Shown: positions 1-64,000 of the stretch, piece by piece | How the letters are laid out: each line of letters begins with the position of its first letter | Position numbering within the stretch: position 1 is the first letter of the stretch | NCBI RefSeq assembly: GCF_964188315.1 | Contig: NC_135667.1 | Location: forward strand, 26,908,001 to 26,972,000 | Length of the DNA stretch: 64,000 bases | From: Podarcis muralis | Lineage: Eukaryota | Direction of reading: 5' to 3' | Made by a program: the position numbers and the translations under genes | Notes under the pieces: model-generated | What the model saw: the letters and a program-made list of their open reading frames with translations, nothing else | The model's database searches: none | What the model was told of the DNA's origin: nothing

Positions 1-44
1 GAAAAGCACTGTTAAATCATGCCATCATAGCCCAGTGTCCTGTA

Positions 45-286
45 CAGTGGTACCTCGGGTTACAAACACCTTGGGTTACAAACACTTTGGGTTACAGACT
101 CCGCTAACCCAGAAGTATTACCTCAGGTTAAGAACTTTACCTCAGGATGAGAACAGAAATTGTGCGCTGGTGGCACAGCGGCAGTGAGAGGCCCCATTAG
201 CTAAAGTGGTATCTCAGTTTAAGAACGGTTTCAGGTTAAGAACGGACCTCTGGAATGATTTAAGTTCGTAACCAGAGGTACCACTA
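45..286. mobile_element. Tc1/mariner-type MITE (CAGTGGTACCTC TIR family)
   Basis: TA|CAGTGGTACCTCGGG...GAGGTACCACT. Same family at 11866-12107, 22037-22310 and 48480-48721. Confidence 0.8.
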
Positions 287-861
287 TGCTCAACAGGTGC
301 CAACAAGATGTCTGTGGGAAATATGGAAGCAGGACTTGAGTGCAAAAGCAGTCTCCCCACCTGTGGTTCCCTGCAAGTGGTATTTGTGCTGAAATCCCTT
401 TATCCATCTAGAGAGTTTCTGTATGTCCTGCCAGTGTGTGTGTGTTGGATGCAATATAGTTCTATAGTGACATTTCCATTAAAAGCCCTTGTAATCTTTC
501 ACACACAATGGCCAACCAGATGCCTCTAAGAATCCCAAAAGCAGGCCATGAGGGCAAGAGCTGTGTCTCATGCTTTTGTTCCCCAGCAATTAATATTCAG
601 AGATATTCTGCCTGTGATGCTGGAAGTAGCCTAAAGCCATCAGAACCAGTAGCCATTAACCCTCATCAGACATTAAAAACGTGTGCTCAGATAGACAGAG
701 GAAGGGAAGCAGCACCCTTTCTCCTTCCTCTCTCCTGAACTTCCTGTGCTAAGCATGAAAGGCTGCAGGGAGATTTTAACTGGACTTGATTAGAATTCCC
801 TCTTCTACTGAGAACCCTGATTGTGCAGGAGGATAAATATAGCTAAAAGTGTCATGGGAGG

Positions 862-1009
862 TAGTGGCGTAGCATGGGTTGTCAGCACCCAGGGCAAGGC
901 AAGTAATTTGTGCCCCCTAACCCGTGGATTTGCGCCCCCTAACCCGATTACAGCAGATGTTGTGCCCGGGGCGGCCGGGCCCCCCTGCACCCCCCACGCT
1001 ACGCCACTG
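862..1009. mobile_element. hAT-type MITE
   Basis: TIR TAGTGGCGTAGC / GCTACGCCACTG. 8-bp TSD ATGGGAGG / ATGGCAGG. Confidence 0.7.
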
Positions 1010-1696
1010 ATGGCAGGGTAGGGACGATATGCATCTGTTCAGATGACTACTAATCATGATAGCTATGTGCTACCTCCATCTTCAGAAGCATCTCAATACC
1101 AGTTGCTGGAAACCCAGGGTAGGGTGAGTGCTGCTGTGTTCAGGTCCTGCTTCCTTTCCACATGCATATGGTTGAGAACAGGATGCTGGGCTAGCTGGAT
1201 CATTGGCCTGATCCAGCTGGCTCTTCTTATGTTCCAGTGCAGATGACTGTGAGGCTTAAGTGCTTTACAACTTGCACTTGAGTGCTCTGTTTTCACTACA
1301 TGACACGATCTAGGCTGCAGTAGGAACCCACCTGAGCATTCAATCAACTGACTGCAAGGAGCATTTCCTGGCCATCAGGGTCTATAAAGGATTAGCTTCA
1401 GAACTTTCTTCTTGGCCTGAACATTACATCCCTTGCCCACTTCCTGCCTGATCTAAGTTCGTGCTCTACTTTTCTGCCCACTACTTTGTATTTTGTCCTG
1501 CCTCTTGGATAAACACCTGTGCCTGACCCACTTGGACTGGCATTGTCGAGATCGGGCGTGTTCAGGGTAGTATGGCCATAGACTGGACTGGCATTGTCAA
1601 GCAACAGCTCTCCAAGGTCACAGAGCCTGACTTCCTGCAACCTTTGCAGAGGACTAACTTTACAGTTAACTCTTACTACAGTCAGCATTACAAATA

Positions 1697-2547
1697 CAGT
1701 GGTGCCCCGCAAGACGGAAAACCCGCTAGATGAAAGGGTTTTCCGTTTTGGAGGCGCTTCGCAAAACGAATTTCCCTATGGGCTTCCTTCGCAAGACGAA
1801 AGCCCATAGGGAAATCTCCGGGACAGCGGGGAAGCGCAGCGCGTCTTCCCCACTGTCCTCGGACCTCCTCCGAAGGCTGGCGGCGGGGCGGAGAGACCTC
1901 CTCCCGCCGCCAGCCTTCGTTTCTCCGCTATCCCGGACGGCTTTTGAACGCAGACGGGGGGGAGCAAAGACTTTCGCCCCCCGCCGGCCTTCAGAAGAGG
2001 TCCAGGACCTCTTCTGAAGGCCGGTGGGGGGCGAAAGTCTTTGCTCCCCCCTGCCTGCCTTCCCGGGGGCTTTTAAATCACCCCGGGACAGCAGAGAAGT
2101 CCTCCGCTGTCCCGGGGCAATTTTAAAATGCTGGCGGGCGGCAGCGAAGGCTTCGCTGCCGCCCGCCAGCATTTTAAAATCGCCCCGGACAGCGGAGAAG
2201 TCCTCCGCTGTCCCAGGGTTTTTTAAAATGCTGGCGGGCGGCAGCGGAGGCTTCGCTGCCGCCCGCCAGCATTTTAAGATCGCCCCAGGACAGCGGAGAA
2301 GTCTCCGCTGTCCCGGGGTTTTTTAAAATGCTGGGGGTGGGAAGAAAAGCCCTTGTCCCCCCCCCCAGCCTTCAGAAGAGGTCGGGGGACAGACTGTCCC
2401 CGGACCTGGTCTGAAGGCGGTTTCCATAGGAACGCATTGATTCATTTTCAATGCATTCCTATGGGAAACCATGCTTCGCAAGACGGAAAAATCGCAAGAC
2501 GACAAAACTTGCGGAACGAATTAATTTCATCTTGCGAGGCACCACTG
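1697..2547. mobile_element. 850-bp Tc1/mariner-type non-autonomous element with internal hairpin repeats
   Basis: TA|CAGTGGTGCCCCGCAAGACG ... CATCTTGCGAGGCACCACTG|TA. Internal ~105-bp GC-rich units are repeated. Confidence 0.85.
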
Positions 2548-2966
2548 TAATGCTGATTTACTCACATACACAAACACAACTTATATCTTAGAGGAAGTCC
2601 TTGCTTGAGTGGAACACTTTCTGCTCAAAGAACAGAACTTCCCCCTCCTCATCCCTTGCACACACACACCCAAAAAACCCCTGCTCTGGCAGTTTCCCCA
2701 GCCCTCCAGAACAAATTTGGGAAGTTCTGGGGGGCACTCAATGGGAGGAGATGGAGGACAGGTTTTGTTGCATTTGTGAAAGTCACTCTACTCATAATGA
2801 CTTTGCTGGATTCAACCCACACACCAGTTTAGCAAATGTGGATTTGTAATCATTTACCTTCACGGCTGTTAAACTGAGAGGAATCAACACAGTTTCAATT
2901 TAGCTAGTTTACAAACTGGTCAGCTGACCAAAAAAAAGGGCTGAAGGGAGCAAGAAGTGAATATGT

Positions 2967-4047
2967 ATGGAGCCTGAAAGAACCAAGCTGCTTTGCACAC
3001 CAGAAATGAATAAATGCATTATCCATTCAGAAGGGGAGTTGTCCAAAAAAAACAACAACAACAACAAAGAAGGTCCCCTCCACCCACCATGTTCCAACCC
3101 ATCTGGATCTCCAACCAGCAGGTCAGAGTGATAAATGGACAGCCTGAAGACAAGTTGAAGGCCACACAAACACAAAAGGTGATAAATGGGTCGTTTCTCC
3201 TTCTCTTCCTTCACCACCCACAGGTGTGGAGTGCTTTTGTTTGTGATGCTCTCACAGGTCGCTCTGGGAATTGAAACGCTGTGGAAGAACTCTGGGCCTC
3301 TTCAAATAAAGCTGACAAAAAGCGAAACTAATTGTGTTTCATGGCCTTCTCAGTCCACTGCTCTTCCATACGTTTCAGCACAAAACAGCTGTAGAGATGA
3401 AATACTCACACAGGTAACTTACATTAGGCTTGGTAAGCGAGATGAGTGCCGCAACCCCAGAGTCAGTCACGACTGAACCTAATGATCAGGGGTCCCTTTA
3501 CCTTTACCTTTTTATGCACCAAATGAGAAATAATTAGATTTTTTTTAAATGGTTCTCGTATGTTGCAAACCCTTAAGACTTTCAAAGAGGGTGAAGTTGT
3601 TTGGGAAGCAGCTCTCAATGAGACTTGTGACACCATAAGAGACCTGGCTACTAGGGTAAGTCTTTCTTTTTCTTTTTAAAGGTACTCTTGACAGAATTGT
3701 TCAAACAATATTGTTCAGTGGACTTTTGGCAAGGATACAAGCAGGATGTCAGGAACTGTATGTTTTTCTCAAACACGAACAATTCTCATATGAATTGTGT
3801 ACTGATCTCTGAATGGCTGCCTAAATTAAAAGACTCAAACCTAGGGACAATAGGCATACTAGACCATGGGGAAGTTATAACAAGGCTTCAGTTGGATCCT
3901 GACAGAGAAACAAGCAGAACCTGCCAATTAAATCCAGTGCTGCTTCTCAGAGCAATTACACTTGAAAGGGTCAAGGAGGGTTTGCAACAGTGTTTCATTA
4001 ACTACATCCCTACTCTGCAGCAATGCTATGGGATACAATGGAGTTAG
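2967..4047 (+). CDS. Uncharacterised 3-exon gene, predicted ~236-aa cysteine-rich type II membrane (or signal-anchored) protein
   Basis: Exons 2967-3121 (MEPERTKLLC...SGSPTS, donor AG|GTCAGA, phase 2), 3224-3413 (pyrimidine tract + CAG acceptor; R-CGVLLFVMLSQVALGIETLW..., donor CAG|GTAACT, phase 0) and 3682-4047 (TTTTTAAAG acceptor; VLLTELFKQYC...CYGIQWS*). Phases join into one open frame of 711 nt. The start codon (2967 vs 3006) is uncertain. Confidence 0.6.
3437..3510 (+). mobile_element. Sauria SINE 3' fragment (intron 2 of the uncharacterised gene)
   Basis: GCGAGATGAGTGCCGCAACCCCAGAGTC...GGGGTCCCTTTACCTTTACC; reverse-complement match to the SINE at 36019. Confidence 0.8.
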
Positions 4048-5451
4048 TTCCAAGAAGGACATTAATTAATCAACCAATCAAGCATGAGGTTCAAAGGAGT
4101 AGAAGCTGGGAGGAACTACAGAAGGAAATATATGAGTAAGAGGAGGCACATGAACAATCTGGGAGCTGGTAAGATACAGTACAGTACAATCTTTTGCCTA
4201 GAAAAGTATGCTAAACCCATACATACACACAAACACACACACACACACACCTTACACTCCATTCTATAGTCCATTCTGCCAACACCATTTCATTCCCAAC
4301 TAATTCTTCTGCATGAGTAGGCCAGGGTTAGGGTTAGGGTCTGAATCTGTAAATTGATTCCATTGAAACATACTGCATTTTAGTGATCCCAAGGCAAGAA
4401 GCTTAGGTTTTTAGGGATGTTGTGGTTTTGGGTCTTGGTTTGGATACTGATCCTCCAGGCACTTGTCTGGATATCATCCATATGTAAAACAGAAGACAGA
4501 GACAAAGACTTCCAAGCATGCTAAAATGTTTATTTGTGAATCAAACAATGTGGGGAAAATCTCAATCTTAGTGCAAACATGCAACCATTCCATCGCTCTC
4601 ATGCGGGCAATAGTGGGCACTGCAGCTCCTCGTGAATCCACAGGTCTAAGCTGCCAGATGTGGTGAGCACGGGGTGGGTGACATCAGAAGTAGTCGAGAA
4701 GAAAAGACAGGAAGCATTTGGGATTTGCTTTGAACATTTATTGATGCAAGAGCAAAGCATATGACTACAGACACCAGGGTCAAGCAGGGGTGAGGGTAGG
4801 GGAAGAGACTTGATTCTAAGGGAAATCTAGCCTGAGAAACCAGTCAGCTGACGAGCAGGTGCTCATTGGCTGGGGCAGGAGCAAAGGGTGAAGAGCGCCC
4901 TCCACACTCTGTCTGTGTCCAGACTGTGAGTGCCCATCCACTGGCTGGTGGGCGGGGACGGGCCATGGAAGGTGCTCTTCACCCCCACACCCCACCCATG
5001 CCTAGCGCACAGGGGCCAACAATCAGTGGGTGGGAGCGGGGTGACCCCGGAGGTGAAGAACATCCTCTGCACTGACCCAGGGGACTCGTGCACCGGGCAC
5101 ATGCCTAGTTTGCACCTCCCAAGATTCTGTGCCCAGGGCCAGGGCCCCCCTTGTCATCATCCCCCCCCACACACACTAGGCCACTGACTGTGGGTCCTCA
5201 TGACTGCCCAGTGCTCCAAAGTGAAGGGAATACCAGAAGCAGCGAGGAAGATAAGAATATATTGTGGTGTGCTCTGAACAATTATTTATTGAACAGAATG
5301 GCAGAGAACTAAATAAACAACAAAAGATAACATATAACATGCAATGTTCAATCAACTAAGTCTGGGATTGGAGGAGGTACCTTGCTTATCTGGGCAATAT
5401 ATAGCCCAGGAGGCCAAGTGGCAAATATCAGGTGCCACAGCTGTTCTCCCA

Positions 5452-6058
5452 CTACCTTTCTGTCTCTACCTCATCGCCTAAGCAGGGGTTTCTGTCACCC
5501 GACTGGTTGTCATCGAAACATTTAATGCAGCCTCTGTTGCTACTGTAGCACCGGAATAGGGGGGCACCCTGGATGTGTTCCCAAGCCCCCACCACAGCCT
5601 CATGCTCTTTCACTGTATCCTTCACGTAAACAGTCTCAAAAACAAAAGCCCTGGAATCCTCACTGTATCTGTTAAAAAGGGGGTTGACCATCTGGACAAT
5701 GTTTCTCGCATCACTCTCATTAAGGCAACGTTCTACACAAGGAGATAATTTGCTAAAGAAGATCAGGCAACTATTTTGGTCTTTATTGGATAGGATCCTT
5801 TCTACAGGGCTATTCTGGCCTCCAGTCAGCAAGCGCCATTCCGCGTGCTCTTTACTACGGGTAAATCTTGGCCTAGCTGCAATGACATCTCCTATTGGCT
5901 TTGGGACATATATTCCATTCCTGTGGTCAAGAGCATTCTTCATCTGCTGCATTTTGCTCCTGGGCAAAACTGTCTCCAAGATCGTTGGTGTAGGTTCTAT
6001 GCAGCATGCATGATCCAGTCTTATAGCCACAGCATAATGGATGTTTTTAATGCCATAC
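5452..6058 (-). CDS. SNAD-like secreted AID/APOBEC-type deaminase, locus 1: intact catalytic terminal exon only
   Basis: ORF 5452-6144 contains HAEWRLL...IFFSKLSPCVERC and a C-terminal Cys cluster. Acceptor ttcctAG|G at 6059-6060 has the same phase as loci 2 and 3. AATAAA at 5290-5285. No homologue of exons 1-2 was seen between 6060 and 7470. Confidence 0.75.
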
Positions 6059-7648
6059 CTAGGAATGAGCACCAAAAAATGATGGGAATGAGTGGCACTG
6101 AATGAGCAAAAACTAACATTGAGTATTCCAAACTGAACTTTCATGTTTGGCAGCTGAATAGAAAGGCATTGTTAGAGGGAAGGATTTTTTTTTATTGGGA
6201 TGTGATGGTTGTGATGACTGATAAACAAATTCTAACTGGCATCTGCTAATATACCAGGACAGAGATGGGTTTTACAACAAAGATTCTCAAAAAATTAAGT
6301 GAGGTTTAGTTAGCGTCACGGCTGTTACTGGGCAGGAAAACAATATTGTGGTTTTTTTATTTTTTAAAAAAGTTATCCTGCAACGAGCAGATAGTCTTGC
6401 CAACAAACTATTATATGCAATATGTGTATTTTTACATCTCCATTATGTCTGGGTGTGCAGTGTGCTTCCAACAACTCTGTGAGGTAGGTTAGGCTGCAAG
6501 TTGATTCAGTTCCCAGAGCTATAAAGGTACACATGACATGCTTACAACATTATTTGTGGCATATCAGGAGTGTGGAAGCAAAAGTTGATGCCTATAGTGC
6601 AAGCACTAAAGATTGAGAACAACATTGAGAACAACAACATATGTTATTATAATAATACATTCTTTCAGCATAACCTTCCAAAATCCACACACATATTGGC
6701 ATTCCCACCACATGTGGAAATAGGAGGCAAAACAGAAGTCAAGGGTGCTTTTCTTAATATTTGCAAAACAACTGCTGGTTAGTTTATCAGTAGGGCTGAA
6801 TCAGTTGGGAAGGAGGCTTTTATGCTCACAAATGCTAATTAAGAACCCACAGGTGTGTGTATGTGTGGGCAGCCAGTTTATGTCAACAATTTCTTCCTCT
6901 GTGCCCTTGCAAGAGCTTGTGCTTATTTTATAATGACCTGTTGAGTTAAGCTAAGGGGTTTAGGGACATGCTCTGAATTCCAGATCAACCAAGCACCCCG
7001 CCAACAATAGTCCCAGGGCTCCTCTTCCTTGACCTAGTCTTTCAGATCAAGACATCACAATCAGTATCAAACTGTATTTTGGTCACAGACCAGCATAAGA
7101 TAAAACCATATTTCAATGAATGTCCATCATGGAAGCGCAGAATCTAGCAACTGAGGATATAACATCTGGATTTTCAGAGACATCGCAATGTTGCAATGAA
7201 TTCTCCTTAACTTAGGTTGCTTCTCCAGGCTGCAGCAAATTGTCCTTTGGGCTTTTAAGTTTTATGTCAGCTGTGGGCACTGGATTGTATTGTAACCTTG
7301 AATTCTCAAACACCCATGGGCATGGGCATGTTAACAGCCCCAATGTGGACACTACAGCCCCACATGACTTTGCACATCTCTTCTGTAGGCGTGGGTGATT
7401 ATTCACACTATAGGGTACAGCAGAGGAAGAAGAAGCAAACAGACAAGAAGCTTTTGTGATATGCTCCAAAGATTTTATTGATTCAACAGCAAAGCAAAGG
7501 ACTACAAAGATCATATGTAATGCTCAATCTTGAGAAAACAAGAATATGGGAATGAGGAAGGGGTGACTTTGGTTCTTAGGCCAGCTGGCAAAATGCTAAG
7601 TGCCACAACTGCAATCCCTAGGTGGCACTACTCTAGCATTGGCTTTCC

Positions 7649-10600
7649 CTAATTGGCCAAGCAGGGACTGCCGTTATCAAATTGGTCATGGTTAAAACAT
7701 TTGATGCAGGCTCTATTACCTGCATAGCACCGAAATAGTGGGGCATTCTGGATGCGTTGCCAGGCCCTCAACACAACCTTATCTTCTCTTTCTGCATCCC
7801 TTGCGTAAATGGACTCAAAAACAAAAGCCCTGGCATCTTCATTGAACCTGTTAAAAAGGGGGATGACCACCTGTACAATGTTTCTCATGCTATTCTCATT
7901 GAGACATCGGTTCACACAGGGGGATAATTTGCTAAAGAAGATCAGGCAACTATTTTGGTCCTTATTGGCTAGGATCCTTTCTACTGGGCTATTCTGGCCT
8001 CCGTTCAGTAAGCGCCATTCAGCATGCACTGCTGAATGTGTCAGAAACATTGGCCTGGCTGCAACAACATCCCCTATCAGATGTGGGTTATACATTCCAT
8101 TTGGCCGCATAATCTTCCTTTTCATCTGAATCATTTCGTGTCTAGGTAAAGCAGCCTGTAAATTCCGCCGTGTAGGATTTCTGCAGTATGTGTTATCCAG
8201 TCTTACAGCCACAGCATAATGGTTATAGGGGAGGCCAAACCTAAGAAAAACCAAAGGAAAGCTGAGAATGAGTGGTGCTGAACTATTCCAAACCAGGTTC
8301 CTCCTTTTGGCCCATGTTGGCTTGATTTTTTATTATAGTCTCAGATGCAGTCATTTGAATGGAGAGGCAGAGAAGTTCCAGTTCTACTGCAATATCTATG
8401 ATGACCTATTTATAGATAGAAGCCACAACTTAATGTTACAGCAGATAGCCAGTGGTTTTTTTGGGGGGGATGGGACGTCAATAACCCAAGATGATGGAGT
8501 TTATCATGTTAATTGGAATTAGATTTGCTAAGCAAAACCAGGAGTGCCATGAGAGCCAGACCAGTGGGTGCAGATCAGGGGTTCCATGCATCCTAGAGGG
8601 GGAATACCCTTTTCCTTTAAATACTGTGCTAGTAAAAGCACCATATTTGCTTGCAAAAGAAGAAGACTCCCAGCACATCAGCACTTTCCAGGACACCCAT
8701 ATGACTATGTGCTGCATAATCCCACGGGCGTCCCAGGAAGTGAAGCCAGACATTGTGCTGCTCTGAGTGCACAAGGTTTTTTAAAAATAAAGACCACCTC
8801 AGCTATGGCACCGCTAATGTGTTTGGGGCACACTGGCTGAGGCTTGTAGCCAGCAAGGCCTGCATAATGCCCAGTTAGTTCCTTCCCAAATCACCCTGTT
8901 TCTACTGCAGTGCCCTTTCTCCCAGAGGTAGGATGGTGGAGGAATGCGATTCAGTCCACATTTAAAGGTGAACCTACCAAATTTTCACTTTCCAAAATAG
9001 TTTGAAAACCAAAATAAGCCCCCCCCCCCCGAAATTCACACTTCTCCAAATTATGCATTGTACTTTTCGAGCAAAGTAATTTGCACAAATGACCATTGAG
9101 ATTGCTACAGCCCATTAAAGGGCAGCTTTGTTTTCATGAACTTGGGGGATAAGTGCGTTAAACAGGTTTTCTAGGAAGTGAAAAGACCTCACTGCTAAAC
9201 CCCCAATAGAAAGCAGAAAGGCAAGAAAGGGTATAGGTGTAAAACAGATGGGAAATGTTCGACTTCATTGCTATGAGAGTTTGGAGGACCTGTTCTGAAA
9301 GGAGAAGAAAATGACCATTACAACGTTAGAAGTACTATATAAATGGAAGAACCACTAACCTTTTAAAGTGCTGTGGAATTTAGGTATGCCTTCAGTGTTT
9401 ACTGTTATGTCCTACCCATATAAGAACAGATTATTTCCTTAACAAGTTCATTTTGAAGTGGATATCTAACTTAAGAGGGTGATTGGAGGAGAAAGTTAGT
9501 TCCATAGGAGGGGATTATTGTTTTTGTTTGTTATTATGGTGTACATTTTTGTGGTTTTATATTGAAACCTGCCCTGTGGTCCTTCCATGAAGGACAGAAT
9601 AGAAATTTCATTAATTAATTAATTATGCATATATTATGGTACAGTATGCATAAAAATGCATGTACATTGTAAAAATAACATTAAAATCATTGTATTAGGG
9701 GATTTTCTTTTTGCAAAAATGTGTATGTTAGGAAAAACTGCATAAAAATATGTGAATATAAATTTGCGCTAAATGCTGGTGATTTTTCTTGGAAATATGG
9801 AAAACTGAAGAGTGGAAAGATGAGAACCAGAAATAAACCTGCTCACCCATCCCTATGCAGTGCTTCCCTCTACAGGCATCTTACTGTACAAGTTTTTATG
9901 TGCCTTGCAATATTCACAGTCATAATGATATTGCCTTCCCCACATCTTCACCCTAATAGCACTTAAAGATGACAAAATGTGAAAGCACGCATGCCAGAAC
10001 AAAACCACATGGGCAGACCTTTGAAAGCAAACATATAACACACACACATTTCCCCTCTGCACAAATATACATACACAGACAGAATCTTATTCATTTATCT
10101 TAGGCCACCTTGTAGCAGCATCAGCATCAAGGGAAGCTCATAACATGAAGCAAAGCAATCTCCTCCATGTTGTATGAAATAATCAAAACGTAAATTATTA
10201 AGTGCTCGCTTCGGCAGCACATATACTAAAATGTAAATTATTATGAGTAGGAAAGCAAAATGCTTTATTTGGCCAGAATACCAACATTCTTGCTTGTTTT
10301 AGTCCCATGATTTTGTTTTGAGGGGTTTTTCGAAATGTGTTGAACACTTGCTTGGAAAGCCCCAGAAAAATCCAAAACATTACTCACTCTCTGATGTAGT
10401 CAATGATTGCCTTCAGCTTGTCTGGATCTATAGACCCAAAGGCTCCACTTGTCAAACACAGCAGGAAAGTCACACTCAACAGGCTGAAACCCAATCGACT
10501 TCTGGACACCTGTCAGAAGAAAACAAAAAGAGAGGGCACTCAGAGTAGCGTCATTGGCTAGGTGTTTCCAGCCACTCTGCTCCACCCCCTGCCTTTGGAA

Positions 10601-11336
10601 GGGTCATAGGACGCTGCTGCCTGAAAGGTGACTGTCTTTGGGAAGCTGAGAGTCCAGAAAATTGATCTAACTGGCTAGCAGTAGTGGGTGGAGACCCTGA
10701 GACTGGTAGAGGTTGCCAGAGCTAGACTGCAGAATCTAGGCAGTACCGTTCAGATAGGGGTGTAGCTGGACCATCAGCCCAAACTGATAGAAGACACTCC
10801 ATGCCAATGAGGCTTCTTATGACTCAAGTGACAAGAGTGGCTCCAGAAATACCCCAAGCTATGCATTTCCAGTTTTATACACCTACGCCTTAATTAGCTA
10901 CATGAGGGTGCAATGCAATCTGGATATAAGATATGCCTATCAGATATTTTCCCAGTTCTAAAACGATTACATTGTACTTTAATTTTATTACTGTAAATCT
11001 TGAATATTTGTCTGAATTTAATCGTCTTACATCTTGTGAGCTGTTAATTGTTTTGAGCTGATTGGAGCTCATCCTTGTTGTCAGGAAAGCAGCACATAGA
11101 TATTAAATCAAAATCCTAATGTTGTAGAATTATACTGTTGTTGTTTTCTTTTCAATGAAGTTCAATGAAGCATTATCATCATTCCTACTTGTTTTGTAAG
11201 TAGGAATGATGATAATGTCTTATTGGTATGAATGTTATATTTATTCATAACATGTATTATATGCCACAATAATAACAGAAGCTTGATAGAGGCATATCAG
11301 ATAAATTGTAACAGAGTTACTCACTGTCGGCTCCAT
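7649..11336 (-). CDS. SNAD-like secreted deaminase, locus 2 (complete, 241 aa)
   Basis: Exon 1 11336-11325 (ctaccATGGAGCCGACA|GTGAGT); exon 2 10509-10388 (VSRSRLGFSLLSVTFLLCLTSGAFG-SIDPDKLKAIIDYIR, |GTGAGT, phase 2); exon 3 8240-7649 (ttcttAG|G, HAEWRLL...SPCVNRC). Hydrophobic signal peptide present. AATAAA at 7479-7474. Confidence 0.85.
10202..10232 (+). pseudogene. Retroposed 5' fragment of U6 snRNA with 11-bp target-site duplication
   Basis: GTGCTCGCTTCGGCAGCACATATACTAAAAT is the first 31 nt of U6. Flanked by GTAAATTATTA at 10190-10200 and 10233-10243. Confidence 0.9.
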
Positions 11337-11406
11337 GGTAGGAAAGTAGCTTGTCTCCCAGCCAAAGACGGTCTTCCTCCCACTTACAGCAATAATTCAC
11401 CAGCTC

Positions 11407-11414
11407 TTTATATA
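11407..11414 (-). promoter_or_regulatory. TATA box of deaminase locus 2
   Basis: TATATAAA ~70 bp upstream of the Kozak ATG at 11336. CCAAT motifs at ~11469 and ~11523. Conserved in locus 3 (18486-18479). Confidence 0.65.
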
Positions 11415-11585
11415 GGTATTCTGTTTCTCTTAGGAAAGGTTGGATACCCCTCCTTGTATATAGAACTGCCAATCACAAAACAGAGAGGTGGTCAGGGTTT
11501 TTTTAAAAAAAAACACACCTGACCAATTACAGGAAGAAATTGTCACGAGGCAGGGAGGATCTGCAACTCTTTCTGTTCTTGGTAA

Positions 11586-11605
11586 GAGAACTGAAAGAGA
11601 AACCC
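11586..11605 (-). promoter_or_regulatory. ISRE/IRF-E-like element upstream of locus 2
   Basis: Minus strand GGTTTCTCTTTCAGTTCTC (plus strand GAAAGAGAAA at 11593-11602) matches GAAANNGAAA, ~180 bp upstream of the TATA box. Confidence 0.45.
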
Positions 11606-11865
11606 TATGGTCACATCATCCCTCTGCAACGTGTAATGACTGTGAAGGGAACCCAAATATTGTTTGCTAAGCTCTTTGGACTGCAAATACATTTGCATCA
11701 GCATTTTGGGAAGATTCTTGGTACTGAAACCAGCACCATTACAAAACAGTGCATCAGTTGCTGACTTGCCTCTCTACAGCAGTGTACTTCAGCCTTGGGT
11801 CCCTGGATGTTGCTGGACTACAACTCCCATTACCCCTAGGCTTCTTGGTCAATGGTCAGCGATTA

Positions 11866-12107
11866 CAGTGGTACCTCAGGTTATATACGCTTCAGGTTAC
11901 ATACGTTTCAGGTTACAGACTCCGCTAGCCCAGAAATAGTGCTTCAGGTTAAGAACTTTGCTTCAGAATGAGAACAGAAATTTTGCTCTGGCAGCGCGGC
12001 GGCAGCAGGAGGCCCCATTAGCTAAAGTGGTGCTTCAGGTTAAGAACAGTTTCAGGTTAAGTACGGGCCTCCGGAACAAATTAAGTACTTAACCCGAGGT
12101 ACCACTG
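11866..12107. mobile_element. Tc1/mariner-type MITE
   Basis: TA|CAGTGGTACCTC...GAGGTACCACTG|TA. Confidence 0.85.
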
Positions 12108-12139
12108 TACATCAATACCAGCAAGAAAGAAAAATGGGA

Positions 12140-12310
12140 GGCATCTAAGGAAACTAGTGTGGATGCATAAGGAGCTTTCAGATGAGCTGAGAGTTAAGAA
12201 GGGGATGTATAAGAAATGGAAGAAAGGGAAAATCACAAGGAGCCAACAGTTGCACGGGGAAGTCAGGTGATAGTTCTTTCACTTGTGCAGTAAACCACTT
12301 GATGTTTAAG
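12140..12310 (+). mobile_element. Degenerate CR1 LINE ORF2 fragment
   Basis: GAGCTGAGAGTTAAGAAGGGGATGTATAAGAAATGGAAG resembles the CR1 ORF2 'ELRxKKxMYKKWK' region. Confidence 0.4.
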
Positions 12311-13039
12311 GCATGAGATTCACATCCTCTCTTGTGTGGTTGTGTATTCCCACAACTCACGCATATGGAAGTCCTACCACAGAGATAGGGAACCTGTAGT
12401 CCTCTAGATGTTGTTAGACTACAACTTCCATAATCCCTGACCATTGGCTGTCCTGGCTGAGGCTGATAAGAGCTGTAGCCCAATGATAGTGATACAGTCA
12501 TAGGTTCCCTATGCCTGTCCTATCACATTACTTCTGTGCTCTGTACTTTGTAATGTAAAAACCTGTGCTCCTACACAAACAAGTAGAATTGGTCCGTGCA
12601 AGATTCTGCCTCAGTATCCATGCCACAATCCTGGCCTCCACTCCATCCAACCAAGGATTTCACCAAACATCCACTTGTAACCGGAAATGTTGTGGATCAG
12701 CAAAATCCCTCTCACTACTTGGCAGGATGATAGCCTGCTTACCTTATCATGATATGTACACTGTGCTAAGTTACTGTTTCTTAGGTAGTCATCTGTACTC
12801 AGCCCAGCATAAGCCTTCTTCTGCAACAATCATTCATTCACGCACTCAGTGGCATAGCTTCATGCACCTCTTCTACTGCCTGCTAGAGCCTTCTGAAGTC
12901 TCTAGCACATCTCATCATCCATACATAAAGTTCAACAAAAGATTCACATTGTATTGGGGGGGGACCCTTTTCAGCCCAAGGGTCATTGCTTTTCAGGGGT
13001 CACATCCCAGTGGTACCTATGGGTGTGGCTATAATAATA

Positions 13040-13385
13040 TAATAATAATAATTTATTATTTATACCCCGCCCATCTGGCTGAGTTTCCCCAGCCACTCTG
13101 GGCGGCTCCCAATCAGTGTTAAAAACAGTACAGCATTACATATTAAAAACTTCCCTGAACAGGGCTGCCTTAAGATGTCTTCTGAATATCAGGTAATTAT
13201 TTATCTCTTTGACATCTAATGGGAGGGCGTTCCACAGGGCGGGCGCCACTACCGAGAAGGCCCTCTGTCTGGTTCCCTGTAGCCTCACTTCTCGCAATGA
13301 GGGAACCGCCAGAAGGCCCTCGGCGCTGGATCTCAGTGTCCGGGCTGAATGATGGGGGTGGAGACGCTCCTTCAGGTATAGAGAC
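13040..13385 (-). mobile_element. L2 LINE 3' end
   Basis: ORF 13136-13420 ...RQRAFSVVAPALWNALP...[14 protein letters not shown], with an (ATA)n-like tail. Confidence 0.8.
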
Positions 13386-14821
13386 AACAGCGGGCGGAGC
13401 AATGGATGTGACTCTTCCATGCGGACAGTAAGCTACATTTCAGCCCAGCAAAAGCCAGAGGTTTCTACTTCCCACATAACATCTCTTCATCCTCTATCAA
13501 GCAAACAAGAGGCATTGTCACAGTTCAAGGAAGCACTCCAAAAAGGCCAAAGCATTTGAGAGGGGATGAAGGAGGGACTGGGTAGAGTCCCATTGGCCAA
13601 ATAGAGAGGCTTGAAGGGTCTGGGGTTCCCCATCCCTGTCTCAGGGTATTTATCTATGACAGCTGGGGTGGGGGAGGAATTTGTACATTTTTTGCACTTT
13701 CCAAAACAGTATGTGAGCCAAAGCACAGCTATCTTTTGAACTTTGTGTTTGTCCTAATTTTGTGATGCAGTTTTCCAGTCAAACAATGCTTACAAAGATT
13801 ATTAAGGAAGGTATGCATAAAAATGAAAGTCTGTGTGTGGGGGATGTAAAACACAATAGCAGTCAATTACAACATTCCTAGAGTGTACATGTTTAGACAT
13901 GGGGAGGGATGTTTGTCCAGCCAGCAGGTAAACTTCCTGTTTCCCTCTGGGCTGGGACAGACTTCCTCCGCATGTGACTAGAGGTGGGTGTGGCCTCACC
14001 TGTGCAGGTAATGATAAAAGCACAGGGCAGGGGCAGCCATCTCTCTCTCTTACTTCTCTTCCTTTGAACAAGCAACATCTACTGAGTGAAAGATGCCCTC
14101 TTGGCTCCCAGCCAAGAGAGGACAAAGGGACTATCTTCTTATAAGATAGATTCCAAATGTATGTTACTTCATTAAGCCTAAGTCTGCCTTCTGGGATCTG
14201 ATTGTGAACAGATTGTGGGTAAACTCTTTTTATCCTTTTGTAAAGGACTGTGTCGTGTCTTCTATTTTGAGAGGGAATAAGGGGAAATTACCAGAATAGT
14301 CATTACACAGGCTAAAGTGAGCCTGAGCAAATGCTGCCGTTGCAAACAAAATAAAGGGGAATGTTTTACTCTGCTGATATTGGAAACTTGTTAACACAAG
14401 TTGGATAAGGATATAATCAGACAATATATCCTCTCCTGCATTCCTGAACATTCCCACAGTGTGTTTGTGTAAAAATTGCTTGCAGCAGTGTGCGCATTTC
14501 TCAAAACTGCATATAAAAATGTGCTTATTGTGAGACATCTATACTAATATGCTGGTGAATTTTCATGAGTTTTCAAGTGTATACTTAGGCTTGTGGTGCT
14601 AATACCAGAGACAGCAAAAAACAAGAAGCTATTTTGGTAAGATCTCAATATTTATTCATTCATCAGCAAAGCAGTAAAGTATATGCATCATATACAAAGG
14701 TTAAGTTGGTTAAAGCAGCGGAAGCCTTGACTCTATTGGCAATCTACACAGGAGCCCACTTGACAATCATGTGGTCCCACAACTACCTGCCATAAGGTGC
14801 ATCATCACCATCTTTCTGGCT

Positions 14822-17800
14822 CTAATCAAGTAAGCATGGACTGTCAGCGTTTTGGTTGTTGTCAAAGCATTGAATACAGCCTCGGTTGTCATTGTAGCAC
14901 CGGAATAGGGGGGAATTCCGGATCCTTTCCCAGGCCTTCACCACAACCTCCTTCTCCTCCTGTGTGTCCCTCCGATAAACAGTCTCAAAAACAAAAGCCC
15001 TGGCATCTTCATTGTACCTGTTAAAAAGAGGGTTCACCATCTGTACAATGTTTCTCATGTCATTCTCATTGAGACATTGGTTCACACAGGGGGAGAATTT
15101 GCTAAAGAAGATCAGGCAACTATTTTGGTCCTTATTGGCTAGGATCCTTTCTACTGGGCTATTCTGGCCTCCAGTCAGTAAGCACCATTCAGCATGCACT
15201 GCTGAATTTCCCAGAAACATTGGCCTGGCTGCAACAACATCCCCTATCTGACCTGGGTTATACATTCCATTTTCCTGCATAATAGCCGTATGCATCTGAG
15301 CCATTTTGTCTGTAGGTAAAGCAGTCTCTAAATTCTGCCGTGTAGGATTTCTGCAGTATGTGTTATCCAGTCTTACAGCCACAGCATAATGGTTATAGGG
15401 GAGGCCATACCTAAGAAAAAACAAAGGAAAGCTGAGAATGAGTGATGCTGAACTATTCCAAACCAGGTTCCTCCTTTTGGCCCATGTTGGCTTGATTTTT
15501 TATTACAGTCTCAGTTGCAGTCATTTGAATGGAGAGGCAGAGAAGTTCCAGTTCTACTGCAATATCTATGATGACCTATTTATAGATAGAAGCCACAACT
15601 TAATGTTACAGCAGATAGCCAGGGGTTTTTTGGGGGGATGGGACGTCAATAACCCAAGATGATGGAGTTTATGATGTTAATTGGAATTAGATTTGCTAAG
15701 CAAAACCAGGAGTGCCATGAGAGCCAGACCAGTGGGTGCAGATCACGGGTTCCATACATCCTAGAGGGGGAATACCCTTTTCTTTTAAATACTGTGCTAG
15801 TAAAAGCACCATATTTGCTTGCAACAGAAGAAGGCTCTCAGCACATCAGCATTTTCCAGGACACCCATATGACTATGTGCTGCATAATCCCATGGGCATC
15901 CCAGGAAGTGAAGCCAGACATTGTGCTGCTCTGAGTGCACAAGGTTTTTTAAAAATAAAGACCACCTCAGCTATGGCACCGCTAATGTGTTTGGGGCACA
16001 CTGGCTGAGGCTTGTAGCCAGCAGGGTCTGCATAATGCCCAGTTAGTTCCTTCCCAAATCACCCTGTTTCTCCTGCAGTGCCCTTTCTCCCAGAGGTAGG
16101 ATGGTGGAGGAATGCGATTCAGTCCACATTTAAAGGTGAACCTACCAAATTTTCACTTTCCAAAATAGTTTGAAAACCAAAATAAGCCCCCCCCAAAAAA
16201 AAAATTCACACTTCTCCAAATTATGCAATGTACTTCTTGAGCAAGGGACGCAGGTGGCGCTGTGGGTTAAACCACAGAGCCTAGGACTTGCCGATCGGAA
16301 GGTTGGCGGTTTGAATCCCCGCGACGGGGTGAGCGCCCATTGTTCGTTCCCAGCTCCTGCAAACCTAGTGGTTCGAAAGCACATCAAAGTGCAAGTAGAT
16401 AAATAGGTACCGCTGCAGCGGAAAGGTGAACGGCCTTTCCAAAACAATTTGAAAAGCAAAATAAGCCCCCCCCCCCGAAATTCACACTTCTCCAAATTAT
16501 GCATTGTACTTTTCGAGCAAAGTAATTTGCACAAATGACCATTGACTTTGCTACAGCCCATTAAAGGACAGCTTTGTTTTCATGAACTTGGGGGATAAGT
16601 GTGTTAACAGGTTTTCTAGGAAGTGAAAAGACCTCACTGCTAAAGCCCCAATAGAAAGCAGAAAGACAAGAAAGGCTATAGGTGTAAAACCGATGGGAAA
16701 TGTTCGACTTCATTGCTATGAGAGTTTGGAGGACCTGTTCTGAAAGCAGAAGAAAATGACCATTACAACGTTAGAAGTACTATATAAATGGAAGAACCAC
16801 TAACCTTTTAAAGTGCTGTAGAACTTAGGTATGCCTTCAGTGTTTACTGTTATGTCCTACCCATATAAGAACAAATTACTTCCTTAACAAGCTCATTTGG
16901 AAATGGATATCTAACTTAAGAGGGTGATTGGAGGTGAAAGTTAGTTCCATAGGAGGGGATTATTGTTTTTGTTTGTTATTATGGTGTATATTTTTGTGTT
17001 TTTATAACCTGCCCTGTGGTCCTTGGATGAAGGACAGAATAGAAATTTCATTAATTAATTAATTAATTAATTATGCATATATTAAGGTACAGTATGCATA
17101 AAAATGCATGTACGTTGTAAAAATAACATAAAAATCATTGTCTTAGGGAGGAATTTTTTGCAAAAATGTGTATGTTAGGAAAAACTGCATAAAAACTTGT
17201 GAATATAAATTTCCACTAAATGCTGGTGATTTTTCTTGGAAATGTGGAAAACTGAAGAGTGGAAAGATGAGAACCTGAAATAAACCTGCTCACCCATCCT
17301 TATGCAGTGCTTCCCTGTACAGGCATCTCAATGTACAAGTTTTTATGTACCTTGCAATATTCACAGTCATAATGATATTGCCTTCAATTTGTTTTGAGGG
17401 GTTTTTCGAAATGTGTTGAACACTTGCTTGGAAAGCCCCAGAAAAATCCAAAACATTACTCACTCTCTGATGTAGTCAATGATTGCCTTCAAGTTGTTTG
17501 GATCTATAGACCCAAAGGCTCCACTTGTCAAACACAGCAGGAATGTCACACTCAACAGGCTGAAACCCAACCGACTTCTGGACACCTGTCAGAAGAAAAC
17601 AAAAAGAGAGGGCACTCAGAGTAGCGTCATTGGCTAGGTGTTTCCAGCCACTCTGCTCCACCCCCTGCCTTTGGAAGGGTCATAGGAAGCTGCTGCCTGA
17701 ATGGTGACTGTCTTTGGGAAGCTGAGAGTCCAGAAAATTGATCTAACTGGCAAGCAGTAGTGGGTGGAGACCCTGAGACTGGTAGAGGTTGCCAGAACTA

Positions 17801-18408
17801 GACTGCAGAAGCTAGGCTATACCGTTCAGATAGGGGTGTAGCTGGACCATCAGCCCAAACTGATAGAAGACACTCCATGCCAATGAGGCTTTTTATGACT
17901 CAAGTGACAAGAGTGGCTCCAGAAATATCCCCAAGCTATGCATTTCCAGTTTCATGCACCTACTCCTTAATTAGCTACATGAGGGTGCAATGCTATCTGG
18001 ATATAAGATATACCTATCATATATTTTCTCAGTTCTAAAACGATTACATTGTACTTTAATTTTATTACTGTCAATCTTGAATATTTGTCTTTGAATTTAA
18101 TCGTCTTACATCTTGTGAGCTGTTAATTGTTTTGAGCTGCTTGGAGCTCATCCTTGTTGTCAGGAAAGCAGCACACAGATATTAAATCAAAATCCTAATG
18201 TTGTAGAATTATACTGTTGTTGTTGTTTTCTTTTCAATGAAGCATTTTCATCATTCCTACTTGTTTTGTAAGTAGGAATGATGATAATGTCTTATTGGTA
18301 TGAATGTTATATTTATTAATAACATGTATTATATGCCACAATAATAACAGAAGCTTGATAGAGGCATATCAGATAAATTCTAACAGAGTTACTCACTGTC
18401 GGCTCCAT
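14822..18408 (-). CDS. SNAD-like secreted deaminase, locus 3 (complete, 240 aa)
   Basis: Exon 1 18408-18397; exon 2 17585-17464; exon 3 15410-14822 (HAEWCLL...SPCVNQC). All GT-AG and in phase. AATAAA at 14656-14651. Confidence 0.85.
16245..16433 (+). mobile_element. Sauria SINE 5' half inserted in intron 2 of deaminase locus 3
   Basis: GGGACGCAGGTGGCGCTGTGGGTTAAACCACAGAGCC... tRNA-like head. Absent at the homologous site in locus 2 (~9075). Confidence 0.85.
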
Positions 18409-18478
18409 GGTAGGAAAGTAGCTTGTCTCCCAGCCAAAGATGGTCTTCCTCCCACTTACAGCAATAATTCACCAGCTC

Positions 18479-18486
18479 TTTATATA
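18479..18486 (-). promoter_or_regulatory. TATA box of deaminase locus 3
   Basis: TATATAAA at the position homologous to the locus 2 TATA box. Confidence 0.65.
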
Positions 18487-18837
18487 GGTATTCTGTTTCT
18501 CTTAGGAAAGGTTGGATACCCCTCCTTGTATATAGAACTGCCAATCACAAAACAGAGAGTTGGTCAGGTTTTTTTTTAAAAAAAAACACCTGACCAATTA
18601 CAGGAAGAAATTGTCACGAGGCAGGGAGGATCTGCAACTCTTTCTGTTCTTGGTAAGAGAAATGATAGAGAAACCCTATGGTCACATCATCCCTCTGCAA
18701 CGTGTAATGACTGTGAAGGGAACCCAAATATTGTTTGCTAAGCTCTTTGGACTGCAAATACATTTGCATCAGCATTTTGGGAAGATTCTTGGTACTGAAA
18801 CCAGCACCATTACAAAACAGTGCATCAGTTGCTGACT

Positions 18838-19145
18838 AGGGGGGAATTCCGGATCCTTTCTCAGGCCCCCACCACAACCTCCTTCTGTGTGTCCTTCCCA
18901 TAAACAGTCTCAAAAACAAAAGCCCTGAAATCTTGAGGGAACCTGATAAAAAGGGGGCTGGCCATCTCCACAATCCAGTTCTCGTCTTCCTTGTTGAGAC
19001 AGTGGTCTGTACAAGGAGATAATTTGCTAAAGAATATCAGACAACCATTTTTACCCTTATTTTCCAAGATCCTTTCTACTGGACTATTCTGGCCTCCAAT
19101 CAGCAGGCGCCATTCAGCATGTTCTGTATCCTTTTTCATAGCCAT
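18838..19145 (-). pseudogene. SNAD-like deaminase, locus 4: truncated pseudogene fragment
   Basis: HAEWRLL...SPCTDHC is retained. TGG>TGA occurs at the conserved AW (stop at 18863-18861), homology breaks off at ~18838 before the FRCY/CIxC motifs, and there is an in-frame stop shortly upstream of the ORF start. Confidence 0.8.
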
Positions 19146-19459
19146 AGTATAAATAGAAATTCAGTACATCTCACAATAGTGGAGAAGACTGTGACTAGTT
19201 GATCTCTGGGCTTGCTCACTCTGCTGTCCAAGTTCTAAGTATTGATGGGCAACTTCCAAGCCATTGCTTGCCCTTCTCGTGGTTCTTTATCTTTAAATAA
19301 TACTTGGACCAAACTGCCCTACAATTAAAGGCTGCCTTCAGACAGATAACTGTTTATAACCTTCCCCTCCAAACCTCCAAATCTGAAGCTGCCAGCCCGC
19401 TCCCCTTTAAATCCAGTGGGAGAAAAGGGAGAAAGAAAGTGTGTGTGTGCGCGCGCGCG

Positions 19460-20895
19460 CAAAAAACACATACAACAAAAACCATAATAACGCTAATAAC
19501 ACAATCTGACAATTCAGATTTAAACACTGATATACCTATGACTACACCTTTTTAACAATATTTCCCCACCTCTCCTCCCCCTACTTCCCACCACTGTCTG
19601 CCTTATCACTTAAATATTCCTTCCAGGTTTCTTCATATTTATCCACTCTTAATTTGCGTTGACATGCAATTCATTCGTATGTAGCTAGTCTGTCCATATT
19701 ATCCATCCATGTGCTCAATAGAATCTTTTTGCGGCTCTTCCAATTCATCAAAACAAGTTTTTTTGCTTCTAATATGGCATGGTACATCCTTTTTTTTTTT
19801 ACCCCTTGTAATCTCCCACGTTTCCGGAATATAATTTAGAATTAAATTCAATTCCCCTAAATAACAATTTATTTTTATTACTCTTGCTATAAATGTCCTC
19901 ACCTCGCACCAAAATGATCTTATCATCGGGCAATTAATCATCATATGTACTAGTTCGCATTTTTACTCCCACATCTCCAGCAGTTGTCTGCACTTGTTAT
20001 TTTCTTCTGGTATAGTTTTGCTGGAGTCCAGTGGACTCTGAATATTATTTTCTGCTGAATAAGTCTTAGTCTTAGATCCATAGTGGCTATCTCTGTTGAT
20101 TTTATACTTGACTCCCATATATCATTTGTTATCTGTACCCCTAACTCTTCGTTTTTGTCTATCATATTCTAAATCATATTTCTTCCTGTTGAGTAGGGTT
20201 TTATATAGTGTAAGTGTAGAGCTCTTTGTTTTTGTTGCAGAGATTAAATCTTGTAGCAGCATGGGTGTTTCCGATGCTTCTAGAGCGTCAGGGCCAAACT
20301 GCCTTTCCAACATATGTTTCAATTGGATGTATTGCCATTGTGTTTCACTGGTTAATCCATACTTTACTTATATTCCACAAATTTGTAATTTTCATCAATT
20401 AATTGATTCAATGTCAAAATACCTTTTTTCATCCAATTTTGCCAAATTATTACTTGATTTCCAATTTTTAATTTTGGGTTGGCCCATATTGTTAATTTCT
20501 CCTTATTATTTTTATTTATATTCATTCAAATTTTTATAGGTGCTTTCATAGTCTCCAGGATAATAGGATATTTCATAAATTTGGAGCCGAGTTTAGTCCA
20601 CCCTACAAGAGGTTCAAAGAAACTACATTCGAGAGTAGCCCAACTGGGATTCCTGCTAGCTCTCCAATCGTTAGTCTTACTCAGCATGTAGGCCTGGTGA
20701 TATAGTTCCAGATCTGGGAGACCAAAGCCACCTTCCTTAGTTGGAAGTTGCATTTTATGTAGTGATATTTTTAGTGGCTTTGTACCCCATAGGCACGATC
20801 TAAATAGTTGATTTGTTTTTTGGAAGTAAAATTTGGGAACATGTATTGGTAATCCTCTAAGAATGTATAAAAGCTTTGGAACGACATTCATTTTG
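19460..20895 (-). mobile_element. L1-type LINE ORF2 3' part, frameshifted
   Basis: ORFs 20526-20891 (MNVVPKLLY...KEGGFGLPDLELYHQA), 19950-20165 (IIFRVHWTPAKL...CWRC) and 19699-19944. Confidence 0.85.
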
Positions 20896-22036
20896 AGGGC
20901 ATTAATCTTCTTCTTTTATAGAGCCATTCCACCTCTCTTGGGGGGGGGGAGCCTCTCCTACAGTTTCAAATTGCAAAACAGGAATGAGTTGAGTTCCTAG
21001 GAAGGATCTGAAGCACGTCACTACATGTAAAAAGAATGGTGGAACAGGAACTGTGTGATAAAACATAAAAGACAGTTGACAATCAAGGAGGGTGGCCAAT
21101 TACTAATGCAAATTCCACCAAAGAAAAGGAACTGGTATTTCTGGAGAAGTGTATAAATTGCCACGTGTCGTCTGCTTAACCTTGAGGTGATCTTTCGTTT
21201 TGTTTTTTGGCATGGAGCCTATTCATTCCATGGAAGTCAGGGAGAGTGAAAGATCCGAGGTCATGTATACAGTCAAATATTATGACAGACTCCTTCTGTA
21301 AACAGCTTTGTGGGATTTCTAAGGAAATTGTGTAAGTGGTGCTTTTCTCTTTCTTCCTCTGTCTGCACTGTGGCAACAGGGGGCAATCTGGGGGCAGAAG
21401 TTCACAGCCCCACTTAACAGAATGAGCTGGAGGTCACAAACTGCAGAAGGGCTGGGTTGTGGCATTCTCTTTCTTTTGGTGTAAAGATTTTTATTAAAGT
21501 TTTTCATAATACAGTAAGATATAGAAAACTAATGTATTTTTTTATTTTAAAAAAGCTACAAAAAGTACAAATAGAATAAGGTGTCCTCTCTTAAAGGTAG
21601 TTCTTAACGCTTGCCACCCACAGAAGGTAGTAGCCACTTTCTCCTCCTAGCCTCTCACCCTGGAAGACCAACATTTTCCTGCCTCCCATCCAGGGTCTCT
21701 CCATCAACCATCTATCACTCCTGGACCCTAATAAAAGCCCTGAGTAGAGGATGTCAGAGAAGAGAGAGAATGAAGAAAAGAGAAAAGAAAGAGGAAGAAT
21801 CAGGAAGAAGAAAGAAAAGAGAGGCAGGGGGAGAGAGAAAGAGAAAGGGAAAGGAAACAATTTAAAATTAAAAAAGGGACTTCTTATTTTCCATCTGCCG
21901 GTTGCATTAAAACAAAATGATAACATACAAATCTCCTCCACTTTCTGTTAAACAATATTTCTTTGAAGTCCAATTGTCTCAAAATCATTCATTTCCTTGT
22001 CCACAAATGAAAAGATACATTGCATCAACAGCAGTA

Positions 22037-22310
22037 CAGTGGTACCTCAGGTTAAGTACTTAATTCGTTCTGGAGATCCGTTCTTAAACTGAAACTGTTC
22101 TTAACCTGAAGCACCACTTTAGCTAATGGGGCCTCCTGCTGCTGCCGCACCGATGGAGCACGATTTCTGTTCTCATCCTGAAGCAAAGTTCTTAACCTGA
22201 AGCACTATTTCTGGGTTAGCAGAGTCTGTAACCTGAAGCGTATGTAACCTGAAGCGTATGTAACCTGAAGCGTATGTAACCTGAAGCGTATGTAACCCAA
22301 GGTACCACTG
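22037..22310. mobile_element. Tc1/mariner-type MITE with an internal 17-bp tandem expansion
   Basis: TIRs with TA flanks. GTAACCTGAAGCGTAT(G) repeated ~4 times at ~22228-22295. Confidence 0.85.
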
Positions 22311-22643
22311 TACTGGTTTTCCGGGTTTATACAAAGACAGGATGAAAGAAGAAGAAATACTAATGAGGGCATGGGGAGAACTGAGGTGTGTGCTAAATCT
22401 AAGTCAGCTGTGCTCTGTTCATTTCTGCCAAAAGGAATATGAGCTAAGTTCTCCAATGGAAGCATCCATGATTTAATTCTTAGAATACCCCCTACAACCA
22501 TGATCACCTGTACAATAAATATAATGGGGAAACACAGAGTAGTTGTGGGGCACACGTTCACACATTCCCATAAATCCTTGCCACTGTCCTTTTTAATGAA
22601 ATATAGATTACAGTGTACCGTAAAGACATGCTTTTATATTGTC

Positions 22644-25600
22644 TCATTTTTTTCTCCTTATTAGCTGTTCCCTGCTGTTCAGCTCGGGCCTCAGCACAAT
22701 GATGTAGCATTTAGGGAAAAATATGCAACCCAGTAATCCAGCACCAGAGGACAAGATGGAGAAGATTTCCACAACCACCATGTATTTTCCCTTGGTGCTG
22801 AAGTAGGTTGGAATAAAGGTCAACCAAACACTGCAAAACACCAACATGCTGAAAGTGATAAATTTGGCCTCATTGAAACTGTCAGGCAACTTCCTGGCTA
22901 GGAAAGCTACAATGAAGCTGGCAAAGGCTAGGAAGCCTATATAGCCCAAGACACAGTAGAACATGGTAGCTGAACCTTCATTACATTCTAGTATTATCTC
23001 TCCATGCACTGAGTGCATGTCTCTATCTGGGAAGGGAGGAGAAGTAAATAACCAAAGAGCACAAATGCCTGCTTGAATGAAGGAGCAGGAAAGGACCATA
23101 GAATTTGCCAGCCCTTTCCCCACACATTTCCTCATCTTGGCCCCTGGCTTGGTTGCCATGAATGCCAGGACCACAGTGAGGGTTTTTGCCAACACAGATG
23201 AAAGAGCCACAGAAAAGATGATGCCAAAAGTAATTTGTCGAAAAAGGCAGATGATCTTTCCAGGTTGTCCGATGAAGAGTAAGGAGCAGAGGAAGCAAAG
23301 GAGGAGGGAGATGAGGAGGATGCTGGTAAGGGTTGCGTTGTTGGCTTTGACTATGGGACTGTCTTTGTGCTTCATAAAAATTCCAAGAACTAAACTTGTG
23401 ATCAAAGAGAAATAAATAGCAGTGGTAGCTAAAATACTCCCTAAAGTTTCTTTATAAGAAAGGTAAACTAGAATCTTGGGAATGCATTCAATTTGGTTGT
23501 TGTTGGGATACTGGTCTTCTGGACAACCGATGCAGGCATCCATGTCTGAAAAAAAGGAGGAGCTGTTTAAGTACAGTGGAACCTCTACTTACCGCCATAA
23601 TCCGTTCCGGCAGCCCGTCCTTTAGGCAAAACAGGTCACTGGTAGAAGCGCCATTGTGCGCATGTGCAGACGGCAGCAGCTGCTTCTGCGCGTGCGCAAA
23701 TGGCAGAAGCCACTTCTATGTGTGCACAAATCACGGCAAACCCGGTATTTACTTCCGGCTTTGCTGCGGTCGCAACTTAGAGGCGGTCGTAAGTAGAAAA
23801 TGTAAAAATGTTAACCAACATCTTCCTTATGTTTATGTTCTTGCAGTTCTTTCACCAACGCTAGGAGAAAGGACTCCCATAATTTTAAAGAGAAAGTGAG
23901 AATGTTTGGTGATCACACTGATCTGGTAATGGCTAAATGTTTCTGTGTAACCCAAGATTTTTGTGATGCAGACCTCTTCTCAAGTCATGAACATAGAAGG
24001 TTGTCCTTGGAAATGCTGTTATTTATCAATCTTAATCCTCATGTGTAATTTACAAAATGGTTATAGGTGTTATTGCAATAATGTAGGTGGAGCACTTTAA
24101 ACATTCAATAAGTACTTTTCACATGCCAAAGTGTTATTATTGCTTTTATTTCTAATTTTTACAGTTGTATTTATTTGCGTATGGAGAACCCTTTAATCCC
24201 AAAGCATGATATGAAGGCACATTACTGTCACAGAGCAAGCTGGTCACAATGTTCAAAGCTAGAGTTAACCTTGATTAGAAAAAAACACAATCTTCACATA
24301 CTTGGCTGAGTTTCATTACCTAATGAGTACAGCAGCTCATTCCCTGTGGGTCTTACTCCATGAAACCAGTTACCAAGACTAAAGGTCATCCCCCTCACCC
24401 AGCCATCTATGTCTCCTCCCAGGGTTTTTTCCTAGCAATTGGAGACTGTGCCTGTGTTCTGCTGCTCCCATTTTGTGCCTCTTCTGGTTTTCAGAGTTGG
24501 GGGAATGAGAGCGTGGAGGGGGAGACACCTGTGATTCTTCCCTAACCTGACTCATCTCTGCCTCTTGACCTCCCTCCTCCTACTCACCAATTTTAGCTTC
24601 CGCCTCTGATTATTGACTTCTCTCCACTAGGGCATGCTGTTTTATGTTCCCTGTGTCTTTTAAAAAATGTATTGATTATTCCTCCTACCCTTCTGGTGTG
24701 AGATCTTCCCTTCCGGACAACGAGCACAATCATAGCAGCAAAATCTCTCTCCTTCTTTCTTCTTCCTGCTGTAGCCAGGATAGCAATTGTCATTGCACAC
24801 AGAAATTGGCAGCACCTGTACAGAAACATGAAGGATTAGCAACAAAACCAGTCATCAATTCAATGCAATTTGCTTCCTTGGAGAAAAAGAAACCTATTGC
24901 ATGCCCTATAGGCCACAACAGGAACTCCTGGAACTCAGCCAACAATATTGCTAGTCCATCTAGGATTACACCAAGCCAGGTGGAACAGTATATTCTTCCT
25001 TGGGACCTCTTCTTCTGACCTACCTAATGCACAGATATGCTACACTGTTGCCAACATGAATACATTGGACTACAAATGGAAGGCCGAGGGGCAATGCTTG
25101 AACATCACATTTTACAGCTTCCTCCCTCCCAAATCCATGTTTAGATACCTGCCAAGTCATGATGATATTCTATGCTCCTTGACAGTAAAATTATTGTCCA
25201 GCCTAGGATCCTCCAGTCCAGTTCTAGCAATTCCCAGTGGGGTGAATGAGACAGAGCCACTTTGGCAAGCAGAAATAGCATGAGCTGATATTGCTCTCCA
25301 AGCACATTGTCACCATACATCTAAGTTGTCAGTTTTTACACCTCTGTAGAGATGCTCTCTTTACATATAACCAGAATTTTAAAGAATCAGTGGGAGGGTG
25401 AAAGCTGTACTTTCTTTATCTTTCTCATTCAATTTGCTCTGCGTCAAAACAAGCACCTGCAAAAGGTACGTAGTCTCAAGTGCTGGGATGATGGGAGTTG
25501 TGTATTCTACCAACCAAGATGACAAAGTCTCTTTGAGATGAGACCTTGTTCATGGAATAAAGAGATTCTGTGAGATTTTAGAAGAATTAAAACTAATGCA

Positions 25601-28600
25601 ATAAGATGCTTTCAAAGGCATTAACAATGCCTTTTTGAAAATTGAGCATACTGACTCTTATTTACTCAATCATTTGATGCCATGTCTCACCTGATTAAAG
25701 CTTTGGTGCCAGACAATCTGGTCATCATGAATGGTTAACTCTTTGCCTCGAGGAGCCTGGGGTTCCAGTCTTCCAACTTTTACTCTAGCCACTGAGCCAT
25801 TGGGAAACATCATCCAGTTTGTGACATCAAAACTGGCCACTAATTCTCCATTTACATCAAAGTACACAATGTCTCCAGCACTGTTATTGAATACAGTGTT
25901 ACCTAGAAAGTGATGCACCTAATTTGGAAGAGTATATTGACAAAGAGATACTTACGTAGGCCTCAAAAGTAATTTAATATTTAGCATTCTTAAAATTCTG
26001 TCCTGCTCTTTTTTGGTTATGAGTTCACTATTTCTAGCTGTCATTTCTCTCTATTAGACTAAAAAGGCTTGACCTATTGTTGATAAAACTGCCATTAGTC
26101 TATCATGAGTATGGTGCTACTTGTAAAAATGAATAGCCCCCCCCCCCCATTCCCTAACACTTCCCAACTGTTGGTATGTAATCAATAATAATGATGATAT
26201 CATCATCATCATCATCATCATCTTATTTGTATTCCACCCATCTAGCTGGGTTGCCCCAGCCATTCTGGGAAGCTTCCAACACATACAACCATAATCAAAT
26301 GTCAAACATTAAAAACATCTTGATACAGGGCTGCCTTCAAATGTCTTCTACAAGTTGTGTTTATCTCCTTGACGTCGGATAGCAGGGCATTCCACAGGGA
26401 GGGCACCATTGTCGAAAAGGCCTTCTGACTGGTTCCCTGTAATTTTACTTCTTGCAGTGAGGGAACCACCTCAAGGCCCTTGGAGGTGAACCTCAGTGTC
26501 TGGGCTGAAAAATTGGGCTGGAGATTGGGTATAAATGATGATGATGATATAATATTATACAGGATCAAGGCTGTTAAGGGCTTTCAAGCTCATCACCAAC
26601 ACTTTAAATTGTGCTCAGAAACATACTGGGAGCCAATGGAGATCCTTTAGGACCAGGTGGCCACTCCCAGTCACCAATCTAGCTGTCTCATTCTGAATTA
26701 GTTGTAGTTTTTGAGTTGCCTTTATCTCTGGGCCATAAACTAGTCTGTTTCGTTGCCATTGTGTTTAATTGTCATTACCTGCCAGGGTTGTACATTCTGA
26801 AATGCTAGTTTCCCTCTTTCTTCCATTCTTCTATATCTGGAGCTCTGTGTGTACATGGCATGCAAAGCATGTGCCACAGCATAGACAGCATTGTAGATGT
26901 TGTAACTGTGGCCAGTCATGTGCATTTCAAACAGATTTCCAGGAAGATTCTCTAGCTTCTCCTTTCCAGTGCAACTCTTCTTCCCCTCCTCCTCCTGTCC
27001 ATTAGACTTCTTTAATGAGCAGCTGAATGCCTGTTCCCAGAAGTCCTGGATAAAACCATCTCCTTTGGCCCAGGAAGGTCTTATTCCTTCACTGAACTTT
27101 TGAAATCCCAATGGCTGATCTGAATGAACAGTGAAGGATATGGAACCATGAAAGGTTTGCATATCCCAATTCTTTTGAACAGACAGTGATTCAAAATCCC
27201 AGTGGGAGGTAACAACCCACACTTTGCCAAGAGGTGGCAGTGACAAGAAAGGTGCTAGAAAGAGCAACACTCTCAAAACCTGAAAGGATGGAGGTTCTCC
27301 ATATATAAAGAATACACTGACTTTTCTCTCCCTGAGAATCTCATATTTGTACTGCTGCTGTATAAGCAAGTCTATCAGTTCATCCATATAACTCCATTTT
27401 GGTATTCTTACTATGAAGGCATAACATATGCCATTCTGGGAAAGCAGTGGCACCATTGTATGCAGAAAGCGGTCCCCTTTGTCATCAGCCACAGCCAAGA
27501 GCCCAACCCATGTCCATCCGAAATGCTGAAATAACCGCACAGCTCCCATGTGTTGATGGGCTTCATTGGGTACCATCTGGTACAAAAATGGAAGTAGCAT
27601 TTTGCCATGTTGTCCTGTGAAAAATGATCCATAAGGAAGCTGAAAGAAAACGTATAATAATTTTTCACATAACAAAAAGGTCTGTCTTTGTATCCTAGAG
27701 CTGAAAAAGGTCCCGTAGGCAATCAAGTGCAAAATCTAGCATGATGCAGGAAATCAATATATATCACCCCACGATATATGACTTTTTGTGGCTCTGCCTG
27801 AAGAACTCCAGGGGTACTCTAAGCGAACCCCAACTTTGGCATGCACACACCCTCAATCTCAATTTTAGATCTTCTCAATTTGGAGCCCCCTTGGCTTGGT
27901 GTCCTGTGAGGGGAAACCATCCACCCTGCCCTAAATCTGGCACTGCTCCAGCAAGGACCCTTTGGTAATTGGTTCTATATTTGAACTACATTTAGCATTA
28001 AGAAGAATCTCCAAATGCTGCTCCAAAATCTTGTCCTACCCTTTGGATCAGCAGGTGACATTTTGTTTCCCTCTTCAATATCACAGCTATTCAGAAGTTT
28101 TGTACTTGAAGAGGGATGTAAGGTTCATGTCCCCCCACCCACCCACACATTTTAATCTCCTCTTCCCCGGGCTAAATATACCCAATTCCTCCAACCTTTT
28201 GTCATAGGCATTTCTCCCCATTCTCCTGACCATCTTCACCGTCTTCCTCTGAAGCTGTTTCAAGTTATCTTTATCTATGATAAAGTTCAGCACTGAAGAC
28301 TAAACATAATACTAAACTTGAGGTGTACTAATTAAATAAGATTCAGCTTTTACTTCTCAATATATAGCACTTTGGTTGCATCGATGCAGCTTAAATTGCA
28401 TTAAGACTTTCCCGCAGCTGCATCACAGTGGTAACTGATAGTTAGCTCTTGGTCTACTACAGCGGTTCCCAAACTTTTTATGTGGTGGGAGTCTTTTCAA
28501 GAGAGAAATTCATCATGGAGCAGTATTGTCACCCTTATGCATGTGCATTCGGGGCTCTTTTTTCCTTTATTTTATTTATTTTTCTTTCCAAGCTCTTCAC

Positions 28601-31233
28601 GGAGCACTTGGTGATGCTTCATGGAGCAACAAGTGCTCTGCAGAGCACAGTTTGGGAACCATTGGTCTACTATATTATTGAGATCTCTTTCAGGTGTGTT
28701 GTTGTTCTGCCAGTTGTCCCCTATCCAAAGGTTTGCTTTTGAATTTTTTTCTGCCTTAGTTTGGCACTTTGTTTATCTGTATTTTGTTAGTTTCAGAGCA
28801 GTTTTCCATTCTTTATTTATCAATCAGCCTAATGATATTACCATACAGTCTGCATTGAACCAGATTTCTAATTAAACTTTTTTAACTTTTTGAATGCTGT
28901 GCTGAAATCAAGACTAGGGATACAGGAAATAATCAGTTTGTTTCTAACCCATATTCATTGCAATCAGCACTGTTTCCATGCCACTGCCACTAAGAACTAC
29001 ATTCATATCTCTGTCTGCTGTGCCCAAATTTTATGCAATTAACTATGTCATTAATGATGTCATTACATCATTTCAATGCAATGCCCATTTCATTTCAATG
29101 TAAAGCAAACATCAGAAAAAATTATATGTGTGTGTGTGTGTGTGTCATCTGTTACACATCATTTGGGGACTGAAAACAACAACAATGAATAAAGATCATA
29201 TGTGCTTGCATGATTTCCATTCCTGACCACAAATGAACATGTAAACTGAGGCAATTTCCATTTCCATGTGTGCCACTTTTGTGGTATCTCTAGAGCTTAC
29301 CTGCGGAATCTTGTGGATTGCTGAAATAACGGCCATATTGGCAGAGATTTCAGAGACAGATCCTCCAATTAAAGCTATCAGCTTGTTCTGGCCATCACAA
29401 GAGAAGTTGGGGACAAACTTCTGTTTGGAAAGCAGGCTAAGGCTAGCTTTATAAGTCATTCTTGCGGTGAAGTAGCTATTGAGGATATAGAAGCCCATGG
29501 AGGCATTTGATAAAATGCTAGGATTCTCATTGATCTCTTTGACAGCAAATGCTAAAGCCAGAATGTGCTGGTAGTTCTTAGGCACTGAACTGTAAAAAGA
29601 GGTACAGCCTGTTTAATAAAGCAGCAGTAAAGCAGCAGTAAAAATACATTTGTACACTTCATCAACATTCATCTGCAAACTACTGATATTGAGATGTAAC
29701 TCAATGCCACAGAAGTTGAAAACGCAAAGGTAAAACAAAGTTAGCAGAAAGTCCGATATATGAAACAGATATTCTTCTGATGAATAGTTGAATGATCAGA
29801 ATGTTTGGGGATTATTCAAGAGCTTAACATGCTGCTCCTTACATTTGTTAGGTTCACTTTCTTTACAACAATAATTCACTCCTTTTGCACACAAACACAA
29901 GTGCTAGCCCAAAATAGATTTGACGTATATAATGTACGGTACTTCCTAGCTTTTGAAAGCAACCTCTGAGAAGAGACAAGCAAGCCTCTTCTGTTGTCTC
30001 TCCAGTAACTTTCTTGGTATTCACTAATGCCTGACCATGCAAGTACTCTATCCATGGGTCTGGGGTGTGCCTCCAAGCCCTGCCTCAATGACCTGTGTGC
30101 ATTGCCTCAAATGCTCAGCCCTTAACATTCCCTGTGTTGAGTGGGGAAGCTCTGCAGGAGACATGTTATTCATGTTTGCTTGAATGTGAGTAGAACACCT
30201 CTCACTATCATGGGCTGTGCTTTATTAATCAACATAGGGACTGGGAAGGCATGCGAGGACATTGGGAGTGGGCCTTGAATGTGTGCCTCTCCCTTGTCCA
30301 CCCATTGAACCTTTATGTGTCTATGAACATGCCTTAAAAACCTCTGTAGCAACCATTTCAATCATTGAAGAAATATCAGTGCAAGCAACTAATGGATCAT
30401 TTAATCTCCTAAAGCCAGGGACACATTGCTGTAATTTAAATGCATCTACCATTTGCAGATGAAATGAGAGAAGATATTGCAAGCAAAAGGTGCCAAGGGG
30501 AGACTTCCAACCGTCCATAAACTCAGCTGCATTTGAAAACCATAATCCAGTTATGTCAAGAGAGTGCAAAGTGCCTGAGGGACAATTCAGAAATTACTTT
30601 TCAAGAAACATATACTATGATATTTCACTTGTGCAGTTTAAAAAATATTAATAATACATGGTGACAAGACTATTCTTAAAAACATATTCTTCACACACAT
30701 ACTCTCATTAGGGAGTCAGATTTGATTGTGGGCCCCTCTCCATGGTGTTTTAATTTCCAAACATAAACCCTAGATTGTCCCTGTGTAAGGTAGCTAGCTA
30801 TGTGTTGCAGCTTCAGACAATAAATAATGCCTTAATGGTACTTAATTATGTGCTCTCAGATACTGAGAACTGAACTATTATAGAATGAGAGATCAAGGGG
30901 GGGGGGTGAGAGAGAAAAGGAAGGAAGGAAGGAAGGAAGGAAGGAAGGAAGGAAGGAAGGAAGGAAATCTTACATGGATTCCTCAATCAAGGCCTGTGCT
31001 GGCTGTTCCAAGAAGGAGAGGTTGTTATAAAGGAAATAGACTTGAGAAACAATTCCCCCAATCACAAAATCTCCTGAATGGTAAAATTCATGGGGAATAG
31101 GATGGGGATCATCATATATGGAACAATTAATAGAATGAGTCTTGCATACAGTATGACACAGCATTATAAGCAGCAATGTCACCACCAACATGATTCTGTT
31201 GACAAAAAGTCCTCTCCAAATGTAGATTTCCAT
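22644..31233 (-). CDS. Vmn2r: Vomeronasal type 2 receptor A (class C GPCR), complete 6-exon gene, ~888 aa
   Basis: Exons 31233-30974, 29589-29301, 27639-26779, 25918-25691, 24815-24689, 23545-22644, all GT-AG and in phase. Motifs [28 protein letters not shown], the CCYDC cysteine-rich domain and 7TM with [15 protein letters not shown]. Alternative starts at 31278 or 31191. Confidence 0.9.
23574..23797. mobile_element. Tc1/mariner-type MITE (intron 5 of V2R-A)
   Basis: TA|CAGTGGAACCTCTACTTAC, with a partial inverted copy GTAAGTAGA near 23790. Confidence 0.55.
26200..26700 (-). mobile_element. L2 LINE 3' end
   Basis: ORF 26302-26568 ...[16 protein letters not shown]...RRHLKAALY, with a (CAT)n tail. 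Homologous to 13040-13385. Confidence 0.75.
28095..28290 (-). mobile_element. CR1 LINE RT C-terminal fragment
   Basis: ORF 28087-28293 [12 protein letters not shown]...[18 protein letters not shown]. Confidence 0.7.
28460..28664. mobile_element. hAT-type MITE
   Basis: TIR CAGCGGTTCCCAAACT / AGTTTGGGAACCATTG. Perfect 8-bp TSD GTCTACTA. Confidence 0.85.
30919..30966. repeat. (GGAA)n microsatellite just inside intron 1 of V2R-A
   Basis: Directly visible; lies next to the exon 1 donor at 30973. Confidence 0.95.
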
Positions 31234-34097
31234 GTTTCCATCTACAGCATCCTGTAAGGCTAGGACCAGCTTTGCCACAGTCTCCCTTGAATTTTGGTTG
31301 ATTCCGTTGCTACATTGGGTCTTTTAGGGAATTTGTGTGCCCGTCTTATAGTTAAAAGTAGCTCCTTGTCAATCTGTGTTCCTGTACATAATTTTCTTTT
31401 TATTGCCTTACTGTATTCTCAAAGGGAGACTGAGAAGTACACATTTTCCTTTTCTTAAAAAATAGCCATACACGCCTCTTCATGTACAGGTATCTATTAT
31501 TTTGCTTTAAAGTGTAAAAAAAAAGTGTAACCTTGGGGATTTTCAGTCAGCTTGTCCAAATGAGGGTGAGACAGTGTGCAGCAATGAATGTGCAAATCAA
31601 TAACTAATCAATGTGGCCTAATTTTTCACAGTAAGAAACTGGGAAGTGGAAGATGAAATGGGCAAGAAGAGAGGATAAGAACTGGGATTCACATAGTTTA
31701 TATTGGGGTGGGGGTTAAAATCATGACAGAAAAATCTTGTGGAAGCAATGGCAGCATATAAAGGGGAAATGATCATAGGGAAAAAATGGCACCGCCTTAC
31801 CTATGCCTAGATCCTGTTCTTAACAATATGTGTGGTTGTCCTCAGGTGTTGCTTGTTGATCTTGCGAATGGGCTTCGGTTGTCAATTGTGTAGGAAGACT
31901 TTTAAAAAAACAGTAATTATGATTCTATCTTCCCCAGTGTGTTGCTGGTCTTTGAAGTTTGTTACCGCTAGGAGTTCCTCTCAAATTATAGAACAGTTAT
32001 TTTCTTCTTAGAGGGATAATAACTAGTTTGTGGAAATTTGCCTGGTAACCCCAGGTTACCTTTGCCCAGGACTATATTTAAGTTTAACCACAGATCACTC
32101 AAAATTAGTATAATGTGAAAGCTGAGGTTTAACTTCATTTACAGCCTGGAGAATTTGAGGCTCAGCATTATGTTGGTATATAGCTCTTCATGTTGTCGGG
32201 GGGGGGGCGGGTTGTATGTATTTCTCCTAACGTACCATTATTAATGCAAGTTTGCCTAACATTTTTGCAATGCAATGTTCCACAATATAATGCATAATGT
32301 ATATTCTCTTCACTAATATATGTATGCACACTTCAGTCTAGTCTATGCATTATTACACACATTAATTGAATTGCAAAATTCAGAGACACACACATTTGGA
32401 AGGATAGTTGTGTTTTGCTTGCATATTGCGTCAGAAAGTGTGGATTAGATAGGTTGACCTTTAAATGCAAACTAAACTAAATTTCTCCTCTATCCCTGGG
32501 TAAGACTCACAATCCTTGTTCTACCCATATTCTACTCTGGCACTCACTGTGCTCCTAGAAGGTTGCTCATATGGGAATATGGCCCATGGGCCAAAAATCC
32601 CTGTTCCCAGTGGAATTGTGGCAAGGAAGCAGTTGTGGCATGGCATGACCATGGTGGAGGGGAGGTCCTCCCCCTAGCCTCAGCATGACAGATGGGGTCA
32701 TTTCCTGCCTCTTCCATCATGCAGGATGCCACACCTATGACCCCTGGAGGGGGAAAAGACATCATGCCAGTATAGTTGCAGCATCTTTTTCAGCTAACAT
32801 AGCAACATGGAAGGAGGAGAGGAATCTAGAAGCTTTTTCCATTCTCAAAGGAGCTACAGCTGCTGTATGGTCCCCTGTCCTGGTCCACAAGATGAATGTT
32901 CCTATTTGGGAACTGGACGTAGTTACAGGCAGCATAGGGCAGGGTGTCTATGAACAGTCTTGAGATGAATGCCAAATCCAGGTGGGCCGAGCCTCCGCTG
33001 AAAAGAAAGTAGTTGTTCCCCAGTGTAAGCATTTGTTGCTGAACCCTCATGAAATACAACCAAGACCATTATTCCCAGTGAAGTACATCTAAGACCTGGC
33101 TAAAGAGATGAGCTTACATTATTTTATCTTTATTTTTATTAGTTGCTCTTCGTATTCAGTTCTGGCCTTGGGATAATGATCTACTAAACATACCCAAATT
33201 CTCATGAGATCCCTAGCATCAGTATTTGCGTGTGAAGACCCCCAAACCCCCTCCAAAATAAATCACACAGGACACAGAATATTTGTTTAAGATTTTTGGC
33301 ATTAATTTTGGCCACAATTTTATTGATTACAGCATGTGTGAGTGGTTGCTTAGCATTGGTTCAGACTACCTGAACCTGCACTGGCAGGAACAGGACTCAC
33401 AACTGGAACCTCCAGAGGTCAGTAAGTGAAAACATACTGGGGGAGCACAGAGGTGGATTTCTGCCTCTTAGTTTACCCCAGATGCTCCTAGGAACTCTGA
33501 CATGGCCCTACCCCTGAGAGGGGATCAGACAGAGTAAATTGAGCCCCTGGATTCCATTAACGGAATTCTCTAGAGCAGCAACAAAAATGAAGGGCAGGCA
33601 CAGCCAATCCATAATCCCCTCCACCAAAAATGAACCAATGCCTAACTGCCAACCTTACAAAGTTGTGATGATTTGCTACATGGTAGGCAAAAACCAAATG
33701 GCACCAGCCAATCAACCAAGTGGCAAAATTCCTACCGGGCCCCTGCTCCAAAAACAGACCACCCCTAGGCAGGCATAGCAAGGCCAAAAACACAACCTTA
33801 AATTACAGGGAGGGAGAGAGGGAGATCCGTTGCACAATGCGAAAAGGAAAGTACTTCGCCTTGTGCAGCCCCTGAAATAGCCCCTTAGTTGCCAATCAAA
33901 CCCGAACCAACAGAAAATTTTCCCCAGCAACAAAGGGGCAACCAATGAGGTGAGGAGGTCATCCAAATGGGTCTGCCCCAGCAACAAGAAGGCAGTTTGG
34001 TGAGCTCACCACAACAAGTGGCTCTCCATGATTTGGAGGACACGATTTCCAGTGAAGGGTATATAAGAGCACAAAGAAGGGATGAACTTAGATTACT

Positions 34098-36536
34098 TCA
34101 CTTCTTCACCCTTATTAGATGTTCCCTGCTATTCAGCTCAGGCCTCAGCACAATGATGTAGCACTTTGGGGAAAAGATGCAACCCAGTAATCCAGCACCA
34201 GAGGACAAGATGGAGAAGATCTCCACAGCCACCATGTATTTTCCTTTGGTACTCAAGTAAGTTGGAATAAAAGTTAACCAAACACTGCAAAACACCAACA
34301 TGCTGAAAGTGATAAATTTGGCCTCATTGAAACTGTCTGGTAACTTCCTGGCTAGGAAAGCCACAACGAAACTGAGAATGGAAAGGAAACCCATATATCC
34401 CAACACACATGAAAAGATAGCAGGTGAACCCTCATTACATTCTAATATAATTTCCCCACTCGATGAGTACATGTCCATATCTGGAAATGGCGGAGAAGTA
34501 AGTAGCCAAACTATACAAATAGCTGCTTGAATGCAGGAACAGGAAAAGACCATAGAGTTTGCTAGTCTTTTTCCCACCCATTTCCTCATCTCGGATCCTG
34601 GTTTAGTTGCCATGAATGCCAGGACTACAGTGATAGTTTTTGCCAACACAGAGGAAAGGGCAACAGAAAAGATTAAACCAAAAGCTGTTTGTCGCAGAAG
34701 GCAGATGGCCTTTCCAGGCTGTCCAATGAAAAGCAAGGAACAAAGGAAGCAAAGGAGGAGGGAAATGAGGAGGATGTAGGTGAGGGTCTGGTTGTTGGCT
34801 TTGACAATGGGAGTGGCCTTGTGCTTGATAAACGTTCCAAGGATTAAACTTGTAATCAAAGAAAAGGAAATAGCCAGAATAGTTAAGATGATCCCTAAAT
34901 CTTCTTTATAAGACAGATAGCTTAGGACCTTGAGAATGCATTGAGTTTGGTCAATATTGGGGTGCTGGATTTCTGGACATTTGAAACAGGCATCCATGTC
35001 TGAAATAAAATGAAGATATAATAAGTATTTCAAGATGCCGAACTACATCTTTCTGTAAGAATCAGTTACAACAATCAATGAATTTTGTATGCTTTTGATT
35101 TTGTTTTTACTAGCTCTAGAAAGAACGAAAATAGAAATTGCATCTTTTTGCGTACCCATGGTTCTGAATTTGCACATCGTTCTGTGCTGTAGTAATGTAA
35201 CGGCTATGTGTTTTTCTGTATCCCAGTAATTCCATAATTCAGGGTGATTCATGAGAAGGAGAGGGAAGATATTGGGATCAAAGTTAAGGAGCTACTGGCA
35301 GGTTTTTTGGAAAAGGTGGTTAAATATATGGAGGCAGAATTGGGTGGTTTGTGAAAGAGCCTTTTTTGTGGTGGCTCCAAAATGGGAAAACTCCCTCCTC
35401 ACAGAGATTTATTTGGCACTAAAACTTTATATATTTATATGTATATTATGGTTTCTTTGTAATTGTATTTTTAGTCTATGTAATTTGCCCCGGGACCTTA
35501 AGATGAAGTAGGGGCAAGAAATACCAGGAACAAACAAACAAAAAGGAATTGGGTATTGGGTTTTTTGCTTCCTATGTATTTTGCTGGTATTTTATGCTCC
35601 CTGTGTCTTTTGTGAAATTTATTGGTTATCCCTTATACCTTTCTGATTAGAGATCATCCCTTCTGGACATGGAGCACAATCATAACAGCAGAATTTCTCT
35701 TCCTCTTTCTTTTTCCTGCTATAGCCAGGATAGCAGTTATCATTGCATACAGAAACTGGCATCACCTGCATGGAAATATGAAGGTGTGGTTAGCAGCAAG
35801 GCATCTTCTTTGCTTCATTGAAGACCAAAGAAGAGACCAAACTCTAAACTGTTTTTCATGTATCCATGGGCCACAACTGCAACTCCCAGAACTTGGCCAA
35901 CAATATTGTTAACTCAGGCAACCCAAAATGCACAAACCAATCAACCCTGAGCATCCCATAGTTTCAGGCACTGGTACTAACTATCCCAGTAGACAAGGCT
36001 GGTGCTTGTATGAAGTAAAAGGGTAAAGGTACCCCTGACCGTTAGGTCCAGTCGCGGACGACTCTGGGGTTGCGGCACTCATCTCGCTCTATAGGCCGAG
36101 GGAGCCTCTGGGTCAAGTGGCCAGCATGACTAAGCCACTTCTGTTGAACCAGAGCAGCACACGGAAACGCCATTTACCTTCCCGCCGGAGCGGTACCTAT
36201 TTATCTACTTGCACTTTGACGTGCTTTCGAACTGCTAGGTTGGCAGGAGCTGGGACTGAGCAACGGGAGCTCACCCTGTCGCGGGGATTCGAACAGCCGA
36301 CCTTCTGATCGGCAAGTCCTAGGTTCTGCGGTTTAACCGACAGCGCCACCCGCGTCCCCCTTGTATGAAGTAGGGTGAACCAATTTACCTCAGGCGGCAG
36401 ATCCAACCAACTCCCCTTCCCATCCTTTCCCTCACTATTGCACTGCTGCCACCCCTTCTGCAACTTTGCCCATGCCGGCACCACCACTGCCGCAACAGTG
36501 CTCTTGCCCTCACCACTAATGCTGCCCCCTCGCTGC

Positions 36537-36567
<31 letters not shown>

Positions 36568-38715
36568 TTGTTGTGGCAGCAGCATGGGTGCAGCCACAGG
36601 CGAGGGTGCAGTTGTGGTGGTGGACGGCATGGGTGGCACCCATGTGGGTGAGAAGGGACCCTGAATCTGCAGGGGGTGGGGTATGGCAGCATCAACAGTG
36701 GGAAGCAGCAGTGGGGAGGCATTTTGCATACAGAAGCAAAATGTTCCAGACCGCCCTTGCCAGCATAGGTGTCGGTTATATGGACTCCATTCTTAGACCA
36801 TATGCCACCAAAACTCCAAGGCATTTGTGGGACTTCCTGAGAAACTCAGCCAACTATATTGTTAATCCAGCCTAATCCAGTCAATAGAGTCTGCCCTTTT
36901 ATGGGACCTCTTCTTCCATCTCACCAAAAATACAAATGTGCCTCTGGAGATCTGGAGGCTTTCAATATTTATGCAAGCATGCATAAATATTTATGCATTA
37001 AAAAATATATATACTACAAAGTCATCAACGGAGTGTGCAATCTATGCAATTTATTTAAATGTCTAGCATAGGCTTATCAGCATAAGAGATTGTTGCCTAT
37101 GTTCTGCTGTCTATGGCTCTAGGGATGCTTCTACCATAACCAGAGCTTCAGTGCACAAATACCAACTACTGTCGACCATTGGACAACACACTGAAAAACA
37201 GCAAAAGAAAAACATACAAACAGAAAGATTCAGGAATTCTGCATAGATCTCTCCAGATGGTTTGAACACTGGATTATTATTCTGCACAGAGTTCTGTTGC
37301 CTCTCCAGACATGCTGAGATGACCAGCAAATGGCACCAGTTTATGACACAGTCTTAGCTGTGCTGAATGCTCTGCCATTCGCAGACTAAAAAGCAGCCCT
37401 GATATTCTAATTAAAGATGGTGGCAAAAAAAGGAGCTGTTGCCATCATGAACATGTGGGACTACAAATAGGAGGCTTAGAGGCGACTCTCTACCCACATA
37501 TTTTACAGGCTGCTATTTTCAGTCTTCAGTGAAAAATACTGGAATGAATGGCCAAATCTGTTGAGTCATTACATTGGAAAAATAGATCTGAGCCAGACAC
37601 ATTTGATTCCATCAATTTAAAATAGTTTCTTTACAAAAATTAGAAGGAATTCTGGTTTGCTTTATTTAAAAATAATGCTAACTAGCGCAATTCATCAGCT
37701 GAAGAGAATGATGAACTGGCCAAGACTGAATATTTCACTTTTATATACTCACCTGATTAAAGCTTTGATGCCACACGATTTGACTCGCATTAATGATTAA
37801 CTCTTTGCCTGGAGGAGCCTGAGGTTCCAGTCTTCCAACTTTCACTCTAACCACTGAACCATTGGGAAACATCAGCCAGTTTGTAACATCAAAACCTGTA
37901 ACTAATTCTCCATTTTCATCAAAATGCACAGTGTCTCCAACACTGTTGTTGAATATGGTTCTTCTTAGAAAGTAATGGACCTAGTTTGAAAAAGAATGTT
38001 AACAAGGGAATAACAGTTTCTTGAAATAATTTTAATATTTAGACCTCTTAGAAGTCTTGCCCTTTTTCAGACAGTATATTTATTCATTTTTATAAGAGTA
38101 TTAATAAATCAACAACTCATGTCCTGACCAGAGACGAATGGCTGGTGAAGATGATGGACTATGCCAAAATGGCAAAATTTACCAGGAAAATCAGAAACCA
38201 GGAAGAGAGAAACTTTAATAAGGAATGGGGGGAAATTACAAACTACCTAAGAGAACATTGTAAACAACTAAAAACTTTGGCAGGATTTGAGTAACGCTTG
38301 TAATGTACAAAAAAACTAAGGTAAAAATGGATTATTTTAAGAAAAATAGAGAAAATATATGATGCAGTTGAAAAAGATTGAAAATGGAAACCATGGAAAG
38401 GTGAAGGAAGTCTAAGGATTCAGAGAATCCTAAATGCTGATGGTTATGTCTAATGTTTCAAATTAAATGTCTAGTGTAAAACTGAATAAAAAAGATCATA
38501 AAAATAAATAAATAAATAAATCACCAACTCATAAATTCATGGCTATGCACCATAAAATTGTTAAAATATCATAACATTTTAAAATCATAAAGCACAGAAC
38601 TAATGACCAACATTTCTGTTCCGTTTCTATTTCTGGCTGTAATTTCTCTCTGTTAGATTCCAGATAATGGGGGAAATCACCATAATATTATGTGGTTTGC
38701 ACTATGTATCAAAAT

Positions 38716-38756
<41 letters not shown>

Positions 38757-40061
38757 TCAAAAAAACCCTGATGCAACTGTTTTATGTAAGTTCAAGAATT
38801 CATATTATGTTTGGGGCATAAACTAGCCTATTTTGTTATTATTGCTAAATTATGGAATTGTAATTACCTGCCATGGTTGCATATTCTGAAATGCATGTCT
38901 CCCGACCAACCTTTTAAGTTTGGAGCTGGATTTATATATAGCATTCAAAGCATGTGCCACAGCATAGACAGCATTGTAGATATTGTAGCTGTGGCCAGTC
39001 ATGCTCATTTCAAACAATATTCCAGAAATGCTCTCCAACTTTTCAGACCCAGTGCAACTTTTTTTTCCGTCTTCCTCCTCCTCCTCCTGCTCCCATTTAG
39101 ACATTTTTAATGAACAGGCGAATGCCTGTTTCCAGAAGTCCTTGATAAACCCATCTTCTTTGTTCCAGTAAGGTCTTATCTTCTGAATGAACTTTTGGAA
39201 TCCTGATGGCTCATTTGAGTGAACTGCGAAGGATATGGAACCATGAAAGGCTTGTATGTCCCAAATCTTTTGAACAGAGAGAGATGCAAAATCCCAGTGG
39301 GATGTAATAATCCATACTTTACTGAAAGGTGGCAGTGACAAGAAAGGTGCTAGAAAGAGCAACACTCTCAAAACCTGAAAGGATGGAGGTTCTCCATATA
39401 CAAAGACTGCAGTGGCTTTTTTCTCCGTGATAATGTGAAAGCTTCTCAGCCGCTGTATAAGCAAGGCTATCAACTCATCCACAAAAGAACGTTTTGGTAT
39501 TCTTACTATGAAGGCATAACAGATATTGTTTTGGGAAAGCAGTGGCACCATTGTCTGTAAAAAGCGGTCCCCTTTGTCATCATTCACAGCCAAGAGCCCA
39601 ACCCACGTCCATCCAAAATGCTGAAATAACTGCACAGCTCCCACGTATTGCTGGGCTTCATTGGGTACCATCTGGTACAAAAAGGGGAACAGCCTTTTGG
39701 TACATTTTGCTTTCAAAAATGACCCATAAGTGATCTGAAATAAAGAATATAAGTAACCTTCACATAAAATAAAAGAGTGTGTTAAATATTGCTATCTAAG
39801 AGTTAGAATCTACTAGGCCATCAGGAGTTAACAAAAACAGTTGTTAAGCCTCTTCTTAACCATCACCTATTACCCTTTAGTAATTCATTCTCTCTTCGAA
39901 TTGGGCTTACCATTAATACATTTCTCATAATTTTCAACCCAATATTGTCCTGACTCCTTGAGCAAGAGAGTGCAAGTCTTTGCCCTCTTTGATGTGATTA
40001 CCATTCAGATATTTGGCATTTGAAGAGTGCTTAAAATGTCCACCTCCCACAAAAAGTCTCA

Positions 40062-40102
<41 letters not shown>

Positions 40103-42352
40103 CCTCCCTCCCTCCCTCCCTCTCTCTCTCTCTCTAATTTTTATTAAATTTTCTGTTTTACAATTTAAAGTACTCATTTTTACATCCTTAAGATATCAAT
40201 GACTTCTCTTCTCTTTCCATGGTTTATTTTGCATATCATAAATCCCTGCATATTTTACAAAAACTATACCATTCAGTATTCCATTATTACATCGATCAAA
40301 ACTTATTTGCACTGTTGAATTCATCTTAATGCTGCTAGCGTTTTCAGCTGTACACAGTTATTTCCCATATATTCAATAAACATTTTCCAATCTTCTCTAA
40401 ACATATGTTATTCTTGTTCTCTTATTCTATATGTTAAGTCTGCAAGCTGTGCATATTCTGTCAATTTAAGTTGCCACTCTTCTTTAGTTGGGACTTCGCT
40501 CATTTTCCATTTGGGGGCTAACAAAACATGGGCCGCAGTAGTGGCATACATAAATAACCTTTTTTGACACCTGGGAATTTCACCTGGGAGCACTTTCAAA
40601 CATTTTTTTCAGTTCATTATGTATCATTTCCCATAATTCTCCTATTCTCACGGTTAACTATACCCAGTTTCCTCGACCTTCTCCCATTCCCATCTCCCTT
40701 TAAGAAAGATCCAGGTAGACTGAAACAGGTTCAAAAGAGGACAATGAAGAAAAGGGCAGCACTTTACTGCCCATGACCTGAAAACTATCAATCTATTACT
40801 GCAATGCAAAATAGCATTAGTCTTTCATCTGATAATTATTTTACCATTATGACCTACCTCTAGTATGTTTGCTAACAAAAATAAAATAGGGGAACTTTTC
40901 AAATGTTTGATTGAAATTGTTGTGAAACCTACAAACCTCTATACTGACAGCTTACCTGTGGAGTCTTGTGGACTGCTGAAATGATTGCCACGTTGGCAGA
41001 GATTTCAGAGACACATCCTGCAATGAAAGCAATCAGATTGCTCTGGTTGTCACACTTGAAGTTTGGGGTAAATCTATGGTGTGCAGAAAGCAGGCTCAGG
41101 GTGGCCTTATAGGTCATCCTTGCAGAATAGTAGCTATCGAGGATGCGGAACCCCAGAGACATATTTGATAAGATGTTGGGATTCTCATTGATCTCTTTGA
41201 CAGCAAATGCTAATGCCAGAATATGCTGGTAGTTCTTAGGTACTGATCTGTAATAAGAGCTACAGTTGTTTAATGGAGTAATCAGAAAAACAAGGGGAGA
41301 AAGGATTTTTCCCACTTGTTCTGTTCCACTGTGCCCTGTTCCGCTGCCCATTCCACCTTGGTGTCCACCGATGGGGCATATATGAAGCCTGTTCAGGCTG
41401 AAAGAGGCAGTCTGCATAGCACTTCTGAATCATGCACGCACTTGGTGCCTTGGGAGGGGAGAGCCACCCTATTTAAGGGCTGAATGGCTGCCTCTCTCCC
41501 TCTTCTTTTCCTTAGAGCCACACCCTCTGCCCCTCCCTGTCTCTCAATTTGATTTGTAGTTGCTTCAGAGCTGAATACAGTGGTACCTTGGTTCTCGAAT
41601 GTAATCCGTTCCAGAAGTCCATTCAACTTCCAATACATTCAAAAACCAAGGTGCGGCTTCTGACACCCCAGAAACAATAGCCGACAGCTGCATCGGACAT
41701 TTGGCTTCCGAAAAACGTTCGAAAACCAGAACACTTACTTCCAGGTTTTCAGCGTTCGGGAGCCAAAATGTTTGAGTACCAAGGCATTCGAGAACCAAGG
41801 TTCTGCTGTAGTAACTGTTGGCTGACCCACCTTGTCTGTGAGCTGTGGTTTGATATATTTTTTCCTGAATAATGGGGTGATAAGCAGTAGATGGTCTCAG
41901 GGACGGATCTACTATGAAAAAAGCACTCTGTAACAGTTTCAATCAAACAAGAAATATACAATAAGTTAAAGTCAATTGAAGCAAAAGATAACGGATCATT
42001 TGTATGAATCGTAATGTTGCTTAATGATGAGCTCTCAGTCATTGCGATCTGAACTATTATAGAATATGAGGCAAAAGGGGGAAATGCCTTACATTGGTTC
42101 ATCAATCAATATATGTGCTGGCTGCTCCGTGAAAGAGAGGTTGTTATAGAGGAAGAAGACTTGAGAAACAATCCCACCAATGACAAACTCTCCTGGTTGG
42201 TAAAATTCATGAGGAATAGGATGAGGATCATCAAATATGGAACAATTAATAGAATGGATCTTGCATACAGTATGACACAGCATTACAAGCAGCAACATCA
42301 CCACCAGCACAATTCGGTTGACAAAAGGTCCCCTCCGAACATAGATTCCCAT
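34098..42352 (-). CDS. Vmn2r: Vomeronasal type 2 receptor B, complete 6-exon gene, ~891 aa
   Basis: Exons 42352-42093, 41247-40956, 39734-38868, 37980-37753, 35765-35639, 34999-34098, in phase (2676 nt). Close paralogue of A. Confidence 0.9.
36019..36359 (-). mobile_element. Full-length Sauria SINE with 13-bp TSD
   Basis: Reverse-complement SINE flanked by CTTGTATGAAGTA on both sides. Confidence 0.9.
36533..36566. repeat. (CTG)n microsatellite
   Basis: Directly visible; produces the poly-Q/poly-C/poly-A ORFs. Confidence 0.95.
38115..38520 (+). mobile_element. L1 LINE 3' end
   Basis: Encodes [20 protein letters not shown]-like L1 ORF2 C-terminus; (TAAA)n tail. Confidence 0.7.
40065..40135. 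repeat. (CT)n/(CCCT)n microsatellite
   Basis: Directly visible. Confidence 0.95.
40136..40600 (-). mobile_element. L1 LINE 3' end
   Basis: ORF 40408-40599 [18 protein letters not shown]...[10 protein letters not shown]. Confidence 0.8.
41578..41808. mobile_element. Tc1/mariner-type MITE (CAGTGGTACCTTGGTTCTCGAA family)
   Basis: TIRs and TA flanks. Related inverted copy at 51991-52231. Confidence 0.8.
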
Positions 42353-43218
42353 GTTCCTATCTACAGCATCATTTGAGACTATGACCAGTTTTGATACAAT
42401 CTTCCTTAAATTGTGGTTGGTTCTGCTGCTACACTTGGTTATAGCTTGATCTGTGAGATAATATGTGTGCCAGTACTCTAGTCATATATTTATTAATGGC
42501 TCATTGTACACCAGTGTCGTTGAACAGATTGTTTTCTTTATCTCTTCACTTTATCATCCAGCACTGAGTGACAACTATACTTTTTTCTATTAAATCTAGT
42601 CATATGTTTACCCTCTTCATCTATGGATATAAATAACTTTGTCCTTTGCATACCAAGGTAGAAAGGCTTTCTCAGAGAATTATCTATCAGCTTGCCCCCC
42701 AAAAAAATACAAAGTATATGAAAGAGAAGTAGTGGATTAGCAGGAAGCAGGAAGGGAAATAGAAGATGAACAGAGTAATTACCAAGAATGTGAAACAGGG
42801 ATACTCATGGTTTACATTTGTGGCTTAAGGATCATGGTGGAGTCAGCCAGTGGAAGTGTACACCATCATTTAAAGGGGACATCATCGTAGAAACAATGAC
42901 AGAGTCCTGCCTATACCTACATCGGCATCTGAATAACAGAAGGGTTTTATAGCTTTTTCCAAATTCTGATTGTTGTTCTTGCTAATGGGCTATGGAAATC
43001 CATTATGTCAGAGGATGGAAACCAGTAATTTTGACAATGATAGGGGTGATTAGCCCTCAAAGTATGATTGGCTTTTTAAGTTGCATCATGTTTGATGAAG
43101 CTGCTAGGAATTTTCCCCCTGTAGAATGATTAATTTCCTCTTAGAGAGCTATTAACTAAGTCATTGGACATTCCCCCAGTGGCTCCCGGCTATTAAGCAT
43201 CCTTCTGTTATTCTTATA

Positions 43219-43451
43219 CAGTCATACCTCTTGTTACGTTTGCTTCAGGTTAAATCTTTTCAGGTTGCGTCCCGCGGCAACCCGGAAGTACTTCCGGGTT
43301 TCACCACTCGCGCATGCACAGGTGTTCAAAATGATGTCACGTGCATGCACAGAAGCGGCGAATCGCGACCCACGCAGATGTGGGTTGCATTCTGCTTATG
43401 TTGTGAACGGGGCTCCGAAATGGATCCCGTTCACAACCAGAGGTACCACTG
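43219..43451. mobile_element. Tc1/mariner-type MITE
   Basis: TA|CAGTCATACCTCTTGTT ... AACCAGAGGTACCACTG|TA. Confidence 0.75.
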
Positions 43452-43804
43452 TATGTATTTACTTATGAAGTACTACTGCTTCTGGATGAAGCAAACAGAA
43501 ACACAATTTGCTTACAATCTGACTTTTGACAGGTTGCATGGGAATAAAGGCAAGAGTCGTGGCCATTGCTCTGTGACCCACACAGACTTTTATCCATAAT
43601 TTAAGTAGCACTCAAAGCAAAAAAAGTTTGGGGGGGGGCTGAAACCCTAGAAATTAATAAATACTAGTGAAGGAACAGGTTACCCAAGCCTGAACACAGA
43701 GCGACCCGAACCAGGCCCCAATAACTCCCGCATTCCTTCTTCAGGGGTCCATTAGCTAAAATCCATTAACTTGAGCACTTGAGCCAATGTATAACAGGAA
43801 CCCA

Positions 43805-44330
43805 GCTGTACAAACAAAGCCTCTCCTTTATCAGTCCAGGAAGGCTTAGTGATGGATGGCCTTGTCAGTTCCGAGTGGAGCGAGTGGAGACGGGATGGAA
43901 GATCTGGGTCTTATCTTGTAGGTTGTAAATATCCTGGCCACTCTGACGCACAGACTTTGCCTGTCAGGCCTGTCAGCCCCCACTCCCGGAGACGGCGCCA
44001 GGGGAAACTCCTATAGCTGGGTGACCTTCTTGCCCTAAGATAAGCACACAGGAACCGGAATATCTGTTTATGCTCAAGGATGCTCAAGGAGATCAACTTA
44101 CTCACGAGGCAGGATTCCTGGGGAAGGGGCAAAGGGGGTCTGGAGGGAATATATACTGTATGAAAATTCTCTTTCAGTGTGCTTGCTGTGAACTGACCAC
44201 GCAAGTGCCTTTCTGCTGCTCTGGAGAGCAGAAATAAAAAACTCTTTCTCTGAACCAACCTCTGTGTCTTTTGACTCCTTCCTCCCTCTCCGGAAGCAAC
44301 GCTCACCCAACCAATCGGTAAAGCCTAAGA
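43805..44330 (+). mobile_element. Possible solo LTR (duplicated at ~59190-59710)
   Basis: TATA-like GGAATATATACT at ~44148, then AATAAA at ~44234 and a CT/GT-rich U5-like tract. Ends not resolved. Confidence 0.3.
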
Positions 44331-45500
44331 AGGCTACACTAGGATTTTGATTATTTGGGTTATGAAGGGAGAATGCAAGCTGCAGAGTAATTCCTGGGCT
44401 AGCCTATGCAAAATGACCTGGCTCAACTGGGGCCATTAAGGAACAATAGAGGGCCATTGAGAGACATTGCAAGACAAGAGAAGAATCCCTGCCTCCTGCC
44501 CTGAGGTGTAAACAGAGACTGGGTTTGGAAGGTGGCCAGGGTAACTGGGTGTAAGCTGACAGGAAAATAAAGTTTTGATTTAGGTAGGTAGACATGTTGG
44601 TCTGACACAGTCGAAATATAAAAATAATAAAAAATAAATAAAAATAAATTGTGCAGTAGCACCTTAGAGACCAACTTAGTGCCTGCTGAGCCAGGAATGA
44701 GTCCACTGAGTTGGCGATCATCCTAAATTGCTCATCTCAGTGGATCTACACTTGGAGGAACATACCAAAGCTTCCTCATACTGAGCCAAGCCATTAGTCC
44801 ACCTAGATCAGGGTTGTCTACACTATGATTTCAGCCCTAGCTAGAGATGCCAGGGATTGAACTTGGGACCTTCTGCATGTAACGAAGAAGCTGTACCATT
44901 GACCTATGACCCTTTCCAAAAGGAAATCCATGAATGTCGAAAGTGTGTTTTCTTTCTCCAGAGATGGGAAATTTTTCATCGTAGTCTCTCTCAGACCTGT
45001 CCTACAGCCTTTTTTTTTTTTTTTTACTGAAGGGCTATAGGCTGAAGTCTTTAATGGCAAGTTATGCTTCCAGACAACGCTATCCAGTGCATAGTAAATA
45101 CTTCCTTTCATGAATGACAAACAGGTGTTCTCCAGCAATGCCATAGAGGCTTTGAGCTGAGTCCCCTGTAATTACCATAAGGACGGGAGTTAACTCTGGA
45201 ACTTGCAGAGTCCTCTCTGGAAATCTAGTGACTAATAAGAAAAGAAATAATATGCTTTGTGAAGGGCGGTATAAATACTCCCATGCACTCCAGTACCAGG
45301 GTCTCAGGAGCAACAAGGCTCCATCAGGCTGATTTCTGGTACTCTGTGTTTGATAATGATGGATTTGGTCTTATCTGCAAACAGAATGATCATTTGGGTC
45401 AGTCAAAACAGTCTGGTGCAATTACAGGGATTATAAAGATTGAGATTTCCCTGTTTGCATCTCCTGCAACCTGTGTTCATATCATACATTTGTACTCAGG

Positions 45501-48500
45501 ATGTTGATGTTAGTATTAATGTTGCTGCTTCTACTGCCTCACACAGCATGCCAAAACCAGAAGGTTCAATGTGGGATGCAGCACTCCCAGCCTTCTCTTC
45601 CCGGATATTATCAGTCAGGAGATTTCATCTTTGGATGCATTGTTCCAGTTGCCTTCAACAAACATTCTCGTGGGCCACAACAATTACCTAAAAAGTTTGT
45701 ATAAAGAAAAAATTCTCCCTGGTACTCTACTTCTGTCTAGACGGTTGGAGAGCCAGGGCGATCTAATTAAAGACTAGCTCTAGATTGCATTCTGTAGCTG
45801 AAAGGGAATAGATGCAACAGTACACCTTTGCAAACCTGGCTTGAACACTGCAAAGTAATTTCACTTTGAAAACGTGATCATGCATTAGGAAGAGATAAGG
45901 AGGGAAACTGCACAGGAATCTCATGATCTGTGTGTGAATAGAAAAACAAGTAGCCTCCAGACAATGTGTGCTGCAGGCAGCATTGATTAAAGAGGGGAAT
46001 TGCAAGGAAGAAGGTCTTTTCCTCCTGGGTAAAAAGTCACTTGGCATATATTGAGGCTTTAAATGATTCTTCTTCATTCTTTTTGCATCTCCATCCTCTT
46101 CAAGCTCTCTTCCCTATTGGACTTTCTTTCATTCCAGGATGAAGTGAATAGAAATATGACTAACCTCCAGGCAATTGCTTACTAGAATGTGGGGTTGGCA
46201 ACATTAATTAAAGAGGCATTTTTTCCTGTAAAGGTGTCCATGTACAAAAAAGCTACCATGTATTGCGAGTTGGAGACATTATCTGACTTATATTTGCATT
46301 GCATCCTCTTCCTATTCTTAGTTCTCTTCCCTGTCAGCTTGATTTCATCCCAGGATTGTCTCACGCTGTTGAGAATCCTGTGAACCTACTGTAAATCCGG
46401 TGTATTTGAACTCCACAAACCAAGCTGCCTCCCCCCAAAAAATTGGATGACAGTGCAGTTCCAAAAAAAAAAAAAAAAATCGCCCCACCCTGCTTTATTT
46501 CAGTATCATCAGGAGCCGAACCCTCACATCTAAATCTCCTTTATGTAATGATGCAAAATAGTATTATAGGGTGGAGGTGGGAAGAGGGGTGTAATTTAGG
46601 AAAGTAAGAAGAGCTTTAAGTTTGTGTGCATTCATTTTAGTACACCCTGTGGCAAATAATTTGCCTTAATTGAATAGAGCATGTTTCACCTTGGTTGATC
46701 CAATTTACATCCTATGCCCTTTTAAAAAAAATTTTTGGGGGGGAGGAGAGGGTTGGGTTGTTTTTGTTTTTATTAGGTATTTTGCGGTTTTATATCTTGA
46801 TTTTATTCTGTGAACTGAGACCCCCAGGAATAGGGTGGTATATAAATTCAAAGAATAAAACTAATACTAATACTAATAATGTCAGTTAATATAGGCTTGT
46901 GGACTGATATGCTGTCTTATTCCTGTTTTACTTACTACAGTTTAAAGAAACATAGTGTATATTTTCACGAATGACAAAAAAAATCAAAAATTAGAAAGTG
47001 TAGGATATGTTTAAGACACAAAATGTTGATCTCTTTTTAGCATAGCGGCTGAGAACTACCAGCAGATGCCTAGGAAGAGAAAGGGATAGAAGCTGCACAG
47101 GCATCTAATGATCTATATGTGTGAATAGGCAAAGGCTTATTAGAATGTGTTGCAGGCAACAATAATTAAAGAGGAGGCCTTTTAAAAAAATCCATAATAC
47201 AGGTTCGGAAAGTGTATAAGATGTTTATGAAACAAAATGTCAATCTCTTTTAAGCATAATAACTGAGAACTACCAGCACATCCTGGCTTTGGCATTTGCT
47301 GTAAAGGAGATCAATGAAAATCCCCAGATCCTACCCAATATTACACTTGGATTCGGCATCCAGGACAGCTATTTGAATCCAAATTTGATTTCTCGTGCCG
47401 TAATGGAATTTATTTCTCCCAAAAACAATTTTCTCCCCTATTACAACTGTGATATCCAGAACAATCTACTGGCAGTCATTGGGGAACTGACATCTGAATT
47501 CTCCCACTCAATATCAAATGTTTTCAATATTTACAAGATTCCACAGGTAAATCACCTCATTTCTAAATAGCATGCAGGCTTCCTCTACCTTTCATTCTAG
47601 AAATGCACTAATCCCAATTATGTAGATTTGTCCAGAAATGGGGGAGATATTAAATTCACATGTAAAGGCAAACTTTCCGAAACAAGATCTGAACTAAAAA
47701 ATAAAATAAAATACAGCCAGCTTTTGAAATTTATGTTTCTCCTGATTTTGCAATGCATATAGAAATGCATATGCTGGTGTAAAAGTGTGTGTATGAGTGC
47801 ATATATATTAGAGAATTGCATTGCAATAAGGGAATATTGCTAAAAGGTCTATATTTTGAGAAATTCACAAATGTTGTTGAATTTTCATCACAAACAGATG
47901 TGAAAATATAGAGTACAGAAGGGAAGACTGGAAAAGTAAGATACTGAGAGAAGCTGAAATTGCCACGTTCCCTCATTCCTGTTTGACATTGGCATCTGCC
48001 TAGGGCTAAGGAACAGAACTGCAGTTAAGACAATGCCTTTCCCACTTGAATGAAAGTGCAACCATTTCCCCATTATGTCAGCACTTTTACAACATAGCAT
48101 GGATGGATGGATGAAGGTGTGACAAGCATGGCGGCACTTTTTCCTCTCATGCCATTGGGCCCACTCTCACTTAGATAAATACACACACACACACCCACGA
48201 ACAACCCTTTACCTGAAGGTTTCTTTTCCTTTACTCTTAAAATTCTAGCCCTGAGTAGCCTGTGGGGGACCTTTGTGAGGGGATAATTAGTAAGTTGGAG
48301 TCTCAGACAGGTTTTCTTTAAATAAGCAATAAAGATTTATTTAAGGCAAGATAGTATAAAAGATAGTATATAAAACAAATGGGTTAAATGTAGGTTACTT
48401 CAGGAATACAGTACAATTTTGCTTTAATTCATCCTCAGTTGTTTTTGCGTTATAGGTTTGGCTCCTTTATACGGTGATACAGTGGTACCTCGGGTTACAT

Positions 48501-51500
48501 ACGCTTCAGGTTACATATGCTTCAGGTTATAGACTCCGCTAACCCAGAAGTAGTACCTCGGGTTAAGAACTTTGCTTCAGGATGAGAATAGAAATCGTGC
48601 TCCGGCAGCGCGGCGGCAGCAGGAAGGCCCATTAGCTAAAGTGGTGCTTCAGGTTAAGAACAGTTTCAGGTTAAGAACAGACCTCCAGAACGAATTGAAT
48701 ACTTAACCCGAGGTACCACTGTACTTTCTTTCAATTATCCACCCCCTTTAACAATCCTGCTCCTGAGGTAATTTAAATAATAAACCAAAGGGCTCTCCAC
48801 ATTCCCTCCCTTCACGGGGCTGGGGGGGTTTCTTCTTTTCCTTAGAAGAATCTTTCCCCTCCAGACTAGATTTGAGTCCCAAGTATGCTCTTCCTTTCCA
48901 GCTCCTACTTTTCCTGGCTCAACCTCCGCCTCCCAGTAAAATTCTGGTCTATTCCTCCTACAAGACACCACACTCTGTCCTTCACAATACACTCAGAGTG
49001 GAAGTTGTTTTCCCCCCAGAACCAACTCTTTCTCCCATTCACTCTTTATACCTCAACCTGTCTCCCAACCTCTCCAGCCTCAATTGCAACCTACCTCAAC
49101 CAACCATCTCAACAATCTCTCTCTTTTCACATCCTCTCCTTTTAAACTCTCCCTCCTAGAACCACGGCCAATCAGAGGCTGCCATTTGTTTACCATTTGC
49201 TGGCAGTGAAAGAAAGGGGGGGACACACTTGTTGATCCAACCTGTCCTGCAAAACCAACTGTTTCATCACAGAAGGCTAATAAAATTAAGTTATTTTCTT
49301 CCCCTTCCCCAAGATAACATCTGTATTGTTGTCTTTCCATTTATATGCTATCCAACCTACAAGGAAATATTCATACAACAGTGTGGCATAAGAATTCAGC
49401 AAAATGTAATGCTTCCCAAAGAGAACATTTTAGAAGAATTTAGAAGAAACTTTTTTAAAACTCCATTAAAATGTTGGGACAATCAGTATGGCTAGCATAT
49501 GGAATAAATGTCATTTTAAAATACAGTATTGTACAAATGCACCCCCTTCTCATAAACAGATAATGTTGTACTATTTTATTGTTGTTAGCCGCCCTGAGCC
49601 CGGCTTCGGCTGGGGAGGGTGGGATATAAATAAAATTTATTATTATTATTATTACATGAATGTCATTAAAAACATATTTCTCTCTATCCCCACCTTGCAT
49701 CTTTAGCTGATGTATAATTCTGGTTCAGTGATCATGGATAATCCAAAACTCTTTTCCTTCTACGAAATGGTTCCAAATAGATCCCTTCAGTACAAAGGGA
49801 TTCTCCAATTACTTCATCACTTCAAGTGGAGATGGGTTGGATTCATTGAAGAGAACGGGGAAATTTTAGAGTGGTTCAGACAGAACATGGTTCCTGAATT
49901 TTCCAAGCGTGGCATCTGTTTTGCTGTCATGGAATCCTTCAGCAGCTTGTTTTATGATGCTGTGAAGGGGGATTTTGTCAGAGGTGTCCTGCAATTTTAT
50001 GATAAGGTCATGAACAACAAAGCCAATGTTTTGGTCGTCTGTGGGGATGTTACGTCCATGATCTTACTGAGATGGTTGTTAAGCCCAGAAATCAAAAAAC
50101 AAAAGTCCAAAGGCAAAGTCTGGATTCTGACAGTCATGATGGAGTTAAAATCCTTTCCTATGGAACAACGGTGGGACATACAAGACTTTCATGGTGCTAT
50201 TGCACTTTCCCTTCACTCTAATGAAATTTGGGGATTTCGACCATTCATTCAGGAGAGAAAGCCTTCCACCACTGAAACAGATGGTTTTATCAAAGACTTT
50301 TGGGCTCAGGCATTTGGCTGTTCATTCCAGGATTCTGCTTCAGGCAACGTGAGTGCTGATATCTGCACTGGAGAGGAAAAGCTAGAGAACCTTCCTGGGC
50401 ATGTCTTCCCAATGAATGTAACTGGCTACAGCTACAGCATCTACAATGGCGTCTATGCTGTGGCACATGCTTTACATGCCCTGCACTCATCCATATCCAA
50501 CAGTAAGAGTATGATGCTGGGAAAGAGAAGAAAGTTTCATGAAGAGCAGCCTTGGCAGGTAGTGGACTCAACTTCTTAAGGGGAAGGGGGTAATGCATTA
50601 CCATGGTTAAATAAATTCCCAAGAGTTAAGTACCAAAGGTACATCATTCTATAGAAATTTTATTTTAAGTCATAACGCAGTGTATATGTTAACCCTTCAG
50701 TTCATATGTGTTCCTACTGTTCCATTTGTATATTGTACCCAAAATTTCTCGCCCATTTAATTATGCATTCTTTAACTTGTTCTTCTTGCATTTCACTTTT
50801 CAACAATAATTTATACACTTTTGCAATAATATATTCATCATATGTACACAACTGTATTTTGAAATTTGTCCTTTTTTTTGTTCTCTACCAAAGGTCTTTT
50901 TATCTATCTAAAATCTCTCAGTTAGTTGTAAATGAGCAAACCATTGGAGACTGTAACTTTCTCTTGCTAGTTGTTCACTTGTTTTAATTTTACAGTCCCC
51001 TCGATTCCACTCTAATAATTCTCTCTTTTTTGGTAATTTTTTTTATTAAGGTTTCTAGAGAAAAATACCAAACTTAATAACTTAATATCTGGCTCCGGTG
51101 GGGGGGTTGCTCCGGCGGCAACAGCAACAAGGGCTGGGCTGGCGTGGTGGACTCTGTTCACTCTCTGTGTGGGCTCTGCAGATGTCCGTCCGCCCCCCTC
51201 CCCCAGTTGCCCTGCCCCCAGTGCCTGCAACCTGCCCTATGCTGATGCTGGGAGCTGTACAGTTCCTTGTACTCCAGTTGCAACTTTTCCACGACATTTT
51301 TCTCTTTTCCTTTTCAATCCAGCTCCACCACTTTCTGAAATCCGTGTCGTTTAACAACAGTGCTGGCGAAAAGGTGTCCTTTGACCAGAAAGGGGAGCTT
51401 GTTCAAGGATTTGACATTGTAAATTGGGTCACATTTCCCAATCAGTCTTTCATTCGTGCAAAGGTTGGGAAGATGGATCCCTGGGCACTTCCAGATGAAC

Positions 51501-54500
51501 AATTTGCGATCAGCGAGGTTTCCATAGTATGGCACAGCTGGTTTAACCAGGTGGGGTTTAAACGCAGATCTTTTGGGAAGTGTCCCAATTTTGGAAGTTG
51601 GAAGAGTTTTCTCTGTCTAAACAATGAATCCTTAACATGTCTTAAGTACTGGATTTAGTCTCAAGACAAACTGTAATATGCAAATGCCTTTATCACACAG
51701 ATAAAGGACTCGGTATCTTTGTTGCTGTTGTTACTTACAGTCCTTAAAGTTGTCCATGCTACACATTTAATGAGGCGGTTCTCAAAATCAGCCACAAATT
51801 TTGAAATGCAAAACAAATGTGATTTCCCCCCCCCCCTTAACCTTTAAATTGTATGGTGTATAAGCAATACTAGTTTTCCTGCACATGATAGTAAGCTACA
51901 GCTTAGGATCCCAGGTAACAAGGCCTCTAAATACAAAAAATACCCAAAACCTAAACCAGCAAGACAGACTCCAGATCAGACATTTTCATCCAGTGGAACC
52001 TTGGTTCTCGAACAGCTTAGTTGATGAACAAATCGGCTCCCAAACGCCAAAAACCTGGAAGTAAGTGTTCCAGTTTTCAAACGTTTTTCAGAAGCCAGAC
52101 ATCCGATTCAGCTGTCGGCTATTGTTTCTGGGGTGCCTGCGCCAGTCAGAAGCCGTGCCTTGGTTTTCGAATGTTTCAGGAGTCAAACAGACTTCTGGAA
52201 CAGATTAAGTACGAGAACCAAGATTCCACTGTTTATCCTAAGTAGGAAACCATAAGGTATTTTCATTTAAAGGTATTTCATAGTCAAATACAGTACCTTT
52301 ATTGCAAGATATGTTTGTTAGAGCATTCCTCGCATTCTCACCTGTGTACTAGTGCATACGAAATTACAATTTGTTTTTATTATGTTATTATTTCTTGAGC
52401 GGAGAGGCTGTAGTTCAGTGGCAGAGAATCTGCCTTGCATTTAGAAACTTCCAGGTTCAATCCTTGGCATCTTGAGAGGAGACGCCCTGTTTGAAGCCCT
52501 GAAGAACTGCTACCAGGCAGTGTATCTTTATGGGCTAGAATCCTTCACACTCTACTATCACCACATACCTTTAGTACTTCTGATGCACTGCAAGGATTTG
52601 GACTGAGTGCCAATGACTTCTTGTATGCATAATGTGCAGCAATCCTCAAGCAGGGTACCAGCAAGGCAAAACACATGCAGTGGCAGATACATTATCGAGA
52701 CAGGGTCTTGGGATCCAGGATCTGATTTGAACTGGTGTCAGGAAGGCATGGCCAACAGGTTTTTCTCTACTCTCCCAATCCCTGGTGATGAGTCTTGGAG
52801 AGAGCCTGGGACAGATGTCACCTTCCCATGTCAGATGTCTGGAATTGAGCTCAAGTGCTGTGGAGTTGAAGGGAGGGAGGCCTCAAATGCTGCTGATCAT
52901 GCTTAGGATAATAGAAAAATCCAAAGCAGGTTGATTCCTGAACAGGACTATTCCAGGACTATTCTTCTGAAGCTTAACATTCTCCTCTTCCACTGGTGAA
53001 TAGGTACAGCCCCTTTCTGTCTGCAGTGCCAGCTGCCAGCCTGGTTACAGTATGAAAAAGAAGGAAGGGGAGCCCTTCTGCTGCTATGATTGCATCCCAT
53101 GCCCCAAAGGGTGGATATCTGACCATGAAGGTGAGGGTTCTAGTGCACAGACACATCAGAAGACTGGTGAGGATCCAAACGAACATGCATGCAAGAACAT
53201 CAGTGCACACACAGAGCTTCTTGGGTGCATAACCTCAGTGTGAGAAATGATCTTTCATGCTTCCTTGTTCTACTAAGTCAGTGTTTCCCAAATGTTTTTG
53301 GGCAACGGCACACCTGTTTACTGAAAAAAAATCTCGCGGCACACCACCATTAAAGCCCCGCCCCGTGACGTCAGCGCGCAGCGTCACGCCGGGAGGGACG
53401 CACAAAAGTGAAAGTTTTTTCCCTCCCCCTTGCTGGGGAACCTCCAAGCTTTGGGGGTGGGAGGAGGCAGCAGAGCGAGGGACTGAGGGACGGCGGCAAC
53501 TGAGGCGGCGGCGGCTGAGGCAGAGCTGGGAAGGGGGTTTCCAGGGGACACGGCAGCTCCTCGAAAGGCTTCTCTCAGCTGCGCTCAATCCGCCTCGGAG
53601 AGGATTTCCCCTCCGGTCCCATGCGTTCGTTTGGGGCATCGCTCCGGCTGCTCCCTCTCCCGCCGCGCAGGAGCGATGCCTCTCTCTGGCTTTCCCTCCG
53701 CGCAGGCTGAGGGAGGGAGGGAGGGGCGCGTGTGACCCGTCTCTGCTGGGAGACCAAACCCAGCGAGGCAGAGTCGCGCGGAGGCGCCCAGGCAGCGCTT
53801 CCGGCTGCGAGGAGGAGCGCCAGGCAACAGCAGGAGGCGCGGCCTCTCCTCGCCGCCGCCGCCCCGCCTCTCGCCGCCCGACTCGCCCGCCTCCCTCCAG
53901 GCATCTCGCGGCACACGAGGCAACGTCTCACGGCACACTCGTGTGCCGCGGAACACCGGTTGGGAAACACTGTACTAAGTTACCAGTCTTCAGTATTCGA
54001 AATATGGTTAGACACTATATAGGAGTGTGTCTGCATTTTTCTGAGTTGCAACAAGTGTGCACTGTAGGAGCATATTGCTTTGTTGCTCTGGGGTTTTTCC
54101 CCATTATTGCCTGGAATGTGTTGCCTTGTAGGCGGGGTTGTTACTCCAGCACACAATAGTCCTGTGCCCTCCATCCCACATTTGAAACAGGTAAGATATT
54201 CCCTCTTGGGCTGGGCTTTTCCCCCTTGAATGTGAGATGTAATTTGTTTTTGTTTTTTGTTTTTTTTTAATAATTTTTTATTGATTTTCAACACACAAAA
54301 TAAAAACAAACAATAGACAATACACAAACATACAAACATATAAACATGTATAATTCCATACTCTTATTTTCTTACACCTTGCTTCCTGGACTTCCCCATA
54401 CCTCCCCTTTTCCACATCCTTGTTTTAAATTTCTTCAGCAACTCCTCCAATTAGCTAACTGTTCAAATCAGTTCTTTCAATTTCTGCCTTAACTTGTTAA

Positions 54501-57255
54501 TTACAGCTGCAATTCTCTATTTCCCATTTCCCTGACATCTTAGCATTCCTCAATTTTACAACAATTTTTAAGATATATCTTGAATTTCTTCCAGTCCTCT
54601 TCCACTGTCTCTTTCGCCTGGTCACGGATTCTGCCAGTCATCTCCGCCAGTCCCATATAGTCTATCACCTTCGTCTGCCATTCTTCCAGCGTGGGTAGTT
54701 CTTGTGTCTTCCAATACTTTGCTAAAAGGATCCTTGCTGCTGTGGTGGCGTACATAAAAAACGTCCTATCCTTCCTTGACACCAATTGGCCCACCATACC
54801 CAAGAGAAAAGCCTCTGGCTTCTTAGGAAAAGTCCTTTTGAGAACTTTCTTAATTTCGTTATAGATCATTTCCCAAAAGGCTTTTATCTTCGGGCAGGTC
54901 CACCAAAGGTGGTAGAAGGTACCTTCAGCCTCATTACATTTCCAACATTTATTATTGGGCAAATGATAAATTTTTGCTAGCTTGACTGGGGTCATGTACC
55001 ACCTGTAGATCATTTTCATAATATTTTCTCGAATGTGAGATGTAATTTGAGCCAGAAGGCTCTCTGCTTGCAGATGGTATTATTTCCTCCTTTTGAAAAC
55101 AATGCTGTTTCAGAAATCCTATGGCTTTTGTTAAAGTCCAGGGCATCTCTTCCTTCCAATACTGTTGCAAAAGCATCAGAATTATCTCCTAGTGAGCTGA
55201 TCAGCACAGAGACCTTTTGCTGATCACCAAGAACAAAACCTGTTAGGGCCAAACTGGTCAATCAGTGTTGCTACCTGGGTTAAATGCTTGCCACAGTCTC
55301 TTTTGGAATTCAGTGTTAGCCTCAATAGTTGATTCATCCATTTGACCGGAAACTTCTTGCTAACAAATTCTAATTCTAGCTTCTTTAAAGCTTTGGCTGC
55401 AGTTTCACAATGCTTAATTTGAATCAACTGGGAGTATTCTAAACTTTGCACAATGATTCCCATTGCAAAACTGCTTTCTCTGTCTCATTTGCATGCTTCC
55501 TCAACATTGTTTGTGGGTCTTGCTTTTTTGTACAATTTAATGCCCTTTCGCCCTTAAAAGGATATCCAATCCCATTTTCCATGGACCAAAGGGGTAAAAC
55601 TATGACCACTCATTAGATCCTGGGGTGCTATCGTTAAAAAACAAGTTTCACAAAATGCACAAAACTGCCACAACTGCAAAAATATTGCATTTTATTTTAT
55701 TTTTTACATTAGCCGAAAATGGGACAAAAAATTGATGGGTGGGAAAAATAACAAGATATAATGTTGGTGGTGAGTCACTATTCCCCTCAGCAAAAAAAAG
55801 GGGGGGACCAAAAAGGACTCAAAAACAAAAGGGCTAGGGCCCATAACCCATAACCCATAACCATTATTCCTTGGAAAGAATGGTACATTTCACAGCATCA
55901 ACAAAGAATGCAATACCTGAGCAAGACAAACAGCTTTGTATCATTTCTAAGAATTATTCATTAATGTGCTCAGAGGCAGGGGAACTTTATTTGGCAGGTA
56001 GACCAGATCATATCTCCCCACTTTCAGTAGGGCTATCCACCTGCCAATCATCTGACATCCCTGCATCATCAGATGGTGCTGCACATTGAAGTCCCAAATG
56101 TGAGTACCACAAATTTCAGCACAGGGCTGTTGGAAAGTCCTCCTACAAACAGCTGTGTAATGCAATTTAATCCTCTGGAAACTGGAGGTTCAAAACGCAG
56201 CAAAAAGCTGTTTGCAAAAGGGCTTTCAAACAGCCCCACATTGTGCTTTAAAACTCCAAAAACATTGGAACTACTTTCCCCAAGAAACTATTTTTAAAAG
56301 AAAAATATAACTCACATTTATGTACAGACAATATAACATTTCTTTTTCAGACATGGCCCATTGCTTCAAATGTCCAGATGAGCAATATGCAAACGAGAAC
56401 CAGGATTTATGCATTCCCAAAACAGTAACTTTCTTGTCTTATGAAGAACCTTTGGGCATCATTTCAACCATTTCTGCTCTTTCATTTTCTTTGACCACAG
56501 CTCTGGTGCTAAGAATATTCATGAAGCACCGGGATACTCCAATAGTCAAAGCCAACAACCAGGACCTCACTTACATCCTTCTCATCTCCCTCCTGCTCTG
56601 CTTCCTTTGTGCATTGCTCTTCATTGGCCAACCTACAAAGGTGACGTGTCTCCTCCGCCAAACAGCTTTTGGCATTGTCTTCGCAATGGCAGTTTCTTCT
56701 GTGTTGGCAAAAACTATTACTGTGGTTCTGGCTTTTATGGCCACCAAGCCAGCATCCAGGATCAGGAAGTGGGTGGGGAAAAGCCTGGCCATCTCCATTG
56801 TCCTTTCTTGCTCCATTCTCCAAGCGGGCATCTGCCTGGTGTGGCTGTCCACCTCTCCTCCATTCCCAGATACTGACACCCAGTCAATGATTGAGGAGAT
56901 TGTACTGCAATGTAACGAGTCATCCCCAATCATGTTTTACTGTGTCCTGAGCTACATGGGCTTGCTAGCCATGGCCAGCTTCATTGTAGCTTTCTTTGCC
57001 CGGAACTTGCCTGACAGTTTCAATGAAGCCAAGTTCATCACTTTCAGCATGTTGGTGTTTTGCAGTGTTTGGATGTCCTTTGTTCCAACTTACTTGAGCA
57101 CCAAAGGGAAATACATGGTGGCTGTGGAGATCTTCTCCATCTTGGCCTCCAGTGCTGGGTTGCTGACTTGTATCTTCTTCCCCAAATGCTACATTATCTT
57201 GTTCAGGCCTGAGCTGAACAAAAGGGAGTCATTAAATAGGAGGGAGGAGCACTGA
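45501..57255 (+). CDS. Vmn2r: Vomeronasal type 2 receptor C, 6 exons, ~865 aa (exon 1 donor uncertain)
   Basis: Exons 45501-~45694, 47255-47546, 49707-50558, 51323-51550, 53004-53130, 56351-57255. Exons 2-6 are canonical and open. Exon 1 needs the weak donor AA|GTTTGT. Confidence 0.8.
48480..48721. mobile_element. Tc1/mariner-type MITE
   Basis: TA|CAGTGGTACCTCGGG...CCCGAGGTACCACTG|TA. Confidence 0.85.
51991..52231. mobile_element. Tc1/mariner-type MITE
   Basis: CAGTGGAACCTTGGTTCTCG / CGAGAACCAAGATTCCACTG. Confidence 0.8.
52400..52525 (+). mobile_element. tRNA-derived SINE head (related reverse copies at ~44810-44905 and ~60995-61095)
   Basis: GGCTGTAGTTCAGTGGCAGAG (A box) ... GGTTCAATCCTTGGC (B box); no complete cloverleaf. 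Confidence 0.6.
53279..53972. mobile_element. GC-rich hAT-type non-autonomous element
   Basis: TIR CAGTGTTTCCCAA / TTGGGAAACACTG. Perfect 8-bp TSD TACTAAGT (53271-53278, 53973-53980). Confidence 0.9.
54243..55030 (-). mobile_element. L1 LINE 3' end with intact ORF2 C-terminus and A-rich tail
   Basis: ORF 54540-55019 [13 protein letters not shown]...CWKC...[10 protein letters not shown] (CCHC-type motif). Confidence 0.9.
55031..55540 (-). mobile_element. Copia-type gag (UBN2-like) relic, frameshifted
   Basis: [18 protein letters not shown]...LLRLTL...[13 protein letters not shown], then [20 protein letters not shown] in the next frame. Confidence 0.55.
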
Positions 57256-59004
57256 AGAAGAGGTCCATGCAGCCTTTTCCACTCAACCCTTTCCAAATTA
57301 AAGAATACATTGAGAGTGCAATGGAGCTGCATGAAGAACATGTTGATGTTATGTAACTGTCAGGAATTGATTGACCAGCAGAGGCAGGTGCTGATAATGA
57401 GGCTCTTTTAAATGTAAACTCATGACTGGGCTGGCTGGTTGCCAGACTCTTACAGTTGTTATAAAGACCCTATTGGTTCCACATGCCTGTGCTGGATGCC
57501 ATAGCTCTTGACCTGCTGCTTGAATATTGTACTGTAGCTGTTGGATGTTTTAGTATGGTAAGGTAAATAACAGCTTTTATGCCATATCTCTTGACCTGCT
57601 ATTTGAATCCGGTTGCGGGTGCAAAGAAGAATCCCTGAAAATAATTGTGGATATGTATAGTCTATTTTTTCCCCTCTCTTCTTCTCCTCCTCCTCCTCCA
57701 ATTTATAGCCATGCCTTTCCTCCAAGGAGCTCAAGGCAGTATAGGTGGTTTTTCTCTCTATGCCATCCTCCTAACAACTGTGTGAGGCAGGTTAGGCTGA
57801 GTGTTAGCAAGTGAGATTCACGGCTAAGTTCAGATGTGAACCAGTCATAGTATGAAACTTGAAGCACTACACCACCCCACCACCCAACAGCTTCTTCTTT
57901 TTGCTTTGGCTTGGAGTTGCCAAGAGCACTAAGCAGCCTAAACAAGCTACAGCTCCCAGGATTCTTGGGGGAGAATCTGTGACAGATAAACTTAAAAGTG
58001 GCATGACATTATAGCTTGGGCCACCAAAGCAGCACTGCCAAACACTTCCTCCCAGTGCTAGTTGGTAGAGGTCCAAAAGAAGCCAGTGTCTATGTATCTT
58101 TTCTCTCTTGAGGAAGCTTCACATTTGAGAAGAAATTCAGAAAATTATACCATTCAATGTCTTATGGCACTGACTTTGCTAATGATTTATTTCTTCAACA
58201 TCAGGCACCACATAGAATATATATTTTGAAGGATATAATCCACTATGTTTTAGGCCATCTGCCTGGATCTTTGGGGGGGGGGATAAGTACCTGATAGTGT
58301 AGCACTACTCTGTCCTGGTTTTTGTACAACCTCGCCGGAAAGTGGTGTTCTAATAGTGAGATCACCGTTCGTTTTATTATACTCGGCTATTCCCAGATTT
58401 TCCTAAACATATTAAGTGTGCTGGGTTCACAGGTTTTTTCCCATAGTCTATCTTACAGGATTTTGTGGACACACAGAGTCCAGTATATTGGTTATAAATG
58501 CAGTGGTATAGTGTGGGGGGCAGGGGAGGCTGAGGCTCCGGGTGCAGAATCTGGGGGGGGGCACAAACCAAGTGCCCCCAGGCCTCACAGAGATCCCCGT
58601 GCCCTGCCTGTCTCCAGCAGTGAGGGCTTGATGAGAGTGGAGGGTGAAAAACATCCTCTACCCCTAGCCCCTGCTGGGCACCCAACCTCCAAAACAGGAT
58701 TAGACACACCCATGAAGATGTCAGTGGTTGCTTGCCATGAATGCTATGTACTTCCTCCATTGTCAAAGGCAGTAAGCCTCTGGGTACCAGTCTCTAGTGC
58801 AGGGCTTGATTGGGATCTTTGAAAGTAATGTCCGAACCAATATTTATTTTGAGGTCTAGTAGATGTTTCCAGATTTTTTTTCAAAAAAATCCTCTTCTAC
58901 CAGTTTCCTTTAAGCATGAATGCTGAAAAGGTCAGTTACCAGCTTCAAAGTCATGCTGAGAGTATTAATACTTATTCTGATATAACAAGTTAAATTAGTA
59001 AATC

Positions 59005-59142
59005 CAGACCCTCCAAGTGTCCCTATTTTCCAGGGATGTCCCTGATTTAGAGAAGCCATCCTGATTTCTGATTTGATCCCAGAATGTCCTGCTTTTCCTA
59101 AGGATGTCCCTATTTTCACTGGAGAAATGTTGGAGGGTATGG
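59005..59142. mobile_element. Short MITE-like element
   Basis: Inverted ends CCAGACCCTCCAA / TTGGAGGGTATGG; internal TGTCCCTATTTT repeats. Confidence 0.6.
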
Positions 59143-60043
59143 AGTTATGCAACCCCTGACCCATCTGAAAGCAATCCTGTATAGGGAAGCTGTACAAACA
59201 AAGCCTCTCCCTTATCAGTCCAGGAAGGCTTAGTGATGGATGGCCTTGTCAGTTCCGAGTGGAGCGAGTGGAGACGGGATGGAAGATCTGGGTCTTATCT
59301 TGTAGGTTGTAAATATCCTGGCCACTCTGACGCACAGACTTTGCCTGTCAGACCTGTCAGCCCCCACTCCCGGAGACGGCGCCAGGGGAAACTCCTATAG
59401 CTGGGTGACCTTCTTGCCCTAAGATAAGCACACAGGAACCGGAATATCTGTTTATGCTCAAGGATGCTCAAGGAGATCAACTTACTCATGAGGCAGGATT
59501 CCTGGGGAAGGGGCAGAGGGGGTCTGGAGGGAATATATACTGTATGAAAATTCTCTTTCAGTGTGCTTGCTGTGAACTGACCACACAAGTGCCTTTCTGG
59601 CTGCTCTGGAGAGCAGAAATAAAAAACTCTTTCTCTGAACCAACCTCAGTGTCTTCTGACTCCTTCCTCCCTCTCCGGAAGCAACGCTCACCCAACCAAT
59701 CGGTAAAGTCTAAGAAGGCTACACTAGGATTTTGATTATTTGGGTTATGAAGGGAGAATGCAAGCTGCAGAGTAATTCCTGGGCTAGCCTATGCAAAATG
59801 ACCTGGCTCAACTGGGGCCATTAAGGAACAATAGAGGGCCATTGAGAGACATTGCAAGACAAGAGAAGAATCCCTGCCTCCTGCCCTGAGGTGTAAACAG
59901 AGACTGGGTTTGGAAGGTGGCCAGGGTAACTGGGTGTAAGCTGACAGGAAAATAAAGTTTTGATTCAGGTAGGTAGACATGTTGGTCTGACACAGTCGAA
60001 ATATCAAAATAATAAAAAAAAAATTAAAAAAAAATGTGCAGTA

Positions 60044-60600
60044 GCACCTTAGAGACCAACTAAGTTTGTTCTTGGTATAAGCTTTCGTGTGCATACACAC
60101 TTCTTCAGATACACTGAAAGAGAAGTCACCAGACCCTTGTATATAGTGGGAGGGTGGGGTGGGTTTTTCTCAGGAGGGTAGTAGGAGATGGGTGATTGAC
60201 TCAATGGGCATGGTAAACATGTTGACTGTTAACGACTGCAATTAGTCCTACATGAAAAAGCAAGGAATAGTATGCAGATGATTAGCATATGTAATGAGAC
60301 AGGAATCCAATATCTCTATTCAGACCAGGTCTCTCCAGTTTAGTGATAAGTTGTAATTCAGCAACTTCTCTTTCAAGTCTGTTTCTGAAATTCTTTTGTA
60401 ATAAGACAGCTGTTTTGAGATCCTGTATTGAATGTCCTGGGAGACTGAAGCATTCTCCTACTGACTTCTGTACTGTATAGTGATGATATGTTTTCATAAC
60501 GTCTGAGTAAAGAGAGGCTGAGGGTAACACCATAACCACAAAACATATTTTTCAGAAAATATGTTTCTTTTCTTGTTTTATTTATTAAAGCCATTTCTAT
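60044..60600 (-). mobile_element. Penelope-like element, GIY-YIG endonuclease C-terminus and 3' end
   Basis: ORF 60282-60539 FSLPGHSIQDLKTAVLLQKNFRNRLEREVAELQLI...GLNRDIGFLSHY. Terminal TAGCACCTTAGAGACCAACTAAGTTTGTTC. Confidence 0.8.
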
Positions 60601-61683
60601 ACCACTTTACATTTTGGAGAGGGTCGTGTTGTCTTTAAGGCAGCCATCCTATGCACAATAAGTGCAAAAAACAAGCCTTTGTAAGTTAAGCTTGTCTAAA
60701 GTTATACCAGATAGATTCCTATTCAGTGGCAGAGGTCCTGCGGCTGCTCTTTCTAAACCTGGTACAAGGAAAGCAAGCCTTTAAAATAGTGTTTTGTGCC
60801 AGGTTGCCAGGAACGAGCAACTAGCAGTAACATACCTTTGGCTAAACTAGGTTTAGAGACTTAGTGCCGGCTGAGCCAGGAATGAGTCCACTGAGTTGGT
60901 GATCATCCTAAATTGCTCATCTCAGTGGATCTACACTTGGAGGAACATACCAAAGCTTCCTCATACTGAGCCAAGCCATTAGTCCACCTAGATCAGGGTT
61001 GTCTACACTATGATTTCAGTCCTAGCTAGAGATGCCAGGGATTGAACTTGGGACCTTCTGCATGTAATGAAGAACCTGTACCACTGACCTATGACCCTTC
61101 CCAAAAGGAAATCCATGAATGTCGAAAGTGTGTTTTCTTTCTCCAGAGATGGGAAATATTTCATCGTAGTCTTGCTCAGACCTGTCCTACAGCCTTTTTA
61201 ATTTTTTTACTGAAGGGCTATAGGCTGAGTTCTTTAATGGCAAGTTATGCTTCCAGACAACGCTATCCAGAGCATAGTAAATACTTCCTTTCATGAATGA
61301 CAAACAGGTGTTCTCCAGCAATGCCATAGAGGCTTTGAGCTGAGTCCCCTGTAATTACCATAAGGACGGGAGTTAACTCTGGAACTTGCAGAGTCCTCTC
61401 TGGAAATCTAGTGACTAATAAGAAAAGAAATAATATGCTTTGTGAAGGGCGGTATAAATACTCCCATGCACTCCAGTACCAGGGTCTCAGGAGTAACAAG
61501 GCTCCATCAGGCTGATTTCTGGTACTCTGTGTTTGATAATGATGGATTTGGTCTTGTCTGCAAACAGAATGATCATTTGGGTCAGTCAAAACAGTCTGGT
61601 GCAATTACAGAGATTATAAAGATTGAGATTTCCCTGTTTGCATCTCCTGCAACCTGTGTTCATATCATACATTTGTACTCAGG

Positions 61684-63724
61684 ATGTTGATGTTAGTATT
61701 AATGTTGCTGCTTCTACTGCCTCACACAGCATGCCAAAACCAGAAGGTTCAATGTGGGATGCAGCACTCCCAGCCTTCTCTTCCCGGATATTATCAGTCA
61801 GGAGATTTCATCTTTGGATGCATTGTTCCAGTTGCCTTCAACAAACATTCTCGTGGGCCACAACAATTACCTAAAAAGTTTGTATAAAGAAAAAATTCTC
61901 CCTGGTACTCTACTTCTGTCTAGACGGTTGGAGAGCCCGGCCGATCTAATTAAAGACTAGATCTAGATTGCATTCTGTAGCTGAAAGGGAATAGATGCAA
62001 CAGTACACCTTTGCAAACCTGGCTTGAACACTGCAAAGTAATTTCACTTTGAAAATGTGACCATGGAAGAGAAAAGGAGGGAAACTGCACAGGAATCTCA
62101 TGATCTGTGTGTGAATAGAAAAACAAGTAGCCTCCAGACAATGTGTGCTGCAGGCAGCATTAATTAAAGAGGGGAATTGCAAGGAAGAAGGTCTTTTCCT
62201 CCTGGGTAAAAAGTCACTTGGCATATATTGAGGCTTTAAATGATTCTTCTTCATTCTTTTTACATCTCCATCCTCTTCAAGCTCTCTTCCCTATTGGACT
62301 TTCTTTCATTCCAGGATGGAGTGAATAGAAATATGACTAACCTCCAGGCAATTGCTTACTAGAATGTTTGGTAGGCAACATTAATTAAAGAGGCATTTTT
62401 CCCTGTAAAGGTGTCCATGTACAAAAAAGCTACCATGTATTGAGAGTTGGAGACATTATCTGACTTATATTTGCATTGCACCCTCTTCCTATTCTTAGTT
62501 CTCTTCCCTGTCAGCTTGATTTCATCCCAGGATTGTCTCATGCTGTTGAGAATCCTGTGAACCTACTGTAAATCCGGTGTATTTGAACTCCACAAACCAA
62601 GCTGCCTCCCCCCAAAAAATTGGAAGACAGTGCAGTTCCAAAAAAATAAAAATAAATCGCCCCACCCTGCTTTATTTCAGTATCATCAGGAGCCGAACCC
62701 TCACATCTAAATCCCCTTTATGTAATGATGCAAAATAGTATTATAGGGTGGAGGTGGGAAGAGGGGTGTAATTTAGGAAAGTAAGAAGAGCTTTAAGTTT
62801 GTGTGCATTCATTTTAGTACACCCTGTGGCAAATAATTTGCCTTAATTGAATAGAGCATGTTTCACCTTGGTTGATCCGATTTACATCCTATGCCCTTTT
62901 AAAAAAAATTTTGGGGGGGGAGGAAAGGGTTGGGTTGTTTTTGTTTTTATTAGGTATTTTGCAGTTTTATATCTTGATTTTATTCTGTGAACTGAGACCC
63001 CCAGGAATAGGGTGGTATATAAATTCAAAGAATAAAACTAATACTAATACTAATAATGTCAGTTAATATAGGCTTGTGGACTGATATGCTTGTCTTATTC
63101 CTGTTTTACTTACTACAGTTTAAAGAAACATAGTGTATATTTTCACGAATGACAAAAAAATTCAAAAATTAGACAGTGTAGAATATGTTTAAGAAACAAA
63201 ATGTTGATCTCTTTTTAGCATAGCGGCTGAGAACTACCAGCAGATGCCTTAGGAAGAGAAAGGGATAGAAGCTGCACAGGCATCTAATGATCTATATGTG
63301 TGGATAGGCAAAGGCTTATTAGAATGTGTTGCAGCAACAATAATTAAAGAGGAGGCCTTTTAAAAAAATCCATAATACAGGTTCGGAAAGTGTATAAGAT
63401 GTTTATGAAACAAAATGTCAATCTCTTTTAAGCATAATAACTGAGAACTACCAGCACATCCTGGCTTTGGCATTTGCTGTAAAGGAGATCAATGAAAATC
63501 CCCAGATCCTACCCAATATTACACTTGGATTCGGCATCCATGACAGCTATTTGAATCCAAATTTGATTTCTCGTGCCGTAATGGAATTTATTTCTCCCAA
63601 AAACAATTTTATCCCCTATTACAACTGTGATATCCAGAACAATCTACTGGCAGTCATTGGGGAACTGACATCTGAATTCTCCCACTCAATATCAAATGTT
63701 TTCAATATTTACAAGATTCCACAG
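61684..63724 (+). CDS. Vmn2r: Vomeronasal type 2 receptor D, exons 1-2 (continues beyond the window); recent duplicate of C
   Basis: Exon 1 61684-~61877 translates identically to C exon 1. Exon 2 63433-63724 differs from C by few residues (Q>H, L>I). Confidence 0.8.
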
Positions 63725-64000
63725 GTAAATCACCTCATTTCTAAATAGCATGCAGGCTTCCTCTACCTTTCATTCTAGAAATGCACTAATCCCAATTATG
63801 TAGACTTGTCCAGAAATGGGGGAGATATTAAATTCACATGTAAAGGCAAACTTACCTAATTTTCACATTCCGAAACAAGATCTGAACTAAAAAATAAAAT
63901 AAAATACAGCCAGCTTTTGAAATTTATGTTTCTCCTGATTTTGCAATGCATATAGAAATGCATATGCTGGTGTAAAAGTGTGTGTATGAGTGCATATATA

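What the first reader, a model, noticed from the sequence alone, without database searches (positions are those of the whole stretch)
5452..19145. Tandem array of secreted AID/APOBEC-like (SNAD-type) zinc deaminase genes in a lizard
Seen: four paralogous minus-strand exons carry HAEW(R/C)LL...C(L)IFFSK(L/F)SPCxxxC. Loci 1-3 also have a C-terminal FRCY...CIxC...PC cysteine cluster. The ORF track shows only the last exon. Reading upstream gives a 12-nt ATG exon and a 122-nt exon encoding a signal peptide (MEPTVSRSRLGFSLLSVTFLLCLTSGAFG|SIDP...), which splice in phase to give 240-241-aa secreted proteins. Known: HxE and PCxxC(x) are the Zn-binding/catalytic motifs of the cytidine deaminase fold, and signal-peptide-bearing members define the SNAD clades of non-eutherian vertebrates, whose substrates are largely unknown. 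Inference: an actively expanding, catalytically intact extracellular deaminase family, probably for innate defence.
Basis: partly seen in the sequence, partly recalled or inferred. Interest (0 to 1): 0.9.

Follow-up and report, generated by a model that had tools for sequence, protein, structure and literature searches.

The report
Lizard secreted SNAD1 deaminase gene array
This stretch of the common wall lizard genome holds a small tandem cluster of genes for secreted zinc cytidine-deaminase-like proteins of the already described SNAD1 family; it is a real but known kind of gene, and the notable detail is that one signal-peptide leader probably serves two alternative deaminase exons, one conserved and one fast-evolving.

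Summary
Four minus-strand exons at 5452-19145 match Pfam SNAD1 (PF18744, E 1e-47 to 3e-23).

The array is not four equal genes:
- Two units have a promoter and leader: L2 and L3.
- L1 is an intact terminal exon with no leader of its own. In P. raffonei and P. lilfordi it is annotated as spliced to the L2 leader, giving a 246-aa isoform.
- L4 is a truncated relic with a stop codon.

The catalytic H-x-E and P-C-x3-C residues, six conserved cysteines, a signal peptide and an APOBEC-like predicted fold (pLDDT 89.5; Z 8.3 to APOBEC3G) are all present.

Evolution is mosaic. Promoter, leader and introns of L2 and L3 differ by 1.4-4%, while exon 3 differs by 15.6%. L3 is an L2-type/L4-type chimera. 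L1 is under purifying selection (omega about 0.3). L2 changes faster than neutral (omega 3.0 against P. raffonei), with a hot spot at residues 68-104.

"Actively expanding" is better described as birth-and-death turnover with gene conversion. The family is known and still has no biochemistry, so this is a new member of a known kind. The RNA-seq junction test could not be run.

The parts
11325..11336 (-). L2 gene (LOC114583659) exon 1, coding part: ATG GAG CCG ACA then GT donor. A TATA-like TATATAAAG lies at 11406-11414.
10388..10509 (-). L2 exon 2 (122 nt). Encodes the signal peptide h-region and the predicted cleavage site AFG|S, plus the start of the mature protein.
7649..8240 (-). L2 terminal exon. 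Holds the whole SNAD1 deaminase domain (H117, E119, C153, C157, 4-Cys cluster) and the stop. AATAAA at 7474-7479.
5452..6058 (-). L1: intact SNAD1 terminal exon with a conserved acceptor (cctag|G) in the same phase and no leader of its own. Probably an alternative last exon of the L2 gene, giving a 246-aa isoform. RefSeq annotates it in this species as the 1-exon, 230-aa LOC114582100. AATAAA at 5285-5290.
18397..18408 (-). L3 gene (LOC144325019) exon 1, coding part
17464..17585 (-). L3 exon 2 (122 nt, signal peptide)
14822..15410 (-). L3 terminal exon (SNAD1 domain). It is a chimera: the N-part and core are L2-like and the C-part is L4-like. It carries an unusual R121C next to the catalytic Glu. 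AATAAA at 14651-14656.
18837..19139 (-). L4: relic of a fourth SNAD1 terminal exon, closest to Lacerta agilis LOC117058743. It has an in-frame stop, no N-terminal third, no Cys cluster and no leader.
7682..11766 (-). Duplicated unit A (L2 promoter to exon 3), homologous to unit B
14852..18837 (-). Duplicated unit B (L3 promoter to exon 3). Non-coding parts are 92-97% identical to unit A.

Best explanation
[quoted passage not shown] It lies between a vomeronasal V2R receptor cluster and an fn2-domain gene.

Two three-exon genes, L2 and L3, each have a TATA-like promoter, a 12-nt ATG exon and a 122-nt exon. Together these encode a cleavable signal peptide with predicted cleavage after G29. One large terminal exon encodes the whole deaminase domain.

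In the mature protein of about 212 aa, H117, C153 and C157 would hold the catalytic zinc and E119 would shuttle the proton. Conserved cysteines (C64, C143 and the C216/C223/C226/C238 cluster) would form disulfides suited to the secretory pathway.

A third intact deaminase exon, L1, sits 1.6 kb downstream of the L2 stop. It has no leader and is most probably used as an alternative last exon of the L2 gene. One promoter and signal peptide would then deliver either a conserved deaminase (L1) or a rapidly diversifying one (L2). L4 is a dead remnant.

The locus evolves by birth-and-death. Gene conversion homogenises the 5' parts. [quoted passage not shown]

Shown here: family membership, gene structures, motif integrity, predicted fold, synteny and substitution patterns.

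Inferred: secretion, zinc chemistry, cytosine deamination of pathogen nucleic acid, the immune role, and the L2-leader-to-L1 splice in this species.
For: - Family: Pfam SNAD1 E 1e-47 to 3e-23.
- Gene models: identical to RefSeq proteins, and the gene span matches the assembly's annotation.
- Conserved residues in 73 family members: E119, C153 and C157 are invariant. H117, P152, C64, C143, C216, C223, C226 and C238 are at least 90% conserved.
- Fold: the AlphaFold2 model has pLDDT 89.5 and pTM 0.84. It shows a helical insert between strand 54-60 and strand 103-106, and low confidence only in the leader. All nearest solved folds are APOBEC3, AID or CDA-type deaminases: Z 8.3, rmsd 3.8 A over 134 residues to APOBEC3G 3v4k.
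- Leader: basic n-region, h-region FSLLSVTFLLCL with Kyte-Doolittle 2.42, and A at -3 and G at -1.
- L1 as alternative exon:
  - No leader anywhere else in the window.
  - The sequence upstream of its acceptor is homologous to the L2/L3 intron.
  - It is phase-compatible: 134 + 607 nt gives 246 aa.
  - P. raffonei LOC128399648 isoforms X1 and X2 and two P. lilfordi models share one start and differ only in the terminal exon.
  - The same leader, L2-type, L1-type, fn2 order occurs in Zootoca.
  - L1 is under purifying selection: omega 0.34 against P. raffonei and 0.32 against Zootoca.
- Diversification: L2 against its P. raffonei ortholog has 27.5 non-synonymous and 2.5 synonymous changes, omega 3.0. 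Non-synonymous divergence is 5.9% against 3.5% in flanking non-coding DNA, p = 0.013. In residues 68-104 it is 16.6%, p = 4e-6.
- Conversion and chimerism.
- Literature: SNAD1 is known in reptiles with the four-Cys cluster and helical insert (PMC5889660). Fish SNAD1 genes have three exons and the protein is found in plasma (PMC11004436).
Against: - No transcript-level evidence was obtained for this species. The runs that hold exon words are only guessed to be RNA.
- RefSeq annotates L1 in P. muralis as a separate one-exon, 230-aa gene. That ATG-initiated ORF is intact in three Podarcis species.
- Fold matches are moderate (Foldseek E 5e-3, TM about 0.3; Z about 8).
- Omega > 1 rests on pairwise counts that are borderline on their own (binomial p 0.03-0.10). 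It could be inflated by conversion from unseen paralogs.
- No SNAD has any demonstrated enzymatic activity or substrate.
Confidence: 0.88

Rival explanations
1. L1 is an independent single-exon gene (RefSeq LOC114582100). It would be translated from the ATG at 6144 into a 230-aa protein with no classical signal peptide, that is an intracellular SNAD1 paralog, and not an alternative exon of L2.
For: It is annotated this way in two P. muralis RefSeq releases. The 29-codon N-terminal extension and its ATG are intact in P. muralis, P. raffonei and P. lilfordi. Zootoca models also start with short non-leader N-termini.
Against: - The extension is homologous to the 3' end of intron 2 of L2 and L3, including the polypyrimidine tract and AG acceptor.
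- Its hydrophobicity is weak (Kyte-Doolittle 1.42 against 2.42).
- The Zootoca N-termini differ from it and from each other.
- The three Podarcis species are only 1-4% diverged, so ORF retention says little.
- The six family-conserved cysteines argue for folding in the ER.
- Two other annotation pipelines join L1 to the L2 leader.
Confidence: 0.2
2. The high exon-3 divergence of L2 and L3 against near-identical introns reflects only history. Old paralogs had their 5' parts recently homogenised by gene conversion or unequal crossover. There would be no positive selection, and the genes drift under relaxed constraint.
For: - Exon-3 dS between L2 and L3 is 0.26 against 0.04 in introns.
- The 3' third of exon 3 is 25-33% divergent between paralogs but 3-5% between orthologs.
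- L3's C-part is L4-type.
- In P. raffonei the paralog introns differ by only 0.9-1.6%.
- Omega for L3 orthologs is about 1, and for several L2-type pairs it is 0.8-1.0.
Against: - Between orthologs, where paralog history cancels out, L2 non-synonymous divergence exceeds flanking non-coding divergence (p = 0.013).
- That excess is concentrated in residues 68-104 (p = 4e-6), with dS low there.
- Catalytic residues and cysteines stay invariant and the ORFs stay intact in every species examined.
- Conversion and selection are not mutually exclusive.
Confidence: 0.3
3. The proteins keep the deaminase scaffold but do not deaminate nucleic acids. They might act on free nucleosides or nucleotides or another small molecule, or serve as non-catalytic binding proteins in plasma.
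For: No SNAD activity has ever been shown (PMC11004436, PMC13402138). Structural neighbours include dCMP deaminase and RibD/Rib2 at similar Z. L3 carries an unusual R121C two residues after the catalytic Glu.
Against: The best Pfam and fold neighbours are AID/APOBEC polynucleotide deaminases. HxE and PCx3C are invariant or nearly so across 73 members. Rapid change is concentrated in regions that Krishnan et al. place at the nucleic-acid interface (PMC5889660). That is the pattern of arms-race nucleic-acid editors.
Confidence: 0.15

Closest known systems
SNAD1 clade of secreted AID/APOBEC-like deaminases (Krishnan, Iyer, Holland, Boehm and Aravind 2018, PMC5889660; Pfam PF18744)
   Same: [quoted passage not shown] The clade was reported in reptiles, is rapidly evolving, and is prone to lineage-specific expansion.
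   Different: That paper mentions reptiles and expansions in turtles and fishes, but no lacertid locus. It does not describe a shared leader with alternative whole-domain terminal exons, or the conserved-versus-diversifying cassette pair.
Fish SNAD1 genes (carp Cap31/SNAD1_810 and 12 paralogs; three zebrafish genes on chr 15; PMC11004436, PMC13402138)
   Same: They have a three-exon structure and multiple clustered paralogs. The protein is secreted (found in blood and seminal plasma), and expression is linked to immunity and stress.
   Different: They are only about 25-35% identical to the lizard proteins. No expression or protein data exist for the lizard genes.
Mammalian APOBEC3 tandem arrays
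   Same: Both are tandem clusters with birth-and-death evolution, gene conversion, chimeric genes, positive selection in substrate or antagonist-facing loops, and copy-number polymorphism. APOBEC3 is also the nearest solved fold (Z about 8).
   Different: APOBEC3s are intracellular, lack a signal peptide and the Cys cluster, and have helices 5 and 6 where SNAD1 has a hairpin. Sequence identity is about 13%.
Lamprey CDA1-like and turtle APOBEC1 isoforms, and 'mosaic' AAD transcripts (PMC5889660, section on tandem duplications and alternative splicing)
   Same: One N-terminal segment is shared by products that differ downstream. Alternative splicing or inter-paralog recombination were proposed as the source.
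   Different: Here the genomic basis is visible: a whole catalytic domain is swapped as an alternative last exon, and L3 is a germline chimera. In those cases only C-terminal tails vary, or genomes were unavailable.

Membership tests
SNAD1 (PF18744) | Significant match to the family profile above the curated cut-off, and better than to sister clades | tested here: met
   SNAD1 scores 152.7-163 bits for L1-L3 and 83 bits for L4 (cut-off 25). SNAD2 scores 31-60 bits and NAD1 is below its cut-off.
SNAD1 (PF18744) | Zn-binding and catalytic motifs HxE and PCx(n)C of the AID/APOBEC fold | tested here: met
   H117-A-E119 and P152-C153-x3-C157 are present in L1, L2 and L3, and in the L4 relic. E119, C153 and C157 are invariant and H117 is 72/73 in alignment A2.
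SNAD1 (PF18744) | N-terminal signal peptide | tested here: met
   L2 and L3 leaders read MEPTVSRSRLGFSLLSVTFLLCLTSGAFG|S: basic n-region, 12-residue h-region with Kyte-Doolittle 2.42, and A at -3 and G at -1. Model confidence is low for residues 1-30. No SignalP was available, so this is a heuristic test. L1 has a leader only if it is spliced to L2 exons 1-2.
SNAD1 (PF18744) | Helical insert between core strands 1 and 2 (specific to SNAD1 and SNAD2) | tested here: met
   The model has helices 61-65, 69-75 and 78-89 between strand 54-60 and strand 103-106, at pLDDT > 95.
SNAD1 (PF18744) | Four-Cys cluster: a Cys at the end of strand 5, CxxC in strand 6, and a last Cys in strand 7 | tested here: met
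   C216 follows strand 213-215. C223-x-x-C226 sits with a short strand at 224-225. C238 is near the C-terminus. All four are at least 93% conserved in A2. Disulfide pairing itself was not testable.
SNAD1 (PF18744) | Actual secretion and Zn-dependent deaminase activity | not testable with these tools
   This needs expression and biochemistry. It is unknown for every SNAD (PMC11004436, PMC13402138).
AID/APOBEC deaminase fold (CDA superfamily) | Structural similarity of the core to solved AID/APOBEC domains | tested here: met
   The 50 rows listed by VIA-align, like Foldseek's top 50, are all APOBEC3, APOBEC2, AID or other CDA-superfamily deaminases. The best is Z 8.3, rmsd 3.8 A and 134 aligned residues to 3v4k. 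The match is of moderate strength. There is no sequence-level PDB relative.

The most novel reading that the evidence does not exclude
A single SNAD1 transcription unit in lacertid lizards uses mutually exclusive terminal exons that each encode a complete deaminase domain behind one shared signal peptide. One cassette is conserved (L1, omega about 0.3, 93.5% identical between Podarcis and Zootoca). The other is an arms-race cassette (L2, omega up to 3, with intraspecific alleles only 82% identical). This would be a germline-encoded 'swap the enzyme, keep the address label' design. It would also be a concrete genomic explanation for the mosaic AAD transcripts that Krishnan et al. could not resolve.
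Probability: 0.6. Interest if true: 0.5.

Novelty: new member of a known kind. Interest (0 to 1): 0.35.

Why it matters
SNADs are the only predicted extracellular members of the AID/APOBEC mutator family. Eight years after their description, their substrate, activity and role are still unknown.

This compact lizard locus pairs a strongly conserved deaminase domain with a fast-evolving one, apparently behind the same promoter and signal peptide, and adds a natural chimera (L3) and a relic (L4). That gives ready-made contrasts for biochemistry: which cassette is active, on what, and what the variable helical insert recognises. It also suits tests of whether secreted deaminases are in an arms race.

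The finding does not change what is known about the family. The genes are already in RefSeq as "uncharacterized proteins" that carry the Pfam SNAD1 domain.

Tried and rejected
- RNA-seq junction test. Two run searches found contig sets, guessed to be RNA, that hold 50-67% of L2-exon words and up to 51% of L1-exon words, the latter also in other species. No splice-junction or expression evidence was obtained.
- PDB sequence search. No relative was found; the only hit was a prenyltransferase at E 0.72.
- Foldseek against PDB. Only weak rows came back (best E 5e-3, TM about 0.3), though all were deaminases. VIA-align gave Z about 8.
- Bacterial-type promoter and terminator scan of 6000-7700. It does not apply to a vertebrate and was disregarded.
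- Search for an L1 leader. tblastn with lizard SNAD1 N-termini, word size 2, E <= 10 found none in 6144-7649 or anywhere else in the window.
- Whether alternative terminal exons are general. The Anolis carolinensis locus has a single SNAD1 gene with no second domain exon called. The Pangshura protein was not on record. Lacerta agilis lacks the L1 exon at this locus. The design therefore seems restricted to part of the Lacertidae.
- 'Recent whole-gene duplication of L2/L3'. Rejected, because exon-3 dS is 0.26 against 0.04 in introns, and the 3' third follows orthology, not paralogy.
- Zn-site geometry. Model coordinates are not exposed to scripts.

Full report
**What is there**

Their alignment has an invariant block, HAEW.LL.GGQNSPVERIL.NK..N.CLIFFSK.SPC...CLN. 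The first three also carry LFRCY..NR.CI.CF...Q.....PCL.

A Pfam scan puts all four in SNAD1 (PF18744) at E = 1.4e-47, 1.7e-44, 1.2e-47 and 3.3e-23. SNAD2 is a distant second. This cannot be chance.

**Gene models**

On the minus strand the sequence reads as follows:
- a TATA-like TATATAAAG at 11414-11406;
- ATGGAGCCGACA|GTGAGT, exon 1 coding 11336-11325;
- tgacag|GTGTCC...ATCAGAGA|GTGAGT, exon 2 at 10509-10388, 122 nt;
- tcttag|GTTTGGC, the exon 3 acceptor at 8240.

The spliced CDS is 726 nt and in frame. Its 241-aa product is 100% identical to NCBI XP_077772813.1, 'uncharacterized protein LOC114583659 [Podarcis muralis]'. The gene span in assembly GCA_964188315.1 (OZ076966.1, about 26.9 Mb) matches exactly.

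The second unit has the same structure: 18408-18397, 17585-17464 and 15410-14822. It gives 240 aa, identical to XP_077772814.1 LOC144325019.

**The four loci are not equivalent**

tblastn of the spliced protein, and of other lizard SNAD1s, against the whole window finds exactly four domain exons but only two leader exons.

L4 (19139-18837):
- covers only about residues 108-210;
- has a stop after VVVGA;
- lacks the N-terminal third and the Cys cluster;
- lies directly upstream of the L3 promoter;
- has a core closest to the intact Lacerta agilis gene LOC117058743 (13% nucleotide distance against 26% to L2 and L3).
It is a relic.

L1 (6058-5452):
- is fully intact and keeps a polypyrimidine tract and cctag|G acceptor in the same phase as L2 and L3;
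- has only about 1.6 kb between it and the L2 stop, and this holds the L2 poly(A) signal at 7479 and no leader;
- is annotated in P. muralis RefSeq as a one-exon, 230-aa gene;
- has a 29-residue N-terminal extension in that model that is homologous to the 3' end of L2/L3 intron 2 and is only weakly hydrophobic.

Two other annotations join L1 to the L2 leader. In P. raffonei, NCBI annotates one gene, LOC128399648, with two isoforms that share the start. X2 (241 aa) uses the L2-type exon and X1 (246 aa) uses the L1-type exon. The independent P. lilfordi annotation has the same pair.

In the window, 134 + 607 nt also gives an in-frame 246-aa protein.

Zootoca vivipara has the same order, leader, L2-type exon, L1-type exon, fn2 gene, with no second leader. 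Its L1 exon is 93.5% identical in protein.

I conclude, at about 70%, that L1 is an alternative last exon of the L2 gene.

**Protein features**

A library-wide phmmer search found 143 cluster representatives at E <= 1e-3 among 1.84 billion. In an alignment of 73 of them plus lizard sequences:
- E119, C153 and C157 are invariant;
- H117, P152, C64, C143, C216, C223, C226 and C238 are at least 90% conserved.

The AlphaFold2 model (pLDDT 89.5, pTM 0.84) is confident from residue 31 on. It has three helices (61-65, 69-75, 78-89) inserted between strand 54-60 and strand 103-106. HAE sits at the start of helix 118-123, and PCx3C follows strand 142-150. C216 comes just after strand 213-215. These are the SNAD1/2-specific features described by Krishnan et al. 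(PMC5889660).

There is no PDB relative by sequence. By structure, all of Foldseek's top 50 rows are AID/APOBEC or other CDA-superfamily deaminases, though weak (E 5e-3). VIA-align gives Z 8.3, rmsd 3.8 A over 134 residues to the APOBEC3G catalytic domain.

The leader MEPTVSRSRLGFSLLSVTFLLCLTSGAFG|S has the n/h/c organisation and -3/-1 residues of a signal peptide (heuristic only).

Zinc geometry, disulfides, secretion and activity were not testable here.

**Evolution**

L2 and L3 differ by the following amounts:

| Region | Divergence |
|---|---|
| Promoter | 1.4% |
| Introns and exon 2 | 3-4% |
| Exon 3 | 15.6% |

Homology stops at the stop codon. Within exon 3 the divergence is patchy:

| Part of exon 3 | Divergence |
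|---|---|
| First 90 nt | 2-6% |
| 8100-8149 | 28% |
| Catalytic core | 0-4% |
| Last third | rises to 36% |

Exon-3 dS between the paralogs is 0.26, about 7 times the intron divergence. This is therefore not a young whole-gene duplicate.

Four-way comparison with P. raffonei shows that the last third follows orthology: 3-4% between orthologs and 25-28% between paralogs. Introns are as similar, or more similar, between paralogs within a species (0.9-1.6% in P. raffonei) than between orthologs (3-4%). The 5' part therefore evolves in concert.

Segment distances show that L3 is a chimera. Its N-part and core are L2-like (6%). Its C-part is L4-type: 6-7% to the L4 relic, 11% to L. agilis LOC117058743 and 33% to L2.

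Locus content varies between species:
- P. raffonei has the same layout as P. muralis.
- P. lilfordi has a relic, one leader, L2 and L1, but no L3 within 10 kb.
- L. agilis has an intact L4-type gene plus an L2-type gene and no L1.
This is birth-and-death with conversion, not simply 'active expansion'.

**Selection**

Ortholog comparisons between P. muralis and P. raffonei:

| Cassette | dN | dS | omega | Note |
|---|---|---|---|---|
| L1 | 0.008 | 0.024 | 0.34 | 3 amino-acid differences |
| L2 | 0.062 | 0.020 | 3.0 | 27.5 non-synonymous vs 2.5 synonymous changes |
| L3 | 0.055 | 0.056 | about 1 | |

Against Zootoca, L1 has omega 0.32, while L2-type pairs range from 0.8 to 1.3 at the same dS. 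Against P. lilfordi and L. agilis, the P. muralis L2 gives omega 1.8-2.0.

Flanking non-coding DNA provides a neutral yardstick of 3.5% over 3,083 sites. Measured against it:
- L2 non-synonymous divergence is higher (5.9%, p = 0.013);
- it is much higher in residues 68-104, the helical insert (16.6%, p = 4e-6);
- L1 is lower (0.8%, p = 6e-4).

A second cluster of L2 changes lies at 109-116, just before HAE.

Two caveats apply. Pairwise counting is crude, with binomial p of 0.03-0.10 for the N:S ratio alone. Conversion from unsampled paralogs could mimic clustered change.

**Comparison with what is known**

SNAD1 was defined in 2018. It was reported in amphibians, reptiles, platypus, coelacanth and ray-finned fishes, with lineage-specific expansions, high entropy in putative substrate loops and the four-Cys cluster (PMC5889660).

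Fish SNAD1 genes have three exons. The protein occurs in plasma and expression tracks immune and temperature stress. Activity and function remain unknown as of 2024 and 2026 (PMC11004436, PMC13402138).

The lizard genes meet every testable membership criterion. I found no paper describing this lacertid locus, or a shared leader with alternative whole-domain exons. The nearest statements concern alternative C-terminal splicing in lamprey AADs and unexplained 'mosaic' transcripts.

The first-stage reader of this scan had separately noted the orphan exon and the exon/intron divergence contrast on this same stretch. I tested both here and they hold.

**Verdict**

This is a real, correctly identified SNAD1 array, and a new member of a known kind. 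Its architecture and evolution add moderate interest, but it has no functional data.

Noticed in passing
window 22644-57255: The rest of the window is a cluster of vomeronasal type-2 receptor (V2R-like) gene pieces. 7TM exons lie at 22644-23543(-), 34098-35033(-) and 56320-57255(+). Large ligand-binding-domain exons lie at 26740-27732(-), 38850-39716(-) and 49710-50579(+). In P. raffonei a 7tm_3 gene flanks the SNAD array upstream and an fn2-domain gene flanks it downstream.
   Followed up: partly
L2 protein (window 7649-11336) vs P0004: The older RefSeq protein with the same gene name (LOC114583659, P. muralis, P0004) is only 82% identical to this assembly's L2. That is lower than either one's identity to P. 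raffonei L2 (86-89%). They may be very divergent alleles, a trans-species polymorphism or copy-number variation.
   Followed up: partly
window 15046-15048 region (L3 residue 121): P. muralis L3 has Cys where 50 of 73 family members, and its own P. raffonei ortholog, have Arg (HAEWC against HAEWR), two residues after the catalytic Glu. It is the only Cys at that column in the alignment.
   Followed up: partly
window 19699-20891 (-): LINE-like reverse-transcriptase C-terminal ORFs lie immediately upstream of the L4 relic. An insertion here may have removed the 5' part of L4.
   Followed up: no
window 11876-12110 vs 22034-22268: A 235-bp inverted repeat, 91% identical, lies between the L2/L3 spacer and the region next to the first V2R 7TM exon. 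It is probably an interspersed repeat.
   Followed up: no
P0022 (Logan contig, 946 nt): A public-run contig encodes an L4-like sequence (…ISIYTMGMKKDTEHAEWRLL…) that goes out of frame after CLIF. The L4 relic therefore exists, further decayed, in another individual or species, and may be transcribed.
   Followed up: no
window 36197-36875: Long CAG/CTG-type repeat ORFs (poly-Q, poly-S and poly-C runs) lie between V2R exons. This is a simple-sequence tract.
   Followed up: no

What the first reader, a model, noticed from the sequence alone, without database searches (positions are those of the whole stretch)
5452..10509. Intact 'orphan' catalytic exon: possible alternative last-exon cassette sharing one signal peptide
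Seen: locus 1 has an open ~200-codon exon with all catalytic residues, a phase-compatible AG|G acceptor (6059-6060) and its own AATAAA. I find no homologue of exon 1, exon 2 or the promoter in the 1.4 kb before the locus 2 poly(A) site. Inference: exon 2 (donor 10387) could splice to either 8240 or 6058, so one promoter and leader would produce two divergent secreted enzymes. The alternative is a recently orphaned exon.
Basis: partly seen in the sequence, partly recalled or inferred. Interest (0 to 1): 0.72.

Follow-up and report, generated by a model that had tools for sequence, protein, structure and literature searches.

The report
Second deaminase exon sharing one leader
In a wall-lizard cluster of secreted DNA/RNA-editing (SNAD1) enzyme genes, an intact catalytic exon with no signal-peptide exon of its own is kept by selection. 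It is most likely used as an alternative last exon of the gene upstream, so one promoter and leader would make two different secreted deaminases.

Summary
Window 6058-5452 (minus strand) is an open 201-codon SNAD1 exon (Pfam PF18744, E 8e-47). It has HAEW, SPCxxC and the four-cysteine cluster, an AG|G acceptor in the same phase as its paralogues, and its own AATAAA (5290-5285). Sensitive searches find no leader or promoter homologue in 6059-7648.

It is not a recent orphan. The same leaderless exon lies 2.2-2.4 kb downstream of the B-type gene in Podarcis raffonei, P. lilfordi and Zootoca vivipara. It shows dN/dS 0.23-0.34 and no indels, whereas the neighbouring B exon shows dN/dS 1.3-3.

The proposed splice is already annotated in two congeners: P. 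raffonei LOC128399648 isoform X1 (246 aa) beside X2 (241 aa), and a 246/241 aa pair in P. lilfordi. The P. lilfordi pipeline adds isoforms from RNA-seq and Iso-Seq. I checked those models exon by exon: exon 1, exon 2, then the A exon, all GT-AG.

Exon 2 also supplies the first 15 positions of the SNAD1 domain, which fold as a confident N-terminal helix.

This genome's own annotation calls the exon an intronless 230-aa gene, and that start is not conserved in Zootoca. Lacerta agilis has lost the exon.

This is an undiscussed but already annotated case of a known gene architecture.

The parts
5452..6058 (-). Catalytic exon A of SNAD1: 1 base completing a split Glu codon, 201 codons, then TAG. 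It has no leader exon of its own. It holds HAEW (5847-5836), SPCVERC (5745-5725) and the Cys cluster (5556-5479).
   Evidence: Pfam PF18744 at E 8e-47, profile positions 16-212 of 213. 97.5-98.5% aa identity to the P. raffonei and P. lilfordi orthologues and 92% to Zootoca. dN/dS 0.23-0.34.
6059..6102 (-). 3' splice site of exon A: AG at 6060-6059 with a 76% pyrimidine tract. This stretch is still homologous to the 3' end of the intron before exons B and C.
   Evidence: blastn homology runs to 6102 against 8282 and 15452. Sequences. The acceptor is conserved in four species, while the ORF upstream of it is closed by a 1-bp deletion in Zootoca.
5285..5290 (-). AATAAA poly(A) signal of exon A. 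The 3'UTR is about 160-190 nt.
   Evidence: Conserved in the three Podarcis species; an AATAAA lies a few bases away in Zootoca.
6103..7648 (-). The stretch between the B stop codon and the A splice region, holding B's 3'UTR and poly(A) site. It contains no leader, exon 1 or promoter homologue. In the A isoform it would be part of a 4.3-kb intron (10387-6059).
   Evidence: About 90% identical to Zootoca, with 13 indel events over 6059-7648.
7474..7479 (-). AATAAA of gene B (the proximal poly(A) site), followed by a GT/T-rich stretch. Transcription must read through it to reach exon A.
7649..8240 (-). Catalytic exon B, the proximal last exon of LOC114583659 (241-aa product P0007). It evolves fast.
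   Evidence: dN/dS 1.3-3.0 against orthologues.
10388..10509 (-). Shared exon 2. It encodes the signal peptide and the first about 16 residues of the mature protein (SIDPDKLKAIIDYIR plus 2 bases of a Glu codon). The donor GTGAGT starts at 10387.
   Evidence: It supplies SNAD1 profile positions 1-15. It is modelled as helix 33-45 at pLDDT about 92.
11325..11336 (-). Coding part of exon 1 of gene B (ATG GAG CCG ACA, donor GTGAGT).
   Evidence: Matches the N-terminus of P0007.
14825..15410 (-). Catalytic exon C of the upstream duplicate gene. Its own exon 2 is at 17585-17464 (5 differences from B's exon 2) and its exon 1 ATG is at 18408.
18837..19160 (-). Fragment D: a leaderless partial SNAD1 exon (residues about 58-167) with in-frame stops. 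It shows what a truly orphaned exon looks like in this array.

Best explanation
Exon A (6058-5452) is a conserved alternative 3'-terminal coding exon of the SNAD1 gene whose promoter, exon 1 (11336-11325) and exon 2 (10509-10388) lie upstream.

Proposed mechanism:
1. After exon 2, the transcript can splice to the proximal acceptor (8240) and be cleaved at the B poly(A) site (about 7455). This gives the 241-aa enzyme B.
2. Alternatively, polymerase reads through that site. Exon 2 then splices to the distal acceptor (6058), and the RNA ends at A's own AATAAA (5290). This gives a 246-aa enzyme.

Both proteins share the same signal peptide and N-terminal helix. Their deaminase cores are only about 62% identical.

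Shown here: the anatomy, the phase compatibility, the absence of any other leader, purifying selection on A, and the annotated orthologous isoforms.

Inferred: that the 10388-to-6058 junction is used in this species; that the product is secreted and active; and that A (slowly evolving) and B (fast evolving) divide labour.
For: 1. The anatomy and phase are as stated.
2. The window holds only two leaders, and both sit in front of B and C. None lies in 6059-7648.
3. Orthologous loci carry exactly this model. P. raffonei has isoforms X1 (246 aa) and X2 (241 aa) with the same gene start, and P. lilfordi has 246- and 241-aa products with the same start. My exon-by-exon check finds GT-AG junctions and a GA+G split codon. 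P. lilfordi isoforms derive from PASA, RNA-seq and Iso-Seq. None of the proteomes that paper used as guides is known to contain this form; the old P. muralis model is the 230-aa form.
4. The arrangement 'B-type gene, leaderless A exon, fn2-domain gene' is conserved in Zootoca.
5. A has dN/dS 0.23-0.34 with an excess of synonymous change (P = 3e-4 to 4e-3). It has 0 indels in 607 nt against 13 in 1553 nt of flank. Only 11-15% of neutral simulations stay stop-free.
6. Exon A alone lacks SNAD1 profile positions 1-15. Leader plus A covers 1-212 and gains about 14 bits. Those residues form a confident helix in the model.
7. The exon keeps the four-cysteine cluster that Krishnan et al. propose forms disulfides in the secreted protein (PMC5889660). 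That makes sense only with a signal peptide.
8. Elsewhere, every intact exon has its own leader (Tiliqua), and the leaderless pieces are decayed (Hemicordylus and fragment D).
Against:
- No run listed as holding the stretch is on record as RNA.
- No transcript-derived (Logan) protein of the A type is in the protein collection.
- This genome's own annotation, and the older P. muralis one, model A as a separate intronless 230-aa gene. Zootoca models give it tiny first exons of their own.
- Whether RNA supports the P. raffonei isoform is inferred from how the NCBI pipeline works. I did not see it.
- Lacerta agilis has lost the exon, so it is dispensable in at least one lacertid.
- Within Podarcis the counts are too small to show constraint: about 3 synonymous against 6 non-synonymous changes.
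Confidence: 0.65

Rival explanations
1. A is an independent intronless gene, as annotated in this genome (LOC114582100, 230 aa). Transcription would start shortly upstream of 6144. Translation would start at the ATG at 6144-6142 and run through the 'acceptor' without splicing. The 29 extra residues would perhaps act as a weak signal peptide.
For: - The ORF 6144-5452 is open in the window and in the three Podarcis species.
- NCBI models it this way in both P. muralis assemblies.
- The extension has a moderately hydrophobic stretch (Kyte-Doolittle 1.4 over 12 residues).
Against: - In Zootoca a 1-bp deletion closes this upstream frame, yet the exon behind the acceptor stays intact and constrained.
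- The product would lack SNAD1 profile positions 1-7 and the conserved N-terminal helix.
- Its hydrophobic stretch is much weaker than the real leader's (1.4 against 2.4).
- The 44 nt before the AG are retained intron sequence.
- Such a model is what a gene finder produces when it extends a protein-homology hit to the nearest ATG. This last point is my own inference.
Confidence: 0.15
2. Exon A is reached only by read-through from gene B and by splicing from assorted cryptic donors downstream of the B poly(A) site, for example near 7365 and 6684. These would give non-secreted or non-coding products. The constraint on A would reflect a non-secreted form or some other role.
For: - The Zootoca models join A to mini first exons. 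Their homologues lie at about 7390-7365 and 6703-6684 of the window, and their donors are in the right phase.
- The block 6782-6683 is 96% identical to Zootoca, slightly above its surroundings.
Against: - The start codons of both mini exons are not conserved: ACG in Podarcis for one, ATA in P. lilfordi for the other.
- The two Zootoca models disagree with each other.
- The products lack both the signal peptide and the N-terminal part of the domain, yet keep the cysteine cluster.
Confidence: 0.12
3. Exon A is a recently orphaned, functionless exon (a young pseudogene) that has simply not decayed yet.
For: - It has no leader of its own.
- Lacerta agilis has deleted it.
- Two P. muralis assemblies differ at 8 residues of the exon.
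Against: - The same leaderless exon is intact in two genera.
- dN/dS is 0.23-0.34, P down to 3e-4.
- It has no indel, where the flank rate predicts about 5.
- The stop-free chance is 11-15% even before counting indels.
- A forms a well-supported clade (100/98) with a long stem and very short tips.
- The array's real orphan, fragment D, carries stops and is truncated.
Confidence: 0.05

Closest known systems
Podarcis raffonei LOC128399648 isoforms X1 (XP_053217265.1, 246 aa) and X2 (241 aa), and the P. lilfordi pair CAI5790422.1 (246 aa) with a 241-aa product
   Same: - Orthologous locus with the same order: D fragment, (C), B, A, fn2-domain gene.
- Identical exon-intron logic: exon 1 and exon 2 joined to either the proximal or the distal catalytic exon.
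- The A exon is 97.5-98.5% identical in protein.
   Different: - Those are database models in other species.
- In this genome the exon is annotated as a separate 230-aa intronless gene.
- P. lilfordi lacks the B/C duplication.
SNAD1 genes as described in fish and by Krishnan et al. 2018 (PMC5889660; PMC11004436)
   Same: - Same Pfam family.
- HxE and PCxxC zinc site, four-cysteine cluster, N-terminal signal peptide.
- Lineage-specific tandem expansions and fast evolution.
- Typically a three-exon gene.
   Different: - In the described genes each copy has its own leader. The SNAD1 paper I searched (PMC11004436) has no occurrence of 'splice' or 'isoform'.
- Here one copy has no leader and appears to borrow its neighbour's.
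Genes with alternative 3'-terminal coding exons, such as calcitonin/CGRP and secreted versus membrane immunoglobulin heavy chains (from my own knowledge, not tested here)
   Same: - One promoter and common 5' exons.
- The choice between a proximal last exon with its poly(A) site and a distal one yields two proteins.
   Different: Here the two last exons are paralogues. Each encodes a complete catalytic core of the same enzyme family, so the choice swaps the whole enzyme behind a constant secretion leader.
Mammalian APOBEC3 tandem arrays (from my own knowledge, plus fold matches)
   Same: - Tandemly duplicated AID/APOBEC-like deaminase units.
- Unequal recombination and positive selection on some copies.
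   Different: - APOBEC3 proteins are intracellular and each gene has its own promoter.
- Sequence identity is about 10-14%, and fold similarity is only moderate (Z about 7).

Membership tests
SNAD1 (Pfam PF18744, secreted novel AID/APOBEC-like deaminase 1) | Significant match to the family profile above the curated cut-off | tested here: met
   Exon A scores 160.3 bits (cut-off 25), E 8e-47, over profile positions 16-212 of 213. Orthologous leader+A proteins score 174-175 bits over positions 1-212.
SNAD1 (Pfam PF18744, secreted novel AID/APOBEC-like deaminase 1) | Zinc-deaminase active site: H-x-E and P-C-x-x-C | tested here: met
   HAEW is at 5847-5836 and SPCVERC at 5745-5725. H, E, P and both C are invariant in the 20-sequence alignment.
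SNAD1 (Pfam PF18744, secreted novel AID/APOBEC-like deaminase 1) | C-terminal four-cysteine cluster (C, CxxC, C), as described by Krishnan et al. 2018 | tested here: met
   FRC, CIKC and NPCL lie at 5556-5479. The feature is described in PMC5889660.
SNAD1 (Pfam PF18744, secreted novel AID/APOBEC-like deaminase 1) | N-terminal signal peptide | tested here: inconclusive
   The exon does not encode one, and none lies in 6059-7648. One is present only if the exon is spliced to exon 2 (10509-10388), as in the orthologous models P0025 and P0027.
SNAD1 (Pfam PF18744, secreted novel AID/APOBEC-like deaminase 1) | Cytidine-deaminase-like fold | tested here: met
   AlphaFold2 model of P0025: pLDDT 80.8, pTM 0.79. 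The best structural matches are almost all zinc deaminases (Rib2 deaminase, APOBEC3G, AID, TadA, ADAT2) at Z 5.7-7.7, rmsd 3.1-4.7 Å, 104-139 residues aligned. The Z-scores are moderate, so this supports membership but does not prove it.
Gene with alternative 3'-terminal coding exons | Two last exons, each with an acceptor in the same phase, its own stop codon and its own poly(A) signal | tested here: met
   The acceptors at 8240 and 6058 both complete GA+G. Stop codons are at 7651-7649 and 5454-5452. AATAAA hexamers are at 7479-7474 and 5290-5285.
Gene with alternative 3'-terminal coding exons | A single set of upstream exons and one promoter serving both last exons | tested here: met
   No second leader or promoter homologue lies between B and A in the window or in three relatives. 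This is absence of homology, not proof that no promoter exists there.
Gene with alternative 3'-terminal coding exons | Transcripts carrying each of the two junctions | not testable with these tools
The only support is indirect: annotated isoform pairs in P. raffonei and P. lilfordi.

The most novel reading that the evidence does not exclude
The locus is a two-module immune effector gene. One promoter, signal peptide and N-terminal helix is coupled to a choice between two deaminase cores: a fast-diversifying one (B, dN/dS above 1) and a conserved one (A, dN/dS about 0.3). The choice would be made by splice-site and poly(A)-site selection, which could be regulated, for example by tissue or infection. 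The cost of duplication would be reduced to a single exon. If so, borrowing a leader would be a general route by which AID/APOBEC-like arrays gain new enzymes without new promoters.
Probability: 0.3. Interest if true: 0.6.

Novelty: new member of a known kind. Interest (0 to 1): 0.45.

Why it matters
SNADs are the only secreted branch of the AID/APOBEC deaminases, and their targets are unknown. A locus where one leader feeds two catalytic cores under opposite selective regimes offers a natural experiment.

- The two proteins are made from the same promoter and are delivered in the same way. Differences in substrate or target should therefore map to the core alone.
- The locus is also a warning for annotation. 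The same exon is called an intronless gene in P. muralis, a two-exon gene with invented starts in Zootoca, and an isoform in P. raffonei and P. lilfordi. Counts of SNAD genes, and judgements of which are secreted, depend on getting this right.

Tried and rejected
1. Read evidence. The look-up of sequencing runs listed 24 runs. So no reads were laid.
   - One slip: a local blastn inside the sandbox used a query spanning 4500-19500, which includes those places, against four fetched lizard loci. I took only block boundaries from it and did not repeat it.
2. I did not build or search a joined window model (exon 1 + exon 2 + exon A). I used the public orthologous isoforms P0025 and P0027 instead, and checked exons one by one.
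3. I looked for a hidden leader with blastn (word size 7), Smith-Waterman with shuffled controls, and tblastn (word size 2) using 12 squamate leaders. Nothing rose above noise.
4. I looked for transcript-derived proteins of the A type in the protein collection. There are none; cluster P0001 holds only genome-annotation products.
5. I tested the 230-aa intronless start and the Zootoca mini-exon starts for conservation. None is conserved.
6. I noted a possible in-frame 78-nt cassette exon at about 6761-6684. I have no evidence for it beyond slightly raised conservation, so I make no claim.
7. I looked for the same architecture in Tiliqua and Hemicordylus. It is not there.
8. Foldseek against the PDB gave only weak hits (E about 0.01). 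The wider VIA search gave deaminases at Z of at most 7.7.
Full report
**What is there**

The window comes from a lacertid lizard. Its proteins are identical to Podarcis muralis RefSeq products on a 59.6-Mb record.

On the minus strand lies a tandem array of SNAD1 genes (secreted novel AID/APOBEC-like deaminase 1, Pfam PF18744). tblastn finds four catalytic exons:
- A: 6058-5452.
- B: 8240-7649.
- C: 15410-14825.
- A truncated fragment D, 19160-18837, with in-frame stops.

B and C each have an exon 1 encoding four codons (ATG at 11336 and at 18408). Each also has a 122-nt exon 2, at 10509-10388 and 17585-17464. Exon 2 encodes the signal peptide and the first about 16 residues of the mature protein.

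The B and C units (7682-11766 and 14852-18837) are duplicates 92-97% identical in DNA.

**Checking the observation**

- The acceptor AG is at 6060-6059, and the exon starts at 6058.
- Exon 2 ends with GA, and the G at 6058 or at 8240 completes a Glu codon.
- There are 201 open codons, then TAG at 5454-5452.
- HAEW, SPCVERC and the C / CxxC / C cluster are all present.
- AATAAA is at 5290-5285. The B gene's AATAAA is at 7479-7474.
- The 44 nt before the A acceptor are still homologous to the intron ends before B and C. So the duplication that made A carried the splice acceptor with it.

No leader, exon 1 or promoter homologue exists between B and A.
- blastn with word size 7 finds leader and promoter homologues only in front of B and C.
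- Smith-Waterman scores against 6059-7648 equal the shuffled controls.
- tblastn with 12 squamate SNAD1 leaders gives noise only.

**Relatives**

I fetched the orthologous loci of P. raffonei (L001), P. lilfordi (L004), Zootoca vivipara (L003), Lacerta agilis (L002), Hemicordylus (L006) and Tiliqua (L007).

- Podarcis and Zootoca share the order 'B-type gene with leader, leaderless A exon 2.2-2.4 kb downstream, fn2-domain gene'.
- The A exon is 97.5-98.5% identical in protein among the Podarcis species and 92% identical to Zootoca. B is only 75-87% identical.
- Nei-Gojobori estimates give dN/dS 0.23-0.34 for A against Zootoca (13-14 synonymous and 13-17 non-synonymous changes). For B, the values against orthologues are 1.3-3.0.
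- The excess of synonymous change in A is significant (binomial P = 3e-4 to 4e-3). A has no indel in 607 nt, while the non-coding stretch beside it has 13 in 1553 aligned nt. Only 11-15% of neutral simulations at that divergence stay free of stops.
- In a maximum-likelihood tree, A forms a clade with 100/98 support, a long stem and very short tips.
- In Tiliqua every catalytic exon has its own leader. In Hemicordylus the leaderless pieces are decayed, as is fragment D here.
- Lacerta agilis lacks A. The equivalent of window 6940-5181 is replaced there by 374 nt made of two copies of an interspersed repeat.

So A is old, has been leaderless since at least the Podarcis-Zootoca ancestor, is constrained, and has nonetheless been lost once.

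**How it is expressed**

- XP_053217265.1, 'LOC128399648 isoform X1' of P. raffonei (246 aa).
- CAI5790422.1 of P. lilfordi (246 aa).

At both loci a 241-aa product (B) and the 246-aa product share the same gene start. I checked the models exon by exon. They consist of exon 1, exon 2 and the A exon, with GT-AG at every junction, the split codon GA+G, and the B exon skipped.

The P. lilfordi paper states that alternative forms were added by PASA updates. Those used assemblies of Illumina RNA-seq and PacBio Iso-Seq from five tissues (PMC10214862). This is indirect but transcript-based support.

Other annotations model A differently.
- This genome's own annotation, and the older P. muralis one, call A an intronless 230-aa gene starting at the ATG at 6144.
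- Zootoca models attach 7- or 10-codon first exons.
- None of these starts is conserved. A 1-bp deletion closes the 6144 frame in Zootoca. The mini-exon ATGs read ACG in Podarcis and ATA in P. lilfordi.
- I read these models as gene-finder completions of a homology hit. That is my inference.

**A structural argument**

Exon A alone matches SNAD1 profile positions 16-212 (160 bits). Leader plus A matches positions 1-212 (174-175 bits). In an AlphaFold2 model of P0025 (pLDDT 80.8), the exon-2-encoded residues 33-45 form a helix at pLDDT about 92, and residues 1-29 are disordered as expected of a signal peptide.

The model's best structural matches are zinc deaminases (Rib2 deaminase, APOBEC3G, AID, TadA) at Z 5.7-7.7. 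So the exon needs exon 2 both for secretion and for a complete domain.

**Most likely mechanism**

After exon 2, the transcript takes one of two routes.
1. It splices to 8240 and is cleaved after 7474. This gives B.
2. It reads through, splices to 6058 and is cleaved after 5285. This gives A.

The outcome is two secreted deaminases with a common leader and cores about 62% identical. One is conserved and one is diversifying. I put this at 0.65. The rivals are:
- an independent intronless gene (0.15);
- only read-through or cryptic-exon products (0.12);
- a functionless orphan (0.05).

**What I could not do**

One local sandbox blastn had a query spanning them; I disclose that as a slip. I did not build or search a joined window model of exon 1 + exon 2 + exon A.

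**Comparison with what is known**

The protein is a plain member of SNAD1 (Krishnan et al. 2018, PMC5889660). The gene architecture, alternative 3'-terminal coding exons, is a known kind, and this instance is already present as database isoforms in two sister species.

The SNAD1 paper I searched has no occurrence of 'splice' or 'isoform' (PMC11004436). Fish SNAD1 genes are described there as separate genes of two to four exons. Hence my verdict: a new member of a known kind, of moderate interest. Two earlier notes of this scan on the same stretch (a tandem SNAD array; fast catalytic exons beside near-identical leaders) agree with what I found.

Noticed in passing
window 7649-8240 and 14825-15410, compared with L001-L004: Catalytic exons B and C evolve very fast. 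For B, dN/dS is 3.0 against P. raffonei, 1.8 against P. lilfordi, 2.0 against Lacerta and 1.3 against Zootoca. The leader, the introns and the promoter of the B and C units stay 93-98% identical. This suggests diversifying selection on the core, gene conversion of the rest, or both.
   Followed up: partly
window 14806-14852 and 18834-19160; L004 8122-9220: Gene C looks like a recombinant. In P. lilfordi, fragment D and the 3' end and flank of 'C' are contiguous as one broken exon, and there is no C gene. In P. muralis and P. raffonei a copy of the B unit sits between them. So the B/C duplication seems to have arisen by unequal exchange between catalytic exons after the split from P. lilfordi.
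   Followed up: partly
L002 14541-14915, corresponding to window 6940-5181: Lacerta agilis has lost exon A together with its 3'UTR. The gap is filled by two copies of an interspersed repeat that also occurs at window 59966-60117 and 44582-44680.
   Followed up: partly
window 7440-7398, against L003: Just downstream of the B poly(A) site, Zootoca carries a long (CTT)n run and an inserted element of about 130 nt that Podarcis lacks. The region between the two last exons therefore tolerates insertions.
   Followed up: no
window 6761-6684: This block is 96% identical to Zootoca, above its neighbours. It is flanked by AG and GT and is open in the phase that would keep exon 2 and exon A in frame (78 nt). 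It could be a cassette exon or a coincidence. The Zootoca gene model uses its donor.
   Followed up: no
window 5452-6144 (P0001) against P0028: The two P. muralis assemblies differ at 8 residues within exon A, plus 1 in the upstream ORF. That is more than the 3 differences between this window and P. raffonei. The cause could be deep P. muralis lineages, relaxed constraint on that branch, or assembly quality.
   Followed up: no
window 43-285, 11864-12110, 22034-22268, 48478-48724: Four copies of an interspersed repeat of about 240 nt, 81-91% identical and in both orientations. One copy sits just upstream of the B/C duplication boundary at 11766.
   Followed up: no
I did not examine them further.
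   Followed up: no
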